A stretch of DNA of 64,000 nucleotides, taken from the IMG/VR virus record IMGVR_UViG_3300020385_000005, positions 1-64,000 of that record. The stretch is one strand, 5' to 3'. Positions 1 through 64,000 of this stretch are shown here, piece by piece; positions within the stretch are counted from its first letter, which is position 1; every line of letters begins with the position of its first letter. The notes beneath the pieces are model-generated. The model did no database searches. It had not been told where the DNA came from and saw nothing but the letters and a program-made list of their open reading frames with translations. Source of the stretch: a virus. The position numbers and the translations under genes were made by a program.

Positions 1-29
1 TTTTTCTTTTTTTTGTTTATACCTATGTC

Positions 30-71
30 AAAACGCCCCCTTGCGGGGGCTAATACCCCCTGGCGGGGGCA
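30..71 (-). terminator. tandem GC hairpins 3' of the 118..432 gene (putative intrinsic terminator)
   Basis: GCCCCC-TTGC-GGGGGC (35-50) and CCCCC-TGGC-GGGGG (56-69). On the minus strand the distal hairpin is followed by GTTTTGA and an A/T-rich tract. Confidence 0.5.
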
Positions 72-117
72 GTTGATTTGAGTCCATATTCAAGGAGATG
101 CCAACCTCCTATTAAGA

Positions 118-432
118 TTATCGTCTGAGACCGTTTGAGCCGATTGGCTTTCCGTTCTCGTCGCGAATAAGCTCACCTGGGCTCATAACATCTTCACGAT
201 TAGGCACTGCGGACTTAACTACACCTGATACTACAAAGATTTTGTTTTCTTGTGGCTCTGGGAGACCGTTGATGTCGCCGTACACACAACCGTACACATT
301 AATACCTGCTACAGTATTTGTGTGGTTGTATGATGTACTGACACGTGCGATCTGACCAGATGGTGTAATATCAGTTACATTGCCATTGCTGTGAATATTG
401 AGAGTGTGAGGGGTAAGGTTTACGAATTGCAT
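118..432 (-). CDS. hypothetical protein (104 aa)
   Basis: ORF-track 118..531 trimmed to ATG 432 (MQFVNLTPH...). That ATG is preceded by the conserved GTCGAAAGGAC hairpin RBS, and the trim removes the overlap with 467..700. No function recognised. Confidence 0.6.
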   Translation of the reverse strand: MQFVNLTPHTLNIHSNGNVTDITPSGQIARVSTSYNHTNTVAGINVYGCVYGDINGLPEPQENKIFVVSGVVKSAVPNREDVMSPGELIRDENGKPIGSNGLRR

Positions 433-436
433 AATT

Positions 437-451
437 TTGTCCTTTCGACAA
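437..451 (-). promoter_or_regulatory. SD-in-loop hairpin (copy 1)
   Basis: mRNA sense UUGUC-GAAAG-GACAA, 5-bp stem, ends 4 nt before AUG 432. Confidence 0.55.
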
Positions 452-466
452 TTGGTGGTGTTTGGC

Positions 467-700
467 TTAATAGCCTTTTTCAAATACTGAGATTCGTTCA
501 ATTTCTTTTTCTGTGTCTGGATCATATCCAATAAGAATTAGTTCATTGAAGTCTTCTGGGTCTGAGAACAATGAGTACTTGTAAACAAACTCATATAGTT
601 TGTGTCTGGTTTGAAACTCTGTTGCTTGCTGAGCGAAGCCTTCATAGTTTCTTAGGAAGTAGTTGATAGTTCCGTCATCGGCTGTTGTCGTAGCTGGCAT
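467..700 (-). CDS. hypothetical protein (77 aa)
   Basis: ATG preceded by AAGGAGG (ctAAGGAGGcgcaATG). No function recognised. Confidence 0.55.
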   Translation of the reverse strand: MPATTTADDGTINYFLRNYEGFAQQATEFQTRHKLYEFVYKYSLFSDPEDFNELILIGYDPDTEKEIERISVFEKGY

Positions 701-713
701 TGCGCCTCCTTAG

Positions 714-857
714 TTAGGTTATGATTATGTAAATAATCTTACAAAAAAGAATTATTGTTATTAGAGACATGAGTTCTAATAAATTAACGGCGATAATGTC
801 TCCAAAGCCTCTCATTATTATGACGAAGCCTATTAGAAGCATTATATAGAAGAACAT
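714..857 (-). CDS. small hydrophobic protein (47 aa), not in ORF track
   Basis: MFFYIMLLIGFVIIMRGFGDIIAVNLLELMSLITIILFCKIIYIIIT. Its ATG overlaps the stop of 857..1165 (TAATG), and its stop abuts the RBS of 467..700, filling an otherwise empty gap. Confidence 0.45.
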   Translation of the reverse strand: MFFYIMLLIGFVIIMRGFGDIIAVNLLELMSLITIILFCKIIYIIIT

Positions 858-1165
858 TAGAAGTGCTTTTCTGCTAACTCTACTGCTCGTTGAGTGTAAA
901 CAGTATTAAACATTAATAATTTTTGTTGATCGATTTGTGATGTGTGAAAGAATGCTTGTACCAGTGAGTTAATTTCACTTTTTGACAAATACTTTGACAT
1001 CATTTCTAACCATTCATTTTTAGCTTCTTGCATGTAGCTTTCAAATGATTCTTCTTGTTCTTCATTTGCACCTGAAAGTATCGCCTCAAAAGTTGGTTGC
1101 ATGATAGTCATTGATCTATCGAACATCTGACTGAGAATTAGTTCTTGTGTTTCTTGGTGTGCCAT
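857..1165 (-). CDS. hypothetical protein (102 aa)
   Basis: ORF-track 857..1207 trimmed to ATG 1165 (MAHQETQ...), which has AAAGGAGGTG just upstream. Confidence 0.55.
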   Translation of the reverse strand: MAHQETQELILSQMFDRSMTIMQPTFEAILSGANEEQEESFESYMQEAKNEWLEMMSKYLSKSEINSLVQAFFHTSQIDQQKLLMFNTVYTQRAVELAEKHF

Positions 1166-1192
1166 TGCGCACCTCCTTTTATGAGTTTGATA

Positions 1193-1212
1193 CAATTGTG
1201 AACTCACAATTG
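1193..1212. promoter_or_regulatory. 20-bp perfect palindrome, operator-like
   Basis: CAATTGTGA-AC-TCACAATTG, about 25 nt upstream of ATG 1165. Half-sites match those of the symmetric lac operator (AATTGTGA). Confidence 0.4.
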
Positions 1213-1311
1213 CGGTTTTGTGTACTGAGTAACTTTTCTGTTAAAGATTCTGCGTTTTCATTAATGAACGAACTTACATCTTTTATGAATTTTTTACGTT
1301 AGATTCCATAT

Positions 1312-1749
1312 TTATCCTTTTGTCCAGAAAACTGTCATGCTTTCCTTGTAGCGGTTGTCGTTACGCTTGAGTTTTTCAATTGGATATGCGCGGCAGATTG
1401 TTTGTATACGCATCTTTTTGTAGCCGTCTACGACTAAGTGCCACTTCGTATCATACTGGTCATCTTGTTTCTCATTTGTTATGAACGATGCTGTGCACAA
1501 TTCTTTTGCTTGGTTGCGCAATTGGTCAATCACGTTTTGGTCTAAAAATTCTAGGAATTGGAATGCTTTTTCTTCAGTTTCTAGGCCTTCAATTTTATCA
1601 ATAGCATCGTAATATTGATTTCTTACGATAATCCCGAAGATCCCGCCAATATTTGCCATAATGTGATATAGGCAAGCGGCGTCATTGTTGAAACCGAATC
1701 TTTGTGCTTTTGCTACTTTAGCAATTTTTGCAATCTTTTTTTCGTCCAT
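1312..1749 (-). CDS. hypothetical protein (145 aa)
   Basis: ATG start with AGAGGAAAAA upstream; protein-like composition; no motif recognised. Confidence 0.55.
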   Translation of the reverse strand: MDEKKIAKIAKVAKAQRFGFNNDAACLYHIMANIGGIFGIIVRNQYYDAIDKIEGLETEEKAFQFLEFLDQNVIDQLRNQAKELCTASFITNEKQDDQYDTKWHLVVDGYKKMRIQTICRAYPIEKLKRNDNRYKESMTVFWTKG

Positions 1750-1765
1750 TTTTTCCTCTATTATT

Positions 1766-2017
1766 TCAATTATCTGATGATATTGAATCTATCATTTTGT
1801 GAAAAGATTCATAATCTTGTGGTTCGCATACTACTGTATGAGTCACCAAGGTTATTTTTAACAGGCAGAGAGTTCCTCCACCTAGATCTTCAACTACTGG
1901 AAAGTTCATCATTTGCATTGTTTGCATTTGAGCCATGTTAATGGTGATAATCCCAGTAGCTTCATATCTTGGAGTGATATTTTTTCTTTCGTAAAGATGA
2001 AATGTGTGCAACAACAT
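1766..2017 (-). CDS. hypothetical protein (83 aa)
   Basis: ATG start, tightly packed with neighbours on the same strand. Confidence 0.5.
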   Translation of the reverse strand: MLLHTFHLYERKNITPRYEATGIITINMAQMQTMQMMNFPVVEDLGGGTLCLLKITLVTHTVVCEPQDYESFHKMIDSISSDN

Positions 2018-2019
2018 TA

Positions 2020-2274
2020 TTATTCTTCTTCTTTGAATGGTTTTAACATTTCTTTTACCATCAGGGCTATCAGGCTAGCTCTTACGGTAGATGGGTGTGC
2101 TACTTCTACTGAAGCAATACCCATGTGGAATGCTAAGTCTTTGATATCGTTATAAGAATCGTATTCATATAAGTGTTCAGCAGCCCACCTTTTTGCAGTT
2201 TCTGGGCTGACTTTTTCTCTTTTTGCTTCCCATATGATATCATGTAGATATCCAATATTTGATTCGTAACTCAT
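2020..2274 (-). CDS. hypothetical protein (84 aa)
   Basis: ATG preceded by a variant hairpin RBS (GUUC-GAAAG-GAAC). Confidence 0.55.
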   Translation of the reverse strand: MSYESNIGYLHDIIWEAKREKVSPETAKRWAAEHLYEYDSYNDIKDLAFHMGIASVEVAHPSTVRASLIALMVKEMLKPFKEEE

Positions 2275-2277
2275 TTC

Positions 2278-2290
2278 GTTCCTTTCGAAC
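2278..2290 (-). promoter_or_regulatory. SD-in-loop hairpin (copy 2, variant stem)
   Basis: mRNA sense GUUC-GAAAG-GAAC; ends 3 nt before AUG 2274. The stem differs from the other copies by compensatory changes. Confidence 0.5.
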
Positions 2291-2313
2291 TATGTTGTTA
2301 AGTTTTTTATTAA

Positions 2314-2385
2314 TGGGTCATGAAGGATTTGAACCTTCAACCAATGGATTAAAAGTCCACTGCTCTACCGTTGAGCTAATAACCC
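2314..2385 (-). tRNA. tRNA-Lys (anticodon UUU)
   Basis: 72 nt read on the minus strand: GGGTTAT-TA-GCTC-AACGGTA-GAGC-A-GTGGA-CTTTTAA-TCCAT-TGGTT-GAAGG-TTCAAAT-CCTTC-ATGACCC-A. Canonical cloverleaf; CCA not encoded. Confidence 0.9.
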
Positions 2386-2768
2386 TTGCTGCGGGAAGCA
2401 GGTGATGGGTTTGCCATCTGAGTTGTTTCCCTATTATTTATCTACTATCTAGTCCTGTATATCTCAGGCTGTCACCCGAAGGTGTCCGCTCCAACCATGT
2501 GCAAGCACTGGGGGTTGTAGAATATGGAGCTTGTTTATCCACAACAGGTTGTCAATCTGCTGTTTCCTTGACTTTCTGGGGCAGGTAGTCAATGCGATAT
2601 TAAGGTGGCCACCTCTTTATCTCACCTTATGATTATGTTTTCTTGCATGCAAGTTTCTCTCTTTCTCGTAAGTAAGTGTCGACCTTTATTTACTGATGAG
2701 TTTATAGGGTAAAATGCTTTTCCTTAAACATTAATATACTGTATGTGATGTAGAAGGAAAACAAGAAT
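2386..2768 (-). ncRNA. ORF-free G+C-elevated segment directly upstream of tRNA-Lys (candidate structured leader or ncRNA)
   Basis: No ORF in any frame. On the minus strand there is a c(UUCG)g hairpin (about 2473-2486), hairpins GAUGG-CAAAC-CCAUC and CUGC-UUCCC-GCAG next to the tRNA, and palindromes CTTGCATGCAAG (2642-2653) and AGGTGGCCACCT (2603-2614). Confidence 0.3.
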
Positions 2769-3209
2769 TTAAACGTTAGTACCATTAATGTCATTTTTAG
2801 TTACTCTGCGGTATGGGTAGCTTTTTGTTTTAATTTGAAAAACGTTTTTTGCAACGCTTTCAGTTGCTACGTTCACAGGAGCATCAGTAAATTCTTCTGA
2901 AATTTCACTTGATAGTTCATCTTCAGGGTTTTCTGGCACTCGAGGGTGCTCTTCTTCGAATTTATCAACAATTTGATCCATGTCAGTTTCAAAGTTTTTG
3001 AACTCTCTGATGCTTCGCGGAAAGAAGATCATCCCAATTGCTCTTACTCTTGAATGGGTTTTTTTTGTGTGGTGGATTTTTTCACCGATGTCGATGAGAT
3101 CTGGCCACACGTTTTCTTTATAAAATTTAGAAGTACGATCCCACATTTTAGGGATGATCTCTCTTTTTACGTACACTTCTTCAAGTGCGCTCAGTAAATC
3201 ATTTAGCAT
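2769..3209 (-). CDS. hypothetical protein (146 aa)
   Basis: ATG 3209 preceded by the hairpin RBS; acidic C-terminal half. Confidence 0.55.
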   Translation of the reverse strand: MLNDLLSALEEVYVKREIIPKMWDRTSKFYKENVWPDLIDIGEKIHHTKKTHSRVRAIGMIFFPRSIREFKNFETDMDQIVDKFEEEHPRVPENPEDELSSEISEEFTDAPVNVATESVAKNVFQIKTKSYPYRRVTKNDINGTNV

Positions 3210-3483
3210 TGTTGAAAGTCCTTTCGACTTTTTTTAATCTTTTTGTCCATTCTGCTGGACAGATCTGATAAGCGTAATCAAACCCATCTAGTACTGCTTC
3301 ATGGTTTGCTGAGATGGCCATATTGCATGTGCCATCCCACTCCTTTTGACATTCCTTGATTGTTTCTTCTAGGACTTTGATGGAGTCTTTGATGAAAGCA
3401 ATCTGCTGTTTGCATGTTGGCTCTGCTTGAGCGAACATTGGTAGTGTTAAAATAAATACAAATATAAGTGATAACGATTTCAT
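3199..3483 (-). CDS. small secreted protein (94 aa)
   Basis: Trimmed to ATG 3483 (AAAAGGAG upstream). Signal peptide MKSLSLIFVFILTLPMFAQA/EP; four Cys in the mature part. Confidence 0.55.
   Translation of the reverse strand: MKSLSLIFVFILTLPMFAQAEPTCKQQIAFIKDSIKVLEETIKECQKEWDGTCNMAISANHEAVLDGFDYAYQICPAEWTKRLKKVERTFNNAK
3216..3230 (-). promoter_or_regulatory. SD-in-loop hairpin (copy 3)
   Basis: mRNA sense AAGUC-GAAAG-GACUU, 5-bp stem with compensatory A-U pairs; ends 6 nt before AUG 3209. Confidence 0.55.
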
Positions 3484-3500
3484 TTTTAGTCTCCTTTTAT

Positions 3501-3563
3501 TTAAAGGAAAACAGCCATTGAAATAACGATTATACAAATCCTACAAAAGAGTGCTTCTTCCAT
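3501..3563 (-). CDS. possible 20-aa hydrophobic micro-ORF
   Basis: MEEALFCRICIIVISMAVFL. ATG lies 1 nt after the stop of 3565..3873 and the ORF ends just before the next RBS. Very short, so weak. Confidence 0.25.
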   Translation of the reverse strand: MEEALFCRICIIVISMAVFL

Positions 3564-3564
3564 T

Positions 3565-3873
3565 TTAAGCCTCCGTTGTTTCGGTTTGTGGTTTTTCTGT
3601 TACTTTTTCAGTTGTTTTTCCAGCATTTTTTATTTCAGTTCTCAACCCTGCACATACTGCTGTCCATGTATTTACAACAGTATTGCTTGTCTCTTTAGAC
3701 ATTAGTCCAAGAAACGTTAAGAAACCTAGGGGAATGACGACAATCATTAGAAACAGTTCTAATAACTCAATAATCGGGAACCATTTTACGATTGACGCAA
3801 GAATACCTACTGTTAGACCCATCCTGGCCCATGTAGGTAAGTTTTCGAAATCTTCTTTTACTTTATTTAGCAT
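3565..3873 (-). CDS. membrane protein (102 aa)
   Basis: Two hydrophobic helices (GLTVGILASIVKWFPIIELLELFLMIVVIPLGFLTFLGLM); AAAGGA RBS. Confidence 0.55.
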   Translation of the reverse strand: MLNKVKEDFENLPTWARMGLTVGILASIVKWFPIIELLELFLMIVVIPLGFLTFLGLMSKETSNTVVNTWTAVCAGLRTEIKNAGKTTEKVTEKPQTETTEA

Positions 3874-3951
3874 TTTTATATCCTTTTTAGATTAGGATTT
3901 ATTTTTGCTCAGTAAAGAGAGATTTTTAGCCTGGTTTTGTTAGTTAAAAGT

Positions 3952-4371
3952 TTAACGGTCCCCGTATGGGTTTCCATCTTCATCCAATATGCCTTCATCT
4001 GAGACTAGGTGCATATTGTTTTCAAGTCTTTCTGCTTGACGAATTTTTGACAACCGCATGAATTCATCTACATTTCTTGTCCCAAGGTAAACGAGTACTG
4101 ATTGGTACCCGTTATTCGAGAATCTTACGCATGTCCAGATCTCTTTTTCATGTGCTAACTCTACGATTGTAGCAGCTGCCATCAAAAAACCTTGCATGTG
4201 GCAATTGTCTTCTGGAAGCGCTGAGACGAATTGTCTCATTACTCCTGATTTCAATCTAACGCAGCTAACACCTTGCCATAAATAATGGATATAAAAATAC
4301 TCTTTTAAGTTTTCAGGGATTAGCTGGAATGCTTGTTGATGGATAGTTGGTACTCGGTTTTGATTTGGCAT
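3952..4371 (-). CDS. hypothetical protein (139 aa)
   Basis: ATG with GAAGGAGG upstream. Confidence 0.55.
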   Translation of the reverse strand: MPNQNRVPTIHQQAFQLIPENLKEYFYIHYLWQGVSCVRLKSGVMRQFVSALPEDNCHMQGFLMAAATIVELAHEKEIWTCVRFSNNGYQSVLVYLGTRNVDEFMRLSKIRQAERLENNMHLVSDEGILDEDGNPYGDR

Positions 4372-4384
4372 TTCGCCTCCTTCT

Positions 4385-4624
4385 TTACTTCTCTTTTTTA
4401 AACACAGAGAAGAAATATAGTGTGGTTAGAATTATCGCATATGCTTCAAGTTCTTTGAGTTTGCACATTTTCAATAATTCAAAAGGAATTAGATAAATCA
4501 TGAGCCCTGCTACAAAATAAATTATAAGCGCTAGGTCTTTATCTATTGGTGGATTTTTTATTTTTACTGAAACTTTTAGGGAAATTATTGTGGCTGACAG
4601 TACGAATATCAGGTAGTAGATCAT
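4385..4624 (-). CDS. small membrane protein (79 aa)
   Basis: Hydrophobic throughout (2-3 helices); AGGAG RBS. Confidence 0.5.
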   Translation of the reverse strand: MIYYLIFVLSATIISLKVSVKIKNPPIDKDLALIIYFVAGLMIYLIPFELLKMCKLKELEAYAIILTTLYFFSVFKKEK

Positions 4625-4749
4625 TATTTACTCCTGATTATCTCTTTTCCTAAAAGTCCCATTTTAGTACACATTGGTTGAATATATTTCAATTCAACTA
4701 AAAGTTGGTAAACATGCTTGTTCATGTTCCTTATTTTTCTTTTTTTCAT
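4624..4749 (-). CDS. small basic protein (41 aa), not in ORF track
   Basis: MKKRKIRNMNKHVYQLLVELKYIQPMCTKMGLLGKEIIRSK. AGGAGA lies 5 nt upstream, and the stop overlaps ATG 4624 (TAATG). Confidence 0.4.
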   Translation of the reverse strand: MKKRKIRNMNKHVYQLLVELKYIQPMCTKMGLLGKEIIRSK

Positions 4750-4917
4750 TTTGTCTCCTGACATTGCGTCATAAGAATAAGCCAATCACCTTAAAAGGTC
4801 ATCAGGGGTGCTGTGCACCCTACCACATCTTCCACAACAAAGATGAGAACATATCAATAGTTCTTATAACTAGACCCCAGAAAGGTTAACACAGGTCTTG
4901 TTATATTGGTTTCGGCA

Positions 4918-4944
4918 CTTTTAAAATCTCTCTTTTGGAGAGAC
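4918..4944 (-). terminator. intrinsic terminator after 4990..5511
   Basis: Minus strand: GUCUCUC-CAAAA-GAGAGAU followed by UUUUAAAAG. Confidence 0.55.
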
Positions 4945-4989
4945 TCCCGATTTTATACGGGTTTGCATCTTGCGATGGCCTGATTGGTA

Positions 4990-5511
4990 TTAAGCACTTT
5001 TAATTTCGTCACTTCTGAAAGCAAGTGCATTTAGCTTCCATTCATTGTCGGTGAAGTCAGGTGGCATAGCGTCTCCACTATGCATCGTCCATAAGGTTAA
5101 CTTATTATTTTTATTAGGGAATACAATGAGTGTTACTTTATTTGTTTCTCTAAAGGGTTCTTCTCTGATAACTACTGGTTGAAGAGGTCGATCCTTACCA
5201 CGATAGTGCATCTGACGCTCTTCTTTCTCAAGGCTGCCATCACCTACTTTAGGTCCGCAGAGTCTAGTTACTGCAAGGAATTGGTTGTCAATTGTGAAAG
5301 TATGAGCACCTGCTGAGATTCCTGCTTGGTCGAATAGACTAAAAGCTTTTTCTATAGCAAGAGGTGTCAACTCGTCAAGATGACTCAAGAAGTGACGTGC
5401 TCCTACAGGAGGGAGTTCGATTTCATAGTGACGGCATAGAGTCTCTGTGACTTCTTTGCTGTCATCAGCGCGATCTGAGAAGGGTGATGTTGTAAAAAAA
5501 TTTATAGACAT
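4990..5511 (-). CDS. hypothetical protein (173 aa)
   Basis: ATG with AAAGGAGA upstream; globular-looking composition; no motif recognised. Confidence 0.6.
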   Translation of the reverse strand: MSINFFTTSPFSDRADDSKEVTETLCRHYEIELPPVGARHFLSHLDELTPLAIEKAFSLFDQAGISAGAHTFTIDNQFLAVTRLCGPKVGDGSLEKEERQMHYRGKDRPLQPVVIREEPFRETNKVTLIVFPNKNNKLTLWTMHSGDAMPPDFTDNEWKLNALAFRSDEIKSA

Positions 5512-5537
5512 GTCGTCTCCTTTTAAAGAAAAGTTGA

Positions 5538-5843
5538 TTAATTATTTTTGTAACCAGCGTGATAGTAACGCTTGTCACCAATGACTTTTAGAGAGGAGTC
5601 ATCGTCCTCATGTAATTCGATGTATACTGTGACATTTTTAATGTCTAAGTCGTATTCATCTTCTGTTTCGTCATTCAGTTCTACCAATTCTAGTGGGAAC
5701 CTTTCTGATGGATTGAAGAACATGTTTAATACTGTGGGTAATCGTACCCACCAGTTTCTTATGTTTATAGCCATTTCTGGACTGCACTTTGCGATCCAGA
5801 TGCGGTACCCGTATTCTTCGTTTATGACTAGATACTTAGACAT
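5538..5843 (-). CDS. hypothetical protein (101 aa)
   Basis: ATG with AAGGTGGGAAG upstream. Confidence 0.55.
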   Translation of the reverse strand: MSKYLVINEEYGYRIWIAKCSPEMAINIRNWWVRLPTVLNMFFNPSERFPLELVELNDETEDEYDLDIKNVTVYIELHEDDDSSLKVIGDKRYYHAGYKNN

Positions 5844-6159
5844 CTTCCCACCTTACTAGCCCAAGGCTAATCAGAACCATTGCTGGTATTGCAAATGGAA
5901 GTAACCATATTTCTATGTGTTTGAATTTCCATTCGTTTTTTATTGTCAGGATTGATCCTTTTACTTGCTTGAAGAAAATTATGTTTAAAACTACAAAAAC
6001 AAAACATGTTGTTTCCAAATTGAACAATGGACACATGTATACAATTAACGGTAATAGCGCCCATACTTTTGTATTGTCTGGGCATTTACTTATTTTTCTT
6101 TGTATAAGGGAAAATGTTTCTTCTAGTAGACAGATTATAATATTATAAAAAAAGAACAT
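5836..6159 (-). CDS. membrane protein (107 aa)
   Basis: Hydrophobic, about 3 helices. Overlaps the next start by 8 nt. No clear SD. Confidence 0.4.
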   Translation of the reverse strand: MFFFYNIIICLLEETFSLIQRKISKCPDNTKVWALLPLIVYMCPLFNLETTCFVFVVLNIIFFKQVKGSILTIKNEWKFKHIEIWLLPFAIPAMVLISLGLVRWEDV

Positions 6160-6166
6160 ATTATTT

Positions 6167-6646
6167 CTATAGGTATTCTGCTACACGTTCTGTGTAGCCG
6201 TCGTTGTGAAGAATTCTTTTTAGATAGCCTGGCCATTCTTTGACCTCGGCTACACGATGCGTACGTTTAACGAGAGCAAGCATTGCACGTCTCGTCTCAA
6301 CTATGTGTACAGCAGATTTGTTGCTGTCATCGTCGATGAGAATCGTGCCATTTGTCAGAAGAAACGCTATTCGGTGTCCGATATGTGTCTCTTTTATCAT
6401 CTTGTCAGAAGGCATAAAGAACTTTGGATTGTTCTTCTGCTTCATCATCTTAATGTACTTAAAGACACGTTTGCTTCCTGCATTTACAAAATCTTCTGTG
6501 TCGTGGAAGAACACATTATATGAAAATTCCGTAGACATTAGGATCGCTTCTGCGGGTTTTTTTATTAGCGCATAGAAACGATCTTCAAGAGAAGCATACT
6601 CGCGTTCACTTTTAGGTCGTCTGTTTCTTACTTTTTGCAAATGCAT
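6167..6646 (-). CDS. hypothetical protein (159 aa)
   Basis: The ORF-track start at 6667 is TTG. The first ATG at 6646 (MHLQKV...) has AGGTG upstream. Confidence 0.5.
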   Translation of the reverse strand: MHLQKVRNRRPKSEREYASLEDRFYALIKKPAEAILMSTEFSYNVFFHDTEDFVNAGSKRVFKYIKMMKQKNNPKFFMPSDKMIKETHIGHRIAFLLTNGTILIDDDSNKSAVHIVETRRAMLALVKRTHRVAEVKEWPGYLKRILHNDGYTERVAEYL

Positions 6647-6921
6647 GATGCACCTGCTTTCTTGCAATTACGACGACTACGAGGACATCCATAGCTTAGA
6701 ACACGCAATGCATGCTTTTTTGCTGTAGGATGAGCTAGTATATACGTTACAATGTTTGGTGCGCGAGTCACACGACATATAGTGTGAATCACGTCGAAGA
6801 TCTCTTCAACGCTTTTGTCTTCGATAAGCTCTTGAAGCTCTTCTTTGATTTCAAAGAGGCCTGGAGAGGTCATCATACTGTTGCCTTTTACATAGGCATT
6901 GTATAATACTTCATGGTTCAT
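6628..6921 (-). CDS. hypothetical protein (97 aa), Cys/basic C-terminus
   Basis: ATG 6921 preceded by the hairpin RBS. C-terminal sequence is CPRSRRNCKKAGASCICKK. Confidence 0.55.
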   Translation of the reverse strand: MNHEVLYNAYVKGNSMMTSPGLFEIKEELQELIEDKSVEEIFDVIHTICRVTRAPNIVTYILAHPTAKKHALRVLSYGCPRSRRNCKKAGASCICKK

Positions 6922-6926
6922 AATCG

Positions 6927-6941
6927 TTGTCCTTTCGACAA
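6927..6941 (-). promoter_or_regulatory. SD-in-loop hairpin (copy 4)
   Basis: mRNA sense UUGUC-GAAAG-GACAA, identical to copy 1; ends 5 nt before AUG 6921. Confidence 0.55.
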
Positions 6942-6989
6942 ATTTTAATCATATAAATAAAGTAGTTATCACTATTATAAGTAACGTAG

Positions 6990-7409
6990 TCATGCCGCAC
7001 CTATTTTATCTTCTAAACACTCACCCAATCTTGTAGTGTCTAGCTTTCCTTCATTAACAACAGCCTTATATCCGCGCCAAGTAATTGAAACTAGCTTATT
7101 TCTAAACTTATTTCCTTCATAACTGAGTACAAAGTATCCACCGACGTGAGGCCAATGGAATAACCAGCGATCTTCCCAATGCGACTTATTAGCGAGTTCT
7201 GATGGTTCTTCCGTCCACATGAAGTGGAGAAACTTACCAACTTTTAGTTCTGGTTCCTCTTCAGTTAAAAAAGATGGAAAACATTTTACTAAGATATTGG
7301 CGAACTCCATGTTGCCGTCTGGTCTCACCCAGGACGGTCTTACTGCGCCGCCCATTCCTGATGCTAACAAGGTGCCCATTTCGGGCGTGATTTGTAAGTA
7401 TTCTTTCAT
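6990..7409 (-). CDS. hypothetical protein (139 aa)
   Basis: The ORF-track start at 7427 is TTG and lies inside the RBS hairpin. ATG 7409 (MKEYLQ...) lies 4 nt after the hairpin. Confidence 0.55.
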   Translation of the reverse strand: MKEYLQITPEMGTLLASGMGGAVRPSWVRPDGNMEFANILVKCFPSFLTEEEPELKVGKFLHFMWTEEPSELANKSHWEDRWLFHWPHVGGYFVLSYEGNKFRNKLVSITWRGYKAVVNEGKLDTTRLGECLEDKIGAA

Positions 7410-7413
7410 ATCG

Positions 7414-7426
7414 TGTCCTTTCGACA
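7414..7426 (-). promoter_or_regulatory. SD-in-loop hairpin (copy 5)
   Basis: mRNA sense UGUC-GAAAG-GACA. Confidence 0.5.
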
Positions 7427-7550
7427 AAATCTATTTAACTAACACTCTTACGAGTCGTCAGGTAGGTTTCCCCACTATCAACCATATAGGTAGCATAGAT
7501 TACTCTAGAGGCTTCTTGTAGATTTCGACCTTACCGTAGTAATAGGTCTA

Positions 7551-7628
7551 TTAGTTGTATGGCTTTTGAAGTTCTATGGCTGCCCAGCCAAAGAACACTG
7601 CTATTGATAAGAAAATTAGAATTACCAT
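7551..7628 (-). CDS. possible 25-aa single-TM micro-ORF
   Basis: MVILIFLSIAVFFGWAAIELQKPYN. Its ATG overlaps the stop of 7628..8371 (TAATG). Confidence 0.35.
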   Translation of the reverse strand: MVILIFLSIAVFFGWAAIELQKPYN

Positions 7629-8371
7629 TATTTGGTCTCCTTGTGATCCATCATCCAGCGAATTATGGTGATGGTGTTAAAAAAGCCGAGCGTCTTCAGT
7701 GTTTTTGAGCAGATTAGCTCATACTCTTGCCACTCGTCTTTCTTTTTTAGGGCGTGTCTCGCTAGTACGTTTTCAATTGTATTGATAGAAGAGATTTTGA
7801 TTGAGAATCCAGAGGAAATCAATCTTTCTTGCCCTTTTATCATACTCTCGCTACGTAATGGTAAGAGAAGTAGACTCCACTCTTCATCAGCCATACGAGC
7901 GGCTGATACGAGCTCTTTTTCATTCTCTTTGATATCACAACGTGGTTCTTCTGCAACTATTCTTTCAACGATAGGTGCTAAGAGAGCTTTCGCAGCTAAG
8001 AGTTTCCTAGCGTGTTTGTTGAGAAAAGCCTCTGGTGCTTTGGCTGCTGTTACTTTTGGCAGCAGTTCTCCAAGATACCATAATCCAAGCAGAGAGAAGA
8101 CTGTTGTAAACAGTCCCCATTGCCACCCACAATATGAACCCACCAAGAAACCATTCAACATGCTGAAGCCAGCATTTGCTAAATGGTTTGCCAAGGCACA
8201 TGTGCCTAATGATCTTGTGCCGCCATCGACGAACCTCTTAGCTTCTTCCGACAACTTGTTGCTGTCGGCGATGTTCATTGCGACCTCACCTCCGCTGAAG
8301 AGGAATGAGAGAGAGGATTGAAGGGTGAGAATTACTGAGGAAATGATTTTAAACATTTTTAGCTCTTTCAT
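7628..8371 (-). CDS. membrane-associated hypothetical protein (247 aa)
   Basis: Protein-like sequence with hydrophobic N-terminus and central helices. The antisense ORF 7665..8321 is Ser-rich junk. Start is uncertain (alternative ATG at 8356). Confidence 0.5.
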   Translation of the reverse strand: MKELKMFKIISSVILTLQSSLSFLFSGGEVAMNIADSNKLSEEAKRFVDGGTRSLGTCALANHLANAGFSMLNGFLVGSYCGWQWGLFTTVFSLLGLWYLGELLPKVTAAKAPEAFLNKHARKLLAAKALLAPIVERIVAEEPRCDIKENEKELVSAARMADEEWSLLLLPLRSESMIKGQERLISSGFSIKISSINTIENVLARHALKKKDEWQEYELICSKTLKTLGFFNTITIIRWMMDHKETK

Positions 8372-8544
8372 GGAGAATGTGTATTAAATAGATCTTTAAT
8401 ATAACAACTTTTAAAGTTTCGTCTTGTCAAACCTTCAAGTTGTTAATAATAAAGAAGAAAAAAGATTTTTTGAACGCAATAGCAAATCAGTTAATGATTT
8501 TCGCGCGCATTATTCTTTTTTTTGAGAACCTCTGCTATCAGCAG

Positions 8545-8975
8545 AACTGACATTGCCTGCACCCAACTACGAAGAAGTAGTTCTCATGAGGGGCTGCTGG
8601 AGAGGGAAGGGTTCGAACCTTCTATCTTATCTGCTTTAGATTGAGGTTTAGGACATGTGGCGCTAACCACATCTCAATCGATTTCTAACCATGCATACTT
8701 TCAATAACGTTAAGGCGTCCTACTTCCGTCACGTTGTTGACTCTTTGCACAGTTATCAAGTTTGCAGACAAACCACTATACCTGGATTAGTGATTCTCTC
8801 CCCATATACTGACCTAACGGAATGCAGAGGAGTCGAACCCCTGCAACTCGCGAACGAGCACCATCCTTTTTTCGAATATAAGCTCAGCAAAACTTATAAC
8901 GGCTTCAATAAAGAACTTGCTGGTTCTCTATTTCCACGGATCTTCCTAGAACACCTAATAGAAGTCGAATCTATT
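8545..8975 (-). ncRNA. ORF-free structured block with tRNA-like modules (unclassified)
   Basis: Minus strand contains a D-arm plus Cys-type anticodon-loop-like 5' part (8760-8803) and a T-arm GAAGG-UUCGAAC-CCUUC plus acceptor-like CCUCUCC-A (8598-8622). It also has an 8-bp T-loop hairpin (8823-8845), a UUCG hairpin (8847-8858), and a 7-bp long-range helix GAUUGAG/CUCAAUC. No complete cloverleaf can be drawn. Confidence 0.3.
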
Positions 8976-8977
8976 AA

Positions 8978-8994
8978 AGCCCCCGAAATGGGCT
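8978..8994 (-). terminator. weak hairpin 3' of 9011..9526
   Basis: AGCCC-AUUUCGG-GGGCU followed by UUUAAUAG. The T-run is poor. Confidence 0.3.
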
Positions 8995-9010
8995 AGGTGT
9001 CGTGTGTGGC

Positions 9011-9526
9011 TTAGAGCTTTTTGAGCTCGAGCCACTTGTTGAGGGGGCCTTTAGCGTTGTAAAACGCTTTAAGGTCCTGTTGGGACAGGCCTGCGACTTG
9101 GCGCAGGTGTTGATCCACTGATGACGAAACGTTTTCGTCGTCGTCAGCGCTCACTAGCGCTTCAAGGGGAAGGTCGAAGACCCTCACCGGAGAGTGGTTG
9201 ACAATCTCAAACCATCCGCCATTATTATGGTAGATGGAGACAGAGACGCAGTCGTTCTCGTCAATACAACGTTTGACGTTCCCGTGTTGGAGCGGGTCGC
9301 CTCCGACAGAGAACAACCCCTCGTGAGGAAGAATGAGCTCAACAAATTCCCTTGGGAATCGGTGGGCGAAGTCTATTATTAGACCCACCCACATCCCCTT
9401 GAGACCTAAGGCCTCGGGAGCAAGGTAAGATATGAGATTGAGTGACAGGTGTTTTTCCTCATCTACCGAGGAGACTCTCTTCATGAGGATTTTGTAGATG
9501 GTGATGATTGCTTGACGTTTTGTCAT
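9011..9526 (-). CDS. hypothetical protein (171 aa)
   Basis: The ORF-track start at 9562 is GTG; the first ATG at 9526 (MTKRQ...) is used here. Composition is G+C-richer than the early block. Confidence 0.5.
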   Translation of the reverse strand: MTKRQAIITIYKILMKRVSSVDEEKHLSLNLISYLAPEALGLKGMWVGLIIDFAHRFPREFVELILPHEGLFSVGGDPLQHGNVKRCIDENDCVSVSIYHNNGGWFEIVNHSPVRVFDLPLEALVSADDDENVSSSVDQHLRQVAGLSQQDLKAFYNAKGPLNKWLELKKL

Positions 9527-9900
9527 GACTTCTTCTTTCTGTGGCGTGTTAGAATGGCGCACTTCTTAAAAGGGCGCGCACATTCATTATTTTCCCTCTA
9601 TAAGGAACAAAACTAAAGCATACTTTAACATTTGTGCTTGTAGCTTAAAGAGACAAAACTACTCCACTAAACAACAAGTGAGCAAGATATGTCTCGCAAC
9701 AGAGAGATAGAGGAACTGTAGCAGGTTCACTGCTGAAAGGGGCTTTTAGAGCCCCTATTGTCTGGTTTTGACTTGTTTAGGGTAGGTATGAGGGTGGTCT
9801 GAGGTGGTGTTAGGGTAGGACTTGACTAGGTGCACCCTGATTTTATCTCTTTATAACTATAAATCCTTATATATTAGGTATTTATGTTACTTTTAACTTA

Positions 9901-9942
9901 ATTATAACAAGGAAAGACAAATAAATCGTCACGTCTCGTCAC
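9901..9942 (-). promoter_or_regulatory. extended -10 promoter candidate plus GTGACGAG motif (copy A)
   Basis: On the minus strand TGTTATAAT (9909-9901) is a perfect TGnTATAAT. GTGACGAGACGTGACG (9942-9927) lies upstream, immediately after the terminator at 9951-9982. Confidence 0.45.
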
Positions 9943-9950
9943 TTTTCAGC

Positions 9951-9982
9951 TAAAAAAAGAGTGTTTACCCCCTAGGGAAACT
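9951..9982 (-). terminator. intrinsic terminator closing the ORF-free unit
   Basis: Minus strand: GUUUCCC-UAGG-GGG(U)AAAC, then ACUC and a run of 7 U (plus-strand A run 9952-9958). Confidence 0.5.
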
Positions 9983-11468
9983 AGTCTCCTGTGCTTTAAA
10001 CGCACTTTTTGAGACTCGGAGGAGTTCTACCATATGGGAACTCTACCCCGGCCTACATCACTTCGATATAGGTCTTGATGGGATTGGTGTGTACTCTTTG
10101 CGCTTTCACGCCGAGGAGACCAGTACGCTGATCATTATCCCCCTCCGCCTTTAAGTGAACTTCACATACGTATATGTGTGGGGTGGCTTCACCATGACGG
10201 CAACCATTATCCCCTAAACTCACAATGATGGGCTCGAACCACCAAATGCAAAGGCAAGAGTTGTAGCTCTTGATACGCCTGGTCCTCACATATCTACAAA
10301 TATGCAACTTCCATTTGCTCCTCCCTCTGCACGCCGAAACCGGACTGTGCATATATCTCCAGTAATAAGGAGAATGAATAAGCTAAAGCAGAACTTTAAC
10401 ATATTAATTCACAGTATTACCGCGTCCCGCAAAGGGGATTTCAGGTGGCAAGTACTTACTACTTTGACTAGACGCATGCATCTAGGCTTTTCGCTTTCTT
10501 TGCCACCATATCTCATTCTTCACCAGAAGAGATTCACCGTTTATTTCCATTATCACTCCCCCGCTAAGGTTCGCTTACTGGATCATCGGTTTTGCATTTT
10601 CCCACTCCCGCTAAGGAGCTTCCATGCCAGGGCCATTTTCATTTAGGCTACCCTTGGGTTAGTTCTTCAACAAACGAATTGTTGAAGATATTCTTATAAT
10701 GAATGCATTCACTAATTTGGGGACTTTCCTTCCCCGAGAAATTCTTTATTGACTTACTTACCATGCCTGATAATAGCCACTGTATTTTGACCTGCTGACA
10801 TGAGGCGCATATGGGTTTGTTTTTTCTACAAACCGCGCACACCCCTTGTCTAAGGGTACTGGTTTTATCTCCAGCGACATAAGTTGCGACCTTATGCCAG
10901 TAACCCGCTTACCATTTCTCATTGGTATCCTTTGGAACATGAACTTATCATTCATTTCCGCAGGTAAGACCCGAAGGTCTAAGCGAGCACTATGCTTTTC
11001 TTTACGAAGGCGCATCTGGCTTCCGTTGAAAATTCTAATGTTCTTTTTTTTAAGTGTTTAGAAAATCACTGGGCCCAGCGTTAGCTGTCTTGATGAGAAA
11101 AGTGTTTCGTTCCCCTAAAGGACATCACTAATTAAAGCGATGCTAGCAGAGAGAAGCTCCACTAGACTCATCAGCCACGTCAACCCCAAAGGGCTTCAGC
11201 AGGACACTACTCAATTGATTTAACTGGCGACATTACGTCCGTTCATCAATTAAGATTTTGCCGACTTTTTTATGATAAAAGTCTAAATCATATGTAATAT
11301 TTTTAAGCCTGCTACATAACATTATGGCTTCCATTTTAAAGACTTGGATGTCTTGACCTTTTATTTCGCAGTGTGGTGGCGCGCCGCCATCATTCCACTC
11401 TATCTGCTTCTACACAGGTCTTCTCTTCATTTATATAGACCTCAAGAGAATAAGGCCTGAGATTATTA
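9983..11468 (-). ncRNA. candidate large structured ncRNA (unclassified, about 1.5 kb)
   Basis: There is no credible ORF. The block is dense in hairpins: a T-loop hairpin (10226-10244), c(UUCG)g (10967-10980), a 9-bp perfect hairpin (10665-10687) and a GC hairpin (11374-11389). A 14-mer is duplicated at 10554-10569 and 10603-10616. The block is bracketed by a motif and a terminator. Confidence 0.4.
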
Positions 11469-11486
11469 CGTCTCGTCTCGTCACAC
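11469..11486 (-). promoter_or_regulatory. GTGACGAG motif (copy B)
   Basis: Minus strand: GUGUGACGAGACGAGACG followed by TAATAAT and an AT-rich tract, at the head of the ORF-free unit. Confidence 0.35.
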
Positions 11487-11563
11487 CTTTCGGTTAACGA
11501 ATTTGAGAAACACCGATGTAGCTATATTGCTAATTACGGTGTTCTCGCGAACAGAACGAGTGA

Positions 11564-12169
11564 TTACTTCTTCTTCGGAGGCTTGACGGGATCTTCTACC
11601 TGGGGAGGTTGGATTGCTAGTCCAACACTCTCTGCCGCTACCCAGCTAATACCGCGGTCTTGCGACACGAGTGTACCAACGGGCAACATAGAAGATCCAT
11701 CATGAGGCGCCGCAGCACTTGTACTCATGTCCCACACATACCACGAAGGCTGAGCGGGAGGTTGAATTGGAGCCGCTACAGGAGCTTGTACTGGAGTACT
11801 AGCCGCAGCCGCAGCCATCTCTTGTCCTCGGATAAAACCGAGCTGTTGGTTGAGTTGTTGAGTCTCCAACGACAAGGCAGAGATTTTATACTCTGCAGCT
11901 GCATCAAGATCGTTTAGCTTCTTGATGTGCTTAGCACGCAAATTCAAGACCAGCGTCGTACCCTCCCCAACCAAATCACTCACCGCGACTGCATCCACCG
12001 GATCGACGACGGCACCTGCGCCGCCTATACCCTGCAAATTCTTCGAGACAAGTTTTTGACCCTTGAAGATCTTTGCCAAACGCTGTGTCTCCGACAACAG
12101 CGCTACTTCCTCCGCCAACTCCTGAAGCTTCTTCTCAATCTGTTCACTGTTGTTCAATTGGTATAGCAT
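11564..12169 (-). CDS. coiled-coil / Ala-Pro-rich protein (201 aa)
   Basis: AGGAGG RBS. N-terminal heptad-like region; C-terminal PVQAPVAAPIQPPAQP and a KPPKKK tail. Confidence 0.6.
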   Translation of the reverse strand: MLYQLNNSEQIEKKLQELAEEVALLSETQRLAKIFKGQKLVSKNLQGIGGAGAVVDPVDAVAVSDLVGEGTTLVLNLRAKHIKKLNDLDAAAEYKISALSLETQQLNQQLGFIRGQEMAAAAASTPVQAPVAAPIQPPAQPSWYVWDMSTSAAAPHDGSSMLPVGTLVSQDRGISWVAAESVGLAIQPPQVEDPVKPPKKK

Positions 12170-12280
12170 AATTTCCTCCTACAGAACGGGGCTAACCTTG
12201 TTAAAAAAAGACAACAATGGATCAAACATTTTCCTAACTAAATCTTGATAACAAACAAGAAATAGAAAATAAAAAATATT

Positions 12281-12298
12281 ATCACCTCGTCACACACA
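12281..12298 (-). promoter_or_regulatory. GTGACGAG motif (copy C)
   Basis: Minus strand: GUGUGUGACGAGGUGATAATAT followed by an AT-rich leader of the 12169 gene. Confidence 0.35.
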
Positions 12299-12392
12299 AG
12301 GGGAGCGAGCTTGCGAGCTGGGAGCTTGCGACCTCCTCGTCTCCGCGTGCGGAGTCAGCTTGTCTGGCGGAGTCTTTGCATTTTGTTTAACG

Positions 12393-12470
12393 GAGGATGC
12401 AAAACCCCCATTGAAAGAAATAAATTAAAAAAACCCCCCAAGTCGCCGAAGCAACCTGAGGGGTTTTTTT
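12393..12470 (-). terminator. terminator plus conserved box, cassette copy 1
   Basis: A 13-bp stem with a c(UUCG)g loop (12434-12463) is flanked by T/A runs. On the minus strand it is followed by TTTTTTTAATTTATTTCTTTCAATGGGGGTTTTGCATCCTCC. Confidence 0.65.
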
Positions 12471-12494
12471 AATTATACATAGCTACCTAACTTA

Positions 12495-12965
12495 TTATAG
12501 ATCGAGATCTATATTTCCGTTAGAAGGAGTAGGTGGTTGTACAGGCGGCGGTACCGATGCTGGAGGTGCCGTATCTACTCCATCTGCGTGAGCGTCAGGA
12601 GTCGGTGGCGCTACATGAGGTGTAACATCCGCACTTGTGGCACTAGTAGCAGCAGGAGGAGGAGGGGCAATAGGAGGGGGAGCAGGCTCATTCGAGCTAG
12701 CAGTATTGCTGTTAGCATTACCACTACCTTTATTCGAAGCAGTCTTGCGACCTTCCTTTCCATAGATTTCTGTACAGGCAATTTTTACTGTCTGCACTGC
12801 ACAATCCGCGTTGAAGTTAGTAGTATGGCTAATACTACGCTTCTCTGATCCTTCTTCCGTCCCAGCTAGGGCTATACATTTTTCAGCATAACTTTTCGCC
12901 AAATCGGGGCACAATTCCTTTAACGATAGGAACAGTTCCTTGTCTATAATGTCGTTGCTCATCAT
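12495..12965 (-). CDS. Pro-rich protein (156 aa)
   Basis: AAGGAG RBS lies 8 nt after the giant-gene stop. C-terminal half is APPPIAPPPPAA...VPPPVQPPTP, TonB-like in composition only. Confidence 0.6.
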   Translation of the reverse strand: MMSNDIIDKELFLSLKELCPDLAKSYAEKCIALAGTEEGSEKRSISHTTNFNADCAVQTVKIACTEIYGKEGRKTASNKGSGNANSNTASSNEPAPPPIAPPPPAATSATSADVTPHVAPPTPDAHADGVDTAPPASVPPPVQPPTPSNGNIDLDL

Positions 12966-12973
12966 ACTCTCCT

Positions 12974-15900
12974 TTAAGCCTTGAAGCCGTTGTAAGCCAT
13001 AATGAAGTGCTTCATAGTTTCAACGTCCCATTCAGGGTTCACTGGAGTATTGACTCCCAACAGAGTTGTATCCACTCCGTAGGTTTTGGTGATCTGCCCA
13101 AAAAGCTTTCTCACCGAACTTACAGATTGGTTACGCACTGAGTACATCATTCGAGCACGCATATCCTCACCATCACCGTTGTCGTCATCAGGCACCTCAT
13201 TAGCAATACCAACCAAACAGAAGAGCAAAGAAGGTGACAGAGTCATTAAGTACGACATTCCTCTCCAACTATCTGGATGATTCACCAACGCATCCAACCC
13301 CTGAATCGATGCATTCAGTGGACTCGGAAGTGTAACTCCATTGTCGCCAGTGATTTCCGTCTTAAAGACACTTCTTATACTGCCATCATAGCCTGGGCTG
13401 GCATTTTCATACGCACCATTAGCAACCCAGAGCTCAAAATCGCCGTGAAACAACGAATCTTTAGCTCTGGTTTGCTTGTTTTCCTCAATCTGAGCAGCTC
13501 CCAAAGCGCTATGCCATTGCATTGAAGAGCCTCGACCTTTAAGCTTTTCATCCTTGAATATGCCGACTTTCACATTGTCAAAAGCAGCTTTCATGAAATC
13601 AAACACCTCAGCAGGTGCTTGTCCACGAGATTGTTGCTTATCACCACAACCTGCCATTGTAAAGCCATAGTAGCGATACATTTGACTTGGCAATGCCTTG
13701 CTGTCCTTCAGATCCGAAGCAAACAATTTTGGCGCTTTTGATTTGGCACCGTAGTAAGTTGGCATCCATACCGTCTTAGTCAGCTGCATCTCATAAAGAA
13801 GTTGCGCTCTGTCTCCGTCTTCCATTTCTCTGAAGTTCGGCACATCAATACTGTCTTTGTAATCTAAATCAATTACAATTGAGTGAGGATATGTCGTCAT
13901 GAAGAACTCCTGGACTACGATCACAGAATCGCGAACGTCACCCGCATCAATAGGTGCATGCAAATGATAAGGTCGGAACCAATTAGAATCATCCAACCCT
14001 AATGTAGCGCGACAAGTAGCGCTATCTTCAAAGTCGTAGTGAAATGTTTTGCAATCAGACTGCGGGTTTTTGAATGTCCATAGTCCGTATGCCAAGAACA
14101 CGTGATCGGCAGTAGTCACATGACCAACACCGCAACGGAATTGGGCTTGAAGCCACTGTATAGCGTCAAATTCTCCGAAAGTGCAGACAGCCATTTGGTA
14201 CATTGGAGAATCAATAAAGATATAACCCCAATCAGTTGCTACGGTAGTATCCATGTAACACCGTGCGTCTTTGTCCTGGCGTGTCACTCCGAGACGAGGA
14301 ACCTGTGTCAAAAACTCCAAGTTATGCCCACTCATTAAAGCTTCATGTGCTACGGCAAGTTTGCAATCCTCTGGCACTGGAAACTCAATCACTGACCGAA
14401 CAGACTCTACGCCCTCTTCATCTACTTCAAAGATTCCTCCACGAACGATCTCATCGAACTGGTTGTTAACCATGTTCATGTCCATAATATCGTCTTTGAC
14501 AATGACTTTGTTGGCGTACTCCACCAAGCGTCCAACTTGCACAATTGGGCTGGCGTAAGCCTTAAAGCCTGCTAGTAAAGCGCTTCGGTTTTCACGATAA
14601 AATGCGAACACCTCTTCCGCTGTATTAAGACTCAGCAAGCCGTAAGTCGTTTTAGCCTCGTTTTGGATCCATGTCGATAGGTCTGCACCTAGGATCTTTG
14701 CGATATCGTCAACAAGCGACTCCCCATAGGTAGCCTTCTCAACAAGCTCTAACACTCGATCAGTGCTATCTTGACGGTTATCACTTCGCTCCATATCTTC
14801 GTAAGCTTCCTCAAGCGCTCCGAAGTACTCTGAGGCGATCCACTCAGTGATCTTACCAGTAAGGTCCTCGCTCTCGGTAGCTGCAACATGATACAGTTCT
14901 GCCTTGGAGACATTAGCAAGAGACTGGCTTGCAATCAAGAATTCTTGCACGCTCTCTAAAGAGCAGACCTTTTGCGCTGCTTTGTATTGCTGATGCAATG
15001 TGATCATCTCTGATTTATTGCGACCTTGCAACATGGGAGCATCCTCCCCTTCGAATTGGGTGTCTGCCCACTGCTTGAACGCAGGATAATTACCCATGAT
15101 ATCGATGAGGAACTCGCAGTCCTTAGTCTTCACCAATTCAGACAAGAAGTCTACACCTGCTTCCAAGTCGTTAACCTCTCTCTTGCCCATACTGTCAATA
15201 GCACGGATAGCCAAGATCATCATGCCTCCAAGAGCATCCATCTTATCTTCATTAGACAGAGCTCTTACACTTAGAGCGTTACGCCAGGTTCTAGCGAACT
15301 GACGCAAATACTTTAATTGATCTGACTCAATCGAGAGGAATGAATTTGAACCAAGAGCAGCGCGTAGATATTGTTTCATATCCGAGCCAGATGACACTTG
15401 ATCTATCTGAGTCTTTTCAGACTGAGATTTCGCTTGTGCTGCGTCAATAGCTTTATCAATATAAGCAAAGTACATTGCTCTCATGATTTGTTCTGCTTTC
15501 CAACCATCGAAGTACGGTATATACGCCTTGTTATCTACTGCTTGAGAGACAAATTCCGCGAATCTAGACTCACTTAACATGAATTCAGGTTTCATGAAAT
15601 CACTCATGCCCTTACATTCAATGGAGCAAACATCTTCATAAATGGCTTTGATTCTTGCTCGCATAGAAGAAAACACTCCTGGAGCTTGAGTGTTGTCTTT
15701 CATGTAACCAAGCTTTTGATAGCTTGATACCATCTTTGGCCAAACCCAATAGTACTCTACTTGCTGTGCCGTAACAGGGGACAAACCATATGAAGTTCTG
15801 CGGTTGTTAAACCATTTTGCCAACTCTTCCCAATTTGCCTTAGGCACCTTAGTGCTGCAGTCAAATAGGTCCTGCAGCTCTGACATATCTCCAAAGGTAA

Positions 15901-18900
15901 GGTATGGTAGCCCCATATTTAGAGCTGACACAGTCCAAGCCGCATGGTTGAACAGACCGCCATTGTCCCACATAGGGGTACGCAGTGATGCTGCTCTGCG
16001 GTCTTTCGACCATACCATCAACGGTACTTGCTCATCAGCATCTTCCCATGTCTCCAAATCCATATTGCGATACTGATCGAAGGTGACACCACGCATTCCG
16101 TAGATTGGGAAGTGATTTGGACAGTTAACCACTTTGCTACCAGGATGCTTAGCGGCAATTACTTTTGCCTCTGATTCAGTAACATTTGCAGCATGACAAG
16201 TTTTTCCGTCAACTACGACCCACTGCTTTCCGTCAATATATTTGCCTGGTAGGATCCAACCATCATTGCTGTACTCACCCTCATACCAGTATTCCACTGA
16301 ATGAGTGACACGCTCGTACTTTTGAAGGTCGATACCTGTTTGCTGAAGCGCATACAGGAAGTCCATGTATTTACGTGCCATTGGATTCATAGGGTGGTAA
16401 CCACGATCGGTGTGTCCCCATGTGTGGAAATTCAATGGAGCTGCTGCTGAAAGCGTTGGCCCACCTACATTATCTTGTCCAGGGCTGTTACCTGGTGCAT
16501 TCAAGAAGCGCTGAACCTTACGCAGAAGGTCTTTGTTACCAGCCTTAGCTGCCTCATAGGCTTCTTTTACCCCACCTTCCTTGGTGATGATTGGATCAAA
16601 AGCATTCACTACAAATGCTTTTGACTGCTCTTTCGCCGGAAGAACGCTAGGGTGCTTTTTCTCAATGTTTTTCGCCAAAGCAACCAACAACGGGTTATAG
16701 CTGAGCATATTTCTATCCCCATCGTTATCACCGCACACAGCTTCTTGCAATGTCGTATCGACGATGATGCTGCCTTCGGCTACACTTGGTAGCAGCGCTC
16801 GAAGGAACATAAGCACATTGTCTGCATCACTACCATGGCGAGCTTGTACCTTCTCAATGAATCGTACCGCTTCTGCATTCTTCGACAATCCAGTTCCACG
16901 GGTTGAGAATTTACCCATCACTGTACCAAGATCACTCTTGTCCTCTGCCATGTTGTACGCATCAAGAAGTTCAGCAATAAAACCAATGTCCAGCACCTTG
17001 GGACAACGAACTGTATCGTGCCCCTGATTAGGTGTCCTTCCGAAGAAGGCATGTGTTCGCCATTTATTACCTTGAAGGCGATCAATGGCAACCTCTTGAC
17101 CTAAATCAATCATTTGTATATAGCGGCTTTCCGCTTTCAACCCGAAACCACTGCTGATGCGCTCCGTTTGCTTTTTGCCCATCAATTTCATAAGGGCCAG
17201 AGCTTTTTGAGCTTGGTTAATGCTATTTGTTGCACCATCAACCCCATTGAGTCGCTCAGCAAAAGCTGACACTAGTTTATTCTCACTGTCGAGGATGCGT
17301 TTAAACATCTTACGCAGTTGTTGTGCAGCCAAACCACCTTCAGCTAGAATTTGCTTAACAAATTCTTCATCCAGAAGTTGTGTGACCTGCCAACCCAACG
17401 AGATCTTGGCTGTGTCCATAGGAGCGTCGAGCGTAATAGCCCAATTATAAATATCGATGCCTTGCAGCCCCTCGAACTTTAAGCCAGTCTTCGGGAACTT
17501 CGTTTTGTTGCCCTTGTTCTGGTCTGCGTCCAGGAATTGGCACACGATATACGTCGCACCATTAACAACGAACGCATACTGTAACATACACGCTTTCTTT
17601 TCGATGTCTACCAAGTAGCGAGCGAGACCTTTCTTGTGAGCGATGACTCGATCAACGAGATCCTGGAAGCTGGTGAAGTCTCCATCTTTTCTCACTTTGA
17701 CGAGTGCATCAGCAGTTGCGTTACCAACACCATCCATTGACATTAACATTGCTTTATCAGCGCTATTAATGTTCTGTAATGGCGTTGTCTTCTTCAAGCG
17801 TTTGAGAGTTGCCTTGCGACCTTTGTCCACTTGCTTATCATAGGAGTAGTTGTAAGCAGTCCAAGATCCATCCTCCAACTGCATACCAACAAATTTGGCA
17901 GCTGTCGACAAACCCTTAAACAGTCCTTTTGAAGCGCCTTCACGCCCTAAGCCAATAGTTCTGGCACGGTTCTGGATCGCTGTCATTAAGCCTGCGGTGA
18001 AGATGGTGCCGCCATCATTACCCTTCCAGCCAAACTGTGAGAGGTAACCTGAAAGCGTAGGAATACCATGTGGCAGTTCCGCTTGGTTAGGGGTTGTTAT
18101 GGCAGATCTAGCATAGCCACGCTGCTCAACTGCGTTCTTGAACATCTCATCCATTAATGCAATGAATGCATCACATAGGTCTGTGCCCAATTTCACAGCA
18201 AATCCTCGACATATGCTCACATATCCTGAGTCAAGGAGAATATCTGCGACATTCTTCATGAGTTCTTTGCTGTTAATGTCGTCGATTTCGTACAAGATCG
18301 CATTATCACCAGATATTTCCAAGCTAAGATCCGCTAAGATCTTCTCAACTGTGGTGTTGAATGATGCGAGGAAGCGACCTGCGCCACCCTTCATGGTCAG
18401 TCTAGTAGCTGTACCTTTGACCTCTTTGTCGTCACTGTGTGACGAATTCCCTGCAGAGGTGTTTGGCGTGCCTTTCTTGCTCTTACCGAAGCGGATGCAT
18501 GGTAAGATGTTGTATCCTGTGGATGCCATCAGGGCACGGATGTCATCTTGTAACAAGCTCTTCGCTCCGAGCGCTTTTTTCTCACGCTGGGTGTCAAGCA
18601 TATTGGTCGCGATAGGAGTAACCATCGACACATTCAACAAGTTACCAAGGTTAGATTTGGCAAATCGTGAGATCACCTTCTCGAGAAGACTTGCGCCATT
18701 CTCTGATGTGATTTCGAAATTGAAATCGTCGAAATACTCTACGGTTACGTCTGCGATTTCTGCAGATTTCGTAGCCGCTTTTCGTTCAGCTTTAGCTTTC
18801 GCCTTAGCCGCCTTTCGTTCAGCTTTAGCTTTGCGAGCCTCAGCCTTTACATGACTCGGACATAATGAATATTTCATAAGTCCTCCTTTCTTTGTGTTAA

Positions 18901-19501
18901 GAGTGCGTAACATAGCGCGACTCTTTTGTTTGAGTGTGTTGTTGTGTTCACGACGAGCCGCAGCCTTAGCCTTTCTAGCTTCAGCCTTGGCTTTATTCGC
19001 TGCCAAGCGTGTCTTACGGGCCTCTTCTCGAGCCTCTTTGCGAGCTTCTTTATGAGCTGCTTTACGGGCCTCGATAGCTTCTGCTTCTGCTTGCTCTTCA
19101 ACTTTGCGAGCTTCAGCCTCTGCTGCTTCAAAGTCAATCTCTTCGCCAGTAAATAGGCGGTATGTATACTCACCTTGTTTCACTGGAGTGGTCTTCGATA
19201 AGAACGTCTCCAGTTTTCGTTTGAGTATCCGCGATGTCTCTGGACGGCTTGCGAGAGTGGTCCATACCATCTCTCTGTAAGCTTGTGGTACGTGACCACA
19301 GGTAGCGACTGGGAGGCGACCTTGTCGTTTCTTGGCCATAGTATTTAGGGCCTTGAAGACCAAGTAATTGAGTGTAGTGTTGTTTTGCATGGCAAAACCT
19401 CTCTGTGTTTGACTGTGAGCGATTGTTGTGTTGAGCCCACAGTTGGTTGTAGAAATTAAGCCCATGAAAAGGGCAAAGAATGTGTTTAGTAAAATACGCA
19501 T
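12974..19501 (-). CDS. giant protein (2175 aa) with beta-prime-like double-psi beta-barrel motif; candidate single-chain RNA polymerase
   Basis: FFGRTPNQGHD (about 17015-17045) and AVCGDNDGDRNMLSYNPL (DNDGD = 16715-16729) resemble NRAPTLH and LVCxAxNADFDGDQMAVHVPL of RNAP beta-prime. There is a ComEA-like HhH (about 17645-17745), KAEARKAKA repeats, and a hydrophobic N-terminus. Confidence 0.5.
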   Translation of the reverse strand: MRILLNTFFALFMGLISTTNCGLNTTIAHSQTQRGFAMQNNTTLNYLVFKALNTMAKKRQGRLPVATCGHVPQAYREMVWTTLASRPETSRILKRKLETFLSKTTPVKQGEYTYRLFTGEEIDFEAAEAEARKVEEQAEAEAIEARKAAHKEARKEAREEARKTRLAANKAKAEARKAKAAARREHNNTLKQKSRAMLRTLNTKKGGLMKYSLCPSHVKAEARKAKAERKAAKAKAKAERKAATKSAEIADVTVEYFDDFNFEITSENGASLLEKVISRFAKSNLGNLLNVSMVTPIATNMLDTQREKKALGAKSLLQDDIRALMASTGYNILPCIRFGKSKKGTPNTSAGNSSHSDDKEVKGTATRLTMKGGAGRFLASFNTTVEKILADLSLEISGDNAILYEIDDINSKELMKNVADILLDSGYVSICRGFAVKLGTDLCDAFIALMDEMFKNAVEQRGYARSAITTPNQAELPHGIPTLSGYLSQFGWKGNDGGTIFTAGLMTAIQNRARTIGLGREGASKGLFKGLSTAAKFVGMQLEDGSWTAYNYSYDKQVDKGRKATLKRLKKTTPLQNINSADKAMLMSMDGVGNATADALVKVRKDGDFTSFQDLVDRVIAHKKGLARYLVDIEKKACMLQYAFVVNGATYIVCQFLDADQNKGNKTKFPKTGLKFEGLQGIDIYNWAITLDAPMDTAKISLGWQVTQLLDEEFVKQILAEGGLAAQQLRKMFKRILDSENKLVSAFAERLNGVDGATNSINQAQKALALMKLMGKKQTERISSGFGLKAESRYIQMIDLGQEVAIDRLQGNKWRTHAFFGRTPNQGHDTVRCPKVLDIGFIAELLDAYNMAEDKSDLGTVMGKFSTRGTGLSKNAEAVRFIEKVQARHGSDADNVLMFLRALLPSVAEGSIIVDTTLQEAVCGDNDGDRNMLSYNPLLVALAKNIEKKHPSVLPAKEQSKAFVVNAFDPIITKEGGVKEAYEAAKAGNKDLLRKVQRFLNAPGNSPGQDNVGGPTLSAAAPLNFHTWGHTDRGYHPMNPMARKYMDFLYALQQTGIDLQKYERVTHSVEYWYEGEYSNDGWILPGKYIDGKQWVVVDGKTCHAANVTESEAKVIAAKHPGSKVVNCPNHFPIYGMRGVTFDQYRNMDLETWEDADEQVPLMVWSKDRRAASLRTPMWDNGGLFNHAAWTVSALNMGLPYLTFGDMSELQDLFDCSTKVPKANWEELAKWFNNRRTSYGLSPVTAQQVEYYWVWPKMVSSYQKLGYMKDNTQAPGVFSSMRARIKAIYEDVCSIECKGMSDFMKPEFMLSESRFAEFVSQAVDNKAYIPYFDGWKAEQIMRAMYFAYIDKAIDAAQAKSQSEKTQIDQVSSGSDMKQYLRAALGSNSFLSIESDQLKYLRQFARTWRNALSVRALSNEDKMDALGGMMILAIRAIDSMGKREVNDLEAGVDFLSELVKTKDCEFLIDIMGNYPAFKQWADTQFEGEDAPMLQGRNKSEMITLHQQYKAAQKVCSLESVQEFLIASQSLANVSKAELYHVAATESEDLTGKITEWIASEYFGALEEAYEDMERSDNRQDSTDRVLELVEKATYGESLVDDIAKILGADLSTWIQNEAKTTYGLLSLNTAEEVFAFYRENRSALLAGFKAYASPIVQVGRLVEYANKVIVKDDIMDMNMVNNQFDEIVRGGIFEVDEEGVESVRSVIEFPVPEDCKLAVAHEALMSGHNLEFLTQVPRLGVTRQDKDARCYMDTTVATDWGYIFIDSPMYQMAVCTFGEFDAIQWLQAQFRCGVGHVTTADHVFLAYGLWTFKNPQSDCKTFHYDFEDSATCRATLGLDDSNWFRPYHLHAPIDAGDVRDSVIVVQEFFMTTYPHSIVIDLDYKDSIDVPNFREMEDGDRAQLLYEMQLTKTVWMPTYYGAKSKAPKLFASDLKDSKALPSQMYRYYGFTMAGCGDKQQSRGQAPAEVFDFMKAAFDNVKVGIFKDEKLKGRGSSMQWHSALGAAQIEENKQTRAKDSLFHGDFELWVANGAYENASPGYDGSIRSVFKTEITGDNGVTLPSPLNASIQGLDALVNHPDSWRGMSYLMTLSPSLLFCLVGIANEVPDDDNGDGEDMRARMMYSVRNQSVSSVRKLFGQITKTYGVDTTLLGVNTPVNPEWDVETMKHFIMAYNGFKA
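18775..18832 (-). repeat. 33-nt tandem duplication inside the giant gene
   Basis: CCGC(T/C)TTTCGTTCAGCTTTAGCTTT occurs at 18775-18799 and 18808-18832 and encodes KAKAERKAA units. Confidence 0.7.
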
Positions 19502-19507
19502 ATCAGT

Positions 19508-19521
19508 GTCCTTTCAAAGAC
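19508..19521 (-). promoter_or_regulatory. SD-in-loop hairpin (loose variant) before the giant gene
   Basis: mRNA sense GUC-UUUGAAAG-GAC; ends 6 nt before AUG 19501. Confidence 0.35.
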
Positions 19522-19586
19522 TTGATGAATAGCTAAAGCCGAAATGGCACCTTCTGGTAGAAGGCTGGAGAGTCGCTATAATCTCT

Positions 19587-19657
19587 CCATTAAAGGGAAC
19601 AAATTAAAAAACATGCCCCGGAGTGCGGTGGTGCACTCGGGGCAACGTCTTCTAATC
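19587..19657 (-). terminator. terminator plus conserved box, cassette copy 2
   Basis: Hairpin GCCCCGAGUGC-ACCA-GCACUCCGGGGC with a bulge (19615-19643), followed by AUGUUUUUUAAUUUGUUCCCUUUAAUGG. About 70 nt are homologous to copy 4. Confidence 0.65.
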
Positions 19658-19675
19658 TTCAACACGGAAATAAAC

Positions 19676-21247
19676 TCAACCGTGTTGGGAATTCATTTTT
19701 TCTATTTTGCTACCAACTATCAAATTGCGGTAATACCGCATGGTAATTCGGCCATATTCATAGGCCGTCTCCCCAGTCCCAGCGTACCTGTAAATAAGAT
19801 ATGTAGCCTTGCCATTTCTTTTCACTGGTCGAAGCCATTGTGATGAGTTCTTTAGGTGGATCTTCTTTACGCGCCCTTCAGGGCCGTATCGCCAGCTTTT
19901 CTCAAGCCAACGCTTTTGGGCTTGGAACGCATACTCAAATGACCCATTCAGTCGTGCGCACTCGCCCTGAAGGCCCCGAGTGTCCACCTGGACGATTCCA
20001 CATGCTTGCATGTGGCTCATATAGACTTCTCTCTCCCAAATGTGGTGGGAGAAGATAATCTGACCACCTACTTGTTTAAAAGAGGAACCCTGGCTGAACC
20101 CACAGCCAGTCTCCTTCAAGCAGATGCTAAGCGCGAGCTTTTGCGTCTCTAACGGAGCGTCCCCCCAGACCTTCTGGAAGGCCTTCACAATTCGGGTCAA
20201 ACGACCTTCATTGTTGACCTTGAAGTGTTGTCGTATGGAAGCACTTACGTCAAGTTGTGCTTTTACTTCCCTTTTACAAGGGTAAAGTTTCATTCCATAC
20301 TGGGCTGACACTCGATTAGTGTCAAGTTGTGCATTAGTGCATGCAGCATAAAGATTTGTTGTAGTCGCCAACAGAAGAATTACAGCAACGAGAGCAATAA
20401 TCATAATGCGGCAGGCCGCCTGCATTCTGCCAAAGGGGCAGATGTAATCTTTCTCCAAATAACGATTATGGTAGGAGCCTTCGTTTTTTACGTTAGCAAC
20501 GAGAAAGTCGCATAATCCACGTCCCCACAAAAGTGTTAAGAGGATAAGTAGGATGCCGACTGGGTGATCGAACCCAGCGCAAACAAGCTTTTCTCCCTGT
20601 ATCTCACAAGTGGTCTTAAGAAAATCTTTGGTCGCTTTAACATCTAGCTGCTGAATCTCTTTTGTTCGACAATTGTAAAGGACCATACCATACTGCGCCG
20701 ACACTCGGTTTACTTGTAATTCTGCATCGGTGCAAGCAGCATGAGATGTTTCAACCATGCCGACGATTGCAGCCAAAGCCACAAGTCCGATTAGGATAAC
20801 GAGCCTTGCTTCCCTATCGGAGAGACTCCTGAACAAGAAGAGGAAGCAAATGAAGAATAGCACCTTGAGCGGTTGATCCGCCGTGATGCCAGCACATAGG
20901 ATCTGGCCCCTGGTGAAGCGGCACTTAACGCCAGGCCCAACCTTGCGGATGTGCTCTTGGAGCAACAGTCGTTGGTTGGTACAAGCCCCTTTAGAGCGCG
21001 TGAGAACTCGTCGACGAATCATATAGCCGCTCGCCCTACACTCCTTTGGGGTGGCGGTAGAAGCAGATTTGGTAGGGGTAGCTTTAGCAGGAGGGGCATC
21101 AAGAGCCTCCTCTAAGAGGCCAGGACATACGATGTGGTTGTAGTTACCACCGGTACAAGTATCGGCGGCAATTGTTTTGAGAGCACCACAGCCTGTAACT
21201 GCGGTAAGGAAAAGAAAGCCAATGAAGGCAAGAATAAGGTTACGCAT
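19676..21247 (-). CDS. multi-module envelope protein with C-terminal lytic-transglycosylase-like domain (523 aa)
   Basis: Lipoprotein-type signal (LTAVTG/C). Repeated Cys module (AACT[DN]A[EQ]L..NRVSAQYGM.LY.C; ...CAG+TM) separated by paired hydrophobic helices. C-terminal SICLKETGCGF ... ACGIVQVD is SLT-like. Confidence 0.45.
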   Translation of the reverse strand: MRNLILAFIGFLFLTAVTGCGALKTIAADTCTGGNYNHIVCPGLLEEALDAPPAKATPTKSASTATPKECRASGYMIRRRVLTRSKGACTNQRLLLQEHIRKVGPGVKCRFTRGQILCAGITADQPLKVLFFICFLFLFRSLSDREARLVILIGLVALAAIVGMVETSHAACTDAELQVNRVSAQYGMVLYNCRTKEIQQLDVKATKDFLKTTCEIQGEKLVCAGFDHPVGILLILLTLLWGRGLCDFLVANVKNEGSYHNRYLEKDYICPFGRMQAACRIMIIALVAVILLLATTTNLYAACTNAQLDTNRVSAQYGMKLYPCKREVKAQLDVSASIRQHFKVNNEGRLTRIVKAFQKVWGDAPLETQKLALSICLKETGCGFSQGSSFKQVGGQIIFSHHIWEREVYMSHMQACGIVQVDTRGLQGECARLNGSFEYAFQAQKRWLEKSWRYGPEGRVKKIHLKNSSQWLRPVKRNGKATYLIYRYAGTGETAYEYGRITMRYYRNLIVGSKIEKMNSQHG

Positions 21248-21251
21248 GATT

Positions 21252-21266
21252 ATGTCCCTTCGACAT
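21252..21266 (-). promoter_or_regulatory. SD-in-loop hairpin (copy 7)
   Basis: mRNA sense AUGUC-GAAGG-GACAU; ends 4 nt before AUG 21247. Confidence 0.5.
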
Positions 21267-21311
21267 GTGATTTAAGCGTATATAGCCATGTTGTTTTTCA
21301 CACTATGTGAT

Positions 21312-21368
21312 GGAGGAGGCAAATCCCCCATTAAAAGGAGCCAAATTAAAAAAAGCCCCGAAGGGCTC
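21312..21368 (-). terminator. terminator plus conserved box, cassette copy 3
   Basis: AGCCC-UUCG-GGGCU hairpin (21354-21367), followed by UUUUUUUAAUUUGGCUCCUUUUAAUGGGGGAUUUGCCUCCUCC. Confidence 0.55.
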
Positions 21369-21384
21369 TCTTTAATCCATCCCT

Positions 21385-21987
21385 CTACAGGGCGCTTGCC
21401 ATGAGGCGAAGCCTGTCCTGGGTAGGCAGGTAGTCACCACCACTAGCCGTATCCTCCCAGTAGCCTTGCTCTGGGTGTAGCATGAAGTACTCAGCTAGAT
21501 CCCACGCATCATGCTGTGCATAAGCAGCAGCGAACACATCTGCATCAACCTCACCGAGGCCATATGTATGACCTATCTCATGAGCCAGTACTATCCGGCC
21601 CATGTAGCCACCAGGACCTATATTAAAGTGAGGCCCTAGATTAAAAGCTTTCTGAGCCCTCTCTCCAAAGAAGTAGCTATTCTTCCTGGTGGTAAGGCGT
21701 GCAGGGTAGCCCATTAGACTATACGGATTCTCCTGAGAGAAGAACTCTTTGGCACCCCATACATCTACGATGGGCCTATCAGGAGTGATAACATCAAACA
21801 TACTGATGTTCCTCTCAAAGCCCTCGATACCTTCATGGCCATGGACCTCCGCTAGGAAGGTATCGATACCCTCTTCCACTGTGTTGAAAGAAGGTAGTTC
21901 ATGGTTATTGGTGGTTGATGGCTCACAGGCCAGTGAGGTTATAGGGTTGATGAGGATGAGGCTAATGGCAAAGAATAGGATACGCAT
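21385..21987 (-). CDS. secreted zinc metallopeptidase-like protein (200 aa)
   Basis: Signal peptide MRILFFAISLILINPITSLA/CEP. HEIGHTYGLGE (HExxHxxGxxE, nt about 21566-21585). Confidence 0.55.
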   Translation of the reverse strand: MRILFFAISLILINPITSLACEPSTTNNHELPSFNTVEEGIDTFLAEVHGHEGIEGFERNISMFDVITPDRPIVDVWGAKEFFSQENPYSLMGYPARLTTRKNSYFFGERAQKAFNLGPHFNIGPGGYMGRIVLAHEIGHTYGLGEVDADVFAAAYAQHDAWDLAEYFMLHPEQGYWEDTASGGDYLPTQDRLRLMASAL

Positions 21988-22014
21988 AGTAATGTCCTTT
22001 TTAGTTAAGTAAAT

Positions 22015-22088
22015 CCACTAAAAGGAGCAAATTAAAAAACACGCCCTACAGTGCGGTGGTGCACCATAGGGCCTAAGCGTCTCTTAAT
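22015..22088 (-). terminator. terminator plus conserved box, cassette copy 4
   Basis: Hairpin 22043-22072 shares the inner AGTGCGGTGGTGCAC with copy 2. It is followed on the minus strand by GUGUUUUUUAAUUUGCUCCUUUUAGUGG. Confidence 0.6.
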
Positions 22089-22100
22089 TGTATAGTAAGA

Positions 22101-22352
22101 TTAATACAGCTTGTAGAAAGTTGTATTGCTCTTACCAGTCTTGTGGACCTCTTTGGCCCAGTGCTCCCCTGAGGGAGTTACGACTAGGTATTCAAATCGC
22201 ACAACTGGGTCATACCCTGTTGTACCACTCAAACGTTTAATACGGAAGGTGGAGATCTCTACCCTGCACCCAGGGGTAATACCATACCCAAGGTCGACGT
22301 TCTGGTCGGTTAGAATACGGGTTTCGTTAGAGTCATATACTTCGTTTTTCAT
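22101..22352 (-). CDS. hypothetical protein (83 aa)
   Basis: ATG start; beta-rich looking; no motif recognised. Confidence 0.5.
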   Translation of the reverse strand: MKNEVYDSNETRILTDQNVDLGYGITPGCRVEISTFRIKRLSGTTGYDPVVRFEYLVVTPSGEHWAKEVHKTGKSNTTFYKLY

Positions 22353-22380
22353 ATTTATATCCTATATGAAAAGAGTTCAA

Positions 22381-22530
22381 GGGGGGTGGGCTCGCAACTA
22401 TAGCAATCCAAAAACACCATTAATATAAATACCCCCAAATATAATCTATATATTTCCCCACCCTATATAGGTCTTTCCCCCCACCTTATAGCTAACTGAT
22501 ACCAGTCAATATTTCGGCCACTATATAAAA
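22381..22530. repeat. cluster of five C-run/TATA motifs (iteron- or promoter-like)
   Basis: GGGGGGTGGGCTCGCAACTATAGC (22381-22404), CCCCCAAATATAAT (22432-22445), CCCCACCCTATATAGG (22456-22471), CCCCCCACCTTATAGC (22477-22492) and CGGCCACTATATAA (22516-22529). An AT-rich tract follows to 22580. Confidence 0.5.
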
Positions 22531-22580
22531 ACCCTAATTTTGAAATTTTTTAATTCCAAGATTTTTATTGCTATATGGGT

Positions 22581-22814
22581 TTACAGTACAGTCTTTCTAT
22601 CTTCTAAATGCATCTCTCTTGCTATCATATACTCAGATAACTGACCATACAGCGCCATTAAGCGCTCACTTACATATTCATATGGTCCTTTTCTTTCTAA
22701 GTAATCTTCATAGAAGTCAATTATCTGTTGTAATGCACCTATCTCGATGTTAATTTTGTTTAAGTTGAGCCCAGACAACTTATATCTAGGTAATTGGTCT
22801 TTAGTGTAATTCAT
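22581..22814 (-). CDS. hypothetical protein (77 aa)
   Basis: Overlaps the upstream ParB-like gene by 14 nt, so it is probably co-translated. Confidence 0.5.
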   Translation of the reverse strand: MNYTKDQLPRYKLSGLNLNKINIEIGALQQIIDFYEDYLERKGPYEYVSERLMALYGQLSEYMIAREMHLEDRKTVL

Positions 22815-23166
22815 TGGGTAATGGATCCTTAGTAAATTTAACGTAGTTTATTTTTTCTATTCCTAAATGTTTACATTTCATTAAACGATGCACTCCATCT
22901 AGGATATAATTTTCTTCAGAGAGTATAATTGGGTAACTTAAATCGGCATCTAACACCCTCTCTAAATGGTGCAAGAAGAGTTCGTTTGTCATCTCTTCCC
23001 CATGTAATTGCCAGCAAAAGACTTTAGAGTATCTTACGTCCCATAGTTCAGATACACTTATTTTAGAGACAGGAAAACTTTTAGAAAGCGCCCATATATC
23101 ATCTAAATTCCATTGTCTTTTATAGTGATACTTATTTGTTTTTGGTAGAGTAACTGTTGACAACAT
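22801..23166 (-). CDS. ParB/Srx-fold nuclease-like domain protein (121 aa)
   Basis: YILDGVHRLMKCKHLG matches the DGxHR core of ParB N-terminal-type domains. Confidence 0.5.
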   Translation of the reverse strand: MLSTVTLPKTNKYHYKRQWNLDDIWALSKSFPVSKISVSELWDVRYSKVFCWQLHGEEMTNELFLHHLERVLDADLSYPIILSEENYILDGVHRLMKCKHLGIEKINYVKFTKDPLPNELH

Positions 23167-23271
23167 CTATTACATCCTTTCACAATTAGAGAGAGAGATG
23201 AATAAAATATTATCATCGCCGTTATATAGCAATATAAAGCTGCTTGGCAGCTATAAAAATATTATAGCGCT

Positions 23272-23595
23272 TTATTTAAGCACCATGAAACTGCCAGCAA
23301 CAAGCAGTAGCAATCCAAATAACTGCTGTTGAGTAGGTGCATGAAAGAAATAAAAGCTTAAGCCTAATTCTATTACAGTATGTAGTGCATAAGTAATTGC
23401 TAAAGCGCCCCATATTTTATAGTTATCCATAAGGTACCACCAAGATGTAAGACCTAGGTAGTTTGTAATTAGGCCAGTATATAGCCACCAATAAAATGGT
23501 GATAACTGTATATCAAATAATGGTTTGGAGTTACCTTTAAACCAAAGTATGGTATATAGTAATATAAGCAATATTATGTGAAGGGCCAGAAGCAT
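23272..23595 (-). CDS. small polytopic membrane protein (107 aa from first ATG)
   Basis: The ORF-track start at 23628 is TTG; the first ATG is 23595. It has four Trp/Tyr-rich helices and resembles an EamA/SMR-like half-transporter. Start is uncertain. Confidence 0.45.
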   Translation of the reverse strand: MLLALHIILLILLYTILWFKGNSKPLFDIQLSPFYWWLYTGLITNYLGLTSWWYLMDNYKIWGALAITYALHTVIELGLSFYFFHAPTQQQLFGLLLLVAGSFMVLK

Positions 23596-24358
23596 GAAAG
23601 ACTCACTTGTTAAAATTGAAAAAGACAATTCAAAAGAATTAAGACAGAATGAATTTTTCGAAACTATAACAAAGTCTAGCGATGAATATTCTACTTATTT
23701 AGCACGATTAGATAAAAAGAAATTGACTAGAGTTAAGCAGTCAGTTAGTGCAATAAAAAGTGGGGTACACGCTTCAGCTCCGCTGATATGTTTAGGTCCT
23801 GAAAAATGTCCGTTTATTAAACGTTGTCCAATACCCGAAATGAATTTAGAGGGTGAATTAGATTTTGGGGCGTTAGCTAATTACCCAATTGGCCGCGAGT
23901 GTGTAATGGAAAAATTTTTTACGGAGCAAAAAATTATAGATTATCTACAGCACCTAGATGTAGATCCTAATGATCCCGTAGAGATGTCCATAGTAAATGA
24001 ATTAGCCTTAATAGATCTTTATAAGAATCGCAGCTTAATGGTGCTGTCACAAGGTGATAAAAGAGGCGATGGACGCGATTTTATGATGACAGACATTACT
24101 GGCTTTAATGAGAATGGAGAAAGGGCAGAGACAACTAAAATACATCCAGTAGTAGAGATGATAGATAAGTTAGAAAAGCGTAGGGAGAAATGGTTGGATA
24201 AGCTAATTCAAACCAGAAAGACCAAAGCAGAATTTATGATTAAGATGGGCGAGTCTAATAATAACTCTAGAGTGTTAGAAGAAATCTCAAGGTTAAGAGA
24301 AGCTTTATATTCTATAGAAGCACCAGAAGGTGCGAAAGAGATTCTTTTAGATGATTAA
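23594..24358 (+). CDS. hypothetical protein (254 aa), first gene of the plus-strand virion operon
   Basis: Cys cluster CLGPEKCPFIKRCP and a C-terminal coiled coil. A small-terminase role is only a positional guess. Confidence 0.5.
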   Translation: MKDSLVKIEKDNSKELRQNEFFETITKSSDEYSTYLARLDKKKLTRVKQSVSAIKSGVHASAPLICLGPEKCPFIKRCPIPEMNLEGELDFGALANYPIGRECVMEKFFTEQKIIDYLQHLDVDPNDPVEMSIVNELALIDLYKNRSLMVLSQGDKRGDGRDFMMTDITGFNENGERAETTKIHPVVEMIDKLEKRREKWLDKLIQTRKTKAEFMIKMGESNNNSRVLEEISRLREALYSIEAPEGAKEILLDD

Positions 24359-27300
24359 GAATAAATATTTTACTTATATAAATACTACAAGTCAGGCTCA
24401 ATTATTAGAAATAACAATAGAGTTGCCTGATGGTAGCTTAGTTAAGCAAAATAAGCCTATGCGTCCAAAGCAAGTTGCTGCGGATTTAGCAGGAGAGTTT
24501 AGGCAAGTATACGGGCCTGGCGCTAAGATAGTGAATGTAGTTGCGTCAGAAAGAAAAATAGGCGCTGACGGTAAAATAAAAACTACTTTTAAAACTGTTG
24601 GTCCATCAGAAGTTAAACTCAGCAAAGATGATATATTAAAAAAATCAGTTTTAATGGACATAGAGACTACAGGTCTCAGAGGTGGAGATATAATTCACCA
24701 AGTCGCAGTTTATGATCCAGCAGAAAAGAAAGGGTACATGTTTTCGCCAAAAGCGGAACTTATAACTCAAGACAAACTTGGTGGGGAGGAAGCACTTTCT
24801 AGACGTGGCGCAAAAAGGCTAGTGGGTCGAAAGCAAGACGTAAGAACACATAAGGAAGGTAAACTTATATCTACTTTGGTAGATATGTTTAAAGCTGAGG
24901 AGGATGTCGATTCACTAAGTGGTAGGTTGAAAGTCTTAAGGGAACGATTTGCTAAAAATGAAATAACAGTTTTCCAATTAGCTGAAGATGTAAAACCTAT
25001 AATCAGAACTGAGCAACAAGTAGTATCTGGAATAGAAGACTATTTGATAAAAACGGACCGCTTTCAAGCATTGTTGCTGGCAGATGAAGATAGATTGATA
25101 AAAGCGAAGCTAGGTGTTGATGAAACAGGTACAGCATTAACTCCAGATGTAATTAAGAAAAGAGAAATGTTTAAAGGGATTTCTGCAGGTACTACCACTA
25201 CCAATGAATTGATAGATTTCATACACGACACTACAGGGCGTTCTAGGTCCGAAGTAGCTGATAAATTTAAAGGTGGTTTAGTTTTTAGGCACTCAGAGTC
25301 AATCAATAAATTAATGAGAGAAGATTTATCAAATATTTTAAAAGGCAAAGTAACTTGGATTGCTAATGCATCTTTTGAAGCTAAGCAATTTGGTGCAACA
25401 ATAGATGCTGGAGCTGAAGAATCGTTTTTAGCGCTTCAAAAGCATCGCACTGCAGAAGGGCTAGTGCCTCTAGATAGAAATAAATTTTTTGAAGGCTTCC
25501 AATATGGCAGGTATAAAGATGAGCTAGCTAGTTTAAATATAGATAAAGGTCTTAGTGGTGAAAAAGCGTTACTTACACAAAATCCTTTTTATGGAGTACT
25601 AGAGGGTGTTTCAACGACATCGGGAGATCCGTTTTATACAACTAATCTAGAGTATAATAAGCAACGTGCATTAGCACTTAAAAGTAAAGATTTTTCTGGC
25701 TTATATAAAGCTATGTTAGAGAATACGGGAGAGGGTGACGTTCGAGACATTTTAGATTTAGTAAAAGCTCAACAATCTCAATTGATTAATGAGGGTATAA
25801 TAGATCAAAAAGCACCGACTTCTTTATCTATGGAAGTCCAAGGTCGCCTTTATGGTTTTACTGAGCAGATGCAAATAGCAGAAGATGCAGGTAAGATAGT
25901 TTCAATGGATGACACCATTGCTGCTATGAAAGAAGCTGAGTCTCATATGGCTTTGGGTGACGTTGCGATTACAGAGGAGCGTGTGCTTAGAGAGTCAATG
26001 GAGCAACTAGAAGCAAAGCGATTAGTTGATTTGGGTGGTCGGCATGGGCAAGAACTCGTGGAGCAGGCTAAAGTGGGCAAGGGTGCATACTTTAGATATA
26101 TGACTTATGGCCATTTAAGCAATTATTATAATCAGCAAGCCAAATTGGCTGATGGTACAATTTCAGCAGGTTTAGATGAGATAGCATTCAAGCAGCGTAT
26201 TGGAAAGAGTATGCTGGAGGTTGCTGAACGTAAAGCTTTGACGATAAGAGAAAGTAAACCTGGGTTTAGAGTCGTAGAGCAAGCTAGAAAAGTTGGTGAT
26301 GTAACAGAGAAGCAAAAAGTTACTGTTGGACCTAAAAGTAGCTTAAAAAAGACTGCTAATTTTGATGAAATTTTTGAACACCTAGAGGGATTAGATACTT
26401 ACAAACATGTAGATAAAACTCAAGCGATTGCAGATGCAAAAGCAACTTATGGAGGTTTCTTCGATAAAGAGGGGAGAGTAATAGAAAGTAAAGTATCTGG
26501 TATGCAAGAGATTGCATTGAAACAATCAGAAGCTGCTCCTGAAGTAATTAAAATGTTCGAAGAGAGAACGGGAAGCGGACAGTTTAATGAGCAGTTCTTA
26601 AGCAATATAAAAAGATTTATAGGCGCGAGCGCACCTTCTCAGTTGACTTTAACCCCCGCGATTAAAGCGGCTACTTCTGGAATGGATAAAAGCACTATCA
26701 TGCCCTCAAGGCAAGTTACCAGTGCGGCTGAAAGTGTTAGCAGAACTACTGCTAAAGCAGAATCCCAATATATGCAAAAGGGTATTAGAGAAATAGCCAA
26801 GATGCATTTAGGTAAGTATGGAGCATTAGCTGGAGGCTTTGCTGCTTTATCTATGAAAACTTCTCATGAAGAAGAAGCAGGAAACCTATTAGCACCTAAT
26901 TATGAACAATTTGTAGAGGCACAAAGTCAATTTTATGGGAATGATCAAGATGCTTATATAAATAGTGTAAAAGCTAAATATGGCCGCTTAGAAGGGTTAC
27001 CTCAGTCAGGGCTAGCGTCTGTTTTAAATAAAGCATTTACTGATTTTGGATCCCCTTATCAGGGGCCAGCTTATACTCAAGGTGTACTAGAGGATCATAA
27101 TCTAAGAAGAGAGCGACATAAATATGTGCAGCAACAATTCGGACAAAGGCATTTCAGCGCACAAGGAGATATAGGCTTATTCTTCAAGAGATTTATATCG
27201 ACTGCTTTCAGACGAGAAATCGGAACTTCTAAAGAAAGTAGAAATATAATATTTAGTGGCGCACAAGCTTTAGGGCCAGATGCTTATGGAGGCAGCCTTA

Positions 27301-28373
27301 GGGGTAAAAACTTAATAGAGTATCAATTTAAAAAAGATCGATTTGATTTAAACGTAGAAGACGCAGATACAATTTCCATAAGGAGAAAAGGAAATATTAA
27401 TTCTCCATTGTCTTCTTTCATGGGTACTGGCCAACAAGCTTCTATGTCGATTCGTTTAGCAGGAATAGACGCGCCAGAAACTGCTCACGCTGATAGAAAA
27501 GCCCAACCATATGCTGAAAGAGCAAAAGCTATTGCAGCTGATCTGATTTCAAAAGCAAAAGATGTTCGACTGGTAACAAGCCCGGACGACACCACTTATG
27601 GCCGTCAAGTAGGTATGATTTACGTTGATGGCAAAAATTTAAATTTAGAGTTAGTAAGAAGAGGTGCAGCTGCATACTTACCTTACAAATCTAAGGGGAA
27701 ACCTCCAATATATAACCAAAAGGCTTTTGAAGATGCACAAGAGCATGCACAAGAATCAAAGCGAGGAATGTGGAATACTGGTTACTTTCAAGCGTATAAA
27801 GAAATTGTCAAAGCAAGTGGAGAAACAACAACATTCAATACTTTAGCGAATGTTAGCAAAGTGGCTAGAAATGCCAATTTAATGTCGATTCACTCTTTAA
27901 TGCGTCAGGCTGGTGAAGCAGGTGGCTTGACTGATCAGATAATGGAAGACATCAAACAAACTTCAGAGAGGTTTAAAGCTGGGCAAGGAAAGAACAGCAG
28001 GAGTATATTTAAACCTGACAGTAAATACTCTTCTCCACATGAGCTGGATTTACAAAGTTTTGGATATAATACTAATTCTATTTTAAATCATATGGACGAG
28101 ATGAAACATGACTTAGGAAGTATGATAAAAAATAGAGGCTCGAAAACTAATGAATATAAATTAAAGAGTAAATCTTTAAGAGAAAATAATTATCATTTAG
28201 TTGGCGACACTCTATCAGCAAAAAGAGTGCATCAAGAGGCACTTATACAAAAACAGCAAACAAATGAACTAGCTAAAATGCAAAAATACAAGAGGCAAGT
28301 AATGATGGAAAGTTTACAAATGGCAGCAAATCACAATATGTTTAATTCACCCATAGCTCACCACAGGATGTAA
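24351..28373 (+). CDS. 1340-aa protein with DEDDh 3'-5' exonuclease motifs and a staphylococcal-nuclease (SNase) domain
   Basis: ExoI is MDIETTGL (about 24655-24680), ExoII is ANASFEAKQF, and ExoIII is HMALGD (about 25944-25962). SNase-like segment is IRLAGIDAPET...YGRQVGMIYVDGKNLNLELVRRGAAAYLPY (about 27340-27700). Confidence 0.6.
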   Translation: MIKNKYFTYINTTSQAQLLEITIELPDGSLVKQNKPMRPKQVAADLAGEFRQVYGPGAKIVNVVASERKIGADGKIKTTFKTVGPSEVKLSKDDILKKSVLMDIETTGLRGGDIIHQVAVYDPAEKKGYMFSPKAELITQDKLGGEEALSRRGAKRLVGRKQDVRTHKEGKLISTLVDMFKAEEDVDSLSGRLKVLRERFAKNEITVFQLAEDVKPIIRTEQQVVSGIEDYLIKTDRFQALLLADEDRLIKAKLGVDETGTALTPDVIKKREMFKGISAGTTTTNELIDFIHDTTGRSRSEVADKFKGGLVFRHSESINKLMREDLSNILKGKVTWIANASFEAKQFGATIDAGAEESFLALQKHRTAEGLVPLDRNKFFEGFQYGRYKDELASLNIDKGLSGEKALLTQNPFYGVLEGVSTTSGDPFYTTNLEYNKQRALALKSKDFSGLYKAMLENTGEGDVRDILDLVKAQQSQLINEGIIDQKAPTSLSMEVQGRLYGFTEQMQIAEDAGKIVSMDDTIAAMKEAESHMALGDVAITEERVLRESMEQLEAKRLVDLGGRHGQELVEQAKVGKGAYFRYMTYGHLSNYYNQQAKLADGTISAGLDEIAFKQRIGKSMLEVAERKALTIRESKPGFRVVEQARKVGDVTEKQKVTVGPKSSLKKTANFDEIFEHLEGLDTYKHVDKTQAIADAKATYGGFFDKEGRVIESKVSGMQEIALKQSEAAPEVIKMFEERTGSGQFNEQFLSNIKRFIGASAPSQLTLTPAIKAATSGMDKSTIMPSRQVTSAAESVSRTTAKAESQYMQKGIREIAKMHLGKYGALAGGFAALSMKTSHEEEAGNLLAPNYEQFVEAQSQFYGNDQDAYINSVKAKYGRLEGLPQSGLASVLNKAFTDFGSPYQGPAYTQGVLEDHNLRRERHKYVQQQFGQRHFSAQGDIGLFFKRFISTAFRREIGTSKESRNIIFSGAQALGPDAYGGSLRGKNLIEYQFKKDRFDLNVEDADTISIRRKGNINSPLSSFMGTGQQASMSIRLAGIDAPETAHADRKAQPYAERAKAIAADLISKAKDVRLVTSPDDTTYGRQVGMIYVDGKNLNLELVRRGAAAYLPYKSKGKPPIYNQKAFEDAQEHAQESKRGMWNTGYFQAYKEIVKASGETTTFNTLANVSKVARNANLMSIHSLMRQAGEAGGLTDQIMEDIKQTSERFKAGQGKNSRSIFKPDSKYSSPHELDLQSFGYNTNSILNHMDEMKHDLGSMIKNRGSKTNEYKLKSKSLRENNYHLVGDTLSAKRVHQEALIQKQQTNELAKMQKYKRQVMMESLQMAANHNMFNSPIAHHRM

Positions 28374-28378
28374 CTAAA

Positions 28379-29482
28379 ATGGATTTTGGTAGTTTAGAAG
28401 AATTCGGACAGTCTGCAGGGACTAGTATTGGAAATATTGCTCCAGCATTAGCAGCTGCGTATATGCTTGGGCCTCAAGCACTGCAAGGTGCATTCTATTC
28501 TGCAGGTGGAGAGACATTTGCCGCAGAGAGACATTTTGGACATGTTTTTTCAGAAAAAACTGCAGGAGAAGCAGGTTTTGCAAATACAGTTAGAGGTGGA
28601 CAAACTAATGCTCGGTTAAGCCGAGATGGTGGGCTCTTTAAAAGCAAGCCAATCGTAGACTTTATTGACGATGCAGGAGACACTTTTACAAGAGCGACAG
28701 ATGGTACCTTGCAAAAAGGTGGATTACAAAAATTGACTAAAATGTCTATTGGTATTCCTGTTGCCATGACAGCTTTTGGTGCAGTGCATGCGGCCTCTAC
28801 AGAAGGAGTAGAAGGCTTACGTGATTATATGATTCAAGATGTTTTTGCTAATTATCATGGTATGCGTGAAAGTAATGTTATATATAATATAACAGATGCA
28901 ACCAAAGCAGAAACATCCTTAGGGATGGCTAAGAATTCTTTAAGCACAGGGAATATAAAAAGTGTATCTACACAAAGATCAGTTTTAGGTTCTCCAATGA
29001 TGGGTAGAATGATGCCTATTATGGGTGGTTACGTTGGGGCTATGGCTGGTATGGCTGCTGGTCGAGCGACTACAGAAGGCGCTGCATCTTTCTTGAATAA
29101 AGCATATGGTCTAAACATTAATGAGGGTGTAGCGGGAATGGTAGGTAGTATATTTGGTGCAGCAGAAGGTGCCAGGGTTGGTGCTTATCTATTTGGAACA
29201 CCGTTAAAGGCTGGTGTGGCGGGTATAGGCATAATGGCAGGAACGATGTTATTTAAATCTACATACTCTGCATTAGAAGCTGGGTTCAAACATGAAGAGA
29301 AAAATAAAGGTTTGAATTTTGCATCAGATGTTTCTGCGCACTTTACACAAAATGCTGTTACTATGAGACAAAGAGCGTTACAATCAATGCACAAGTCTCA
29401 TACTAATGCTAGATCAGCATTTGGACAAGAAGCTTCTATTGTACATATGAATAGAGATATGTTTTCTCATCATAGGAGATAA
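28379..29482 (+). CDS. Gly/Ala/Met-rich protein (367 aa)
   Basis: Glycine-zipper-like stretches (MGGYVGAMAGMAAGRA, GVAGIGIMAGTMLF). The C-terminal ...DMFSHHRR resembles the tail of the preceding protein. Confidence 0.55.
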   Translation: MDFGSLEEFGQSAGTSIGNIAPALAAAYMLGPQALQGAFYSAGGETFAAERHFGHVFSEKTAGEAGFANTVRGGQTNARLSRDGGLFKSKPIVDFIDDAGDTFTRATDGTLQKGGLQKLTKMSIGIPVAMTAFGAVHAASTEGVEGLRDYMIQDVFANYHGMRESNVIYNITDATKAETSLGMAKNSLSTGNIKSVSTQRSVLGSPMMGRMMPIMGGYVGAMAGMAAGRATTEGAASFLNKAYGLNINEGVAGMVGSIFGAAEGARVGAYLFGTPLKAGVAGIGIMAGTMLFKSTYSALEAGFKHEEKNKGLNFASDVSAHFTQNAVTMRQRALQSMHKSHTNARSAFGQEASIVHMNRDMFSHHRR

Positions 29483-29483
29483 A

Positions 29484-31691
29484 ATGCATCCTAAGCTACA
29501 AAAGTTAATACAAGAAAACTTGTACAGTGTAAATGAGTATGGAGTCGAACACCAAGATCCTGATGCAAGAGTACCTGAAGAATTAGTTACGTATTTTAAA
29601 AGAGAATATGATTTAAAAACAGATGTGCATAAAACTTGTGTTACTTGCCAAATGAGGCAGATCAAAAAGTATGGTTCGAATAGGATAAAATGTAGCTACA
29701 TTCCAAGGAAGCTCCCTGATGGTGCATCTTCTAGAATAAGTGAAATTGCGCAAAACGCTGAAATACCTGAAGAACAAGCAACTAAAATAATGAAAGCGTC
29801 TATCGACCCCGCAGCTTGGGTAGAGTTGATGTTCGGTTTTTCAGATAGAGATGATAAGTGGTTTTTACGTTCATACCAAAAAGAGCAAATCAGATGTACA
29901 TCTAAAAGAATGGCAATACGAGAAGGACGTCGTTCAGGTAAATCTTTTGCGATGGCACTAAAGCTATTGTACTATGCTTACAACTTAAAGTTAGATCGAG
30001 GTAGGGATTCTCAAGGGAATATAGTTTATATGGGGCCAGCTATAATGATAGTTACCCCCTACCAAGCACAGTTGACTAATCTCTTTGAAGAGATGGAAAA
30101 GCTCTTAAAAAGAAATATAGAGTTACGCCAAGAAGTATTATCTGGAACTGGAGATAGCCTATACATTAAGACGCCAACATTTAAAATGGAAATGAAGAAC
30201 GGAGCAGTAATACAAGGCTTTGTATCAGGCATAGGTATGAGATCTGATGGTAGCGGTGGTGGTACTATGCGTGGTCAGTCTGCATCTATTGTTTATTTGG
30301 ATGAGATGGATATGATTCCAGAGGAAGTCTTAGATAAAGTTATCAATCCTATTTTAGCAACCACTCCTGACACTATTTTAATTGCAACTTCCACCCCCAT
30401 TGGAAAGAAGGGTAAGTTCCATGAGTGGTGTCTATCTAGAGATGATTTTAGAGAAGACTTTTTACCCAGTTCAGTTATTCCACACTGGGAGCAAATCAAA
30501 GAAGAAATCCTAAGAGACTCTACTCAAGAGTCTTTTATGGCAGAATACATGGCAGTATTTATAGATGATCTGCAAGGTGTATTTAAGAAAGATTGGGTTT
30601 ATAACGCACGTCTAGATTATACCTATGAGGATGCTTATTCTCCGCATATACTGCAGAATAAATTGGGTATAAAAGACGCAAGAGAAAGAACCGTTGCAAT
30701 CGGGATAGACTGGAATAAAAATGCAGGAACAGAATTTTATGTAGTAGGGTATTTTCCTACAAATAGAATTTGGTTAGCTTTAGATGCTGTAAATGTTCCG
30801 CACTCAGAGTTCTCTGCAAAGCGTTGGATAAGAGAGCTAGTTGATTTAAACTATAAATGGAAGCCTGATTACATATATGCAGACGAAGGTTATGGGCATA
30901 CAATTATTGAGGATATTAAATATCAATCTTATACATTGAGGGCTAAAAAAGATAAGACTGCCAAAGAGCAAGAAACTGTTTTGATTGCAGATAAATTAAC
31001 TTCTTTTAATTTCAGCAGTAATATTAAATTGAAAGATCCAATAACAAATGCAGATATTAAGAAATCTGGCAAGCACTTCTTGGTAGAAAATGCAGTTAGA
31101 ATTTTACAAGATGGGCTCTTTAAATTCCCTGTAGAAGAATCTGTTTTAAAAGACCAGTTCTTTAACTTCATTGTAGCTAAACGTAATAAACAAAATAATA
31201 AACCAGTTTATGGAAAGCAAAATGAAAAAATAGGTGACCATAGATTAGATGCTTTTATGTTAGCGATTGGTGGGTTAGTATTAGAAGAGTCAGTATACTC
31301 TGGAAATCAAATGCAAATAAGCGCACCTAGTTTTCATAAAACAGAAGCGATTAAAAATAGCTATAGATCTTCAAATGATGAAATAAGAGATTTATACGAT
31401 GCTAAGAAGCGTCAAGCAGATCCTGGTGATTTAAATGTATTAAGGATAATGCGTGGTGGAGGCTCTGAAGAAGAAGACAAAATGATTAAAGAAAAATATA
31501 TATCACAAGGTTTGATGCCAGATGATAGAAAAAACAATCGTTCTCGTAGTATAAAAGAAGAGAAGCCTATTTCTATACTAGAAGGCATCAGTTCTTACAG
31601 AGGTACTGAAGAAGGTATGAGACCGATAAGTGAATTACATCGTGCTCCAAAGCGTGGCCGCTTTGGTCGTAAGAAAAGAAACTGGAGATAA
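29484..31691 (+). CDS. terL: terminase large subunit (735 aa)
   Basis: Walker A is REGRRSGKS (about 29920-29950) and Walker B is IVYLDEMD. It has a nuclease-sized C-terminal half, an N-terminal Cys-containing extension and a basic C-terminal tail. Confidence 0.7.
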   Translation: MHPKLQKLIQENLYSVNEYGVEHQDPDARVPEELVTYFKREYDLKTDVHKTCVTCQMRQIKKYGSNRIKCSYIPRKLPDGASSRISEIAQNAEIPEEQATKIMKASIDPAAWVELMFGFSDRDDKWFLRSYQKEQIRCTSKRMAIREGRRSGKSFAMALKLLYYAYNLKLDRGRDSQGNIVYMGPAIMIVTPYQAQLTNLFEEMEKLLKRNIELRQEVLSGTGDSLYIKTPTFKMEMKNGAVIQGFVSGIGMRSDGSGGGTMRGQSASIVYLDEMDMIPEEVLDKVINPILATTPDTILIATSTPIGKKGKFHEWCLSRDDFREDFLPSSVIPHWEQIKEEILRDSTQESFMAEYMAVFIDDLQGVFKKDWVYNARLDYTYEDAYSPHILQNKLGIKDARERTVAIGIDWNKNAGTEFYVVGYFPTNRIWLALDAVNVPHSEFSAKRWIRELVDLNYKWKPDYIYADEGYGHTIIEDIKYQSYTLRAKKDKTAKEQETVLIADKLTSFNFSSNIKLKDPITNADIKKSGKHFLVENAVRILQDGLFKFPVEESVLKDQFFNFIVAKRNKQNNKPVYGKQNEKIGDHRLDAFMLAIGGLVLEESVYSGNQMQISAPSFHKTEAIKNSYRSSNDEIRDLYDAKKRQADPGDLNVLRIMRGGGSEEEDKMIKEKYISQGLMPDDRKNNRSRSIKEEKPISILEGISSYRGTEEGMRPISELHRAPKRGRFGRKKRNWR

Positions 31692-31694
31692 AAC

Positions 31695-32822
31695 ATGAGT
31701 ATTGCGAAATTGTTAAGAGCTATTGCTGGAGATACTTCAGATGCGGCTAGTATTGCTGCTGGTAGAACTTTTAATAAAACACATGAAGATGTATTTAGTT
31801 CTAAAGCTACAGCTGATGCATTTGGGGCTACTGAAAGTACATTAACGCAGGCTTTTGGGAAAAGTGGCGACGAGTTTGAAACCTTCTTGAAGGGTCAAGG
31901 AGTGGGGGCTGAACAAATAGCTGGTCTTAAAAAGTTCCAAGATGAAGTTGGTAAAATAAAAGGTGAAGGTGGACAACTTAGTGAAGAAGGTATGCAGTCT
32001 ATGCTTAAGAATCAAGCAGAGCTTGATAACATGTATGGTGGATTTAGTCGTGCAGGTGCAACGGCAAGTCCTAATGCAATATTAAGAGGTCTAGGTGGCG
32101 AAGGTACTGGTGGAGAAGCGCTACTAGGTATTGCTGCAGTTGGTGGGTTAGCTGGTGCTGCTAATGTTGCTATGGGTGGTGACTTTGTAGAAGGTGCTGC
32201 AGTTGGTGGCGGTGTAGCATTTGCTGGAAGAACACTTGCAAAAGGTGTTGCTGGATCTATGGGTGATATAGAGCAGTCGATGATTAAGAGCATCTTAGGT
32301 GATGAGAAACCAATGCAAAAAACAATGCAGCAAGATGGAGCTCTAAGTCTACCTACGGGTACGAAACTTAGTGATATTAGCGCTGAATTTGATAATAGAT
32401 TACTCAGTGACGTTTTTGAGCGAAGTCAATTGATATCAAAAGGTCTTGATAAAGATGCAACTGTAGGGGCGGCAAAAAAGGATGCGACTTTTCATCTTGG
32501 AAAAGGGCAAATGACAAAGACCAAGATGGGAATTGATGAACCTATCATGAAAGAGGTAGAGCAAGAGCTTACAGGTGGTGCAGCGAGAAAGCATCAACTC
32601 CAAACAATAAAAGACATGAAAGACGATGATGAGCGCTTAAAGGGCTTTGGTAAGAAAAAGATGCGAGAATTATTAGATCCTGGAAAAAAGAAAAATGTTG
32701 CCATGAACAATAGAGCTTTAGTTTTAGGTGGTGGTATGCTTTCTGGTGTTGCTTTTACAGGCACAGCTGATAGAAGAGATTATAGAAGAGGCTTTAACGC
32801 ACATAGAGGTAATCGAATATGA
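31695..32822 (+). CDS. Gly/Ala-rich protein (375 aa)
   Basis: GLGGEGTGGEALLGIAAVGGLAGAANVAMGG...; composition parallels 28379..29482. C-terminus is ...GFNAHRGNRI. Confidence 0.55.
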   Translation: MSIAKLLRAIAGDTSDAASIAAGRTFNKTHEDVFSSKATADAFGATESTLTQAFGKSGDEFETFLKGQGVGAEQIAGLKKFQDEVGKIKGEGGQLSEEGMQSMLKNQAELDNMYGGFSRAGATASPNAILRGLGGEGTGGEALLGIAAVGGLAGAANVAMGGDFVEGAAVGGGVAFAGRTLAKGVAGSMGDIEQSMIKSILGDEKPMQKTMQQDGALSLPTGTKLSDISAEFDNRLLSDVFERSQLISKGLDKDATVGAAKKDATFHLGKGQMTKTKMGIDEPIMKEVEQELTGGAARKHQLQTIKDMKDDDERLKGFGKKKMRELLDPGKKKNVAMNNRALVLGGGMLSGVAFTGTADRRDYRRGFNAHRGNRI

Positions 32823-33256
32823 GTTTAATTATTTTAGATACTGATCTGCAACCTATCACAGGTCCATTTGTAACTGAACATAATGGTTTTACAGGTGGGC
32901 AACAAGAATTCTTATTTTATTTTAAGAATCAATTTCCTGAATTTTATTATGAAAACATAAGACTAAAAGTAGAGATGCCTGATCTGGCATTAGGAGATTT
33001 GTTTAGCACATCTGGATGGTCTGTTAAGATGAAATTTGGATCTGAACAACCTACTGAAAAAGAGTGGGGCGATGTAATTGTTAACAATGAAATTACATTA
33101 CCTATAGACATTGGTTCGTCAGAAGTGGCTAATACTGAATCTCTATTTCCAGTGTGGTTGAGAGTCTTTTGTCCTGGGCACACTAATCCTCAATATAAAA
33201 CAGATATGAATCTAAGTTTAAAATATTTTAAGAAATTAGTTTCTGGAGTAGTTTAA
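32819..33256 (+). CDS. hypothetical protein (145 aa)
   Basis: ATGA overlap with the upstream gene; no motif recognised. Confidence 0.55.
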   Translation: MSLIILDTDLQPITGPFVTEHNGFTGGQQEFLFYFKNQFPEFYYENIRLKVEMPDLALGDLFSTSGWSVKMKFGSEQPTEKEWGDVIVNNEITLPIDIGSSEVANTESLFPVWLRVFCPGHTNPQYKTDMNLSLKYFKKLVSGVV

Positions 33257-33741
33257 TGAAAAATTTCTTTGATGATGTTTTTGACAATAAGATCTTTTTT
33301 GAAAAAGAAGAGTTGTTAAGAACATTTAATGACAGGATAAAAGAAGAAGAAACTTTATTAAAAGAAGATGTAACAGATTCTTCTTTAGAAAATCTGATGC
33401 AAGAAATGCGTGAGAATCCAGAAAGACCCTTTACAAAAAAAGAGTCTATGTTGATAAAGGCCAGACTGGAAAGCGCTAAAGAAAAATGTAAAGGTTTAAT
33501 TCAAACTGTAAAAGATCAAAAAGAAACAATTGATAGAACTATAAGGGAGTCAGGTAGAAGCTTCACTCTGGATATTTCCAAGAATAGTAGTTTACGTAAA
33601 AGTGCGACAAATACTTTTGGTGGTATAAAAACAGAGATTACATATGATAATTATATGACTTTAGTAGAATTAAAGCGTATGCTTGAGCTTTCTGAAACGT
33701 TAGATATGATAGATGAGGTGGCCGAAAATGGGAATATTTAG
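33256..33741 (+). CDS. hypothetical coiled-coil protein (161 aa)
   Basis: Charged and helical-looking; start overlaps the previous stop. Confidence 0.55.
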   Translation: MKNFFDDVFDNKIFFEKEELLRTFNDRIKEEETLLKEDVTDSSLENLMQEMRENPERPFTKKESMLIKARLESAKEKCKGLIQTVKDQKETIDRTIRESGRSFTLDISKNSSLRKSATNTFGGIKTEITYDNYMTLVELKRMLELSETLDMIDEVAENGNI

Positions 33742-34051
33742 TAATATGCAAAAACGTCATGATAATGATTTCGACGATGGTGAGAAAGAACTCGAAGAAC
33801 AGTATCAAAAGTTCTTTAAAAAGATTGCTCGTGATTTTGTTTTAATTGAAGACTTGAGAAGAACTATTAATTCTATGAACTCGCTTATAGAAACTATAAG
33901 ACGTGTGAATCCTGAATGGGCAGAAGACATAGAAGAAAACATGGAATTTGGCAGCGAGAATGCAATTTTAAAAGCTATTGAATATAAAAACAATTTAGAG
34001 AAGCCTAGAAGTAAACGAAGAAAGTACAAGGACGTTACTGATGATAGATGA
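33728..34051 (+). CDS. hypothetical protein (107 aa)
   Basis: Trimmed to ATG 33728 (GAGGTGG lies 6 nt upstream). Confidence 0.5.
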   Translation: MGIFSNMQKRHDNDFDDGEKELEEQYQKFFKKIARDFVLIEDLRRTINSMNSLIETIRRVNPEWAEDIEENMEFGSENAILKAIEYKNNLEKPRSKRRKYKDVTDDR

Positions 34052-36320
34052 GATTCTAAGCGATGACGATTTATTGTTATTTGATGTAGTCACATTGATA
34101 AATGCATATGAAGAAGCCATGTTTAAAAGTATTCGCTCTGAAGAACCTTCAGAAGAGATAATACTTACTGGCTATCAAAATCCTTTAACAGGAGTCCAAG
34201 TCGCTTTAGAATTATCTTTATTTGCAGCTGATTCTAGTATGGAAGAAATTGTCGATAATGTTGTTCAAGAACAACAGAAACATGATGTTTCTTCAGGCGA
34301 TGAAGAAGCATCATCTGCTGACTCTAATCAACCTGAAGAAGATATAAAGCACTTTTATGCTGAGTGTGAATTGACTAATGAAAAAGGTGAGGCCACAGAT
34401 GAGTGGTGGGATCCACAGGATAGTACAGTTAGAAAAAACTTAAACTTCAATCTTAAAGATAAGTGGGACGGTAAACCTGGTACGTTAGAGCCTATAGGTT
34501 ATGAATATAAGAAAAAACTAACCAATGAATGGAATGTCAAAATGGGGGGCAAAGTTACTAAATGGTTAGAGGATAATGCTCCAACAGTAGATATCGGAAA
34601 CAAAACATATAAGTTAAGCATAGAGGAATGTTTGAATTGTATGATAGATATAAACATTGGACTAACTTTACCATCATTAGAGTTTGTCTTTAATCTAGAT
34701 AAATTTTTAAATCAAATAGACCAGATGTTAAAAGATATGCTTAGGGCTATGGATCCTAGTTTGCTTTATGATGCTATCTGTCAATTTTTATTAAACTTTG
34801 GAGCTAACTTTGCATGTCCTGCAAATCTTATTGGCATTAATTTAGTTCTACCGACATTATTCGCTAAGTACAGTTTAGATTTAGCGAAGATACGATTTGA
34901 TTGGACAGGGTTATTTGGCGGGATGATAAAGACCTTGTTAAACTTCTTGGTGCAAGCTGTAGAATCAATTCCAAGAGTAGTCAATCCATTTATTGATTGT
35001 ATAATCAATGCTATGAAAACTATCATGAATGCTTTAAGAGCAATAGTGGCTTCTGGTGAAAAAATTACAAATGAAGTAATTAGCACTGCAAATGAAGTTG
35101 GTCGAATGATACAGAAGGTGACACCCAAATCATGGTTTGACCCTGTATCTGTAGACCTTAAAGAAAAACATGACTCCTTAGTAGGAGATTTAAAAAAGCG
35201 ATTAGAAGAAGAAAAGAAAGATATCGCTGATTTTAAACAAGAAGAATTACCTGAAGAGATAGAAAAATTTGCGGAATTTTTAAAAGATGCATCTTATAAT
35301 AGAGAGGGAGACTGGAGCTTTTTTACAAAGACATTAAAAAAAGAACCTCTAACCTATGAACAGAGTTATGCTTTGTTGCAAACTTATCTTAAGGATTGGG
35401 AAAATGAAGATTTAAACCATTACTTAAATTATTCTGAAGTTGGAGCTAAAGAGAAAGCAAAAACCACTACAGGTAATTTGCAATCCGCTTACAAGAAGCA
35501 AATTGAAGCTGCAAAGAAAAAAGAATTGCTAGATGAGAAAAAAGATTTTTTTAATTTTGATTTAGCAGCTGATACTAAATCAATAACCACACCTTATTAC
35601 AAGAAACCTAGTAAACCTGGTAAAAGATTAAATTTTGATTATGCAGGATTTACTGGTGATGGTTTTGAATTCGTTCCAAGAGATTCTAGTCCCAAGAAAA
35701 GTGACTGGTCTGCATTGGATTATGCTTTTGCTGCATATGGTGTTGATATCAAAAATGAATATCAGCAACCAAAAGATCTAATAGATTACAGAGCCAAAGG
35801 CTGGGTGAGAGAGCTTGATAAAACAGATACTTTCCGATGGATAAATAAGTATATCATTGGCTACTTAACAATAGCTAAAAAATGGCTAAATGAGCAAGTA
35901 GGGAAAGTAGTGCAAACTCTAAAAGGTTTGCAAGCTTTTATCGGAGAGGCAGTTCAATCAGAATTTAAAGTGCTAGGAGATTTAGCAGCAGTAGCGCATT
36001 TAATTAGATTTGTCCGGTTAATAATGAAGTTCTCAGAAAAAAGACTTTCTTGTGAAAATGTAAGACAAAATAAAAAAATGGCAGAAAGTTTAATAGAACA
36101 AAACAATAAAAATATAAGCGTAGAAGCTGCTTCAGGGCAGTTAAATTACAATAATAAGCTTTTAGCAGAAGAAGACTATATAAAAATTAAACATAAAGCC
36201 ACAGGTAAAATTAATATTATAGATTTAACAGAATGTTCTGATTTAAACTCTATGATTAAAGTAAATAAAGACAGCTTAGACTCTATCTATGAGGGGATCC
36301 TAAATGGCTTACACACCTGA
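34041..36320 (+). CDS. large virion-module protein (759 aa)
   Basis: Acidic N-terminus, hydrophobic central region, Lys/Glu coiled-coil segment. No motif recognised. Confidence 0.55.
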   Translation: MIDEILSDDDLLLFDVVTLINAYEEAMFKSIRSEEPSEEIILTGYQNPLTGVQVALELSLFAADSSMEEIVDNVVQEQQKHDVSSGDEEASSADSNQPEEDIKHFYAECELTNEKGEATDEWWDPQDSTVRKNLNFNLKDKWDGKPGTLEPIGYEYKKKLTNEWNVKMGGKVTKWLEDNAPTVDIGNKTYKLSIEECLNCMIDINIGLTLPSLEFVFNLDKFLNQIDQMLKDMLRAMDPSLLYDAICQFLLNFGANFACPANLIGINLVLPTLFAKYSLDLAKIRFDWTGLFGGMIKTLLNFLVQAVESIPRVVNPFIDCIINAMKTIMNALRAIVASGEKITNEVISTANEVGRMIQKVTPKSWFDPVSVDLKEKHDSLVGDLKKRLEEEKKDIADFKQEELPEEIEKFAEFLKDASYNREGDWSFFTKTLKKEPLTYEQSYALLQTYLKDWENEDLNHYLNYSEVGAKEKAKTTTGNLQSAYKKQIEAAKKKELLDEKKDFFNFDLAADTKSITTPYYKKPSKPGKRLNFDYAGFTGDGFEFVPRDSSPKKSDWSALDYAFAAYGVDIKNEYQQPKDLIDYRAKGWVRELDKTDTFRWINKYIIGYLTIAKKWLNEQVGKVVQTLKGLQAFIGEAVQSEFKVLGDLAAVAHLIRFVRLIMKFSEKRLSCENVRQNKKMAESLIEQNNKNISVEAASGQLNYNNKLLAEEDYIKIKHKATGKINIIDLTECSDLNSMIKVNKDSLDSIYEGILNGLHT

Positions 36321-37431
36321 TGAAAAAAAATTTTGGTTCACAGATAAAGCTCATGAGTTATACTTAAAAAAAATGGATAAGAATCGTGAAGGAATCAAGC
36401 AAGTTAAGATTACTGTAAAAGAAGTGGATACAAATTTAACACCGATGCCAACCCCTACACAAGAAGATCGCAGCCTGAATCAACGTGATTCAGGATATGG
36501 GGAATCACTGATGTCAACCCCTACCCTCGAATCAGTTTCACCCGATGCACCTTACTCAGAAGAAGCTCCACTTTCATCTTTTTCAATGAGCTCACGCCTA
36601 TCAGATTCAGTAAGTGAGCCAAGAAGATCTGCTCCTCAACCTGTAGAGGTTAAATTAGATCCACTTATATTAGTCCATATAGACCCTTATCAATTCGAAG
36701 GGATCATATCTGGAATGGAAGCACCTGATGTATACAATGATCTAAAAAGTTTCTTTGACTCTTCTTTGCAAGAAGCATTAACGTACCCTAATTATAGTAA
36801 TTTATTCATTAAATTTGGTAAAAGAGATGTAGTAGGTGATGGTAATAATATGATGCAAACTATTAATCGTGTAACTGGGTCACTTTCTGGCACCTTAGTA
36901 CAGAACAATAATAATCGTTGGGGAACGGGAACTGCTTTTAATTTTAGGTGGGCCATACAAGAATTAATTAGAGCTTATTATGAAACTATAAATGTCAATG
37001 ATGTATATGAAAGTTCATTTAAAAAATTAAATTCAATCATTATCATTTATAGTGCAAGTTCATCGTTTAAAGTTAATAAAACTATAGATGGATTAGAAAG
37101 AACACTTAATGAAAAAAAATTCCTACTTAGTAGCGCACAAGGTTTTGGGGTAGGAGATCCTAATGAAAATTTAGAAGCTGCTGTATATAAACCTAAGGCA
37201 CCTATTCAAGATATTAAATTTTTGTATTTAATCGAAGTGACAGATCAAGATGATCATATTAAACCAGCAACCAGTGGTGAAACATCTAACTTTCAATGGA
37301 GATCGGAACATTATAAGATCGGTTCTCCAATAAAATTAACACTACCAGTTAATGGTACACTTCATAGACATTCTAGATTAGAAAAAGAATTAGCGAATAG
37401 CAACTTGTTAGTTACTCAAACTTTATCTTAA
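36304..37431 (+). CDS. hypothetical protein (375 aa)
   Basis: Long ORF in the operon; Ser/Pro-rich N-terminal third. Confidence 0.55.
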   Translation: MAYTPDEKKFWFTDKAHELYLKKMDKNREGIKQVKITVKEVDTNLTPMPTPTQEDRSLNQRDSGYGESLMSTPTLESVSPDAPYSEEAPLSSFSMSSRLSDSVSEPRRSAPQPVEVKLDPLILVHIDPYQFEGIISGMEAPDVYNDLKSFFDSSLQEALTYPNYSNLFIKFGKRDVVGDGNNMMQTINRVTGSLSGTLVQNNNNRWGTGTAFNFRWAIQELIRAYYETINVNDVYESSFKKLNSIIIIYSASSSFKVNKTIDGLERTLNEKKFLLSSAQGFGVGDPNENLEAAVYKPKAPIQDIKFLYLIEVTDQDDHIKPATSGETSNFQWRSEHYKIGSPIKLTLPVNGTLHRHSRLEKELANSNLLVTQTLS

Positions 37432-37442
37432 AGGTTAATAAA

Positions 37443-38930
37443 ATGAAAGCAATTGATTTTGAACATGTATTGAGTGCTATCTCAAATAAAGACAGAAACG
37501 TACCTGTGCAAGGCAGTAAACTTTCTGGAGTTAAAGTAAAAAAACTCAATGGAAGAGCCATGTCCTATGCTGATCGCCATAGAGGACGATGGTTTAAACC
37601 AGAGTATGATTTAACAGAAATACAAGTAGCTCAAGATACTGATGCTTTTCTTTTCAAAGCCATACAAAAGAAAGTCCAGAGATTTATTTTAGCTGGGTGG
37701 GAATTTGTTGGTAACGATAAAGAAACAGTAAAATATATTAATTATCGAATTAAAGAAATTGAAACTGTTTCAGGCGTACCATTTAATTTGTTAATGTCTG
37801 ATTTAGCGCATGATCTAGTCAGATACAGTAATTGCGCTTGGGTAAAGAGTAGAAACAAAGATGCTTCTTCTGGAAAAGTAATTAAAATAGGCGAAAGAGA
37901 AATAGAGCCTGTAGCGGGATATTTTATCCTGCCATTTGAAACTTTATGGTTCAAAGTTAAGAAAAACGGTGAGCTAAAAAAAGTATTACAAAAGCAGCCT
38001 GGCAATGCAGAGAGTAAGGAATTCTCACCAAACGATGTAATTCATTTTTACACTAATAGAAAACCAGGGTTCACTATGGGTACTCCTGAGATCCTACCTG
38101 TGCTAGAAGACATTGCTTTGCTTAGAAGATTAGAAGAAAATATAGAAGAAATGATTGATTCTAATTTACATCCATTATATCACTATACTGTTGGTAACGA
38201 TGTAATGCCTGAACGTTATGGGCCTGATGGAATTAAGGAATCTGATTTGGTTCGAAGTACAATAGAATATATGCCTTCAGGAGGCATTTTTGTATCTGAT
38301 CACAGACATAAAATATCAGCAATTGGTTCCGAAGGTAAAGCGCTCAGGATTAAAGAATACTTAGATTACTTTAAAAAACGCGTTTATGCTGGATTAGGCG
38401 TTTCTCCAATGGATATGGGAGAGGGAGACACTGCTAATAGAAGTACAGCAAATGCATTATCTAAAATAGCAATTCAAGATGTAGAAGCTTTGCAAAGAAA
38501 TATAAAAACGTTTATAGAGACTTATGTAATATCAGAACTTCTTTGTGAAGGTGGTTACCAAGATGCATTAACAGATCCCGAAAAGATGGTTTATGTAAAA
38601 TTTGGTGCAGTTGATAAAGAAGAGAAAATCAAATTAGAGAATCAGGTTATTCAATTATGGTTAAACAATTTGCTTACGGAAACAGAAGCAAGAGTAAAAC
38701 TTGGAGAAAGACCTGTCATTGAAACTGATAAAGAAAATCTTTATGAAAATCTTTATTCAAAAAAGAACGCTAAGTCAGAGTTAAATGTTAGCAACAATAT
38801 TGCACAGCCAGAAAATCAGCATGGTAAAAAGACTGCACCCAAGATGACTAAAACAGATGAAAAATTGTATGAAAGAATAAAAAATACAGATAATACTTCT
38901 GATATCTTGAAAATACTTGAAAACTACTAA
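37443..38930 (+). CDS. portal protein (putative, 495 aa)
   Basis: Size and position fit a portal, directly upstream of the protease/scaffold and capsid genes. The general sequence pattern is portal-like by eye only. Confidence 0.5.
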   Translation: MKAIDFEHVLSAISNKDRNVPVQGSKLSGVKVKKLNGRAMSYADRHRGRWFKPEYDLTEIQVAQDTDAFLFKAIQKKVQRFILAGWEFVGNDKETVKYINYRIKEIETVSGVPFNLLMSDLAHDLVRYSNCAWVKSRNKDASSGKVIKIGEREIEPVAGYFILPFETLWFKVKKNGELKKVLQKQPGNAESKEFSPNDVIHFYTNRKPGFTMGTPEILPVLEDIALLRRLEENIEEMIDSNLHPLYHYTVGNDVMPERYGPDGIKESDLVRSTIEYMPSGGIFVSDHRHKISAIGSEGKALRIKEYLDYFKKRVYAGLGVSPMDMGEGDTANRSTANALSKIAIQDVEALQRNIKTFIETYVISELLCEGGYQDALTDPEKMVYVKFGAVDKEEKIKLENQVIQLWLNNLLTETEARVKLGERPVIETDKENLYENLYSKKNAKSELNVSNNIAQPENQHGKKTAPKMTKTDEKLYERIKNTDNTSDILKILENY

Positions 38931-38971
38931 TATAACTATATTAAGATATATTTAATCGCGCGAGGTTAAAG

Positions 38972-41719
38972 ATGAGTAAATTTATTAAATACCATGACTT
39001 TGTACAAGTCAATCCAGACGAAAGAATATTGTCTTTAGATAAAGATAATAAAACTCTTATGATAGATAACTTACTTCAAAGCATTGAAGAAGATAAAAAG
39101 GGTTTAATCATAACTTATGATCTATCACATTCTGGACGTAGAATTAACAATCGTATTTATTCTACTAAAGGGCAGCAAAAAGGTATTGATTCTTTAACTG
39201 ATCCTTATCCTAAACCAATTCTCAAAAATCACAATCAAACAGGAGAGCCTATTGGCAGGTTTGTAGGAGGAGAATGGCAAAGTCTAAATGATATTGCTTC
39301 AGATTTTTTAAATTCTGATAAAGCTATGTTAGATGTACATGGAGCATTTAGCGATGACGACCCTGAGAAGATTTACAAAACTTTAAAAAGTTTAAATCTC
39401 TTAGATAATAAACAGTGGCCAGGTTTAGGAAGAATGCGAGTCCAAGCAAATATTACTGACGAAGAAGCTATTAAAAAGTTCCTTGATGGCAGGTATATGA
39501 CTTTTAGCGCTGGATCTACGACAGACAGGCATGTATGTAGTATCTGTAACCAAGATTGGGTTTCAGAAGGTATGTGTGAGCATCGTCATGGAAAGATGTA
39601 TGACGGTGAAATTTGCGTATTCATTACAGGTGACTTTATTGTATTAGAAGGTTCTGTAGTAAATACTCCTGCTGATGATCTTTCTCAAATTGTCAGCATG
39701 GAATTATCTGATAATCAAGAATCAAACACTGCTGTAGATAGTTATTCCTATCCAGAAGAAATAATGTTTAGCGATTCAAATTATAATCTAGGAGAGATCA
39801 ATGGGTTACAAACAGCCAAGCAAATCGAAAGTAGCGACAACGAAAAAGAAGAAAACGAAGAAGAAGAAGAAATATTAATGGACGAAAAATTTGATCATCA
39901 AATGACAATTAGTGAAAGCTCTATGGAAGAGTTGCATAAAACAGGTGTGACTTATGTAACTCAATCTGCTGGTAAAGAATCGATGATTATTAAAATTAAC
40001 TATTCTGGTTCGATGCGAAAAGAATCAGTTGAGAAAGATTTTGAATTATTTGAAAATGAAATTTCTGAACTTGTAGAAGAACTCATAGATGCCAAAACAT
40101 TTAAAGTGCCTGCTGGAGCAAAAGGAAATGCTCAAAAAGTTTTAAAATGGAAAAAAGAAAAAGGCTCAGAAGTCAAAGGGATGACACCTGTAGGTTGGGC
40201 TCGAGCAAGACAACTTGCTACTAAATCTGAAATCGGTTTATCTACCGTAAGAAGAATGGCAGCTTTCAACAGACACAGAAAGAATGCTGCAGTTGATCCT
40301 AAATTCAAATCCGAACCATGGAAAGACCGAGGTTATGTAGCTTGGTTGGGTTGGGGTGGCACATCAGGAATTGATTGGGCTGTTAGAACTAGTGCGGCGA
40401 ATAAAGATAGTTTGATTGAAGATGCATATAAATCTTCTCCCAAAGGTAAAGGAGCAAAAACTCCTGCCGAGCCTAGTGAAAGAATTAAAGGTTCTAAAAA
40501 GAACAAGAAGGGTTCAGCTTCAAAAGCAAACTCAAAGATTGCAGTAGGTTCAGTACTTGAGACTTTAAAAGAAAAGCTAAAAAGCCACAATGCAAAATAT
40601 GGAAAACAAAAAGGCAAAAGAGTTAGCTTAGGAATGTTAAAGGCAGTATATAGAAGAGGTGTTGGTGCTTTTTCTTCTACTCATAGACCTAGTATGTCAA
40701 GGTCTGGTTGGGGCGTTGCTCGAGTTAATGCGTTTTTAAAACTAGTTAAAAGTGGAAGACCCTCCAATCCAAAGTATACTCAAGATAATGATTTGCTGCC
40801 AGCTGGGCATCTTAGAAAATCGTCTCAAAAACAAACTAAAAACAAAAAGGACTTTTTTATGAATGAAGAATTTTTAGAGTTAGAAAGCGACTCTGATGAT
40901 AGTGGTTTAGAAGTTGAAGTTTCAGAACCAACTTTAAAAGAGCAAGAAGAGCATGATGAATCTTTTTCTGAAGAAGATGAAGAGGAAACTTTAGATAGTG
41001 ACAATTCAATTGATATTGATTGGAATATTTTGGATTTAGCACTTCAAGCTACTATGGCTCAAGCAGGTAGTGATCTAAGCGTCGAAGATAGAGAGCAACT
41101 AGATGATGCCGCATTTTGTGGACCTGACAGATCTTTCCCTATTCCAGATTGCACACATGTAGACGCTGCTAAAACTTTAATTACAAGCACTAAACTTTCC
41201 GATCAAGTGAAAGATAAAGTTTTGGCATTGATCGATGAAAGAGCAGAGACCCTAGCATGTGATTCAGAATCAACAGCTTTGAAATCTGAGCTTAGTGCTT
41301 TGAAAAATATGTATCAAAGCTTAGAAGAAAAGTTTAAAACAGTTATCAATTTTATTGAAAATAATAAAAGTAATAAAAATGATACTGAAGATAATTTAAA
41401 TGAGAATGGCGAAAAATCTGAAGATACAGTTGAAAAAGCAGATAAAGATGAACTAATAGTAGATAAGGAAGAAAAAGTTTTTTCATTGTCAGACAAGGTA
41501 TTATCTAATATGGATCAAGTTACCAGTCCTTCAGCGCACGCTAACGAAGAAGAACATCTAGGCAGCAAATCTAGACTTGACACGCTTGGTGCTTTTGAAC
41601 AAAAGATTGTCAAAGAGTATAAAGCGGTCCTATCGGATCATGGAAAAGATGCTGCTAGTAGTTATCTTTATTCTAAATCTAATTATTTACCCCGTGGTTT
41701 CAACCCAAATAACTTTTAA
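38972..41719 (+). CDS. prohead protease / scaffold-like fusion protein (915 aa, putative)
   Basis: N-terminal HSGRR...LEGSVVNTPADD is reminiscent of HK97-family prohead proteases. The C-terminal half is acidic coiled-coil. Two further phage-typical modules are present (VGWARARQL...RRMAAFNRH; VYRRGVGAFSSTHRPSMSRSGWGVARVNAFL). Confidence 0.4.
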   Translation: MSKFIKYHDFVQVNPDERILSLDKDNKTLMIDNLLQSIEEDKKGLIITYDLSHSGRRINNRIYSTKGQQKGIDSLTDPYPKPILKNHNQTGEPIGRFVGGEWQSLNDIASDFLNSDKAMLDVHGAFSDDDPEKIYKTLKSLNLLDNKQWPGLGRMRVQANITDEEAIKKFLDGRYMTFSAGSTTDRHVCSICNQDWVSEGMCEHRHGKMYDGEICVFITGDFIVLEGSVVNTPADDLSQIVSMELSDNQESNTAVDSYSYPEEIMFSDSNYNLGEINGLQTAKQIESSDNEKEENEEEEEILMDEKFDHQMTISESSMEELHKTGVTYVTQSAGKESMIIKINYSGSMRKESVEKDFELFENEISELVEELIDAKTFKVPAGAKGNAQKVLKWKKEKGSEVKGMTPVGWARARQLATKSEIGLSTVRRMAAFNRHRKNAAVDPKFKSEPWKDRGYVAWLGWGGTSGIDWAVRTSAANKDSLIEDAYKSSPKGKGAKTPAEPSERIKGSKKNKKGSASKANSKIAVGSVLETLKEKLKSHNAKYGKQKGKRVSLGMLKAVYRRGVGAFSSTHRPSMSRSGWGVARVNAFLKLVKSGRPSNPKYTQDNDLLPAGHLRKSSQKQTKNKKDFFMNEEFLELESDSDDSGLEVEVSEPTLKEQEEHDESFSEEDEEETLDSDNSIDIDWNILDLALQATMAQAGSDLSVEDREQLDDAAFCGPDRSFPIPDCTHVDAAKTLITSTKLSDQVKDKVLALIDERAETLACDSESTALKSELSALKNMYQSLEEKFKTVINFIENNKSNKNDTEDNLNENGEKSEDTVEKADKDELIVDKEEKVFSLSDKVLSNMDQVTSPSAHANEEEHLGSKSRLDTLGAFEQKIVKEYKAVLSDHGKDAASSYLYSKSNYLPRGFNPNNF

Positions 41720-41748
41720 TAAAACACAAAGAACTTAGGAGATGAATT

Positions 41749-43095
41749 ATGGCTATTAGTCGATTCCAAAGTGCATTCAAAGTTAGAACGGATATGATGG
41801 ATAACATCACTCCTAATAACACCGTTCAAATGAATGCTTCAGTCCCCGCAGGCGAATGGAAGCCTGCAGCATGGTTGCCAACTATTTGGCAGAACGAAGC
41901 ATCAAAAGATCTCTTCGTTATTTCTTCAGGTAAAGTTGTATCACTAGATGCTTCTGGCCGAGTAGTACCTTCAGGTCTTTTGAAAAGACTTGCAACAGCT
42001 GCTCATGGTGCCACTATTATTTCATATGATCAAAGCGATGTAGACGCCAAGGTTATGGACATTAGAACTGGTAAACCTGTACTAAAGGCAGCTATTGGTA
42101 ATGTAGATTCTAAAACTTTTTGTCAAGGCGTACTAGATCTTGGTTGGGTTATTAGTGCTCTAGATCCTGCTGTTGGTGGTGGCAGTAGTGCCAACTGTCA
42201 AGCAATTGGTCGTCAGTTCATTTCAGCACCTGTTGGTATTGCAGCTTATGATGTTTATGTATGGGCTGGTGATGATCCAGCTAACCTACATTTTACTAAT
42301 TATCAGAAGCAACATTTGATTCAGTTCTTTACTGATATTCAGATGCGTGTAGCACATGTATGTGAGCCTACTGCTTCAAATATATTTGCAGCAACTAAAA
42401 AAGCAGGCGCTGCTTTGCAAGCTTTGAGCCGATATAGTGACTACGACTTGTCTGATGTCATGGCTTATGAGTATACAGGAAAGCTTGCGAGCAACACTAG
42501 TAGAACTCCAGTTAGTCTGGAGATTGCTGCAGCTGGTGCATTTGCAAGCAGTAGAGAGCGTAGTGATCTTAGTCTCGTAGTTAGAGCAGGCGACTGGTAT
42601 GTAGACGCTGATGCAGGTAGAATTTTCTTCTATCTTGCTGGCGGTGCAGCTAATAATCCCGTTGATTCTAACGGTGCCGCACTTGCAGTTTTGACTGCTT
42701 TCGATTATAGCGCAACCGAATCTGCATCTGAGAAAATGATGCACCTTGTAGGTAATGCGAAAGCTGGTGACTTTGTTACTTTTGATAAAAACAGTAACTT
42801 CATCGTTCGTGATATGGCTGCTGCTGAAGACAATGTTGATGCCTCTGAAGGTGCTGTAGAAGCTGCGCTTGCAGCAGTTCGCGATGAGCATGAATGGACT
42901 GTTGGTCGTGTACTTGCATTCCAGAAAGAGCCTCGTGGTCTTCTTGAAAGAGTTCGTACTGGTTGGAGTGGTTCTGAATTTGGTGCTGATGCACAAATGC
43001 CTGGATCTGCCACTAAAGGCTTTTCTGATTTAATTACTCTTTCTACTGAAGTAATTGCAGACGAAATTGCAATTGTTAACGTTAAGATCCAATAA
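41749..43095 (+). CDS. abundant head protein (decoration or second capsid protein, putative, 448 aa)
   Basis: AGGAG RBS and the same biased codon usage as the capsid gene. Position is immediately upstream of the major capsid gene. Confidence 0.35.
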   Translation: MAISRFQSAFKVRTDMMDNITPNNTVQMNASVPAGEWKPAAWLPTIWQNEASKDLFVISSGKVVSLDASGRVVPSGLLKRLATAAHGATIISYDQSDVDAKVMDIRTGKPVLKAAIGNVDSKTFCQGVLDLGWVISALDPAVGGGSSANCQAIGRQFISAPVGIAAYDVYVWAGDDPANLHFTNYQKQHLIQFFTDIQMRVAHVCEPTASNIFAATKKAGAALQALSRYSDYDLSDVMAYEYTGKLASNTSRTPVSLEIAAAGAFASSRERSDLSLVVRAGDWYVDADAGRIFFYLAGGAANNPVDSNGAALAVLTAFDYSATESASEKMMHLVGNAKAGDFVTFDKNSNFIVRDMAAAEDNVDASEGAVEAALAAVRDEHEWTVGRVLAFQKEPRGLLERVRTGWSGSEFGADAQMPGSATKGFSDLITLSTEVIADEIAIVNVKIQ

Positions 43096-43121
43096 TTATA
43101 TTAGCATAAAGGAAATTTATC

Positions 43122-44465
43122 ATGGCATTTAAAATGACCGATGGAACGCGCTTGGAGCTTCCAAACAATAAAAAAGCTGCTGCACGTTATGTAGCAGATA
43201 TGATTTCAAATAGAGGTAGTCTTCCTGATTCTGAGGAGATGGTAACTTGGAATGAGTTTGTAAATGTAATCTCTCCCAAGAACCGTGACGCAATCTCTTC
43301 TTCTGAGATTTCACCTCTGCTTCAGCAGTCAATGGAGATTCTCATTCGTGAGCCTGTAGAGCCACGCATGGTTATCACTCCTCTCTTTACTCGAGTACAA
43401 GCTCGTGGACTTAACACTCAGATTCTTGCTGGTGCGATGGGTGCAGTTTATGCAGCTGACGTACAAGAGTCAGGTACTTACCCTGAGGTTAACTTCCAGA
43501 TGGGTGGCGCTGTTTCAACTGCATTCATTGGTAAGAGCGGTATTGCTGCTTCTTTCACTGATGAGGCACTTCGCTATAGCACCTTCGACATCATGGCTAA
43601 AAACCTTGAGCTCATGGGTAACGCAATGGTACGTCACAAAGAGCAAAAAGCTGTTGCATTCCTTAAGCAACTAGGTACTTCTCTCTTTGATAACCTTCAG
43701 CCTTCTAGTTCACTTTATGGTGTTTGCTCTGGTAGAGCTGTTCAAGAATCTAATGGTGTAGGAGTACTCAAAGCTAATGGTTCTCTTACTATGGAAAACC
43801 TTATGCGTGGTATGGCACATATGAGTGAAGAAGGATTTAGCCCTGACACACTCCTTATGCACCCACTTTTCTACTACACCTTTATTCAGGATCCTGTACT
43901 TAAGACCATGATGCTTGCTCATGGTGGTGGTTCAATCTTTAATCCTTATACTGGTGATCCAGGTCCTCGCGATCCTTATAGCAATGGTGCTCTTGGTGCA
44001 CGTGGCCCTTCACGTGGCACTAGCATTGTGAATCCTCGTGGTATTGGAACTTCTGGCCAGGGTACTGGCGGTAGCGCTACTTCTGTTGAAGGTCGTAGTC
44101 AGCTTGCTACTTCTGCACCTAAGCTTCCTTCTTACTTCCCATTTGGTTTCCAAATCATTGTATCTCCACTCTGTCCTTACGATCCTGAGAGTGAGACTGG
44201 TGATATCTTCCTTCTTTCAAGTGGTAACATTGGTTTCCATCTTGTAGATGAGGACGCTACTACTGTTGAGTGGCGCGATGAGGGTACTGAGACTGTTAAA
44301 GTTAAGATTCGTGAGCGTTATGGTTTTGCTGTAGCTCATGAGGGTCAAGGCGTTGGCGTATTTAAGAACGTTAAACGTGCTGTTAACGAGTATGATGGTG
44401 CAGTTAATGCGAAAGTTGCTGATCTTCTAGATATTGAAGAGTCTGACGTAAAGGCTAATCTCTAA
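43122..44465 (+). CDS. major capsid protein (HK97-fold type, putative, 447 aa)
   Basis: Position after protease/scaffold, strongly biased codon usage, and a strong terminator following. Sequence pattern (EP..V.TPLF...G.YPE......G....IGKSGIA..FTDEAL) is typical of HK97-like capsids by eye. Confidence 0.55.
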   Translation: MAFKMTDGTRLELPNNKKAAARYVADMISNRGSLPDSEEMVTWNEFVNVISPKNRDAISSSEISPLLQQSMEILIREPVEPRMVITPLFTRVQARGLNTQILAGAMGAVYAADVQESGTYPEVNFQMGGAVSTAFIGKSGIAASFTDEALRYSTFDIMAKNLELMGNAMVRHKEQKAVAFLKQLGTSLFDNLQPSSSLYGVCSGRAVQESNGVGVLKANGSLTMENLMRGMAHMSEEGFSPDTLLMHPLFYYTFIQDPVLKTMMLAHGGGSIFNPYTGDPGPRDPYSNGALGARGPSRGTSIVNPRGIGTSGQGTGGSATSVEGRSQLATSAPKLPSYFPFGFQIIVSPLCPYDPESETGDIFLLSSGNIGFHLVDEDATTVEWRDEGTETVKVKIRERYGFAVAHEGQGVGVFKNVKRAVNEYDGAVNAKVADLLDIEESDVKANL

Positions 44466-44503
44466 GAGATAGTTTACTAACGTAAGCAACTTCCTGTATA
44501 AAA

Positions 44504-44540
44504 GGGGGAGGGAGGCGAAAGCTTCTCTTCCCCTTTTTCA
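44504..44540 (+). terminator. strong intrinsic terminator after the capsid gene
   Basis: A 12-bp stem GGGGGAGGGAGG/CUUCUCUUCCCC (three G-U pairs), loop CGAAAG, followed by UUUUUCAUUU. Confidence 0.75.
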
Positions 44541-44555
44541 TTTCAGGAGTACAGG

Positions 44556-44762
44556 ATGGGTTTATTTAAAACTGAACCAACAGAATTAGAAATCCTTATT
44601 AAGGAAAGCTTTAATTCAGAGCATAAAGAAGAGTATAATTTTGAAATAGAAACAGAAGGTAGCTTTGTAGAGATAAAATTACCTATAGTTCAAGAAATTG
44701 CATCAGAAGGAGATAGTAATGGCGATAACGTTCCAAATGAATCAAAGTTACCCAACGAATAA
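44556..44762 (+). CDS. small acidic protein (68 aa)
   Basis: AGGAG lies 6 nt upstream. The 3' end overlaps the next gene by 44 nt. Confidence 0.45.
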   Translation: MGLFKTEPTELEILIKESFNSEHKEEYNFEIETEGSFVEIKLPIVQEIASEGDSNGDNVPNESKLPNE

Positions 44763-45915
44763 TGAAACTCAATTTCCTATTGGACAAGAGATAGTATTAG
44801 TCTTTGATAGGCCTTTAGATTTTAAAGCTGCAAAAGAAAGTATCGTAATCTATGGGCCGGATTTTGATACAACATCAGGTCCAGATAATGGCTTGTGGAT
44901 AAACCCTTCTAGTGGCAATAATCCATTCTTTTTAAATTCACCAAATTTAAAAGGTTACGTTGATTGTAACTTTGATACGTATGTAGTTAACAACTTAAAT
45001 GAATTAAAAGTTTTAGATTCACAAAAAGTATTAGAAAAAGTTGGTGGCAATAATTATTCAGTATTAGTAGTGACTCCAAAGGAGCCTTTAAAAACTGATA
45101 CTAAATATAAAATATTTATTTGTGGACAAAACTTAGATAATCTCACTAACGTTCCAACCGCATTACAAGACTATAATCAAAGTAATGCAATCACAGAACA
45201 AACCATATATGATCCTTATACATTAGAAAATAATGTAAAGACCAGTACAGATAAAGTTAGATCTTTTGGAACATTTGAACCTAAGAATAATGAAGATGCT
45301 GTTAAATTAAATATTAAAATAGTTACTGGGGGTAATGGATCCGCAGCTAAGTATGTGTGGTGGTTTGATGGAGAAGATGAGCCGAATAATGCAGCTCATG
45401 TATTGTGGGATAGGAGACTAAGTAGATGCGTTCAAAGATGGCGCTCAACAGATAGAGGCGTACTAGTTAAATTTGAATTGGCTGATTATGCTCAAGGTGA
45501 AGTTTTTATCGTCGAATGCGAAAAGAAAACTCTGCTTGCACAATCATATGTAATAGATTTTGACACTGGAACCAATGCAATATTTGAATATCCTGAATAT
45601 ACTTCAACCAGTCCAATTGCTCCTGATGGCTTGTTAATACCTAATTTACAAAACGACCCAGTTGCAGAAAAATTAGAATTAGTATCTTTAGATCCAGCGG
45701 ATGGCGAAATAAATGTAAGATTAGATTTAAATAAAATAATTATTAAATTCAATAAGAATATTGATATTACTACCGCTACACAAGAAAACATAATTCTAGA
45801 ATCGCATCCTGTTAGTGGCGTGTTTGATGGACCAAATGGAACGAGATCGAATCGTCCTGAAAAAGTTTATAAAATCATCTCTGTATCAAATGATACTATA
45901 ACTTTAGAAATATAA
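44719..45915 (+). CDS. Ig-like-domain protein (398 aa), head decoration/fibre candidate
   Basis: Trimmed to ATG 44719 (AGGAGA upstream). N- and C-terminal segments follow the SbsA/Big-type pattern (P.DGE.NV....I.I.F...ID.......I.L). Confidence 0.4.
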   Translation: MAITFQMNQSYPTNNETQFPIGQEIVLVFDRPLDFKAAKESIVIYGPDFDTTSGPDNGLWINPSSGNNPFFLNSPNLKGYVDCNFDTYVVNNLNELKVLDSQKVLEKVGGNNYSVLVVTPKEPLKTDTKYKIFICGQNLDNLTNVPTALQDYNQSNAITEQTIYDPYTLENNVKTSTDKVRSFGTFEPKNNEDAVKLNIKIVTGGNGSAAKYVWWFDGEDEPNNAAHVLWDRRLSRCVQRWRSTDRGVLVKFELADYAQGEVFIVECEKKTLLAQSYVIDFDTGTNAIFEYPEYTSTSPIAPDGLLIPNLQNDPVAEKLELVSLDPADGEINVRLDLNKIIIKFNKNIDITTATQENIILESHPVSGVFDGPNGTRSNRPEKVYKIISVSNDTITLEI

Positions 45916-45927
45916 TTGGAGGCTTTT

Positions 45928-46992
45928 ATGAGTTGTTCAGATAACGATAATAGTTGTGCAGAGCCGACTAGTATTCCGAGAAAAGTTAAAAAAGTAAAGT
46001 GCAACAGAGAATGTTCAGCAATAAACTCTGCCATTAAATTAAAAATGCTTTTTACTGATACTTGCGGCAATCCAGTAGATGTACAAGGTGCAACCATAAC
46101 TTTCAAGGATCCTACTGGTTTAGATGTGGATCCTGGACTTCAAATATCTAAAATTGATACAGGCTATTATTATGCCGAATACACGCCGAATGTAGCTGGT
46201 GTTTGGAAAGATTTATGGACTGTAAGTATTTTGGGGGAAAATATTACTTTTGAAGGCAGCTTTGAAGTAATAAGTGGTGGCGAAGTTAAGCAAACAAAAT
46301 GTGGATTAGATTTCAATAGTTTGATCTTAATCCAATTAAAAGGATTGAAAGACGTAGATGGAAATGAATTATTAAAAGATTATAAATTATTTTTTACTAC
46401 TGAATACAATCCACTCTATGCGTCAGTAGAAATGTTAAAAATGGAGATGGGTAGTTGGATAAATAATGTATCAGACGATACCATTGCGCTCTCTATCCAC
46501 TGGTCCTCACTAGAGGCAAATAATATTACTGGTTTGAAACCTAAATCTGAAAGATACTATTTTGCTAGAACAAGATACGTAATGTACGATGCTGCACTTC
46601 GCTTATTCAGTATGCCTTCAAGAAGCGTAGGGAGTGATGGCAAGCAAAAACAATTGGGAGATCTTTTAATTGAAAATAATAATAGTTTAGATTATGACTT
46701 AAAAGATTTAGTAAAAGAACTAAAATTAGAAAGAGATGAATGGTGGCGTGTAGTTAATGCAGGAGGTTGTATTGTCAATGGTCAAGGTCTTGGACCTTCT
46801 TTTGCACAAAAAGGTAGAGCTGTAAAAGATTATCAAAATTCTAGAGAATGGCATGATCCATGGGTTGAAGGATACGTTCAGCCTAGCCAAAATTCTAAAT
46901 ATAGAGTTTTTGGTGAAAACAAATACAAGCATGGGTTTACTCCATTCAGTGATCTCGAATATACCCGAGTTAAAAGGAACGGACGAAGATGA
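45928..46992 (+). CDS. hypothetical head-tail region protein (354 aa)
   Basis: The ORF-track start at 45916 is TTG; ATG 45928 has GGAGG upstream. The N-terminal part looks Ig-like. Confidence 0.5.
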   Translation: MSCSDNDNSCAEPTSIPRKVKKVKCNRECSAINSAIKLKMLFTDTCGNPVDVQGATITFKDPTGLDVDPGLQISKIDTGYYYAEYTPNVAGVWKDLWTVSILGENITFEGSFEVISGGEVKQTKCGLDFNSLILIQLKGLKDVDGNELLKDYKLFFTTEYNPLYASVEMLKMEMGSWINNVSDDTIALSIHWSSLEANNITGLKPKSERYYFARTRYVMYDAALRLFSMPSRSVGSDGKQKQLGDLLIENNNSLDYDLKDLVKELKLERDEWWRVVNAGGCIVNGQGLGPSFAQKGRAVKDYQNSREWHDPWVEGYVQPSQNSKYRVFGENKYKHGFTPFSDLEYTRVKRNGRR

Positions 46993-47540
46993 GTATTCGT
47001 AACTTTGACAAAACAAGTAATTGTGAAATCGATCTTAGAAAAGAATTCGATGATATTGTTTTTGGCATTGGAGGATGCAAAGCGCATAACCATTTAATAT
47101 TGATACGTGAAGCACGAAAAACAAGTGAAGGTAAATTAATACGTTGTGCGTGCGTCTCTAAACTTACTGATGAGCCTGACAAGGAGAATCAGTGTAAGTA
47201 TTGTTTAGGAGAAAAATATATATGGGATGAGCGATTTTCTCGTTGTTACTCTAGTTTAGTCGGTGCTGATGGTGGTAAAGGAAATAGAACTAAAAGAATA
47301 TTTCCTGGGGAAATAAGAACTGATTATAAAGTGTTTTATTTAAGATATGATGAAAAAATCTCTTATAGAGATAAAATAATTGACTTGTCTCTTGATATTG
47401 AAGGAAACCTGTTAGTACCATACAAAAGAGAAACAATTTACAAACCAGAGACAATACAAAAATATCGAGCTGATAATGGTCGTATTGAATATGTTGCCGT
47501 TTATTGTAGAGAAGAAAATTCTATAAGAGAGAATATCTAA
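46989..47540 (+). CDS. hypothetical head-tail region protein (183 aa)
   Basis: ATGA overlap with the upstream gene; Cys pairs (CACV...CKYC). Confidence 0.5.
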   Translation: MSIRNFDKTSNCEIDLRKEFDDIVFGIGGCKAHNHLILIREARKTSEGKLIRCACVSKLTDEPDKENQCKYCLGEKYIWDERFSRCYSSLVGADGGKGNRTKRIFPGEIRTDYKVFYLRYDEKISYRDKIIDLSLDIEGNLLVPYKRETIYKPETIQKYRADNGRIEYVAVYCREENSIRENI

Positions 47541-48278
47541 ATGCATGATTATCGTAACAATGATCAAGTCTTAATTCACGTTGTAGACGGAGCTGGTAGG
47601 ATTTCATCTGAAACACTAGCACCTCAAGATTTTGTATTTAGGAATCCATATAATATTAATCTAGATAGAGTATTTATGGAGAATACGGCGCCACTAACTT
47701 TAGATGGCTTCTTTGAAATAGCTCAAAAATTAATTAAAGATTCTCAAGAAAAAGCTGAAGTAAATGATGATGCAACTGTCAATTTAGTTGAAGAATATCC
47801 ACCTGAGAATATGGATGAATTTGGCAACGAAGTTATAACTTTCCGAGTTATTGAAAGAAAACCAGGTATGATGAATACTAAGGGTACTGATCGACCGCAT
47901 CGAAAAGCTACTTATTCTCATCAAGAAATTCGTCCAAATATGCCAAATAAAATAATCACCGTAGAGTCTAGGCCAGTAGACCATATAATAGAATTTAATT
48001 GCTGGGCAACTTCTAACAAGATTGCTAATAAGCGAGCAATTTGGTTAGAAAAATTATTTATTAATTCTGCGTTTGCATTCGAATTAAAGGGCGCTGAAAG
48101 GTTCTTCTGGAAAGAACGTTTGGCTGATAATTATATGAATATAAATGGACAGAGAGTTTTCTCTCGGCCGATTAGGTTTTTTTTAAGATTTAGAGAATTT
48201 GATGCTAAAGCATATGCAATAATAAGACAAGCACTTATTGATTTGAAAATACTACCTCCAAAACAGCAAATAACTTAA
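47541..48278 (+). CDS. hypothetical head-tail region protein (245 aa)
   Basis: Directly abuts the previous stop and precedes the sheath-like gene. Confidence 0.5.
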   Translation: MHDYRNNDQVLIHVVDGAGRISSETLAPQDFVFRNPYNINLDRVFMENTAPLTLDGFFEIAQKLIKDSQEKAEVNDDATVNLVEEYPPENMDEFGNEVITFRVIERKPGMMNTKGTDRPHRKATYSHQEIRPNMPNKIITVESRPVDHIIEFNCWATSNKIANKRAIWLEKLFINSAFAFELKGAERFFWKERLADNYMNINGQRVFSRPIRFFLRFREFDAKAYAIIRQALIDLKILPPKQQIT

Positions 48279-48292
48279 ATAGGAGTTATCAC

Positions 48293-51220
48293 ATGGCATA
48301 CGAGAACTATATCTATAGTAACATTGCAGGTGAAATGACCGCCACCTACAATGATAATAATATGAGACAGTCAGCAGAAAGTAGCCCTGCTACTGGACCG
48401 GGTCTCTTAATGACTGCAACTGCTGCATCAGGTCTAGATGGTTTAGGCTATCGAAGTGCAGCAGCAGCTGTAGCTACACAAGATGCAGCTAGAGAGTTTA
48501 ATGTAAACAGCGATCTTACAAAAGTTTTAGCAGCAGCTAAATCCATTTCAGGTGATGCGCGCCCATTAACCGTAATGAGAATTGGTGCTAAGCCTTTTCA
48601 TATGTCTCTTGAGAAAAATACTGCAGGTATGCACGAAAAGGAGTCTTGGATTACGATTACTCCTTATATGACACGTGAAGCAAATGCTGAAGAGGGGTTC
48701 CAGTCAACTCAAGATCAGCTAGGTTTGATTTTGATGCCCTTCAAAGAAGGCAACCTTATTAGACAGCGTGTTCTAATTTATAATAGTATTACTGCAAGAC
48801 CACTTTTTGATAGTGAAGGTTTACTTGTAAGTAGTGATGCAGAGGCAATCTTTGATGTAGAGATTAATGTTCCTGCAGGCTTTTTCTTGTATACGCCTGC
48901 TACTTTTGAATCGACTGCTATAAGCAGTCCTGCGACTCAGGATGAAATTGCTGCATTGGCAGCAGTAAAAGCTGGAATGCAAACATCTAGCTCCTTGAAT
49001 TTAAATGGAGCTGTAAGTAGTTCTGGTACTGTAACAGTAAACGGATTTTTGACTGGAATCAATGTTATCGATGAGTTTGCATTGACGAACCAGTCTATTC
49101 AAGATTTTAACACTGCAAATCCAGGAAGTGAATTTTCTCTTGAGAGAATTGGAGGTCTCAACGGAGATCATATCACTCAATGTGAACGATATGCAGCCAA
49201 TGAAATTGCTTATGAAGAGCTAGAGTTTGAAAACATTTCATTCTTGCACTGTGATAAATGTTTCGCAGATACCGCTCCAGTAGAACTTACGAATGATATG
49301 CCTCTAAATCTTCAAGCAAGCTGGCAACAACATTACCTCGGCTACATGTGGAAATATATCTTTAATGGTCGTCCGCATGTTTTTATGGCTGGTAGAAAAA
49401 ATCCTTTTTCTGATAGCAACGTAGCAGCTAGTTACATTTACGATGGAATTCAGTATGATCTATCTGCAGCTCAGCGCAAACTAGGTGATACATTAAATCT
49501 TGTAGAATTTCATTTGCATCCAAAATTCCAAACAGGCGTTACGGATGTAGAATCATTCTTTAACAAAAAAGGAATGATTGAGTGTCATGTAACGTTTGAT
49601 TGTGATCCTGCCGACGCTACTGATGTGCACGGCAGAACACGAGCTCAATTTGAAGCTTTGGGTCCTTTCTTTGATGGCGGGGATGCTGGAGTGAATGATG
49701 ATGTTACATTCTTACCAGAAGTGGACCATGATGCTTACCTCGCTGCAGGATTCATAGAAGTTTCTGGCACGATTATAGTAGAAACTCCTTTTGCAAAACT
49801 CACTTTGGACGTAACGCGTTTTGATGCTCAGGATCAGTATGGCAGAACTCAAGGCGAATGGCTTTTAATTGGAGCATATAACGACAATAATGGTGTTGAT
49901 GCTGTTACTGAATTGGATGCAGTTGCTCACGCAGCATACATGCCACAAGCCAATGGTGGTACTGGAAGCTTTACACCAGTAGATGCGGAGCATACAGTTA
50001 GACTGCGTGCTTCTACAGTTGGTGGAAGTCGTGCTTTGAGCCTTTACTGCTTGAATAATCCTGATCGTGTTGAGTTGGATCCATTCTTCATGACTCATAC
50101 CCAACTTACTGGTGGGTTAGTTCCTGAAGCTGTAATGGAAAGAATCTTGACCTTTACTGATCCAGTTTACAATGGTAGCGTGATAGCTCCTGGTAGTTCT
50201 GGAAGTGCTAGTTTAGTCGCAACCAACACTGAGGTTCGAGAAGTCTCTTTCTTGCATCAATCAGCTACTGCTGCTTTCAGAGCGTCTACTAACTATTCGC
50301 AAACAATTGCAATCGTTCCTACGAGCGCACCTTCACCAAGTAGAAATGGCATTTCCGCTTGGGCAGGAAATCCTGCTGAGTATCAGGTACAAAGCAACGG
50401 CGATGTAACAGTAACTAAAAATGGTACAGGAGTGCTTGGTACTAAATTGTTGGCGGGTGCTGTAGGGTATAGAGGTTCCGCTGCTTTTGGTGGAGTCATT
50501 CTAACTAATGGTGATTTGCTTCCAAATGGACTCCCCTATGGGATCGACGATAGTGATGAAGCGTTAGACAGCATGGGTAATCCTATTGATTTAGGAAAGC
50601 ATGTAGTAGTTGTGGGTGCATATGGTTTGATTAATAATCCTAAGAATTTGATTTCGACAAGTGGGCGACGAATTAATGTTGGATCAGCAATGCCTTACAG
50701 AGCTAATGCAGGGCCTATGATCGCAGGGTTGCTTTCAACGCTAGAGCCTGGAACTGAACCTATTGGTCCGATTAGAGGTCGTATTGCAGGTTTCAATGCT
50801 CAGCAAAGAACTCCAAGAGTAGTTTTAGATAATTTAGCAGCATTAAGAGTTTGTATGATCGATCAAACAGGTGTAATCGCTTCAATCTACACTGCAGCAC
50901 TTAGAACTTCAGACTACACTAAGATCTCTTCGATCTTATCTGCTAATGAAGTGTTAAGAGTGCTCAGAGGAGAGTGCATGACAGTTATTGGTACCGCATA
51001 TACTGATGCACAAATTTCATCTCTTGCGAGTCGCTTAGATGGAGTAGGAAGATCTTTGGTAGCAAATGGTTATGCACAGCAAATTAGAACCCAGCTTAGA
51101 GGTTCGCAACTTGATAGAATTAACGGTATCGTTAGACTTTCTGTAACGTTTATACCGCCGCTTTCTATTGAAGCTATTACCATTGATCTTACTCTTGAGC
51201 CACCAGCAAGTGGCATTTAA
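48293..51220 (+). CDS. tail sheath-like protein (975 aa, putative)
   Basis: Biased codon usage, position immediately upstream of the tube-family genes, and a C-terminal region (...QTGVIASIYTAALRTSDYTKISSILSANEVLRVLR...) with a sheath C-domain-like pattern. Confidence 0.45.
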   Translation: MAYENYIYSNIAGEMTATYNDNNMRQSAESSPATGPGLLMTATAASGLDGLGYRSAAAAVATQDAAREFNVNSDLTKVLAAAKSISGDARPLTVMRIGAKPFHMSLEKNTAGMHEKESWITITPYMTREANAEEGFQSTQDQLGLILMPFKEGNLIRQRVLIYNSITARPLFDSEGLLVSSDAEAIFDVEINVPAGFFLYTPATFESTAISSPATQDEIAALAAVKAGMQTSSSLNLNGAVSSSGTVTVNGFLTGINVIDEFALTNQSIQDFNTANPGSEFSLERIGGLNGDHITQCERYAANEIAYEELEFENISFLHCDKCFADTAPVELTNDMPLNLQASWQQHYLGYMWKYIFNGRPHVFMAGRKNPFSDSNVAASYIYDGIQYDLSAAQRKLGDTLNLVEFHLHPKFQTGVTDVESFFNKKGMIECHVTFDCDPADATDVHGRTRAQFEALGPFFDGGDAGVNDDVTFLPEVDHDAYLAAGFIEVSGTIIVETPFAKLTLDVTRFDAQDQYGRTQGEWLLIGAYNDNNGVDAVTELDAVAHAAYMPQANGGTGSFTPVDAEHTVRLRASTVGGSRALSLYCLNNPDRVELDPFFMTHTQLTGGLVPEAVMERILTFTDPVYNGSVIAPGSSGSASLVATNTEVREVSFLHQSATAAFRASTNYSQTIAIVPTSAPSPSRNGISAWAGNPAEYQVQSNGDVTVTKNGTGVLGTKLLAGAVGYRGSAAFGGVILTNGDLLPNGLPYGIDDSDEALDSMGNPIDLGKHVVVVGAYGLINNPKNLISTSGRRINVGSAMPYRANAGPMIAGLLSTLEPGTEPIGPIRGRIAGFNAQQRTPRVVLDNLAALRVCMIDQTGVIASIYTAALRTSDYTKISSILSANEVLRVLRGECMTVIGTAYTDAQISSLASRLDGVGRSLVANGYAQQIRTQLRGSQLDRINGIVRLSVTFIPPLSIEAITIDLTLEPPASGI

Positions 51221-51244
51221 TAAAAATATTAAGGAGATAATAAT

Positions 51245-52159
51245 ATGGCAACTTCATTAGATTTAAGTAGAACTTATACATCTTATTCAGGTGTAGATAT
51301 TCGAGTTATTATTAACGGTGCGCAAGCTGGTAGCATGCAAGCACTCTCTTATGCCATTCAGCGTGAGAAGGCACCTATTTACGTTATGGGCTCAGTTGAC
51401 CCTGTATCTTATTCTCGTGGTAAGCGTGGTATTGCTGGTACTATGATTTCACTTATGATGGACGTGCATATGCTTTACACTCCATCATTTACTGGAGAGC
51501 GTGCTCTTCTTGATGCAGACGAGATCTTCCCTAGTTATGAGGGTGGCACTCCTGCTTCTACTTCTGGTGCAGCTGGGGTTATTAACAACATACTTGGGAC
51601 AAGTTTTGGCGCCAGTAGTGGTGGAAATGCAGGAGCACTTAATAATGCAAACAATGAAACGTCTACGGTTCAACTGAATCAAGTCGGCGGAGGTACTTTT
51701 GGAAGAACCTTGAGAAATCTTCCTGGGACAGGGGCTCCAAATGGACCAAGCTTCAGTGGCGGGGCAACACAACGTTTCAATCCGACAAGAGAATATGAGT
51801 TAGATAATCTAGGTAATAATTACAAAGTAGCCAAAGTCTTTTATGTAGATCAGATTTTGCCATTTGACGTGACTATTGTTGCAGCAAATGAGTATGGTCA
51901 ATCTGCGCAAATGCGACTTTACGGTTGTGAAATCTTGAATGAAGGTTCAGGTTTCTCTATTGATGATATTGTGATTGAAAACCAGATGACTTATGTTTGC
52001 AGAACGATTTTGCCGTGGAGAAGTTTCGAGTTACAAGATTCTGAGAAGGCGAGCATGAGAGATAAACTTTACAATGGTGAAAAAACTGATAAAGTAAGGG
52101 CTGCGCAGCCAGGTAAAGCAGCCGCTGATGGTGTTTCTAGGTTCTCTTATAACGACTAA
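51245..52159 (+). CDS. tail tube-family protein, paralogue 1 (304 aa)
   Basis: AAGGAG RBS. YSGVDIRVIINGAQAGSMQALSYAIQREKAPIYVMGSVDPVSYSRGKRGIAGT is a tube/Hcp-like N-terminal pattern. Gly/Ser/Asn-rich insert. Confidence 0.5.
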   Translation: MATSLDLSRTYTSYSGVDIRVIINGAQAGSMQALSYAIQREKAPIYVMGSVDPVSYSRGKRGIAGTMISLMMDVHMLYTPSFTGERALLDADEIFPSYEGGTPASTSGAAGVINNILGTSFGASSGGNAGALNNANNETSTVQLNQVGGGTFGRTLRNLPGTGAPNGPSFSGGATQRFNPTREYELDNLGNNYKVAKVFYVDQILPFDVTIVAANEYGQSAQMRLYGCEILNEGSGFSIDDIVIENQMTYVCRTILPWRSFELQDSEKASMRDKLYNGEKTDKVRAAQPGKAAADGVSRFSYND

Positions 52160-52188
52160 GTAAAAATATAAACCTAGATTACTCTGAA

Positions 52189-52227
52189 CTATAAGTGTTA
52201 TAAAATAATATAAAATAATACTTATAG
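52189..52227 (+). promoter_or_regulatory. inverted repeat enclosing tandem TATAAAATAA
   Basis: CTATAAGT (52189-52196) and ACTTATAG (52220-52227) flank TATAAAATAATATAAAATAAT, between the two closest tube paralogues. Confidence 0.3.
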
Positions 52228-52240
52228 CTTGGAGGGCTCT

Positions 52241-53812
52241 ATGTCTAGAGTAGATGCTTCGACTTCTTTGTCACAATCTTATAGTTCATTCTCTGGGGTT
52301 GATATCAGAGTGATAATTAATGGTGTGCAGTGTGGAAGCATTCAACACTTGAGTTACATGATACAGCGTGAAAAAGCGCCTAATTATGTAATGGGCTCAG
52401 TTGACCCTGTATCTTTCGCAAGAGGGAAGCGTGGTATAAACGGTGTCATAAGGGGACTATTGTTAGACGTAGATCTTTTACGTTCTGAGTCATTCGATAA
52501 TGAAAAAGCATTACTTGATAGGGATGAACTCTTTTTTAAAAATATTGAAACGGAGAAGACGGAAACCACCACAAGGGTAGAGCAGCCAAAATATAGAAGG
52601 CATAAACCGAATGAAAGAAGAGGGAGGTGGGAGTACATATATGATATTTTTATATCCTTTAAAGTATTTCCTGGAGGAAGTGCTACTAGCGCAGCAAAAG
52701 ATTGCTTTAAGAGCGCAGTCGTAGGAGCACTGGAAACACTTGCCACTTCAATAATATCAGGTGGGCTGTTAAGCGTTCCTGCAGCCTCAAATTTTCTTAG
52801 AGAAGCAATAGCAGACTGCGTGGGAGGTATGCTTGAAGCACTAATTTATGAAGGGGGGATTGCAGGGTTGGCTGGAGATGCATTGCTGGCCTTTACAGTC
52901 TATACAGAAAAATATGAAGAAAATTTAGAGGAAATAGAAATGCACAATAGGGCTGTGAATTTACATAATTCGAAGCAACTCCCCACAACAATAACTTCAA
53001 CAAAAACTATTAAATCTTCAGAAACCGCAGAATTCGGCTATACTATTCCTGAAGAATATAACTTAGAAAACTTAGGTAGCAATTATCTTGTAAATAATGT
53101 GGAATATTTAGACCAGATATTACCTTTTGATATTGTTATTGTTGCAGTTAATGAGTATGGGCAATCAGCTCAGATGAGATTATATGGTTGTGAAATTTTA
53201 TCTGCTAATAGTGAATTTAGCGTAGATCAAATGACAATACCTTTTTCTTTGAATTTCGTAGCTAGAAATATTTTACCTTGGAGAAGCTTTGATTTGCTTC
53301 ATGAAGGTGGTAATCCAGGAGAAAGAGTTTATCCCATTAAACAAATTCCTACCTCAAGTAGCAGTTTGGGGGGAGAACCAGTAGCTCCCAATATCAATGA
53401 TATTGATGAGTTTGATGCCGACATAGATGAATTTTTCATGACGGTTTTGAATGATCCAGATTTAGATAATGATGGTATTCCTAATGAAGAGGATCCAGAA
53501 CCAGAAGTTTCAAATGACCCACTTGATAATGACAATACTGATCAAGACGATCCAGCACCACTCGATCCAACAATAAGTGAAGTTGCGCCTACTCAAGAGC
53601 AAATAGATGCGGCGATCCCAGATAATGATGGGGATGGACTTCCCAATGTTCTGGATCCAGATGATGATAATGATGGATTAAATGACGAAGAAGACCCGCG
53701 CCCACTTAATAATGACAATACTGCTGGAGATGATTTCCACCCAGAAGACACTGATGGAGATGGTGCGTTTGATGCAGACGATGCTGACCCTAACGATCCT
53801 AATGTACAATAA
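52241..53812 (+). CDS. tail tube-family protein, paralogue 2, with insertion and acidic Ca-binding-type repeats (523 aa)
   Basis: The ORF-track start at 52229 is TTG; ATG 52241 has GGAGG upstream. N- and C-core are highly similar to 51245..52159. The C-terminal DxDxDG-type repeats occupy 53453-53809. Confidence 0.5.
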   Translation: MSRVDASTSLSQSYSSFSGVDIRVIINGVQCGSIQHLSYMIQREKAPNYVMGSVDPVSFARGKRGINGVIRGLLLDVDLLRSESFDNEKALLDRDELFFKNIETEKTETTTRVEQPKYRRHKPNERRGRWEYIYDIFISFKVFPGGSATSAAKDCFKSAVVGALETLATSIISGGLLSVPAASNFLREAIADCVGGMLEALIYEGGIAGLAGDALLAFTVYTEKYEENLEEIEMHNRAVNLHNSKQLPTTITSTKTIKSSETAEFGYTIPEEYNLENLGSNYLVNNVEYLDQILPFDIVIVAVNEYGQSAQMRLYGCEILSANSEFSVDQMTIPFSLNFVARNILPWRSFDLLHEGGNPGERVYPIKQIPTSSSSLGGEPVAPNINDIDEFDADIDEFFMTVLNDPDLDNDGIPNEEDPEPEVSNDPLDNDNTDQDDPAPLDPTISEVAPTQEQIDAAIPDNDGDGLPNVLDPDDDNDGLNDEEDPRPLNNDNTAGDDFHPEDTDGDGAFDADDADPNDPNVQ

Positions 53813-53823
53813 GAAGAGAATAT

Positions 53824-54738
53824 ATGAGTACAGCAAATTATACATATAGTTATTCTGGTGCAGACTGTGATGCTTTTGCTTTTTTTCCTGGTAGTGGTGC
53901 ATTAAAGATGCATATAGAAAGAAAAGCAAAATTGAATACAGAGAGAAACAAATTATGGGAAGAACATGAGAATAAGAAGAGTTCGTTAGCGAACAAATCT
54001 GATAACCCTTATGGTCTCAAGGCAAAATTAGAACCTAATCATGACTTGGGTGAAGAAGTGGCTAATCCAGGTTTTTTCGAACCAATTAAATTAAGTCAAA
54101 TGGCTACTATTTCTATTTCAATTCATGAAGCAAAATCTCCAGTAAGAAGATTGGGAGAAAGAGCAGCACATGGATATACTAGGGGTATAAGAACTATAGC
54201 AGGAACAATAGTATTTTTAATAATAGAAGATCATCCCTTAAGGATGCTTGCTGCAAAAGATCCTGCAAATATCTATCCTGAGTTAATTGGCTGGTCTAGA
54301 GACTTGCAAACTAAAGGAGTAGGTTCAGGAGGTGGAAGCGAGATAAGATTTGACAATAAAATCTCAACTTTAATATCTCCATTAAATATCATGCTAAGAT
54401 ACCAGACAGAATTAGCTGCAAATGGTAATGGTACTGCTGGTGGATCTATGATGCTTGAAGGTGTAGAGTTTGTAAATGAAGGTATCGTAACTTCAGTAAA
54501 CGATATGGTAACTGAGGTAGTTTGCCAATTCGTAGCACAAGATATAAAGCCTTTCACAGACTTAAACAAAAGAAATTCAGATGAGATTATCGAATCTTAT
54601 AATAAGCATCGAGGAAAAGCTTTATATGAGCCATACTATAGAAGTAAAATAAACGACTGGAAAGTTCAAGAAAAACAACTCGATCCAAGACAAATTGGGA
54701 ATACATCTATTAGAGTTGAAGGCTTCAATGGATCATAG
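53824..54738 (+). CDS. tail tube-family protein, paralogue 3 (304 aa)
   Basis: YSYSGADCDAFAFF... and SISIHEAKSPVRRLGERAAHGYTRGIRTIAGTIVF follow the same pattern as paralogues 1 and 2. Confidence 0.4.
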   Translation: MSTANYTYSYSGADCDAFAFFPGSGALKMHIERKAKLNTERNKLWEEHENKKSSLANKSDNPYGLKAKLEPNHDLGEEVANPGFFEPIKLSQMATISISIHEAKSPVRRLGERAAHGYTRGIRTIAGTIVFLIIEDHPLRMLAAKDPANIYPELIGWSRDLQTKGVGSGGGSEIRFDNKISTLISPLNIMLRYQTELAANGNGTAGGSMMLEGVEFVNEGIVTSVNDMVTEVVCQFVAQDIKPFTDLNKRNSDEIIESYNKHRGKALYEPYYRSKINDWKVQEKQLDPRQIGNTSIRVEGFNGS

Positions 54739-54746
54739 GAGGAAAT

Positions 54747-55211
54747 ATGAGCTTTTATAATTATGAGTATTTTTCAGGTGCTAATGTAGAAATTGAATTT
54801 AAAAATGCTGACCTGGATGGCGAGTACAAAAAAGTCTACGAATGTGCAGGAATAAGTTATAGTATACAAAACTCTCAGCAACCTATATATGGTTATGCAT
54901 CAACTCAATTTGATGCTATGTTACCTGGAAGAGAAATAGTTCAAGGTAATTTTGTTGCAAATTATGTAAAGCCCGATTATATATTAACTGATATATTAGA
55001 GAATCCAGCTATAGCGTCTTCTGGGGCTCTAACTTATAATGGCTTCTTAACTAATGCATTTGACATTAAGATTCGTTTTGGAACAAAAAGTGAAATCATT
55101 ATTAAGACTTGTTATATAATTTCTAGAGGGCAAACTGTTCAAATATCAGAACAGGTCCTTTTAGAGGAATACGGTTTCTTAGGTAGATCAATAGATTTTA
55201 AAAATAAATAA
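54747..55211 (+). CDS. tail tube-family protein, paralogue 4, minimal (154 aa)
   Basis: YEYFSGANVEIEF...ISYSIQNSQQPIYGYASTQFDAMLPGREIVQGNF follows the same pattern without insertions. Confidence 0.4.
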   Translation: MSFYNYEYFSGANVEIEFKNADLDGEYKKVYECAGISYSIQNSQQPIYGYASTQFDAMLPGREIVQGNFVANYVKPDYILTDILENPAIASSGALTYNGFLTNAFDIKIRFGTKSEIIIKTCYIISRGQTVQISEQVLLEEYGFLGRSIDFKNK

Positions 55212-55234
55212 CTCATTTTAGATACAGGAAAGAC

Positions 55235-56155
55235 ATGGCTTTAAAAGGAAAAAAACTTAATAACGTAGTTATGTTTGGAGAACCGTTGAATGCACGAGCA
55301 AAAAGTGCGCTAGAAAAAAGTTCTCCAACTGCAGATCAAATTATCCAAAGTTTGCCGCCTAGTGCATTCTTGCCGATTCCAGAAGATACAAAAGAAGAAA
55401 TTGAGCTACAAAAGAAGATATCGAAAGCTGAAATAGAGAAGCAAAAAGTAATCAATGCAGAAGAGGCAAAAAAGAATCGGTTGCAAAAAAAACGAGATGC
55501 TGCTTTAAAAAAGAGAAGAGAACGACAAAAGAAAAAAGAACGAGTAAAAAAACCTGTAGTTGAGAAATCTGTGGTAGAACAAGAACCTACAATAATAAAA
55601 GAAATTATTGAAAATAAACAAACTAACCCCCCAGAGGAGACTTTAAAGATGAACCTAGATGATGAATTAAAAGCATTAGAAGACAAAATCCAGCCAAAGC
55701 AGCCAGAGCCACGTGTCGAAGTGCTAGAAGATAATGTAGCTGAAGTCAGTGGTCAAACTGACCTAAAGGATCAAATTTTAGATCTTTTAGAAGGAGAGGA
55801 AAGTGCTCCGTCAGTAGAATTGATTTCAGAATGGAAAAGAGTCTATGGAAAAAATGGGATACATGTAATGGCATTTGGAGAGGGCGATGTGTATATTTAT
55901 CATCATCTTACTAGAGGGGAATGGAAGAAAATAAAAGAATTGATGAGCAAGTTGCGAGAAAGTTCTAACCCAGAAGAAGTAGAAGAAAAACTAAAAGAAA
56001 AAGTAGTGCTTTATTGTATTGTCTGGCCTTCAGTAGATGAAAATTGGTTAGATTATTGTAAAGCAGGAATATTAGATTCACTCTACCAAATGATTTTATT
56101 GAATTCTGGGTTCTTGACTCCTCAACAAGCGATGCTTTTAACTACCCAACTTTAA
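55235..56155 (+). CDS. highly charged protein (306 aa) in the tail-chaperone position
   Basis: Lys/Glu-rich central region; located upstream of the tape-measure-like gene. Confidence 0.4.
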   Translation: MALKGKKLNNVVMFGEPLNARAKSALEKSSPTADQIIQSLPPSAFLPIPEDTKEEIELQKKISKAEIEKQKVINAEEAKKNRLQKKRDAALKKRRERQKKKERVKKPVVEKSVVEQEPTIIKEIIENKQTNPPEETLKMNLDDELKALEDKIQPKQPEPRVEVLEDNVAEVSGQTDLKDQILDLLEGEESAPSVELISEWKRVYGKNGIHVMAFGEGDVYIYHHLTRGEWKKIKELMSKLRESSNPEEVEEKLKEKVVLYCIVWPSVDENWLDYCKAGILDSLYQMILLNSGFLTPQQAMLLTTQL

Positions 56156-56168
56156 GAAAGCATATGCA

Positions 56169-56876
56169 ATGAATTTAAAAAAAGTCTTAGAATCAGACTG
56201 TGATTTATATTCTATTGCATTTGACGAACACTGTACTTTTGAATTCAGACTTTTAAAAATCAAAGAATTCAATCTGTTCAATAAATTGATTAATAATAAT
56301 ATTTCACCGTACGTTTTATATGATGAAATATTTAATATATGCTTCATAGGTACTGAACAATATTTATCTAATGATCTTCCTGCAGGATATACTATTTCTA
56401 CAGGAGAGATGATATATAAAATGTCCGGTGATAATAGCGGAGAAGATTTTTTACTTTCTATTGCAAAAGAAAGAAATTTAAATCCACTCGATAGCATTTA
56501 TGAGTACATGCGATGTACTATCTTTTCTGCATTTACAAACTTCACACCTAAGTGTGTTGAGAATATGACAGAAAAGCAATTTATTAAAAATTTCGTTTCT
56601 GCAGAAAATCTTTTATCAAAAACCAAGGAAGGGTTTAAAAGAATCGACCTAGAAAATATATATAAAGAAATGTATAATATTAAAGAAGAAGTAGAAGTAA
56701 AAGAACAAGAAGATGAACCACAGCTGCATTATGTTAATGATGCAGCTCTCTTAGAAAAAGAATTAGGATATTGGGAAATGCAAGAAGCAGAACAACAATT
56801 CCTCAAAGAAGAGAGAGACAGATTGAAGAAGGAGAAGTTGAGTAAATCAGAATTAAGATCCTTAGATAGGAGATAA
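56169..56876 (+). CDS. hypothetical protein (235 aa) in the tail-chaperone position
   Basis: Immediately precedes the 1465-aa gene. No overlap or slippery site seen. Confidence 0.4.
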   Translation: MNLKKVLESDCDLYSIAFDEHCTFEFRLLKIKEFNLFNKLINNNISPYVLYDEIFNICFIGTEQYLSNDLPAGYTISTGEMIYKMSGDNSGEDFLLSIAKERNLNPLDSIYEYMRCTIFSAFTNFTPKCVENMTEKQFIKNFVSAENLLSKTKEGFKRIDLENIYKEMYNIKEEVEVKEQEDEPQLHYVNDAALLEKELGYWEMQEAEQQFLKEERDRLKKEKLSKSELRSLDRR

Positions 56877-56877
56877 G

Positions 56878-59800
56878 ATGTTTACTCAACAAGGCCCTGG
56901 AGGCGTTTTTCATTCAGCTGTTGCAGCTGAACCTGAGATGCATCCTTTAATAGAAGGAGCACTATCTCTAACCCCTTATGCGGCGGGATTAGTGGGCGCA
57001 TCCTATATGATGCATTCTGCATATGGTGACGCAAATAATAAATTCACTAAGTATGATATCTTTCAGCGTCAAATTAGAAATCTAGCTAATAAAACACCTT
57101 TTGGCCTTGGTAACACTTTTAGAGTTCCAGAATTCATGAGTCCATATGCTTCTCCAGAAGCATTAGGCTTAGAAAAAGCTAAATCGTCCTTAGACTCCGC
57201 AGACATGTATAAATACATTTTTTCTGCGGATTCTTTATCGACAGAAAGTACTAGAAATTTAGTCAAAGGCATTATAGGCGAGTCTGCATATGGTGACATA
57301 AGTACTCATTTTTCTACTGATAGTGAGAGATTTCGATTAGTTTATGAACAAGAAGCAGATCAGCGAGGAAGGGGGCGGTTAGTATTCGAAGAGCTTGAAG
57401 AATTTCAAGCTGACAAACTCGATACTAAAGGCAAAAAGATTGGAGTTGAAACCGAATTAAGGATCAAGCAGGGTGCCTCTAAACTTTTATCAGAAGATGT
57501 AGCAGTTCAAAACTTGCGTTATTCTGCTGACCTCTATGACATGTTAGAAGAACTTAATATTTCAGGAAAAATCAATCCTGCATATCAAGGGTTCGTACAG
57601 AACATGGACGTGAGAGGAGTGGTATTTGATGACATCTTCAAGGGGTCTGATGGAAGTATAGAAAGGTTAGGTTTAATAGCTTCTGCGAAAGGAAGTTTTT
57701 CTTCACTTGAAGACTTAAGGAGAAGGACGGCATATCCAACAGCATATTTATCAGCAGGACTAAATCGTTTCAATAGGTTGATTGCGGCTACTAAAGAGCA
57801 AATGCCAATTTTAGGTAAACACTTATCGGCATTTGGAGAAGCTACTGGATTGGGACTCAGTACTAAACCAGGACCATTTTATAAGCAATTCTTTGAAATC
57901 GGATACAAGGCTAGTAAAATCGGAGCAGCTAGTGTCGGGTTAGCAACAATAGACCATTATCGTCGCAATTATGGTGCTGGAGGAAACTTAGTTGCATCTG
58001 CTGGGACAAGCATGGGGTTCGCATACCTATATGATAAGATGTCTAAGGGTAGTCCCAAAGTAGCTCCATTCAAAGTAGGTGCTGCCGCTATGGCAGTTCA
58101 AATGTTTGCACCTGGGTTTGATCAAGGCTTAATTGAAGGTGTCGCTACAACTGCAGTAAATTTAGATATTGGAAGATCTTATTTAGGGCAAATAACTGGA
58201 ATGTCTTATTTAAAGAGGGGCATTGAAGGAGTGCTTCCTGGATTTACAGATCCGACAACTAGCCTATATTTAGGTTTAGGTGCCACTGCATTATCGTATT
58301 TTGGGTATGGAGAGGATTATTTAAGAAAGGCTTCGGAAGGAAATTTAAATACAGTAGATGATTTAGCTGGCAAGATCGTCCCACAGTTTATCAAAGATAG
58401 ACTAGGCTTAGTTGGAGATGCGCAAACTGGTGAGGTTAAAGCGCCTCTTACAAAGCATCAAATAAGAGCAGCTTCAATATATGAAACAGTGGTTCCAATA
58501 AAATCTGGAACTGGAGACTTTTCTGATGCATTCATGAAGTACAATCCTCTAGCCAAAGAGTTAAGTGGTTTGGCTCCTGGTTCAAGTGAATACGATGACT
58601 ATTTAAGTAGAATTGATGATATCATTAAAGGAAAAGGTAAAGGTGATTTAGATAGCAAGGAAATCAACAAATTAACAAATTTCTTCAATAATAATAAAGA
58701 TCTTTTTGATCGAGTGGGTGGGATAAAAGATAGCTCTGAAGTTCAAAAGCGGATTTTAGATTTTGAATATAGTGTTGACGCCAAGATGCGATCAGAGATT
58801 TTTGACAAGACTTATAACCAGAATGATTTAAATCGGTCCTTGCTGGATCGAATAGAAATTATAAATAAGAAATATCAAAAAGGAAGCGCGCTTGATAACA
58901 TTTTAAGACGGACAGAAATCTTAGGCGCAGAAATATATCATTCTTTCTTTGGGGCATCTTTAAAAGGTGACGTAACAAGAATGGTTGACGGGGAAGAAGT
59001 AACTAAGACTTATGACCAATTTGCAAAAAGCTTAAACGCCTCTCCTATCTTTAGAAGATTTGGAGCACTTTTTTTAGGAGTAGCAGCAACACATCAAGTT
59101 GTGACAGGGGGACTTTTTGGAACAATGGAGAATCCTGATGAATTAAAAGAGATTTATTCAGGAAAGAAGTTAGTTGAGATAAAAAAGGGTCGCTGGTGGG
59201 AAGGTGGAGGTACGCCTCTAGAAGGTAACGAAACAAGTTATTTTAGACCACATGCTTATGTATCGTTAATGACACAAGCAAAAGAAAGGGCTGTTTGGGG
59301 AGACGAAACTGATGAATATTCGCCTCTGACTCGATTTGCGTTGAAAAACTTCACCTACCACTTAGAAGAAAAAAATTACTATGATCGTCCATACCCAATC
59401 ACAGGAAGTGCTTTCGAAGATGTACCTGTAATTGGGGGGATCCTATCTAATACAATTGGTCGATTAATAAAGCCTCCAAAATTGATGCATGAAGAAGAAC
59501 TTTATCAAGTTGGAAGTGGTGGCCAGGCAACCAGAACATATTTACAAGAATTTGGAACTAGTCCAGAATTAGGACAAATTGGTCCCGGAATACCAAAATC
59601 TCCAAAATCAATAAGCTCACTTATCGGTGGGATGCAATATCAATTTAGAGAAATTGAAGGCTTAACAGGCTACACAAAGAATTATCTTCAAAAGTTAGTA
59701 ACAGGACGAGAAACTGTAGGGACTAGGGAATTTACAATGGCTTCTTCGGCAGATATGGATTCTGCTATTTTAGATTATTGGGACATGGATCTTGGTGGAA

Positions 59801-61275
59801 TGGCATTTACTTCGGAGCCAATAAGACGTCTTTTACCTAGACCTCGCTCTGATATAGAGAAGTATAATCCAATTGCGAATTCTATGCCATCTTGGATGCC
59901 AGCAAGATATCGAAGAGGCGACCCTTACAGATCAATACCAAATGGCTTTGCAAGACTGCCTGGAAAAGCATATGAAGCTCTGAATCCAGAATTAAAAGGG
60001 TTGGATCCTGAAGATTATCCAGATATACATAAGTATAAAATACTTTCGGATTTATCTCCGAAATCAAGAGAAACACTTCGATTAAGAAACCAGCTAATGG
60101 AAAGGAAAGTGGCTGGATTAACTACAGAGCTAGAAAACAGAATATTAGAAAACGCTTCTGAAGCACATAGAAAACGTTTAGCTTCAACAAGAGATTTTGA
60201 ATATGCTAAAAATGCAATCAAAATACCAGTCGTTTCAGATATAACAAGAAGCATGTATCAAGGTGCAGAATCAATAGTTAGAAAAGTAACCGCTCCTGTG
60301 GAATATTTAATACCAGGTGGCTTTAGACCTACTCAAAAGTTATTAGGTAGGACTAGATCTGCAATCGAGACTTATGAGCAAGAACGTGTCTACGGAACAA
60401 CAAATGCATTTTGGGATAAGCATGTTCGAGATTGGTTTAGACCTGCCCTGTATAGTGCAGCAAATTTAATGGGCTGGGATGGGAAACCTGTACATGTTGA
60501 AAGACGAGAAGAGTTAGATTCGCATTTTGATAAATTGCAATTTTTAAAGTTTATGAACTTAGCGCAAAATGCAGAGAATGGTAAAGATCGTCAAAGGTAT
60601 ATGAAGATGGCGGCACAAACTCGTACAGGAGTCAATCCCAATGGGGATGCATTGGGATTGTACTTGTCCTTACCAAATGCAGAAAAAAGATTCTTTGATG
60701 CTTTCGCAAATGCAAAAGAAGCTGATAGGGATAAAATTTTAGAACTAGTTCCTGAAGATCAGGTTCACTTGTATCAAGCTGTTTGGAATCGAATTGATAG
60801 TGGAGAAAAATTATCTTTAATGGGAGCAGATCCTAAAGCTAATATAGATCAAAATTACATGCATAATAAACTTGGAGAAGTTCAAGAATACTTTAAGAAT
60901 CGCCCACTACCTGGACCAGATTGGATTGGCTGGCACAAAGATGTAGATATAGAAGATATTAAAGTAAAGTATATCGATAATACAGGTCAAGAAACACACG
61001 ATTACGACGTTTGGAACTCTCAAGTAAGGAGAGTTTCAAGACGACCATTTTTGGAAGGAGCTGATATGTTTATGTATGAAAATCCTGGCCCATCAAGAAA
61101 TTCTGCTAGAAACAGAATCATCAGAGGGGTGAAAAATTCAAGCGGAATAGACTTTAGTAAAACATTGATAAATACTTCACATGCACCTTATGAGAATAGT
61201 AGAGCTGAGATATACTATAATGACGATAGAGGCTCTGAAATTCTCTCTATGTTGAATTTAGCGGTAAGAGGTTAA
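56878..61275 (+). CDS. tape-measure-like large tail protein (1465 aa, putative)
   Basis: Positioned after tube and chaperone-position genes. Gly/Ala-rich hydrophobic segments at about residues 330-480. No enzymatic motif recognised. Confidence 0.4.
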   Translation: MFTQQGPGGVFHSAVAAEPEMHPLIEGALSLTPYAAGLVGASYMMHSAYGDANNKFTKYDIFQRQIRNLANKTPFGLGNTFRVPEFMSPYASPEALGLEKAKSSLDSADMYKYIFSADSLSTESTRNLVKGIIGESAYGDISTHFSTDSERFRLVYEQEADQRGRGRLVFEELEEFQADKLDTKGKKIGVETELRIKQGASKLLSEDVAVQNLRYSADLYDMLEELNISGKINPAYQGFVQNMDVRGVVFDDIFKGSDGSIERLGLIASAKGSFSSLEDLRRRTAYPTAYLSAGLNRFNRLIAATKEQMPILGKHLSAFGEATGLGLSTKPGPFYKQFFEIGYKASKIGAASVGLATIDHYRRNYGAGGNLVASAGTSMGFAYLYDKMSKGSPKVAPFKVGAAAMAVQMFAPGFDQGLIEGVATTAVNLDIGRSYLGQITGMSYLKRGIEGVLPGFTDPTTSLYLGLGATALSYFGYGEDYLRKASEGNLNTVDDLAGKIVPQFIKDRLGLVGDAQTGEVKAPLTKHQIRAASIYETVVPIKSGTGDFSDAFMKYNPLAKELSGLAPGSSEYDDYLSRIDDIIKGKGKGDLDSKEINKLTNFFNNNKDLFDRVGGIKDSSEVQKRILDFEYSVDAKMRSEIFDKTYNQNDLNRSLLDRIEIINKKYQKGSALDNILRRTEILGAEIYHSFFGASLKGDVTRMVDGEEVTKTYDQFAKSLNASPIFRRFGALFLGVAATHQVVTGGLFGTMENPDELKEIYSGKKLVEIKKGRWWEGGGTPLEGNETSYFRPHAYVSLMTQAKERAVWGDETDEYSPLTRFALKNFTYHLEEKNYYDRPYPITGSAFEDVPVIGGILSNTIGRLIKPPKLMHEEELYQVGSGGQATRTYLQEFGTSPELGQIGPGIPKSPKSISSLIGGMQYQFREIEGLTGYTKNYLQKLVTGRETVGTREFTMASSADMDSAILDYWDMDLGGMAFTSEPIRRLLPRPRSDIEKYNPIANSMPSWMPARYRRGDPYRSIPNGFARLPGKAYEALNPELKGLDPEDYPDIHKYKILSDLSPKSRETLRLRNQLMERKVAGLTTELENRILENASEAHRKRLASTRDFEYAKNAIKIPVVSDITRSMYQGAESIVRKVTAPVEYLIPGGFRPTQKLLGRTRSAIETYEQERVYGTTNAFWDKHVRDWFRPALYSAANLMGWDGKPVHVERREELDSHFDKLQFLKFMNLAQNAENGKDRQRYMKMAAQTRTGVNPNGDALGLYLSLPNAEKRFFDAFANAKEADRDKILELVPEDQVHLYQAVWNRIDSGEKLSLMGADPKANIDQNYMHNKLGEVQEYFKNRPLPGPDWIGWHKDVDIEDIKVKYIDNTGQETHDYDVWNSQVRRVSRRPFLEGADMFMYENPGPSRNSARNRIIRGVKNSSGIDFSKTLINTSHAPYENSRAEIYYNDDRGSEILSMLNLAVRG

Positions 61276-61280
61276 CCAGT

Positions 61281-64000
61281 ATGTCATTAATCAATCTTTT
61301 AAATGAACAAAAACAAGAGCAAGAAGTTTCCAATGTAAAAAGTACTGGACGCACAATTCTTTCTACTGCTGCTGTTGCAGGTACAGCTTACATGTTGAGC
61401 GAGAATATTAACTTAAAATCTGGTGTCAAAAAAACTTATGGGACTTTAAAGAACTCTAGTTCAGCGCAAAACGAGTTAGGTAAAGCAGGAATAGCAATAA
61501 GGAAAGACGCCGATGCATTAAAAACCATCATGGCGAGCAGTAGAAAGGAAAGTATAAAAAAGTTCAAGGAAACGGTTTTAAGTGATACTAGACTGAATGA
61601 ACTTTTTGATGAAGCTTCATCTCCAGAAGAAGCCCGTGCATTCTTATCTGCTTTGTTTGATACTGCTGATAGTCAGATGACAGACGATGCTACAGGGTTA
61701 GATGCTACAGTAAGAAAACTTTATGAAGAAGTAGGTTCTGGAAAAACAATTGAGCAAAAAGATAAAGATGCTGTTATAGATTTTTATAAAAACAACATAG
61801 CCCCTAGTGGGGCTAAGCTAGAAGAATTCAAAAAGCGACATGGCTTGATGATGAGAACTAAAGGTCAGTTTAATACTACTTTAGATAAGTTTACAACAAA
61901 AGGTACGAAAACTGTTGGATTTAAAGCAGCAAGCATGAGTGATTTGGATTCAAAAGCTCTTGGTAAGTTTCAGCAATTACAACGCTGGGCACCTGGAAAA
62001 AATATACAAATTGTTTCTATCGATGAATTTGCTGACCCAACCAATAGGGGGTTGGGTACTTCTCAATACGCAAGAATTGAACATGGGGGTCGCTATCATA
62101 ATGTAGCGTTAAAACTAGCCAAAGATCAGCATACTGGAATGGCAATAATTAGAGGCACTGAAGGGTTATCTACGCGCTATACTGTCAGTTCTGGAGTCAT
62201 AGATGCAACAAAATTATTTCCAGATCTAAACATAAACAATTTATCAACTCCAGGCGGTCATACAAAAGTAGGATTCAATCAAGCTTTTGATAAAGCAACA
62301 GTAAATATGGAGGATCATTTATTTAACATGATCCGAGAAAATAGAAACAGCTTTTTAAACTTTAATACTAGAAATATAAATCAATATAACGATTATATTA
62401 GATCGATGTCATTAGAGACACCAAGGACTATGGTTGGTGGACTTAATAGAAGTCGAACAGTTAATGGGGAGATTGTAAAATTAATAGATGATGATCTAAT
62501 GGAAGCACTAAATGAAAGTACAAGAATACAAGCTTCGACGCAAAGAATAGTTGGGTTGGAAAGGTTTGCTGCGAAAGATAGAGAAAATGTAACTAAACGA
62601 TTATTAGAATATAATAACGAACTCTATAGTGGAACTTCAGGTTCACAAACTTTAACTTCTAGATTCCAAGATCCATTTGATCTGGACAGAGAATTGGTGG
62701 TGGGACACATTACTCGTAGAGTAGACGCAAGTGGCAAGATGATGCCAACCCCAATGAACATGATGAAGCGTTATGGGCACATGGATGCTAGCATGAACCC
62801 CCAGAGCGCACGAAGTGTGCAGAATATAGGTAGGCCAGAAGTTGCTAGAGGTTTTGTAGGGGCAGATGCAGATGCAGTTTTTGGAAGGGGCAGAAAAGAC
62901 AGCACAGGCAACTTGATAGGACAATTAAAAATATCTGGAGCAGGCTCAGAATTGATTGGAATATCTAGTGACCCAATAGCTGAAAAAGCTAGAGGGGTCA
63001 ATTTAGGTGCAATTATGGTTTTTGAACATGCCAAGCAAGCTGTGCATGGAAAAAATGTAATTCAAAATCCTGCTTCAATGTTAGGTCTTGGGGAGGGGAT
63101 GAGCTATATTGGAGGTACAGTACAAATAAAGAAGGGATATACTAAGACTGTTAATTACGAAGGAGTAAATCAAAGTAAATTATTAACTGAAGTCTTAGCA
63201 GCTGCTGAAAATTCTGATAGGGGTTTTTTAACAATAGGATCTAAAGATGCAGGAGATGATTATGACATCGATGATTTTTTCAAAAAGTTTAGTGATGATG
63301 AAGGAAGGGCTGTCTTAGGGAAACAAGACGATAACATCATCCATATTAAGCGGCACCAAGGTATGAGAAGATTTACCTTGGGCTTGAGTGAAAAAAGCAA
63401 TGAAACAGGCAGAGATCGCTACCATTTAAAAGGTAAAATTTATCAAGATGCTCGGCATAATAAACTATTCTCTACATTTGCCAAAGACTCAACGCTTACA
63501 GTTAGTAAAGGCAGTATGATGCAAAAGTTGAATCAACTTGGGTTGGAAGATGTTGGAGATGTCTTCTTCAATGAAAAAGGTTTTGGTGGAAAAATTGCTA
63601 ACACTTTACTTACTAGTACTGCTCAAGTAGGTAAGTCCGCTCAATATTTAAGGACTCAAATCCATGGTGGAATGCGAATGCTTGGTACCGATGAAGATGC
63701 GCTTAATAAAGTCCTAGACGACACCATGAGGCAACTGAATGATGGCGATAAACTGCTAGCTGAAGTAAATAGCAGCTTATTAAAAAAAGAGCCGCATCTA
63801 ACGCAATTAGATCAAGTTACAGCTAAGCAAAGAAGTGCTTCTACTTTGGGCAAATTTTTTGAAAGCATTTCAGAAAGAGCCGCTAAAGAAGGTATTAAAA
63901 AAGAACATTTTTCAATGGTAATGTCATTCGCACAATACCAAGCAGAAGAGGGTAAGTTTGGATTAAATATAAAGTATTTTCAAAAGAAAGTTAGAGAAGG
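61281..64000 (+). CDS. large virion protein, 5' part only (more than 906 codons, open at window end)
   Basis: ATG 61281 (MSLINLLNEQKQ...). I translated the frame by eye to position 64000 and spot-checked codons at 62643 and 63963; no stop was found. It is absent from the ORF track, presumably because it has no stop. Confidence 0.6.
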   Translation, partial: MSLINLLNEQKQEQEVSNVKSTGRTILSTAAVAGTAYMLSENINLKSGVKKTYGTLKNSSSAQNELGKAGIAIRKDADALKTIMASSRKESIKKFKETVLSDTRLNELFDEASSPEEARAFLSALFDTADSQMTDDATGLDATVRKLYEEVGSGKTIEQKDKDAVIDFYKNNIAPSGAKLEEFKKRHGLMMRTKGQFNTTLDKFTTKGTKTVGFKAASMSDLDSKALGKFQQLQRWAPGKNIQIVSIDEFADPTNRGLGTSQYARIEHGGRYHNVALKLAKDQHTGMAIIRGTEGLSTRYTVSSGVIDATKLFPDLNINNLSTPGGHTKVGFNQAFDKATVNMEDHLFNMIRENRNSFLNFNTRNINQYNDYIRSMSLETPRTMVGGLNRSRTVNGEIVKLIDDDLMEALNESTRIQASTQRIVGLERFAAKDRENVTKRLLEYNNELYSGTSGSQTLTSRFQDPFDLDRELVVGHITRRVDASGKMMPTPMNMMKRYGHMDASMNPQSARSVQNIGRPEVARGFVGADADAVFGRGRKDSTGNLIGQLKISGAGSELIGISSDPIAEKARGVNLGAIMVFEHAKQAVHGKNVIQNPASMLGLGEGMSYIGGTVQIKKGYTKTVNYEGVNQSKLLTEVLAAAENSDRGFLTIGSKDAGDDYDIDDFFKKFSDDEGRAVLGKQDDNIIHIKRHQGMRRFTLGLSEKSNETGRDRYHLKGKIYQDARHNKLFSTFAKDSTLTVSKGSMMQKLNQLGLEDVGDVFFNEKGFGGKIANTLLTSTAQVGKSAQYLRTQIHGGMRMLGTDEDALNKVLDDTMRQLNDGDKLLAEVNSSLLKKEPHLTQLDQVTAKQRSASTLGKFFESISERAAKEGIKKEHFSMVMSFAQYQAEEGKFGLNIKYFQKKVRE

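What the first reader, a model, noticed from the sequence alone, without database searches (positions are those of the whole stretch)
437..7426. Covarying hairpin that presents the Shine-Dalgarno in its loop, shared by seven start sites
Seven minus-strand genes have a small stem-loop with a GAAAGG-type purine loop (GAAGG in one copy, UUUGAAAG in the loose one) that ends 3-6 nt before the AUG, so the loop's SD-like GGA lies 5-9 nt from the AUG. The copies are UUGUC-GAAAG-GACAA (437-451 and 6927-6941), UGUC-GAAAG-GACA (7414-7426), AAGUC-GAAAG-GACUU (3216-3230), GUUC-GAAAG-GAAC (2278-2290) and AUGUC-GAAGG-GACAU (21252-21266). A looser GUC-UUUGAAAG-GAC (19508-19521) precedes the giant polymerase-like gene. 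The loop is the only SD-like element for these genes. The stems differ by compensatory changes (UGUC/GACA, AGUC/GACU, GUUC/GAAC), which argues for RNA structure rather than a DNA site. Other genes use plain AAGGAGG. This looks like a translational operator defining a co-regulated gene set (conceptually like T4 RegA or MS2 coat-protein operators), or a structured SD display. It also ties the AT-rich early block and the G+C-rich island to one regulatory system.
Basis: seen in the sequence. Interest (0 to 1): 0.65.

Follow-up and report, generated by a model that had tools for sequence, protein, structure and literature searches.

The report
Hairpin-framed ribosome binding sites in phage
Several early-strand genes of an uncultured ~160 kb marine phage start just after a small, evolutionarily maintained RNA hairpin whose purine loop is the ribosome-binding (Shine-Dalgarno) sequence; it is a real, recurrent structured start-site design, but nothing shows that it is an operator for a dedicated repressor.

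Summary
GTCGAARGGAC occurs 5 times in the window against 0.00 expected, always on the minus strand, 3-6 nt before an ATG. Predicted hairpins are -3.4 to -5.4 kcal/mol. I found an eighth candidate at 4752-4763 (TGTC-AGGA-GACA).

The window is a Tara Oceans myovirus-like phage. Related lineages carry the same device with other stems (UGCC/GGCA, CUUC/GAAG, GCUC/GAGC, GUUC/GAAC) and the same loop. Across the window and relatives, 17 of 49 GAAAGG sites just before a start are enclosed by a perfect stem of at least 4 bp. Elsewhere the figure is 3 of 114 (p = 8e-8). The base pairing is therefore selected.

All loop variants (GAAAG, GGAAG, GAAGG, GGAAAG, AGAAAG) stay complementary to the common 16S rRNA 3' tail CCUUUCU. 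This explains the loop conservation without a binding protein. Loop length varies from 5 to 8 nt. The hairpin is gained and lost between orthologues, and no RNA-binding protein was recognised.

My best reading is a cis-acting structured ribosome-binding site that shows most of a tail-type SD in its loop. A trans-acting translational operator remains possible (about 0.2). The seventh, loose site partly sequesters its SD and fits the family poorly.

The parts
437..451 (-). Hairpin UUGUC-GAAAG-GACAA, 4 nt before ATG 432 (gene 118-432, 104 aa)
   Evidence: -4.6 kcal/mol; 28.4 bits. A metatranscriptome contig spans 356-523, so the hairpin lies inside a longer RNA.
2278..2290 (-). Hairpin GUUC-GAAAG-GAAC, 3 nt before ATG 2274 (gene 2020-2274, 84 aa); lies 23 nt after tRNA-Lys
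   Evidence: -3.6; 24.1 bits. Orthologues keep GUUC/GAAC with loops GAAAGG or GAAAAG.
3215..3231 (-). Hairpin AAAGUC-GAAAG-GACUUU (6 bp), 5 nt before ATG 3209 (gene 2769-3209, 146 aa); lies inside the 3' end of the overlapping upstream ORF 3199-3483
   Evidence: -5.4; 25.5 bits. The orthologue alignment gives the same consensus hairpin, with 2 compensated pairs.
4752..4763 (-). Candidate eighth member UGUC-AGGA-GACA, 2 nt before ATG 4749 (41-aa ORF 4624-4749, not called in the public records)
   Evidence: -2.9 kcal/mol. A similar CGTC-AGGA-GAC precedes a 60-aa ORF in L070. Tentative.
6927..6941 (-). Hairpin UUGUC-GAAAG-GACAA, 5 nt before ATG 6921 (gene 6628-6921, 97 aa)
   Evidence: -4.5; 26.4 bits.
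7414..7426 (-). Hairpin UGUC-GAAAG-GACA, 4 nt before ATG 7409 (gene 6990-7409, 139 aa)
   Evidence: 25.1 bits. L072 has UGUC-GGAAAG-GACA before a similar MK.. start.
19508..19521 (-). Loose copy before the 2175-aa gene (12974-19501): GUC-UUUGAAAG-GAC, or better GUCUU-UGAA-AGGAC, 6 nt before ATG 19501
   Evidence: -3.4/-3.5. Not detected by model R1. Orthologues have GCCUU-AGAA-AGGGC, CCCU-AGAA-AGGG and ACCC-N8-GGGU. The consensus is only 3 weak pairs.
21252..21266 (-). Hairpin AUGUC-GAAGG-GACAU, 4 nt before ATG 21247 (gene 19676-21247, 523 aa, lipoprotein-like N-terminus)
   Evidence: -4.8; 24.7 bits. Orthologues have UGUC-GGAAG/GAAAAG/GGAAAG-GACA and GUC-UCAGAAAG-GAC.

Best explanation
This is a family of cis-acting structured ribosome-binding sites. 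In the mRNA, a 4-6 bp hairpin of about -3.5 to -6 kcal/mol frames a 'tail-type' Shine-Dalgarno sequence, 5'-(A/G)GAAAGG(A/G)-3'. The five or six loop nucleotides and the first two nucleotides of the 3' arm are complementary to the 3'-terminal CCUUUCU that follows CCUCC in the 16S rRNA of many bacteria.

I infer the following mechanism. The single-stranded loop nucleates pairing with the 16S tail, and the weak stem is then displaced. The hairpin thereby sets a defined, context-independent accessibility for a weak SD that lacks the GGAGG core. It may also shield the A-rich site from alternative pairings or nucleases.

The following are shown:
- the motif exists;
- it lies only in front of start codons on the sense strand;
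- its stems covary and its loop is conserved across several phage lineages;
- it recurs at unrelated genes.

The following are inferred:
- the direction of the effect on translation (tuning or insulating);
- the host has a UUUCU-type 16S tail.
For: 1. Position and strand:
- All exact core matches in the window lie 3-6 nt before ATGs on the coding strand.
- In 240 kb of related loci, model R1 hits of at least 14 bits are all on the sense strand. Apart from one intragenic/alternative-frame ATG in L078, they lie directly before called gene starts.

2. Selected base pairing:
- GAAAGG placed 2-12 nt before an ORF start is enclosed by a perfect stem of at least 4 bp in 17 of 49 cases, against 3 of 114 elsewhere (Fisher 8e-8).
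- The seed alignment is 85% paired with 13 double-change cells, and 0 of 500 shuffles reach that.
- An alignment of g3209 orthologues chosen by orthology gives the same hairpin, with A-U to G-C and to C-G replacements.
- Stems seen with the same loop are UUGUC/GACAA, AAAGUC/GACUUU, GUUC/GAAC, UGCC/GGCA, ACUUC/GAAGU and GCUC/GAGC.

3. The loop behaves as an SD:
- GAAAGGA, GAAGGGA, GGAAGGA, GGAAAGGA, AGAAAGGA and GAAAGGAG all pair contiguously (Watson-Crick plus G.U) with 3'-UCUUUCCUC-5'.
- AGAAAGG is the commonest NGAAAGG before starts (24 of 50) and is also used without any hairpin.
- The GG-to-ATG distance of 6-10 nt is the same with and without a hairpin.
- 16S tails ending GAUCACCUCCUUUCU(A) are documented in many bacteria, and their terminal bases are used in SD pairing (PMC6288834).

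4. Not a fixed regulon:
- The proteins behind the motif are unrelated to each other.
- The hairpin is lost at g432 orthologues (L075, L076, L078) and gained at the g5511 orthologue of L072.

5. It may be part of a general habit of this genome, but the surplus rests largely on the motif sites. 19 of 52 starts have a hairpin of at least 4 bp ending 2-8 nt upstream, against 18.6% of control ATGs, and 7 of the 19 are the motif sites themselves. SD-in-loop hairpins also occur at late genes (48293, 51245).
Against: - There is no experimental or read-level RNA evidence. Only one short metatranscriptome contig covers a site.
- The host is unknown, so its 16S tail is unknown. If the tail ends CCUCCUUA, as in beta- and gamma-proteobacteria, only AAGGA would pair, and the conserved first loop G and closing C-G pair would need another explanation.
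- Within the window, the five AT-block copies share an invariant 9-mer (UCGAAAGGA). This is tighter than an SD strictly needs and would also suit a protein site.
- Two SD nucleotides are paired in the stem, so the hairpin could equally be mildly inhibitory. 'Display' versus 'attenuation' cannot be decided from sequence.
- Sense-strand A.C or C.A mismatches (L057, L070) are as frequent as G.U pairs, so wobble evidence does not by itself prove RNA over DNA.
Confidence: 0.55

Rival explanations
1. The hairpin is a translational operator. A phage-encoded (RegA-, gp43-, Com- or coat-protein-like) or host (CsrA-like) RNA-binding protein recognises the C-G-closed GAAAG loop hairpin and represses or activates a set of early genes together.
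For: - The architecture of conserved loop plus covarying stem is typical of protein-binding hairpins.
- An invariant UCGAAAGGA is shared by five genes in one 7.4 kb block.
- The site overlaps the SD, as in the T4 gp43 and RegA operators (PMC3014915).
- Almost all neighbouring genes are ORFans, so an unrecognised binding protein cannot be excluded.
Against: - Loop length (5-8 nt) and sequence vary among members and orthologues. The only common denominator is anti-SD complementarity.
- Membership is gained and lost between close lineages.
- No known RNA-binding domain was found in the 32 proteins scanned.
- For CsrA specifically, GGA is half buried in the stem and is replaced by GGGC in some members.
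Confidence: 0.22
2. The hairpin is an mRNA-protective element. It shields the purine-rich RBS from an endoribonuclease, either host RNase E or a RegB-like phage nuclease that inactivates unstructured SDs. This would prolong the functional life of selected messages.
For: - In T4, RegB cuts GGAG SDs of early genes, and secondary structure protects against it (PMC3014915).
- The hairpins sit in A-rich leaders.
- Plain unstructured SDs coexist with structured ones in the same block.
Against: - No RegB-like or other nuclease was recognised next to the motif.
- The loop, which holds most of the SD, stays single-stranded and would remain exposed.
- There are no RNA-end data.
Confidence: 0.1
3. The motif is a DNA-level element. 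Candidates are a palindromic protein-binding site, an N4-type single-strand hairpin promoter giving leaderless mRNAs, or a micro-homology cassette that shuffles small ORFs (as with the PeSL cassettes of T4-type phages; from my own knowledge).
For: - The core GTC-N5-GAC is an inverted repeat.
- Two copies are identical 15-mers (437-451 and 6927-6941).
- The centre of the loop lies 10-14 nt before the ATG.
- A giant 2175-aa protein of unknown function, with an invariant GDxDGD motif, is encoded nearby.
Against: - All copies have one orientation relative to the gene and an SD-like spacing.
- Half-sites covary instead of being conserved, which a dimeric DNA binder would not produce.
- One copy lies inside an upstream ORF that overlaps the start (3215-3231).
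- An RNA contig reads through site 437-451.
- The island genes have their own terminator-plus-motif about 60-100 nt upstream of the hairpin.
- The loop is 5-8 nt, not the 3 nt of N4 promoters.
- The giant protein matches only a ComEA-like HhH motif.
Confidence: 0.04
4. The pattern is chance complementarity around ordinary SD sequences, or simple descent by duplication.
For: - The stems are short.
- The SD-like loop is expected near starts anyway.
Against: - 0.00 matches are expected by chance.
- The enrichment of stems is 35% against 2.6%.
- Flanks and encoded proteins are unrelated.
- Different stems occur in different lineages.
Confidence: 0.01

Closest known systems
Extended ('3'-tail') Shine-Dalgarno pairing with 16S rRNA ...CCUCCUUUCU-3' (Silke, Wei & Xia 2018, PMC6288834)
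   Same: The invariant part of the motif, (A/G)GAAAGG(A/G), is the exact complement of CCUUUCU. Its spacing to the AUG fits SD function, and the same heptamer is used without a hairpin at other genes of the clade.
   Different: Here the tail-type SD is systematically enclosed by a covarying stem at a subset of genes. That feature is not part of the general SD description.
T4/RB69 gene 43 translational operator and RegA operators (PMC3014915)
   Same: Both are small phage RNA elements at or overlapping the ribosome-binding site of early genes. The gp43 operator is a hairpin with a conserved loop just upstream of the SD.
   Different: The gp43 operator is a single autoregulatory site with a strictly conserved loop bound by a known protein. 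RegA sites have no conserved structure. Here there are 6-8 copies per genome region, variable loops, no known protein, and the SD itself is in the loop.
MS2/R17 coat-protein operator hairpin (own knowledge)
   Same: Both are short hairpins at a translation start whose occupancy would block initiation.
   Different: The MS2 hairpin contains the AUG, has a bulged A and a strict loop, occurs once per genome, and has a known cognate protein.
CsrA/RsmE binding hairpins (A(N)GGA in a short hairpin loop overlapping the SD; PMC7366521 and own knowledge)
   Same: Both are short stems presenting a GGA-containing purine motif that overlaps the SD. The candidate at 4752-4763 (UGUC-AGGA-GACA) looks most like one.
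   Different: In the main class, GGA straddles the loop and stem and is replaced by GGGC in some members. Sites are single rather than paired, and a UUUCU-tail host argues against the gamma-proteobacteria where CsrA sites are best known.
Lambda boxB (nut) hairpin: 5-bp stem, purine pentaloop GAAAA/GAAGA (own knowledge)
   Same: The size and appearance are nearly identical: a 5-bp stem and a G-A-rich pentaloop in phage early RNA.
   Different: boxB needs A at loop position 5 (a GNRA-like fold), occurs once per early operon with boxA, and has no fixed distance to a start codon. Here the loop ends in G, there are many copies, and each lies 3-6 nt from an AUG.
SD-sequestering hairpins / RNA thermometers (ROSE, fourU; own knowledge)
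   Same: Both use local pairing that involves SD nucleotides. The loose copy at 19508 and several other genes here (e.g. 3483: UCCUUU-N5-AAAGGA) are of this type.
   Different: In the tight class most of the SD is in the loop and only 2 nt are paired. There is no evidence of temperature control.

Membership tests
Shine-Dalgarno ribosome-binding site | Purine-rich element 5-10 nt upstream of a genuine start codon | tested here: met
   All sites precede ORF starts that are also called in the public records. The GGA-to-ATG distance is 5-9 nt.
Shine-Dalgarno ribosome-binding site | Complementarity to the 3' end of the host 16S rRNA | tested here: inconclusive
   The element is fully complementary to the widespread CCUCCUUUCU tail (PMC6288834). 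AGAAAGG is used widely before starts in the clade. The host and its 16S rRNA are unknown.
Structured cis-regulatory RNA hairpin | Base pairs maintained by compensatory substitutions | tested here: met
   0 of 500 shuffles; 17/49 against 3/114; orthology-based alignment.
Structured cis-regulatory RNA hairpin | Strand-specific and conserved in related genomes | tested here: met
   17 of 18 model hits in the first set of relatives are on the sense strand. At least 5 lineages carry it.
Translational operator (RegA / gp43 / MS2-coat type) | A cognate RNA-binding protein | not testable with these tools
   No RNA-binding domain was found in the 32 proteins scanned, but most are ORFans.
Translational operator (RegA / gp43 / MS2-coat type) | Recognition loop of fixed size and sequence | tested here: not met
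   Loops are GAAAG, GAAGG, GGAAG, GAAAAG, GGAAAG, AGAAAG, CCAGAAAG and UAGAAAAGG.
Translational operator (RegA / gp43 / MS2-coat type) | Stable set of target genes across relatives | tested here: not met
   The hairpin is lost at g432 orthologues and gained at a g5511 orthologue.
CsrA/Rsm binding site | Invariant GGA exposed in the hairpin loop | tested here: not met
   The GA of GGA is in the stem. Members exist with GGGC (L072 21260, L054) and AAGGC (L070 24069).
Lambda-type boxB/nut | GNRNA pentaloop ending in A; one site per early operon; no link to start codons | tested here: not met
   The loop ends in G. There are 6-8 copies, each 2-6 nt from an ATG.
N4-type hairpin promoter | 5-7 bp stem with a 3-nt loop, and an N4-like virion RNA polymerase | tested here: not met
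   Loops are 5-8 nt. The 2175-aa protein has no detectable polymerase similarity by Pfam, PHROGs or PDB sequence/profile searches. A fold-level test was not possible.
Any Rfam family | Match to a curated covariance model | tested here: not met
   Only tRNA-Lys reaches the threshold. Nothing appears at the sites even at E<=1.

The most novel reading that the evidence does not exclude
The GAAAG-loop hairpins are operators of a so far unrecognised phage-encoded translational regulator (or ribosome-modifying factor). That factor would read a hairpin-displayed, tail-type SD and so switch a movable set of early genes and lipoprotein-like island genes on or off together. This would be a RegA-like regulon with a structured, covarying operator in an uncultured marine phage clade.
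Probability: 0.2. Interest if true: 0.65.

Novelty: new variant of a known kind. Interest (0 to 1): 0.45.

Why it matters
Structured ribosome-binding sites are usually described gene by gene, as single operators, thermometers or riboswitch platforms. This case differs: one compact hairpin design, with most of the SD in the loop and free covarying outer stem pairs, is reused at many unrelated genes and across several lineages of an abundant, uncultured ocean phage group.

If the cis-acting reading is right, it gives three things:
- a natural example of an 'insulated' RBS module;
- a sequence signature that improves start-site calling in these genomes;
- a hint about the host, whose 16S tail should end in UUUCU, which would exclude E. 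coli-like gamma-proteobacteria.

If a protein reads it, it defines a new phage translational regulon with ready-made operator variants for testing.

Tried and rejected
- Nucleotide search of the giant gene against GenBank phages found no match. The terminase has only 23-28% identity to Bacillus, Acinetobacter and Moorella jumbo phages, so no cultured relative or host could be named.
- The search for related loci with single proteins in IMG/VR found nothing. It worked only with an alignment.
- The exact 15-mer TTGTCGAAAGGACAA in IMG/VR gave 42 scattered single hits in unrelated contigs, about chance level. There is no evidence of a widespread mobile element.
- The homologue search with the 2175-aa protein timed out.
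- The 10 kb beyond the left edge of the window (L060) has no further copies.
- Metatranscriptomes gave only seven short contigs, so transcript ends could not be mapped.
- Near-identical population contigs show no variation at any site.
Each sequence folds on its own.
- Sigma-70 promoter and terminator scans were at background level.
- Motif genes are not preferentially first in operons. Upstream gaps range from -11 to 240 nt for motif genes and -19 to 392 nt for the others.
- The idea that the motif proteins are paralogues was rejected.
- The internal AGAAAGGAGG+ATG in the giant ORF is not conserved, so it was not used as evidence.
- A fold-level test of the 'polymerase-like' label was not possible, because orthologue sequences from loci cannot be submitted for structure prediction.

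Full report
WHAT THE WINDOW IS. The window is part of a ~160 kb contig assembled repeatedly from Tara Oceans and other marine metagenomes, for example ERZ2779608 scaffold_49 at 161,732 bp. Bases 1-23,600 carry small ORFan genes on the minus strand, one tRNA-Lys, and a G+C-richer island holding a 523-aa and a 2175-aa gene. From 23,594 onwards the plus strand carries an SNase-domain giant protein, terminase, portal, major capsid and tail-sheath genes. Nothing in GenBank phages is similar at the DNA level. The terminase is only 23-28% identical to those of a few jumbo myoviruses. The host is unknown.

THE OBSERVATION.
- All seven sequences are present exactly as described, on the minus strand.
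- GTCGAARGGAC occurs five times against 0.00 expected. TCGAAAGGA occurs five times against 0.44 expected. Every copy lies 3-6 nt before an ATG that is also the called start in the public records.
- Over both strands of the 64 kb, perfect stems of at least 4 bp around a GAAAG or GAAGG loop occur seven times, and six are the claimed sites.
- RNAfold predicts each hairpin as the local minimum-energy structure, at -3.4 to -5.4 kcal/mol.
- A covariance model (R1, 21 positions, 5 pairs) separates the six tight copies (24-28 bits) from everything else in the window (17.7 bits or less).
- Neighbouring genes use plain AAGGAGG or AAAGGAG, and the motif genes have no other SD.

- Only the first G of GGA is in the loop. 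GA forms the first two stem pairs.
- The seventh site (19508-19521) is not found by the model. It folds better as GUCUU-UGAA-AGGAC, which buries AGGA in the stem.
- The 3216-3230 stem is 6 bp.
- An eighth candidate, UGUC-AGGA-GACA, sits 2 nt before ATG 4749 of an uncalled 41-aa ORF.

RELATIVES. I recovered syntenic loci from at least five diverged lineages by protein homology. The same device recurs, always on the sense strand and almost always directly before called gene starts.

Examples from the relatives:
- L072: UGCC-GAAAG-GGCA before the orthologue of window gene 5511. In the window this gene has a plain AAAAGGAG.
- L072: ACUUC-GAAAG-GAAGU before the orthologue of 3209.
- L070: AAAAG-UAGAAAAGG-CUUUU before the orthologue of 3209.
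- L057: AAGAUC-GAAAG-GACCUU, with one compensated A-U to G-C change and one A.C mismatch.
- L078/L079: GCUC-GAAAG-GAGC at two starts, one of them an uncalled ATG inside or overlapping L078 ORF 8486-8974 in another frame.
- UGUC-GGAAG/GAAAAG/GGAAAG/AGAAAG-GACA before the 523-aa orthologues and neighbouring island genes.
- L076: UUG(U)UC-GGAAAG-GACAA.

The hairpin is also lost. Orthologues of gene 432 have a broken stem in L076, a plain AAAAAGGA in L075, and AGAAAGG without a stem in L078. The proteins behind the motif are unrelated to each other, so the copies are not carried along by gene duplication.

IS THE PAIRING SELECTED? On the seed alignment, 85% of cells pair and 13 cells show changes on both sides. 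None of 500 shuffles, and none of the slid registers, reaches this. Because those seeds were chosen as hairpins, I added two less biased tests.
- I took every distinct GAAAGG in the window and related loci, regardless of flanks. Of the 49 that lie 2-12 nt before an ORF start, 17 are enclosed by a perfect stem of at least 4 bp in the canonical register. Of the 114 elsewhere, 3 are (Fisher 8e-8). Some of the 49 are orthologous, so the p-value is optimistic.
- An alignment of the 3209 leaders chosen purely by orthology yields the same six-pair consensus, with two compensated pairs.

The pairing is therefore under selection. The single orientation, the fixed small distance to the AUG and the covarying (not conserved) half-sites argue for RNA rather than a duplex-DNA site. 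One short metatranscriptome contig reads through site 437-451 from the upstream gene. Wobble evidence is neutral, because sense-strand G.U pairs and A.C mismatches both occur.

WHAT READS THE LOOP? The invariant part of all members is (A/G)GAAAGG(A/G). This is the exact complement of CCUUUCU, the bases that follow the CCUCC core at the mature 3' end of 16S rRNA in many bacteria. Beta- and gamma-proteobacteria end in CCUCCUUA instead (PMC6288834).

Several observations fit a ribosomal reader:
- The loop variants are exactly those that keep this pairing. The A-to-G changes (GGAAG, GAAGG, GGAAAG) give G.U wobbles. AGAAAG adds a pair. GCUC/GAGC stems extend the SD to GAAAGGAG.
- AGAAAGG is the commonest NGAAAGG heptamer before starts in the clade (24 of 50), and several genes use it with no hairpin at all.
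- The GG-to-AUG distance is the same with and without a hairpin.

The conservation of the loop, of its first G and of the closing C-G/U-A pairs is thus explained by the ribosome itself. The 3' arm must begin G-A/G because it is part of the SD, so the 5' arm must end Y-C. Only the outer stem pairs are free, and those are the ones that covary.

A specific protein operator would be expected to hold loop size and identity constant and to keep its targets. Neither is seen. No RNA-binding domain was recognisable among the 32 proteins scanned, 26 of them minus-strand, though most are ORFans. Rfam has nothing at the sites.

A BROADER HABIT. Of 52 gene starts in the window, 19 have a perfect hairpin of at least 4 bp ending 2-8 nt upstream, against 18.6% of all other ATGs. 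Seven of those 19 are the motif sites themselves. Without them the rate is 12 of 45 (about 27%), so the surplus rests largely on the motif and the broader habit is suggestive at most.

Besides the SD-in-loop class, which includes the late genes at 48293 and 51245, there is a second class. In it an anti-SD-like pyrimidine arm sequesters the SD:
- 3483: UCCUUU-AAAUA-AAAGGA, -6.5 kcal/mol, conserved in relatives.
- Also 3873, 10352, 29484 and 56878.

The loose seventh copy and its orthologues (GCCUU-AGAA-AGGGC, CCCU-AGAA-AGGG) belong nearer to this class. Their consensus is weak.

CONCLUSION. The most economical explanation is a cis-acting structured ribosome-binding site. A weak hairpin shows most of a tail-type SD in its loop and fixes the local accessibility of an otherwise weak, GGAGG-less SD. 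Whether the net effect is insulation, enhancement or mild attenuation is not decidable from sequence. My confidence is 0.55.

Protection from a RegB-like or host nuclease is a further option at about 0.1 (PMC3014915). DNA-level explanations and chance are unlikely.

The motif does link the AT-rich block and the G+C-richer island in the sense that both use the same RBS design. That is not evidence of co-regulation. I rate it a new variant of a known kind (structured RBS or translational cis-element), of moderate interest.

Noticed in passing
window 2314-2385 (-), within non-coding gap 2275-2768: A tRNA-Lys(UUU) gene sits in a ~494-nt stretch without ORFs. The hairpin-RBS of gene 2274 follows 23 nt after the tRNA 3' end. 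The remaining ~380 nt upstream of the tRNA is unexplained.
   Followed up: partly
window 19587-19609 and 21328-21350 (-): Each of the two island genes is preceded by an intrinsic terminator and then a shared motif TTTAATTTG..(Y)CC(Y)TTTAATGG (2 hits against 0.03 expected). This may be a phage-specific promoter, about 60-100 nt upstream of the hairpin-RBS.
   Followed up: partly
window 12974-19501 (-): The 2175-aa 'polymerase-like' protein matches only a ComEA-like helix-hairpin-helix motif (residues ~571-636). It has an invariant G-D-x-D-G-D at 924-929 in five orthologues, an Ala/Lys-rich stretch, and an N-terminus that looks like a signal or lipoprotein peptide. The neighbouring 523-aa and 200-aa proteins have similar N-termini. 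The polymerase identity is unconfirmed.
   Followed up: partly
window 18877-18900 (-): A perfect extended SD, AGAAAGGAGG, is followed after 4 nt by an in-frame ATG at codon 209 inside the 2175-aa ORF. It is not conserved in seven orthologues, so it may be lineage-specific or chance.
   Followed up: yes
window 3484-3510, 3874-3900, 10353-10380 (-); 29455-29483, 56850-56877 (+): A second class of start-site hairpins has an anti-SD-like pyrimidine arm that pairs with and sequesters the SD, for example UCCUUU-AAAUA-AAAGGA before gene 3483 (-6.5 kcal/mol, conserved in relatives).
   Followed up: partly
window ~48265-48292 and ~51222-51244 (+): Late structural genes (tail sheath and the next large gene) also have the SD in or straddling a hairpin loop (ATAACT-taaatagg-AGTTAT; TATTA-aggaga-TAATA). 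The sequences are unrelated to the early-strand motif.
   Followed up: no
L060 12446-15673 (same phage, beyond the left edge of the window); also L079 5515-7675: There is a 2OG-Fe(II) oxygenase and an adjacent pair of PurA-like adenylosuccinate synthetase and PurB-like lyase genes. The related L075 carries ThyX, SSB and an SLT lysozyme. The PurA-like gene could be an auxiliary purine gene or a PurZ-type enzyme; this was not examined.
   Followed up: no
window 24351-28373 (+): A 1340-aa protein with a staphylococcal-nuclease domain (residues 1034-1142) lies immediately upstream of the terminase and is conserved in all relatives.
   Followed up: no
window ~8000-22000: A G+C-richer island (44-48% against 36-38% elsewhere) has strongly negative GC skew and coincides with the lipoprotein-like genes. 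The CNNM-domain membrane protein at 7628-8371 lies at its edge.
   Followed up: no

Follow-up and report, generated by a model that had tools for sequence, protein, structure and literature searches.

A conserved non-coding block with a hammerhead motif, structured cargo and a shared 3' module in a group of marine phages

Type III hammerhead ribozymes are known from intergenic DNA of phages and prophages (RF00008; Perreault et al. 2011, PMC3088659), where they have been described flanking units in the genome, some with a stem II of only two pairs, and have been proposed to cut polycistronic transcripts. Our study concerns a block of phage DNA without credible open reading frames (ORFs), whose minus strand carries such a motif; the DNA analysed, referred to here as the window, comprises positions 1 to 64,000 (64,000 nt) of IMG/VR virus record IMGVR_UViG_3300020385_000005. 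The motif resembles the described phage hammerheads in its GUC, CUGAUGA and GAAA elements, in its A15.1-U16.1 and G10.1-C11.1 pairs, in having three helices at the core with stem III open and a two-pair stem II, and in its phage intergenic setting, with multiple copies per genome in relatives. It differs from them in that stem II encloses three covarying hairpins, in a UGAA/UGAC loop in stem I, and in a score far under the Rfam threshold. Unlike the gene-flanking examples, the ribozyme of the window heads a long ORF-free RNA, and relatives hold variant copies with A9U or with a swapped U15.1-A16.1 pair.

Two further kinds of system invite comparison. The phage-carried RNAs GOLLD and ROOL (PMC12286853) are likewise large (0.6-0.8 kb and more), structured, protein-free and of unknown function, and also lie in ORF-free DNA near tRNA genes; tRNAs are found near the block in relatives L018, L078 and L083. 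In contrast to these RNAs, with which it has no sequence or structure match, the block has a mosaic, swappable cargo rather than one conserved architecture, and a predicted self-cleaving ribozyme at its 5' end. Retrozymes and viroid-like RNAs (PMC4918200, PMC7761336) also join a hammerhead to non-coding structured cargo, and in L018, L076 and L078 two hammerhead-type motifs enclose the cargo, as in circularising hammerhead RNAs. Unlike those elements, the block is DNA-encoded in a tailed phage, without reverse transcriptase or replicase, and the single ribozyme of the window could not excise a unit-length circle. Models for GOLLD, ROOL, HEARO and OLE gave no match in the window or its relatives, whether at gathering score or with E relaxed to 10, and the cargo matched no other Rfam family either; Rfam and ARAGORN found no group I or II intron, tmRNA, RNase P or tRNA in 9500-11700, in agreement with a preliminary description of this DNA that could not place the RNA in a known class. 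The T-loop-like hairpin that it had listed was ruled out as a tRNA or a member of a known family by the same two tools.

Conservation, coding content and boundaries of the block

At least 10 lineages, all from one group of marine phages, have kept the block (about 10 by our other tallies), at a constant position between a giant 2175-aa gene on one side and a CNNM-like gene on the other. The order giant gene, small genes, 2-4 kb ORF-free gap and CNNM-like gene recurs in L017, L018, L070/76, L071, L074, L078, L079, L081 and L084; the ORF-free DNA spans 1.5-3.9 kb, and the 5' box, hammerhead and 3' module (Table 1) are present in every lineage with this gene order. The earlier suggestion that the block behaves as a discrete unit thus gains support, as about 10 phage lineages retain it together with its two boundaries. 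The exact-protein loci L001-L016 are 100% identical in DNA and were uninformative. Scans of IMG/VR with the RNA motifs recovered a single lineage (L018/L019), a profile scan with the giant protein gave the same two contigs, and the flanking small proteins found nothing there as queries; a metagenome scan added one variant, L023, amid 44 chance matches. Similar DNA was not found in GenBank phages, none of the bacterial genomes carried the motif, and the giant protein had no informative match in Pfam, PHROGs, NCBIfam or PDB sequences.

Table 1. Coordinates of the features of the block within the window
Feature	Position	Strand	Details
5' box, conserved	11467..11505	-	CAAAyUCGUUAACyGAAAGGUrUGACGAGACGAGACGUA; tandem GAGAC pentamers at its end
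Leader, 'type i'	11209..11466	-	hairpins 11389-11377 (UGGC-GGCGC-GCCA) and 11284-11263; long hairpin 11254-11210 abutting the ribozyme
Type III hammerhead	11101..11208	-	hand parse verified by script in 9 lineages; family covariance model
Predicted self-cleavage site GUC/C	11202..11203 (C11203/C11202)	-	from the hammerhead consensus; cleavage inferred
Cargo family A core, densely paired	10400..11100	-	common to L023, L074, L018, L076/L070/L017 and L078
Cargo A hairpins (predicted helices)	10980-10967 (UUCG loop), 10927-10910, 10898-10876, 10840-10805, 10712-10699	-	
Cargo A hairpins, continued	10654-10629; 10627-10594 enclosing 10619-10604 (UAGC loop); 10569-10560 (UAGC loop); 10508-10443; 10424-10410	-	
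Lineage-specific cargo segment	10087..10399	-	~95% identity in L074 only; holds T-loop-like hairpin 10244-10226
3' module, conserved	9951..10086	-	long hairpin 10050-10017; hairpin 10005-9991 (GUGC...GCAC); composite hairpin 9990-9957; U7 9958-9952
Downstream boundary	9901..9942	-	GAGAC box of the next unit, 9942-9926; extended -10 TGTTATAAT, 9909-9901

No ORF usable under any stop reassignment exists in window positions 9563-11563, which bears out the earlier statement that the gap lacks a credible gene. The five short ORFs listed at the time (10053..10352, 10302..10646, 10648..10842, 10758..11015 and 10846..11061) were exactly reproduced, and window ORFs are broken by stops in the close relatives L018 and L023. 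Since TAA, TAG and TGA are each frequent in all six frames, no reassignment rescues a gene, and stop-codon reassignment was ruled out. Between the window and L074 (82% identical) the 180 substitutions fall 63/63/54 across the codon phases, without periodicity, and the indels of 1 (six), 2 (six), 5, 7 (two), 16 and 17 nt are non-multiples of three that break the frame. A frameshift-tolerant comparison, which had been suggested as a check, recovered no gene in the block, and the protein-coding criteria of a conserved frame, third-position substitution bias and in-frame indels were all unmet.

The composition of the block is less distinctive than first described. At 0.434 its G+C content is indeed higher than the window average (0.39) or that of the spacers (0.38-0.39), yet it equals the mean of the minus-strand arm (0.428) and lies below the flanking genes (0.50-0.52); nor are the neighbouring genes uniformly tightly packed, as several gaps in the arm measure 300-1000 nt. 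The block is free of internal iterons and tandem repeats, no similar sequence or paralogous modules turned up elsewhere in the window, and GC skew shows no turn at the locus. A role as antisense regulator of other window genes was rejected, complementarity to them being no higher than in shuffled controls, and a CsrA-type sponge was rejected as GGA motifs are not enriched.

The 5' box is nearly invariant in L017, L018, L070 and L074, and 8 of 9 lineages have its GAGAC core; similar boxes stand at 12286-12293, 9926-9942 and about 6283-6301 of the window. The preliminary description had noted copies of GTGACGAG at either end of the unit, and these lie at 11477-11484 and 9935-9942. On its own this motif is marginal over chance (three found; 3 of 100 shuffles reach three), yet it forms part of the ~39-nt box kept across relatives. 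We presume the box to be a promoter, an operator or the 5' boundary of the unit, a promoter function being inferred, with no sigma-70 match found there. The leader that follows is homologous to those of L071, L079 and L084, and its stem on GGCGCGCC, which had been reported as a GC hairpin and which we place at 11377-11389, covaries as read off the alignment (UGGC/GCCA, UUGGC/GCCAA, UAGC/GCUA, CAGC/GCUG). The remaining lineages have a different leader with a conserved micro-ORF absent from that of the window, and small proteins from the window block were rejected. At the other end, the GAGAC box after the U-tract is conserved in all lineages compared, and the extended -10 beyond it is perfect, as originally noted.

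The hammerhead, its cargo and the 3' module

The preliminary reading of the block as a structured non-coding RNA is supported, although it overlooked the hammerhead near its 5' end. In order, the motif consists of the 5' strand of stem III (AGUGU), C17 (C11203), stem I, CUGAUGA, stem II, GAAA and the 3' strand of stem III (ACACU), with stem II formed of two pairs (GU/AC) that enclose covarying hairpins a, b and c (about 50 nt). The core elements GUC (11205-11203), CUGAUGA (11174-11168) and GAAA meet the consensus C3 U4 G5 A6 N7 G8 A9, G12 A13 A14 and N-U-H. Across the nine lineages parsed the core does not vary, covariation is seen at 16 of 28 pair positions, and 4 of 224 cells deviate from standard pairing; the sole exception at N7, CUGAAGA in L017, is permitted by the consensus. 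The junction pairs U-A and G-C (A15.1-U16.1 and 10.1-11.1) are invariant and the three-helix criterion is met. Because MAFFT and RNAalifold misaligned stem I and hairpins a and b when given the raw ribozyme sequences, we relied on the hand parse and on a covariance model built from loop-trimmed relatives with the window excluded. This model finds the window motif with 77.3 bits (E 1.7e-20) as its only match in the 64 kb, the runner-up scoring 12 bits, and no second hammerhead was found in the window.

The Rfam hammerhead models do not match the window even at E up to 10, and none of eight relatives has an RF00008 match at gathering score; on the homologous L018 copy Hammerhead_3 gives the same alignment, with 17.8 bits (E 2.3) against a gathering score of 48.5. 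Stems I and II both hold long insertions, which account for the sub-threshold score. When the ribozyme is folded by itself, its minimum-free-energy structure lacks the three-way junction, so that the hammerhead fold rests on the comparison between lineages. Stem I has a conserved UGAA/UGAC internal loop, which together with the three stem II hairpins could serve a tertiary contact between the loops of the two stems; the stem I tip and hairpin c complement each other in minimum-free-energy folds, without a specific contact being shown. Among relatives, the version in L076 has an ordinary hairpin for stem II, L071 carries a 20-nt insertion within the CUGANGA strand, and several copies inside the cargo have CYGAUGU (A9U) cores; the L071 insertion and the A9U cores suggest that cleavage may not be needed everywhere. 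A further motif of the relatives, CUGAYGA...GUCGAAAC ('HH2'), did not fit the canonical hammerhead form and was left unclassified.

The fold of the block as a whole favours the minus strand, as had been proposed, with an alignment z-score of -8.4 against -4.6 for the plus strand and strong strand asymmetry from invariant G-U pairs; for the single sequence, z is -5.9, a coding control giving -1.3. Covariation across homologous loci, another test that had been called for, also bears this reading out, with compensatory pairs above the level of slid controls. In the core of cargo A, 31 of 99 predicted pairs are changed on both sides (6-11 in slid controls) and 92% of cells are paired (about 43% in controls). 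These counts are inflated, as the structures were derived from the same alignments, and there are only about 5-6 independent lineages per cargo family. Almost every covarying helix spans under 100 nt; only two long-range helices are predicted, both short and both conserved (10942-10939 with 10523-10520 and 10906-10903 with 10659-10656). Most of the supported helices are local, so one large fold remains unproven.

The cargo is a mosaic. Window positions 11146-10737 (about 410 nt) are about 100% identical to L018, whose giant protein is only 24% identical to that of the window; L023 is 96-100% identical to the window except at 10363-10214, where it has unrelated sequence; L017 and L076 carry a ~530-nt insertion, and the window has a deletion where relatives carry their second CUGAYGA...GUCGAAAC motif. 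A second cargo, family B, is also ORF-free and structured (z -6 to -7) and has no similarity to family A. Read from these alignments, segments have been exchanged between distant phages, and the cargo has been swapped between lineages within a shared frame of head and tail. The hairpin hallmarks noted in the preliminary description, namely a T-loop hairpin (10226-10244), a c(UUCG)g hairpin (10967-10980), a hairpin at 10665-10687 and a duplicated CCUUAGCGGG(A/G)GUG, are all in place. Conservation with covariation is seen for the UUCG and GGCGCGCC hairpins and for the two with UAGC loops, while the 9-bp and T-loop hairpins belong to lineage-specific segments. The RNA has a modular make-up and may be a processed string of modules rather than a single ornate fold like GOLLD or ROOL.

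The 3' module is present in all nine lineages compared, in both cargo families, and 7 of its 26 pairs are changed on both sides against 0-4 in slid controls. With its U7 it presumably forms the 3' end of the RNA. The hairpin and U7 had been taken for a terminator; the U7 at 9952-9958 is conserved in relatives, but the composite hairpin is weak and a consensus terminator scan did not flag it. The helix before the U7, AGGAG/CUCUU, is itself weak and encloses an inner hairpin (site 9951-9990), and the 3' end does not clearly qualify as a canonical Rho-independent terminator, for which a G+C-rich hairpin of at least 5 pairs should directly precede the U-tract.

A model for the block and its alternatives

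Our comparisons establish that the block is non-coding, that it is conserved with conserved boundaries, that it contains hammerhead sequence and structure, that lineages have swapped its cargo, and that covariation backs RNA structure on its minus strand. In the absence of expression data, transcription, its direction and the 3' end are inferred, as are the timing of transcription, self-cleavage, protection of the 5'-OH and any function of the cargo. We consider it probable, with reservations, that the block is a dedicated non-coding unit in the minus-strand arm, presumably an early arm of the phage, made of a hammerhead head, a cargo that acts as RNA and a 3' tail. In this model transcription would start from the GAGAC-repeat box or arrive by read-through from the upstream 201-aa gene; the hammerhead would fold and cut itself after C11203, freeing an RNA of about 1.25 kb from 11202 to about 9952 with a 5'-OH. 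The body of the ribozyme would cap this 5'-OH, followed by ~1 kb of highly paired cargo and the 3' hairpin module ending in the U-tract. The cargo would be the functional payload, and head and tail a conserved frame for processing and stabilisation into which different lineages have recombined unrelated structured cargos.

The short span of the covarying helices is also what would be expected of several independent small modules (ribozymes, protein-binding hairpins, small RNAs) that are transcribed together and processed apart, forming an RNA island rather than a single ornate RNA. Two to four hammerhead-type modules occur within the region in relatives, and modules have been gained, lost and replaced independently, as in the L017/L076 insertion, the window deletion and the replaced segment of L023. 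We nevertheless hold this reading to be doubtful, although a real possibility, as nothing is known that would cut up the cargo of the window with its single ribozyme, the two long-range helices are conserved, and head and tail are always retained together. It is unlikely that the hammerhead merely trims an upstream mRNA, that of the 201-aa gene or of the micro-ORF in relatives, leaving a long, selectively unimportant spacer or untranslated region. There is no terminator between the 201-aa gene and the block, six relatives have a conserved ORF of 17-22 aa with a Shine-Dalgarno sequence before the hammerhead, and phage hammerheads have been proposed to cut polycistronic transcripts (PMC3088659); a neutral spacer would, however, not be expected to show 92% pairing, 31 compensatory pairs or a fold z of -8.4, to conserve the 3' module in all lineages, or to persist as 1.5-3.9 kb of ORF-free phage DNA.

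Mosaic exchange between phages at the locus and the repeated GAGAC boxes flanking it would also suit a role of the DNA itself, as a replication origin, packaging site or recombination hotspot with hairpins in single-stranded DNA. This we judge very improbable, given that hammerhead cores with covarying helices are a motif specific to RNA, that invariant G-U pairs make the fold strongly strand-asymmetric, and that a skew turn, iterons and tandem repeats are all absent. The least credible explanation is a decayed protein gene: gene callers do report an ORF of 84-85 aa in the block, but it is interrupted by stops in L018 and L023, codon periodicity is absent, indels break the frame, the lack of ORFs is common to about 10 lineages and to both of the unrelated cargo families, and GenBank phages provided no similar DNA.

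Implications for phage RNA biology

Large structured RNAs of phages, GOLLD and ROOL among them, are rare and have no known function; to these the locus adds two ORF-free families of about 1 kb or more supported by covariation, and the linked ribozyme should define the 5' end of these new RNA families and so offer a direct experimental handle. The two-pair stem II enclosing three hairpins is an unusual hammerhead architecture, and the natural core variants would be useful material for work on ribozyme structure and function. As a broader and more tentative proposal, this marine phage group may possess an undescribed RNA cassette, in which a hammerhead head and a 3' tail frame swappable payloads of 1-2.5 kb that belong to at least two unrelated families, are exchanged horizontally and constitute new classes of large functional RNA with a ribozyme-protected 5'-OH end. 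Were this the case, the payloads might, for example, form RNA-only assemblies as GOLLD and ROOL do, or act as decoys against host defence. The layout of head, cargo and tail, together with near-identical segments in phages whose giant proteins share only 24% identity, suggests a trade in RNA payloads among phages like the one in protein genes.

Genomic setting and coding potential

The window belongs to a contig of about 159 kb from an uncultured marine phage, present in ocean metagenomes, those of Tara Oceans among them. Its plus-strand arm carries genes for terminase, portal, capsid and sheath. The block studied here belongs to the minus-strand arm: genes upstream of it code for a 2175-aa protein without known function, a Pro-rich protein and a protein of 201 aa, and genes downstream of it for a 171-aa protein and a CNNM-like membrane protein. 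The giant protein gave no informative match to Pfam, PHROGs, NCBIfam or PDB sequences, and is a syntenic marker for the phage group (24-60% identity among relatives). Related phage contigs were reached through the giant protein (L017, L070), through exact RNA motifs (L018 and L019 in IMG/VR, L023 in metagenomes) and, most productively, through the CNNM-like protein (L071-L084); contigs with identical flanking proteins were identical DNA. Gene order is identical in nine of ten lineages compared, with 2-4 kb lacking a conserved ORF at the same place; the exception, L083, has genes and two tRNAs there and no long non-coding unit. Elsewhere in the minus arm (window 1-23000), several more gaps of 300-1000 nt contain no ORF of 120 aa or longer and may hold other non-coding elements.

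The motifs listed in the preliminary description were all found at the coordinates given there, and its statement that the block has no credible ORF is borne out: each minus-strand frame of 9563-11563 contains 34-58 stops, and the abundance of all three stop types excludes rescue of a gene by recoding. That the block is a pseudogene is unlikely. The window's five ORFs gain stops in L018 or L023, and between the window and L074 (82% identity over 1166 nt) the 180 substitutions are split 63/63/54 by phase, multiples of three being almost absent among the 17 indels of 1-17 nt. The reported G+C elevation (0.434) stands against the window mean (0.39) and adjacent spacers, but the block is not elevated relative to the arm as a whole (mean 0.428) or to the genes on either side (0.50-0.52).

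Architecture of the unit and its hammerhead

From 5' to 3' the unit comprises a box, leader, hammerhead, cargo and 3' module. GAGAC boxes similar to that at its start follow the unit and precede several minus-arm units; relatives conserve them too, and a promoter or operator specific to the phage is a possible role. A hairpin arises in some relatives through pairing of the final pentamer with a GUCUC further downstream. The leader occurs in two types: that of the window is non-coding and has a covarying hairpin (11389-11377), whereas six relatives carry, between box and hammerhead, a conserved 17-22-aa micro-ORF (MTY[WY][VI]D[EDK]RGVVH..NP[RK]..) preceded by a Shine-Dalgarno sequence and showing synonymous changes (e.g. 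CGT to AGA). Covariation affects 7 of 26 pairs in the 3' module, against 0-4 in controls. Of the hairpin and U7 terminator described earlier, the U7 tract is conserved, but the hairpin is weak and composite, and this is no textbook terminator. The spacer that follows is conserved as well. It holds an extended -10 (9909-9901), a stretch that is C-rich and unstructured, and a hairpin with a U-run (about 9756-9735), and may represent either a further small RNA or the long 5' UTR of the 171-aa gene. In L018 the unit is followed directly by a tRNA-like sequence (6519-6585), which scores 37 bits with the Rfam tRNA model and is not called by ARAGORN; its anticodon loop is abnormally short.

The alignment revealed the invariant sequence GUC ... 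CUGAUGAG ... CGAAAC, and Rfam Hammerhead_3 placed the L018 copy in the identical register, its low score (17.8 bits, E 2.3; gathering score 48.5) being due to long insertions. The module was parsed by hand in nine lineages and then checked by script. The core and the U16.1-A15.1 and G10.1-C11.1 pairs are invariant, the free position N7 giving CUGAAGA in L017. Covariation is seen at 16 of 28 pair positions, spread over stems I and III and the three hairpins a, b and c; of 224 cells, 4 are non-standard. Two pairs (GU/AC) make up stem II and close a three-hairpin junction, in place of which the L076 version of the ribozyme has an ordinary hairpin. Caveats are a 20-nt insertion that interrupts the CUGANGA strand in L071 and the variant cores of the in-cargo copies described below. 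A covariance model built solely from L017, L078, L079, L081 and L084, excluding the window and with two long loops trimmed to allow MAFFT alignment, matches window 11213-11096 with 77.3 bits (E 1.7e-20), the next-best match across the 64 kb scoring 12 bits. The model recovers the ribozyme in all other lineages, and finds extra copies, both 3' of the giant gene (L083, L017 and L074) and within the cargo of relatives. Phage genomes with several hammerheads, and hammerheads whose stem II is short, are on record (PMC3088659). In the features of sequence and structure that define the class, the ribozyme is a hammerhead; yet it falls below the Rfam threshold and is best regarded as an architectural variant that is new. 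The predicted cut in the window lies between C11203 and C11202.

The in-cargo modules of relatives have CYGAUGU (A9U) cores and are conserved, with covarying stems; the L081 and L084 copies have GAAU with A at 16.1, a swapped junction pair (U15.1-A16.1). Judged from sequence, they may be either natural core variants or inactive structural copies. Another recurring motif, CUGAYGA-AGAGAKC...GMUCUCU-...-GGAC...GUC-GAAACCA, is hammerhead-like and has covarying hairpins, but shows extra helices between stem II and GAAA; it could not be fitted to a canonical hammerhead. The window lacks this motif and carries a deletion near 10410.

Coordinates of features in the window and in related phage contigs
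Feature	Sequence	Coordinates	Strand	Remarks
Giant 2175-aa protein	window	12974-19501	minus	signal-like N-terminus; Lys/Ala-rich region; helix-hairpin-helix and GDNDGDRN motifs
Example gaps	window	531-1312; 1749-2769; 3209-3952; 8371-9011	minus-strand arm	tRNA-Lys at 2314-2385, within the second gap
5' box, ~39 nt	window	11505-11467	minus	GAGAC pentamers at its end; nearly invariant across lineages
Tandem GAGAC/GTGAC boxes	window	12286-12293; 11470-11485; 9926-9942 (after unit); ~6283-6301; ~8415-8428	minus
3' module	window	10086-9951	minus	in 9/9 lineages compared; conserved U-tract at end
Spacer 3' of unit	window	9527-9950	minus	420 nt; 83% identity to L084 over 368 nt
Micro-ORF	relatives	L018 4688-4747; L017 9175-9231; L076 3263-3319; L078 3616-3672; L081 3173-3232; L074 4111-4179
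In-cargo modules	relatives	L076 3904-3978; L078 4503-4577; L081 4151-4226; L084 4187-4261; L017 9858-9932
Hammerhead-like motif	relatives	L018 5690-5795; L076 4940-5060, 5485-5600; L078 5512-5630, 5996-6113; L017 10898-11017
Hammerheads in intergenic regions upstream of unit	relatives	L017 7362-7432; L074 3392-3466
Canonical-looking hammerhead just 3' of giant gene; two tRNAs	L083	3989-4061 and 6723-6963

Structure and exchange of the cargo

The proposal of a structured RNA was supported by folding: z is -5.9 for a 1000-nt piece and -1.3 for coding sequence of equal length used as control. A consensus fold of five sequences over window 10400-10860 has 89 pairs, 26 with both sides changed (4-7 with slid partners), and 90% of cells paired against about 40% in the slid control; over 10400-10990, in six lineages, 31 of 99 pairs changed on both sides (6-11 slid) and 92% of cells were paired (about 43%). 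Measured against column-shuffled controls, z was -8.4 when the minus strand was read and -4.6 on the plus strand, and -4.8 versus -1.9 in a second alignment block, an asymmetry that arises from invariant G-U pairs; action of the block at the DNA level is unlikely. The structures were predicted from the alignments on which they were scored, so that the counts are somewhat optimistic; comparison with the slid and shuffled controls nevertheless reveals a large signal.

The cargo falls into two families without detectable mutual similarity: A (window, L023, L074, L018, L076, L078) and B (L071, L079, L081, L084). Family B lacks ORFs as well; its indels are out of frame, and it folds with z of -6 to -7. 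Window 10737-11146 and L018 4985-5395 share about 410 nt at about 100% identity, although their giant proteins are only 24% identical and L023, the closest relative of the window, is more diverged there; exchange therefore accounts for part of the apparent hyper-conservation. This near-identity carries the signature of recent recombination within the RNA locus between co-occurring phages. Members of family A differ by insertion, deletion or replacement of entire segments. The main rival reading treats the region as a series of independent modules that are transcribed together, and not as a single fold.

A proposed ribozyme-capped RNA cassette

The best-supported reading of the block is a ribozyme-capped long structured RNA, its transcription and cleavage being inferred. 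The cargo resembles GOLLD and ROOL in kind alone, being large, phage-borne, ORF-free and near tRNAs, but it is a member of neither family. Ideas of the payload as a GGA-motif sponge, as repeated paralogous modules or, on a pairing test, as antisense to other window transcripts all failed. To our knowledge, a head-cargo-tail cassette with alternative payloads has no prior description in the literature searched. We propose that hammerhead self-cleavage would split the structured RNA from the upstream message and leave a 5'-OH, a kind of end that 5'-end-dependent RNases attack poorly; the RNA would be ended by the conserved tail, with the cargo as its payload.

What the first reader, a model, noticed from the sequence alone, without database searches (positions are those of the whole stretch)
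12974..19501. Giant 2175-aa single-polypeptide RNA-polymerase-like protein in a contractile-tail-type phage
Residues about 820-935 align by eye with the catalytic double-psi beta-barrel of multisubunit RNAP beta-prime. FFGRTPNQGHD resembles NRAPTLH (nt about 17015-17045), and AVCGDNDGDRNMLSYNPL resembles LVCxAxNADFDGDQMAVHVPL (DNDGD = nt 16715-16729, residues 925-929). A ComEA-type helix-hairpin-helix (DGVGNATADALVKVRKDGDFTSFQDLVDRV, nt about 17645-17745) lies upstream. Single-chain two-barrel polymerases are known from crAss-like phage virion RNAP, SPbeta YonO and QDE-1-type RdRPs. This gene differs in context. It sits in a genome whose virion module looks sheath/tube (myovirus-like), on the opposite strand from that module, and inside a G+C-richer island. 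It also carries a hydrophobic signal/anchor-like N-terminus and Lys/Ala/Glu/Arg repeats. I cannot locate the second (beta-like) barrel with confidence; KGNKTKFPKTGLKFEG upstream is only a guess.
Basis: partly seen in the sequence, partly recalled or inferred. Interest (0 to 1): 0.8.

Follow-up and report, generated by a model that had tools for sequence, protein, structure and literature searches.

The report
Giant single-chain two-barrel phage RNA polymerase
This 2,175-residue protein of an uncultured marine contractile-tailed phage is very probably a highly diverged, oversized single-chain RNA polymerase of the same superfamily as cellular RNA polymerases, from a family that standard annotation libraries do not recognise and whose gene sits in a fast-diverging genome island.

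Summary
Pfam, PHROGs and PDB sequence searches find only a helix-hairpin-helix. An exhaustive HMMER search found about 13 giant relatives (1,200-2,330 aa, 16-59% identical). R822-x-P-x-Q826, D925-x-D-G-D929, Q510-x-R512, K529-G530, K663 and I1057-D-x-Q-K1061 are invariant in all 15 sequences.

An AlphaFold model of residues 420-1380 (pLDDT 75) has single-chain two-barrel RNA polymerases as its top five PDB matches: crAss-like phi14:2 vRNAP, two P23-45-type polymerases and plant RDR2. Beta-prime/Rpb1 chains follow. Individual E-values are weak (best 0.013).

The portal places the phage near Bacillus phage 0305phi8-36. Its gp99 (Pfam RdRP, E 1e-18) occupies the same genome position, and its family profile aligns co-linearly with this one (score 40.5 against a shuffled 16.9±2.2).

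The RNA-polymerase reading is therefore supported, but a contractile-tailed precedent exists. The second-barrel motif is better placed at 510-530 than at 663-678.

New observations: about 1,000 extra residues, a conserved hydrophobic N-terminus, and a GC-rich island carrying 27%-identical gene versions in otherwise 70-90% identical phages. Whether the protein is packaged in the virion is unresolved.

The parts
12974..19501 (-). Giant ORF, 2,175 aa: single-chain two-barrel RNA-polymerase-like protein
   Evidence: ORF listing. An identical protein occurs on 13-17 Tara Oceans and other marine contigs up to 161 kb. The family was defined.
19439..19495 (-). N-terminal hydrophobic signal/anchor-like segment (residues 3-21, ILLNTFFALFMGLISTTNC)
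   Evidence: Kyte-Doolittle average 2.06 over 15 residues. It is translated: the comparison with L007 shows in-frame indels and synonymous changes. Eight of the 15 family members have an N-terminal segment scoring at least 1.6 over 19 residues, and six have a further hydrophobic segment at about 130-290.
18752..19144 (-). Ala/Lys/Glu/Arg-rich low-complexity region (residues 120-250), possibly a long charged helix or spacer
   Evidence: 71% A/K/E/R. Similar A/K/E-rich stretches are visible in P0006, P0007, P0012 and P0017. The helix/spacer role is inference only.
17837..18127 (-). First beta-rich conserved region (residues about 459-555) with invariant R461, Y463, P471, D496-G497, Q510-x-R512 and K529-G530. 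Best candidate for the basic-residue motif of the second (beta-like, DPBB-B) barrel
   Evidence: Invariant columns. Model pLDDT about 80-95 with strands at 481-485, 499-502, 509-515, 527-535, 537-541 and 547-551. AFQxR...KGL aligns with sAFQIRxGFxKGLL of the gp99/PF05183 family: score 23.2 against a shuffled 11.1±8.7, reached by 1 of 215 shuffles.
17642..17773 (-). ComEA-type helix-hairpin-helix insertion (residues 577-620)
   Evidence: Pfam HHH_3 E 6.5e-6 and HHH_6 E 7.5e-4. Present in only 4 of 15 family members, so it is a lineage-specific insertion.
17375..17575 (-). Second beta-strand cluster (residues about 643-709) with invariant K663 and W704-Q705.
   Evidence: Invariant columns. Strands at 643-646, 649-652, 655-658, 674-680, 684-689 and 699-701 in the model. 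In members that lack the HHH it is contiguous with the first beta region.
17138..17368 (-). Helical connector between the two barrel regions (residues about 712-788)
   Evidence: Five helices in the model (core 293-364). This is analogous to the connector described for gp66 and QDE-1 (bioRxiv 10.1101/2020.03.07.982082). The analogy is inferred.
16697..17137 (-). Beta-prime-like catalytic barrel (DPBB-A, residues about 789-935): R822-x-P824-x-Q826, a helical insertion at 839-908, then D925-x-D927-G928-D929
   Evidence: These residues are invariant in 15 sequences. Strands flank the motifs in the model. GDNDGD aligns with ADTDGD of the gp99 family. The only nucleotide match to locus L013 inside the gene falls here (16699-16738).
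16277..16498 (-). Post-catalytic conserved elements (residues about 1002-1075): G1008-Q1009..V-G1013 and the helix with Q1054..I1057-D1058-x-Q1060-K1061 (bridge-helix-like position)
   Evidence: Invariant columns. They align in register with IGEITN and QGWSIDFAKTG of gp99. Helix 1040-1058 in the model. The bridge-helix assignment is inferred from position.
12977..15361 (-). C-terminal about 795 residues (1381-2175): family-conserved, mostly helical, no recognisable fold
   Evidence: Conserved blocks in A4 and A6. Model pLDDT 60.9. Foldseek against the PDB gives only unrelated helical proteins, probability at most 0.09.
19543..19646 (-). Leader cassette upstream of the giant gene: terminator hairpin, TTTTTTAATTTGTTCCCTTTAATGG, then a GGAGAG/CTCTCC hairpin
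   Evidence: Sequence. It is 90-92% identical in L014 and L013 although the ORFs downstream are only 27% identical. It is also conserved in L007.
11505..22379 (-). GC-rich, fast-diverging island containing the giant gene and four neighbours (200-aa, 523-aa, 156-aa and 201-aa ORFs). Three more copies of the terminator-plus-motif cassette lie at 22015-22072, 21328-21379 and 12408-12470
   Evidence: GC profile. The composite motif occurs exactly four times in 64 kb, all here. The flanks are 69-92% identical at the nucleotide level to L014 and L013, while the island interior is not alignable.

Best explanation
The gene encodes a giant single-chain 'two-barrel' nucleic-acid polymerase, most likely a DNA-dependent RNA polymerase. 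It belongs to the clade that includes eukaryotic RdRPs/QDE-1, SPbeta YonO, the crAss-like virion RNAP and the P23-45 RNAPs. It is the enlarged and extremely diverged counterpart of gp99 of Bacillus phage 0305phi8-36.

Proposed mechanism. The triad D925/D927/D929, in a loop of the beta-prime-like barrel (residues about 789-935), binds the catalytic Mg2+. R822-x-P-x-Q826 forms the preceding conserved strand and loop. A second, beta-like barrel region (about 481-551 plus 643-701) supplies conserved basic residues (R512, K529, possibly K663) to the same site. In this sub-lineage that region is split by a DNA-binding helix-hairpin-helix insertion. A helical connector joins the two barrels. The conserved helix carrying I1057-D-x-Q-K1061 lies where a bridge helix would be.

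Shown here: the ORF, the family, the invariant residues, the fold-level ranking, the profile similarity to gp99 and the shared gene position. Inferred: RNA synthesis on a DNA template, and which phage genes it transcribes.

The additional roughly 420 N-terminal residues (hydrophobic anchor plus A/K/E-rich stretch) and roughly 800 C-terminal residues have no known counterpart. Delivery mode is unresolved. By analogy with gp99 and YonO it could be made early in the cell and transcribe later genes. By analogy with the giant virion RNAPs of crAss-like and N4-like phages it could be packaged and ejected. I rate these about equally likely.
For: Family and invariant residues: exhaustive HMMER search, sequences, alignments.

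Fold: the core model has pLDDT 75.1 and pTM 0.72. The Foldseek PDB top five are all single-chain two-barrel RNAPs: 6VR4 (E 0.013, probability 0.82), 8F72 chains A and B, 7ROZ and 8F5M. Beta-prime/Rpb1 chains of bacterial, archaeal, poxvirus, ASFV and plant polymerases follow. The BFVD list includes crAss-like putative RNAPs, P23-45 A7XX94, baculovirus/nudivirus LEF-9 and giant-virus RNAP subunits. The control C-terminal model gives no RNAP hits.

Homology to a genuine family: gp99 matches Pfam RdRP PF05183 at E 1.2e-18. hhalign of A5 against the gp99-family alignment A7 scores 40.5, against a column-shuffled null of 16.9±2.2 with maximum 22.1 (n=29). It is co-linear over up to 470 columns and aligns three motifs in register. 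The independent N-terminal sub-alignment scores 23.2, reached by 1 of 215 shuffles.

Gene position: the portal is 35% identical to that of 0305phi8-36. gp99 lies on the strand opposite the virion module, just past the terminal-repeat genes, and is followed by small genes. The same layout is seen here and in loci L008, L014, L016 and the P0012 contig.

DNA binding: Pfam HHH_3.
Against: No sequence library recognises the protein as a polymerase. Pfam, PHROGs and PDB sequence searches with the single sequence or the family profile return nothing except the HHH. hhalign against crAss-like gp66 is null.

Every individual Foldseek E-value is above 0.001 and global TM-scores are low (0.17-0.19), so the fold evidence rests on how specific the ranking is.

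The model was built from only 15 sequences.

A hydrophobic, signal-peptide-like N-terminus with a conserved Cys at about position 21 is unexpected for a cytoplasmic polymerase.

No recurring promoter candidate was found outside the island.
Confidence: 0.75

Rival explanations
1. Same enzyme, specifically a virion-packaged RNAP. It is ejected with the DNA through the contractile tail. The N-terminal hydrophobic segment inserts into the host membrane, and the enzyme transcribes the first genes to enter, as in crAss-like gp66, N4 gp50 and P23-45 gp96.
For: At 1,700-2,330 aa across the family, the size matches the giant virion RNAPs and is twice that of gp99. There are about 1,200 residues of non-polymerase sequence. 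N-terminal and internal hydrophobic segments are common in the family. 6VR4, a virion RNAP, is the best PDB match. The gene lies in a fast-diverging island next to genes for exported-looking proteins, and a homologue of the 523-aa neighbour stays upstream of the giant gene in L008, L013 and L014. That pattern fits host-interface functions.
Against: The gene lies outside the virion gene block and on the opposite strand, with its own terminator/promoter cassette. Its positional counterpart gp99 is not among the dozens of proteins flagged as detected by mass spectrometry in 0305phi8-36 virions, although single-peptide, low-copy proteins were recorded there. An N-terminal Sec-like signal would tend to divert the protein from cytoplasmic capsid assembly.
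Confidence: 0.35
2. Same enzyme, specifically a non-virion RNAP. It is made early from the leader cassette by the host RNAP and transcribes middle or late phage genes, as YonO does and as presumed for gp99. It may be tethered to the membrane by its N-terminus.
For: It shares gene position and profile homology with gp99, which is not flagged as virion-associated. It lies at the head of a block of small non-structural-looking genes. The leader contains a -10-like TTTAAT preceded by an A/T-rich tract.
Against: No known non-virion single-chain RNAP approaches 2,000 aa. No shared motif was found upstream of the structural operons that could act as its promoter. Versions only 27% identical sit in phages whose remaining DNA, including any promoters, is 70-90% identical. 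That is awkward for a promoter-specific enzyme.
Confidence: 0.4
3. A two-barrel polymerase with a role other than mRNA synthesis. Examples: RNA-dependent RNA synthesis as in QDE-1/RDR, primer synthesis for replication, or DNA synthesis as in archaeal PolD.
For: The closest recognisable sequence family is Pfam 'RdRP', and RDR2 is among the top structural matches. QDE-1 has both DNA- and RNA-templated activity (PMC9508822 abstract).
Against: The phage members of this clade that have been characterised (YonO, gp66, P23-45 gp64 and gp96) are DNA-dependent transcriptases. The HHH insertion is of a DNA-binding type. No PolD chain appears in the Foldseek list.
Confidence: 0.1
4. Not a polymerase. It would be a large structural, ejection or envelope-associated protein in which D-x-D-G-D and the other motifs serve another purpose, such as metal binding, and the Foldseek ranking is misleading.
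For: The N-terminus is signal-peptide-like with a conserved Cys. The two upstream genes also begin MR + hydrophobic segment + Cys. D.DGD alone arises in 4% of shuffles. All Foldseek E-values exceed 0.001.
Against: The aspartate triad is invariant together with R-x-P, R...KG and ID..K, all co-linear with a genuine RdRP family. The top of the PDB list contains only RNAPs, unlike the control model. The gene shares its position with gp99.
Confidence: 0.07

Closest known systems
Bacillus phage 0305phi8-36 gp99 (ABS83659.1, 1,218 aa), a YonO-like/RdRP-like single-chain two-barrel RNAP (Pfam PF05183)
   Same: Same relative genome position in a phage with a related portal. It lies on the strand opposite the virion module, a few genes from the divergence point, and is followed by small genes. 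The motifs are co-linear: AFQxR...KGL, R-[ST]-P, G-[DA]-x-D-G-D-[RK], [VI]-G-x-I-T-N and Q..[AS]-I-D-x-x-K. The profile-profile score is about 10 SD above the shuffled null.
   Different: This protein is almost twice as long. It is not detected by PF05183, and BLAST/tblastn find no similarity. It has an N-terminal hydrophobic segment, an A/K/E-rich region, an HHH insertion and an unrelated C-terminal region of about 800 aa. The host environment is marine and probably Gram-negative, not Bacillus.
Virion RNAP gp66 of crAss-like phage phi14:2 (PDB 6VR4, 2,180 aa)
   Same: It is the best structural match in the PDB. The size is nearly identical. Both are single chains with two barrels joined by a helical connector, and most of each protein has no known fold. 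Both come from marine phages.
   Different: There is no detectable sequence or profile similarity. gp66 has DFDID at residue 1361, whereas this protein has DNDGD, with the canonical Gly, at 925. gp66 is encoded within the virion gene block of a podovirus and is shown to be packaged. This gene lies outside the virion block of a contractile-tailed phage, and packaging is unknown.
P23-45-type non-virion RNAPs (gp64 homologues; PDB 8F72, 8F5M) and TMP-fused virion RNAP gp96
   Same: They rank second to fifth among the PDB structural matches, and P23-45 A7XX94 appears in the BFVD list. They are single-chain two-barrel phage RNAPs in the clade of phage/plasmid single-subunit enzymes and RNAi polymerases (PMC10770324).
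   Different: Those enzymes are about 600 aa, or fused to a tape-measure protein, and come from a thermophilic siphovirus. No sequence similarity was detected.
Eukaryotic RNAi polymerases QDE-1 and RDR2 (PDB 2J7N, 7ROZ; Pfam PF05183)
   Same: RDR2 is the third-ranked PDB match. Motif style is shared: R-x-P, D-x-D-G-D and A-[IV]-D-x-x-K. The last comparison rests partly on my own knowledge of RDR motifs.
   Different: They are cellular enzymes with an RNA-templated function. This protein fails the PF05183 model.
Beta-prime/Rpb1 subunit of multisubunit RNAPs
   Same: It shares the D-x-D-G-D triad and a preceding R-x-P strand. Beta-prime chains fill ranks 6-50 of the Foldseek list.
   Different: E-values are only 0.5-7. 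There are no Pfam Rpb1 domains. Both barrels lie in one chain, in the order beta-like then beta-prime-like. About 100 residues, including a helical insertion, separate R-x-P from the triad.

Membership tests
Two-barrel (double-psi beta-barrel) polymerase superfamily | DxDxD (usually DxDGD) Mg2+-binding triad in the beta-prime-like barrel | tested here: met
   D925, D927, G928 and D929 are invariant in 15 sequences of 16-59% identity. The triad aligns with ADTDGD of the gp99 family.
Two-barrel (double-psi beta-barrel) polymerase superfamily | Second barrel contributing conserved basic residues to the active site | tested here: inconclusive
   Invariant R512, K529-G530 and K663 lie in beta-rich regions. 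AFQxR...KGL aligns with the gp99-family R293...K298-G299.
Two-barrel (double-psi beta-barrel) polymerase superfamily | Overall fold similar to solved two-barrel polymerases | tested here: met
   The top five of 350,542 PDB chains are all single-chain two-barrel RNAPs, and ranks 6-50 are mostly beta-prime/Rpb1. The control model gives none. Caveat: the best E-value is 0.013 and TM-scores are about 0.18.
Two-barrel (double-psi beta-barrel) polymerase superfamily | Template-dependent NTP polymerisation | not testable with these tools
   This needs biochemistry.
RdRP/QDE-1/YonO-like clade (Pfam PF05183) | Match to the PF05183 model above its gathering score | tested here: not met
   There is no PF05183 hit at E<=1 for the protein or for any of the 15 family cores. 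gp99 scores 67.6 bits with E 1.2e-18.
RdRP/QDE-1/YonO-like clade (Pfam PF05183) | Profile-level homology to genuine members | tested here: met
   A5 against A7 scores 40.5 in hhalign, against a shuffled 16.9±2.2 with maximum 22.1 (0 of 29 reach it). The alignment is co-linear over up to 470 columns.
RdRP/QDE-1/YonO-like clade (Pfam PF05183) | Single chain, beta-like barrel N-terminal to the beta-prime-like barrel, helical connector between them | tested here: met
   The order of secondary-structure elements and motifs in the model fits this. The order of invariant motifs does too.
crAss-like virion RNAP (gp66 type) | Sequence or profile similarity to gp66 orthologues | tested here: not met
   phmmer and hmmsearch against PDB sequences do not find 6VR4. 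hhalign against gp66 gives probability 0.2.
crAss-like virion RNAP (gp66 type) | Encoded in the virion gene block and present in virions | tested here: not met
   For gene position, the gene lies on the opposite strand from the virion block, whereas gp66 lies within it. Presence in virions is not testable here.
Multisubunit RNAP beta-prime | Pfam RNA_pol_Rpb1 domains and the NADFDGD context | tested here: not met
   No Rpb1-family Pfam hit. Only the D-x-D-G-D core and an R-x-P are shared.

The most novel reading that the evidence does not exclude
The giant polymerase is a membrane-inserting enzyme that is delivered from the virion or acts at the DNA-entry site, in a contractile-tailed phage that is not phiKZ-like. 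It would be encoded in an exchangeable cassette: deeply divergent versions (27% identity) are swapped between near-identical phages under a conserved leader. That would make the phage's own transcription enzyme a host-range or counter-defence locus. The hydrophobic N-terminus and A/K/E-rich stretch would act as a tether.
Probability: 0.3. Interest if true: 0.75.

Novelty: new variant of a known kind. Interest (0 to 1): 0.6.

Why it matters
Single-chain two-barrel RNA polymerases bear on how cellular RNA polymerases and the eukaryotic RNA-interference polymerases arose. Only a few have been characterised: YonO, crAss-like gp66, P23-45 gp64 and gp96, and QDE-1/RDR.

This family adds a giant form from abundant uncultured marine phages that Pfam, PHROGs and PDB sequence searches all miss. 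Such phages would currently be scored as lacking their own polymerase.

The protein links the roughly 1,200-aa RdRP-like enzyme of 0305phi8-36 to crAss-sized enzymes through shared gene position. It therefore offers a test of whether giant size goes with virion delivery.

The pairing of a conserved leader with a 27%-identical coding region in otherwise similar genomes is an unusual pattern for a core information-processing enzyme. It may report on an arms race or on modular exchange.

Tried and rejected
1. Single-sequence Pfam, PHROGs and PDB sequence searches found only the HHH.

2. tblastn of the giant protein against 50,697 GenBank phage records found no match.

3. The word-indexed protein search found only a 60% relative. 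Repeating it with the family profile returned a single fragment, so that search was largely wasted.

4. The first exhaustive search failed because the profile was two columns too long. It was repeated after trimming.

5. hhalign of the family against crAss-like gp66 was null.

6. I first mis-assigned ABS83659.1 to ORF102 by accession arithmetic. ORF102 looks like a nucleotidyltransferase and does not align. Reading the record showed that the correct gene is ORF099.

7. hhalign's built-in P-value was identical (0.0022) for two different scores, so I replaced it with column-shuffle nulls. One run timed out.

8. The model of residues 1290-2175 is of low quality (pLDDT 61) and matches no known fold.

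9. Acinetobacter phage ME3, from the same portal clade, has no counterpart: gp187, gp152 and gp177 lack DxDxD and score at background.

10. The supplementary files of the P23-45 paper do not contain the family's motifs, and the file holding the 23 RNAP-family alignments is not held, so I could not check whether this family was already catalogued. Searching papers for 'DNDGD' found nothing relevant.

11. My by-eye readings of the 523-aa neighbour as a lytic transglycosylase and of the 200-aa neighbour as an HExxH protease were not confirmed by Pfam or PHROGs for either protein, nor by a PDB sequence search of the 523-aa protein.

12. A k-mer search of intergenic regions found no second recurring motif that could be a promoter for this enzyme.

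14. Rfam found nothing in the leader or the ORF-poor stretches.

Full report
OBSERVATION. The window contains a 6,528-nt ORF on the minus strand (12974..19501, ATG start, 2,175 aa). DNDGD is residues 925-929 (nt 16715-16729). FFGRTPNQGHD is residues 819-829. The helix-hairpin-helix stretch is residues 590-619. KGNKTKFPKTGLKFEG is residues 663-678. The N-terminus is hydrophobic (Kyte-Doolittle 2.06 over residues 3-17). Residues 120-250 are 71% Ala/Lys/Glu/Arg.

The gene lies in a GC-richer stretch: 0.44-0.48 over 8-22 kb, against 0.33-0.39 for most of the rest. The plus strand from about 23.6 kb encodes a virion module with large terminase, portal, major head protein and a 975-aa tail sheath. 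D.DGD alone is not rare, occurring in 4.1% of shuffles of this protein, so the case has to rest on other evidence.

WHAT STANDARD ANNOTATION SEES. Very little. Pfam gives only HHH_3 and HHH_6 at residues 577-620. PHROGs gives nothing. phmmer against all PDB sequences gives nothing. tblastn against 50,697 GenBank phage records gives no match. The identical protein occurs on 13-17 marine contigs, from Tara Oceans and other sources, up to 161 kb long. The word-indexed search of 5.8 billion protein clusters found only one other relative, P0002, at 60% identity.

THE FAMILY. An exhaustive HMMER search of 1.84 billion representative proteins used the conserved core of the two sequences. It found about 13 large relatives of 1,201-2,329 aa, plus fragments. 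All other hits matched only the HHH. The relatives share profile positions about 365-810, corresponding to residues about 644-1089 of this protein.

In a 15-sequence alignment, identity to this protein is 59% for P0002 and 16-41% for the rest. The invariant positions are G433, R461, Y463, P471, D496, G497, Q510, R512, K529, G530, K663, W704, Q705, R822, P824, Q826, P905, D925, D927, G928, D929, G1008, Q1009, G1013, Q1054, I1057, D1058, Q1060, K1061, S1068, E1157, P1274, S1361 and Q1365. The HHH is present in only 4 of 15 members and is a lineage-specific insertion. The family profile still finds nothing in PDB sequences or Pfam.

FOLD. AlphaFold2 on residues 420-1380, using the 15-sequence alignment, gave a usable model: mean pLDDT 75.1, pTM 0.72, and 634 of 961 residues at 70 or above. 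The order of elements is as follows.
- A beta-rich region at 481-551 carries Q510/R512 and K529/G530.
- The helical HHH insertion follows.
- A second beta cluster at 643-701 carries K663.
- A five-helix connector spans about 712-788.
- Strands at 789-838 end in R822-x-P-x-Q.
- A helical insertion spans 839-908.
- Strand 912-915, the D925-D929 loop and strand 930-934 follow.
- A long helix at 1040-1058 carries I1057-D-x-Q-K.

Foldseek against 350,542 PDB chains gave no hit below E 0.001, but the ranking is highly specific.
- Rank 1 is 6VR4, the crAss-like phi14:2 virion RNAP (E 0.013, probability 0.82).
- Ranks 2, 4 and 5 are the P23-45-type RNAPs 8F72 (chains A and B) and 8F5M.
- Rank 3 is Arabidopsis RDR2 (7ROZ).
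- Ranks 6-50 are almost entirely beta-prime/Rpb1 chains of bacterial, archaeal, plastid, poxvirus, ASFV and plant Pol IV/V enzymes.

BFVD gave an uncharacterised Caudovirales protein at E 7.8e-10. After it came crAss-like putative RNAPs, P23-45 A7XX94, LEF-9 and giant-virus RNAP subunits.

As an unplanned negative control, a model of residues 1290-2175 (pLDDT 60.9) retrieved only unrelated helical proteins, with probability at most 0.09. I could not inspect the superpositions or the coordinates. The convergence of the invariant residues on one site is therefore inferred, not shown.

LINK TO A KNOWN PHAGE ENZYME. The portal is 33-36% identical to those of the 0305phi8-36-like jumbo myoviruses: Bacillus 0305phi8-36, WH1, Edson and KLEB27-3, Acinetobacter ME3, and Moorella MTATph1. 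Iyer et al. 2021 (PMC7824862) state that 0305phi8-36 encodes a YonO-like single-subunit two-barrel RNAP, ABS83659.1. In the GenBank record this is ORF099/gp99 (1,218 aa), annotated 'hypothetical DNA-directed RNA polymerase; similar to RNA-directed RNA polymerase family, Pfam05183'. It matches PF05183 at E 1.2e-18.

On the terminally redundant map, gp99 lies on the strand opposite the virion module. It sits just beyond the terminal-repeat genes ORF101-107 and ORF100, and is followed by a long run of small genes. The giant gene has the same layout here and in loci carrying distant family members (L008, the P0012 contig, L014 and L016). In each, a roughly 250-aa gene and a giant gene with an SNase domain head the virion-strand block, and the RNAP-like giant lies a few genes into the divergent block.

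I built a 12-sequence alignment of gp99 relatives. hhalign between it and the family core aligns GDNDGD with ADTDGD, VGxITN with IGEITN, and QQTAIDxQK with QGWSIDFAK, all in register. With a lower alignment threshold the match is co-linear over 470 columns. hhalign's own P-values looked unreliable, so I calibrated by column shuffling. The full comparison scores 40.5 against 16.9±2.2 (maximum 22.1, n=29). A separate N-terminal sub-alignment pairs AFQxR...KGL (Q510/R512...K529/G530) with the gp99-family sAFQIRxGFxKGLL. It scores 23.2 against 11.1±8.7, and 1 of 215 shuffles reaches that value.

This places the basic-residue motif of the beta-like barrel at about 510-530. Acinetobacter phage ME3 has no counterpart.

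MECHANISM. The best-supported reading is a single-chain two-barrel polymerase of the RdRP/QDE-1/YonO/crAss clade. D925/D927/D929 would bind Mg2+, and R512/K529 (possibly K663) would come from the other barrel. A helical connector and a bridge-helix-like element are present, and this sub-lineage has an added DNA-binding HHH.

By analogy with the characterised phage members, it should synthesise RNA on the phage's DNA. YonO, gp66, and P23-45 gp64 and gp96 are all DNA-dependent enzymes. That step is inferred.

Delivery is unresolved. Four points favour a cell-made, non-virion enzyme.
- It shares gene position with gp99.
- gp99 is not among the many 0305phi8-36 proteins flagged as detected in virions by mass spectrometry.
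- The gene lies outside the virion block.
- It has its own leader.

Four points favour a virion-delivered enzyme.
- The family's size (1,700-2,330 aa) matches the giant virion RNAPs.
- About 1,200 residues are of unknown fold.
- Hydrophobic N-terminal and internal segments are common in the family.
- The gene lies in a fast-diverging island with exported-looking neighbours.

A signal-peptide-like N-terminus is hard to reconcile with either model. It begins MR + hydrophobic segment + Cys21, is conserved in P0002, and is clearly translated. It remains unexplained.

THE ISLAND.

1. A composite element occurs exactly four times in 64 kb. It consists of a terminator hairpin followed by TTTTTTAATTTR(N0-1)YTYCYTTYARTGG, usually followed by a G-rich/C-rich hairpin. 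All four copies are on the minus strand in intergenic DNA of the island, upstream of the 200-aa, 523-aa, giant and 201-aa genes.

2. IMG/VR loci L014 and L013 are 69-92% identical to the window at the nucleotide level on both flanks (about 4-11.5 kb and 22.4-28 kb). The roughly 97-nt leader of the giant gene is 90-92% identical. The giant ORFs themselves show no nucleotide similarity, apart from 40 nt at the DNDGD site in L013. The proteins are 27% identical and co-linear over 2,124 residues.

3. The divergent version's island is also GC-rich: 0.47-0.52 against 0.37-0.42 in the flanks. The composition therefore belongs to the gene family and is not a sign of recent import.

This indicates either cassette exchange or very rapid divergence of the polymerase gene and its neighbours beneath conserved regulatory DNA.

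COMPARISON AND NOVELTY. The superfamily and the clade are known, and a contractile-tailed phage precedent (gp99) exists.

Four things appear new.
- This family is invisible to Pfam PF05183, PHROGs and BLAST.
- It is about twice the size of gp99 and matches crAss-like gp66 in length.
- It has a conserved hydrophobic N-terminus, an A/K/E-rich region and a large C-terminal region of unknown fold.
- It shows strong divergence between versions of the gene in otherwise similar phages.

I could not check it against the 23 catalogued two-barrel families, because that supplementary file is not held. Prior description therefore cannot be excluded.

I rate it a new variant of a known kind, with interest 0.6. 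Confidence is about 0.75 that it is a two-barrel RNA polymerase, with about even odds between the virion-delivered and cell-made modes.

Noticed in passing
window 22015-22072, 21328-21379, 19587-19646 and 12408-12470 (minus strand): A terminator hairpin immediately followed by TTTTTTAATTTR..YTYCYTTYARTGG, usually followed by a G-rich/C-rich hairpin. It occurs exactly four times in the window, all upstream of genes in the GC-rich island. Two of the terminators share the loop GTGCACCACCGCAC. It may be an island-specific promoter or leader. Which polymerase reads it is unknown.
   Followed up: partly
window about 11505-22379, compared with L014 and L013: The flanks are 69-92% identical at the nucleotide level and the giant gene's leader is 90-92% identical. 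The island's coding regions are not alignable, and the giant proteins are 27% identical. The divergent version's island is also GC-rich. This looks like a fast-diverging or exchangeable cassette.
   Followed up: partly
window 12229-12376, 11448-11513, 11100-11256 and 10560-10632 (minus strand); ORF-poor gaps at 8372-9010, 9563-10052, 10353-10757, 11016-11563 and 12170-12494: Non-coding stretches downstream of the giant gene are more conserved with L007 (70-84%) than the giant gene body (65%). They are GC-rich and full of hairpins, so they may be structured RNAs or leaders. Rfam has no match.
   Followed up: partly
L008 15384-16813: An ORF-free, GC-rich, hairpin-rich stretch of about 1.4 kb lies downstream of the distant family member P0021. 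L008 4815-5118 also holds three tandem copies of a TATTTGGGG..AAAAATCTTATAAGG-like element.
   Followed up: no
window 19676-21247 (minus strand, 523 aa): The neighbour has a lipoprotein-type N-terminus (MRNLILAFIGFLFLTAVTGC), several hydrophobic segments and an internal duplication (AACT[DN]A[EQ]L..NRVSAQYGM.LY.C twice). Its C-terminal part is conserved upstream of the giant gene in L008. I guessed by eye that it resembles a lytic transglycosylase, but Pfam, PHROGs and PDB sequence searches do not support that.
   Followed up: partly
window 21385-21987 (minus strand, 200 aa): A small protein with a signal-peptide-like N-terminus (MRILFFAISLILINPITSLAC) and an HEIGH (HExxH) motif. It has no library match and is not conserved in related loci.
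   Followed up: partly
window 24351-28373 (plus strand, 1,340 aa) and 23594-24358 (plus strand, 254 aa): A giant protein with a staphylococcal-nuclease domain (Pfam SNase, E 7e-22, residues 1034-1142) and a 254-aa partner head the virion-strand block. Both are conserved (36-91% identity) in every related locus that carries the RNAP-like giant.
   Followed up: partly
window 51245-52159, 52229-53812 and 53824-54738 (plus strand): Three consecutive paralogues just after the tail sheath all match phrog_9206 and phrog_34314. The PHROG label is 'major head protein', but the position suggests tail-tube paralogues, as annotated in 0305phi8-36.
   Followed up: no
window 2314-2385 (minus strand): tRNA-Lys (UUU), the only tRNA and the only Rfam hit in the window.
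   Followed up: yes
window 7628-8371 (minus strand, 247 aa): A membrane protein with a CNNM transmembrane domain (Pfam PF01595, E 2e-8) among the small genes. It is 76% identical in L014.
   Followed up: no
L021 (CBFHOE010000020.1, 11.3 kb): The only hit among 185,579 species genomes is a 66%-identical copy on a short contig binned into a Limisphaerales (Verrucomicrobiota) MAG. It is either a weak host hint or a mis-binned phage contig.
   Followed up: no
L012 1836-3488 (0305phi8-36 ORF102): The 550-aa terminal-repeat protein gp102 of 0305phi8-36 has a GGxxxD...DxD nucleotidyltransferase-like N-terminus by eye. It is annotated only as hypothetical.
   Followed up: no
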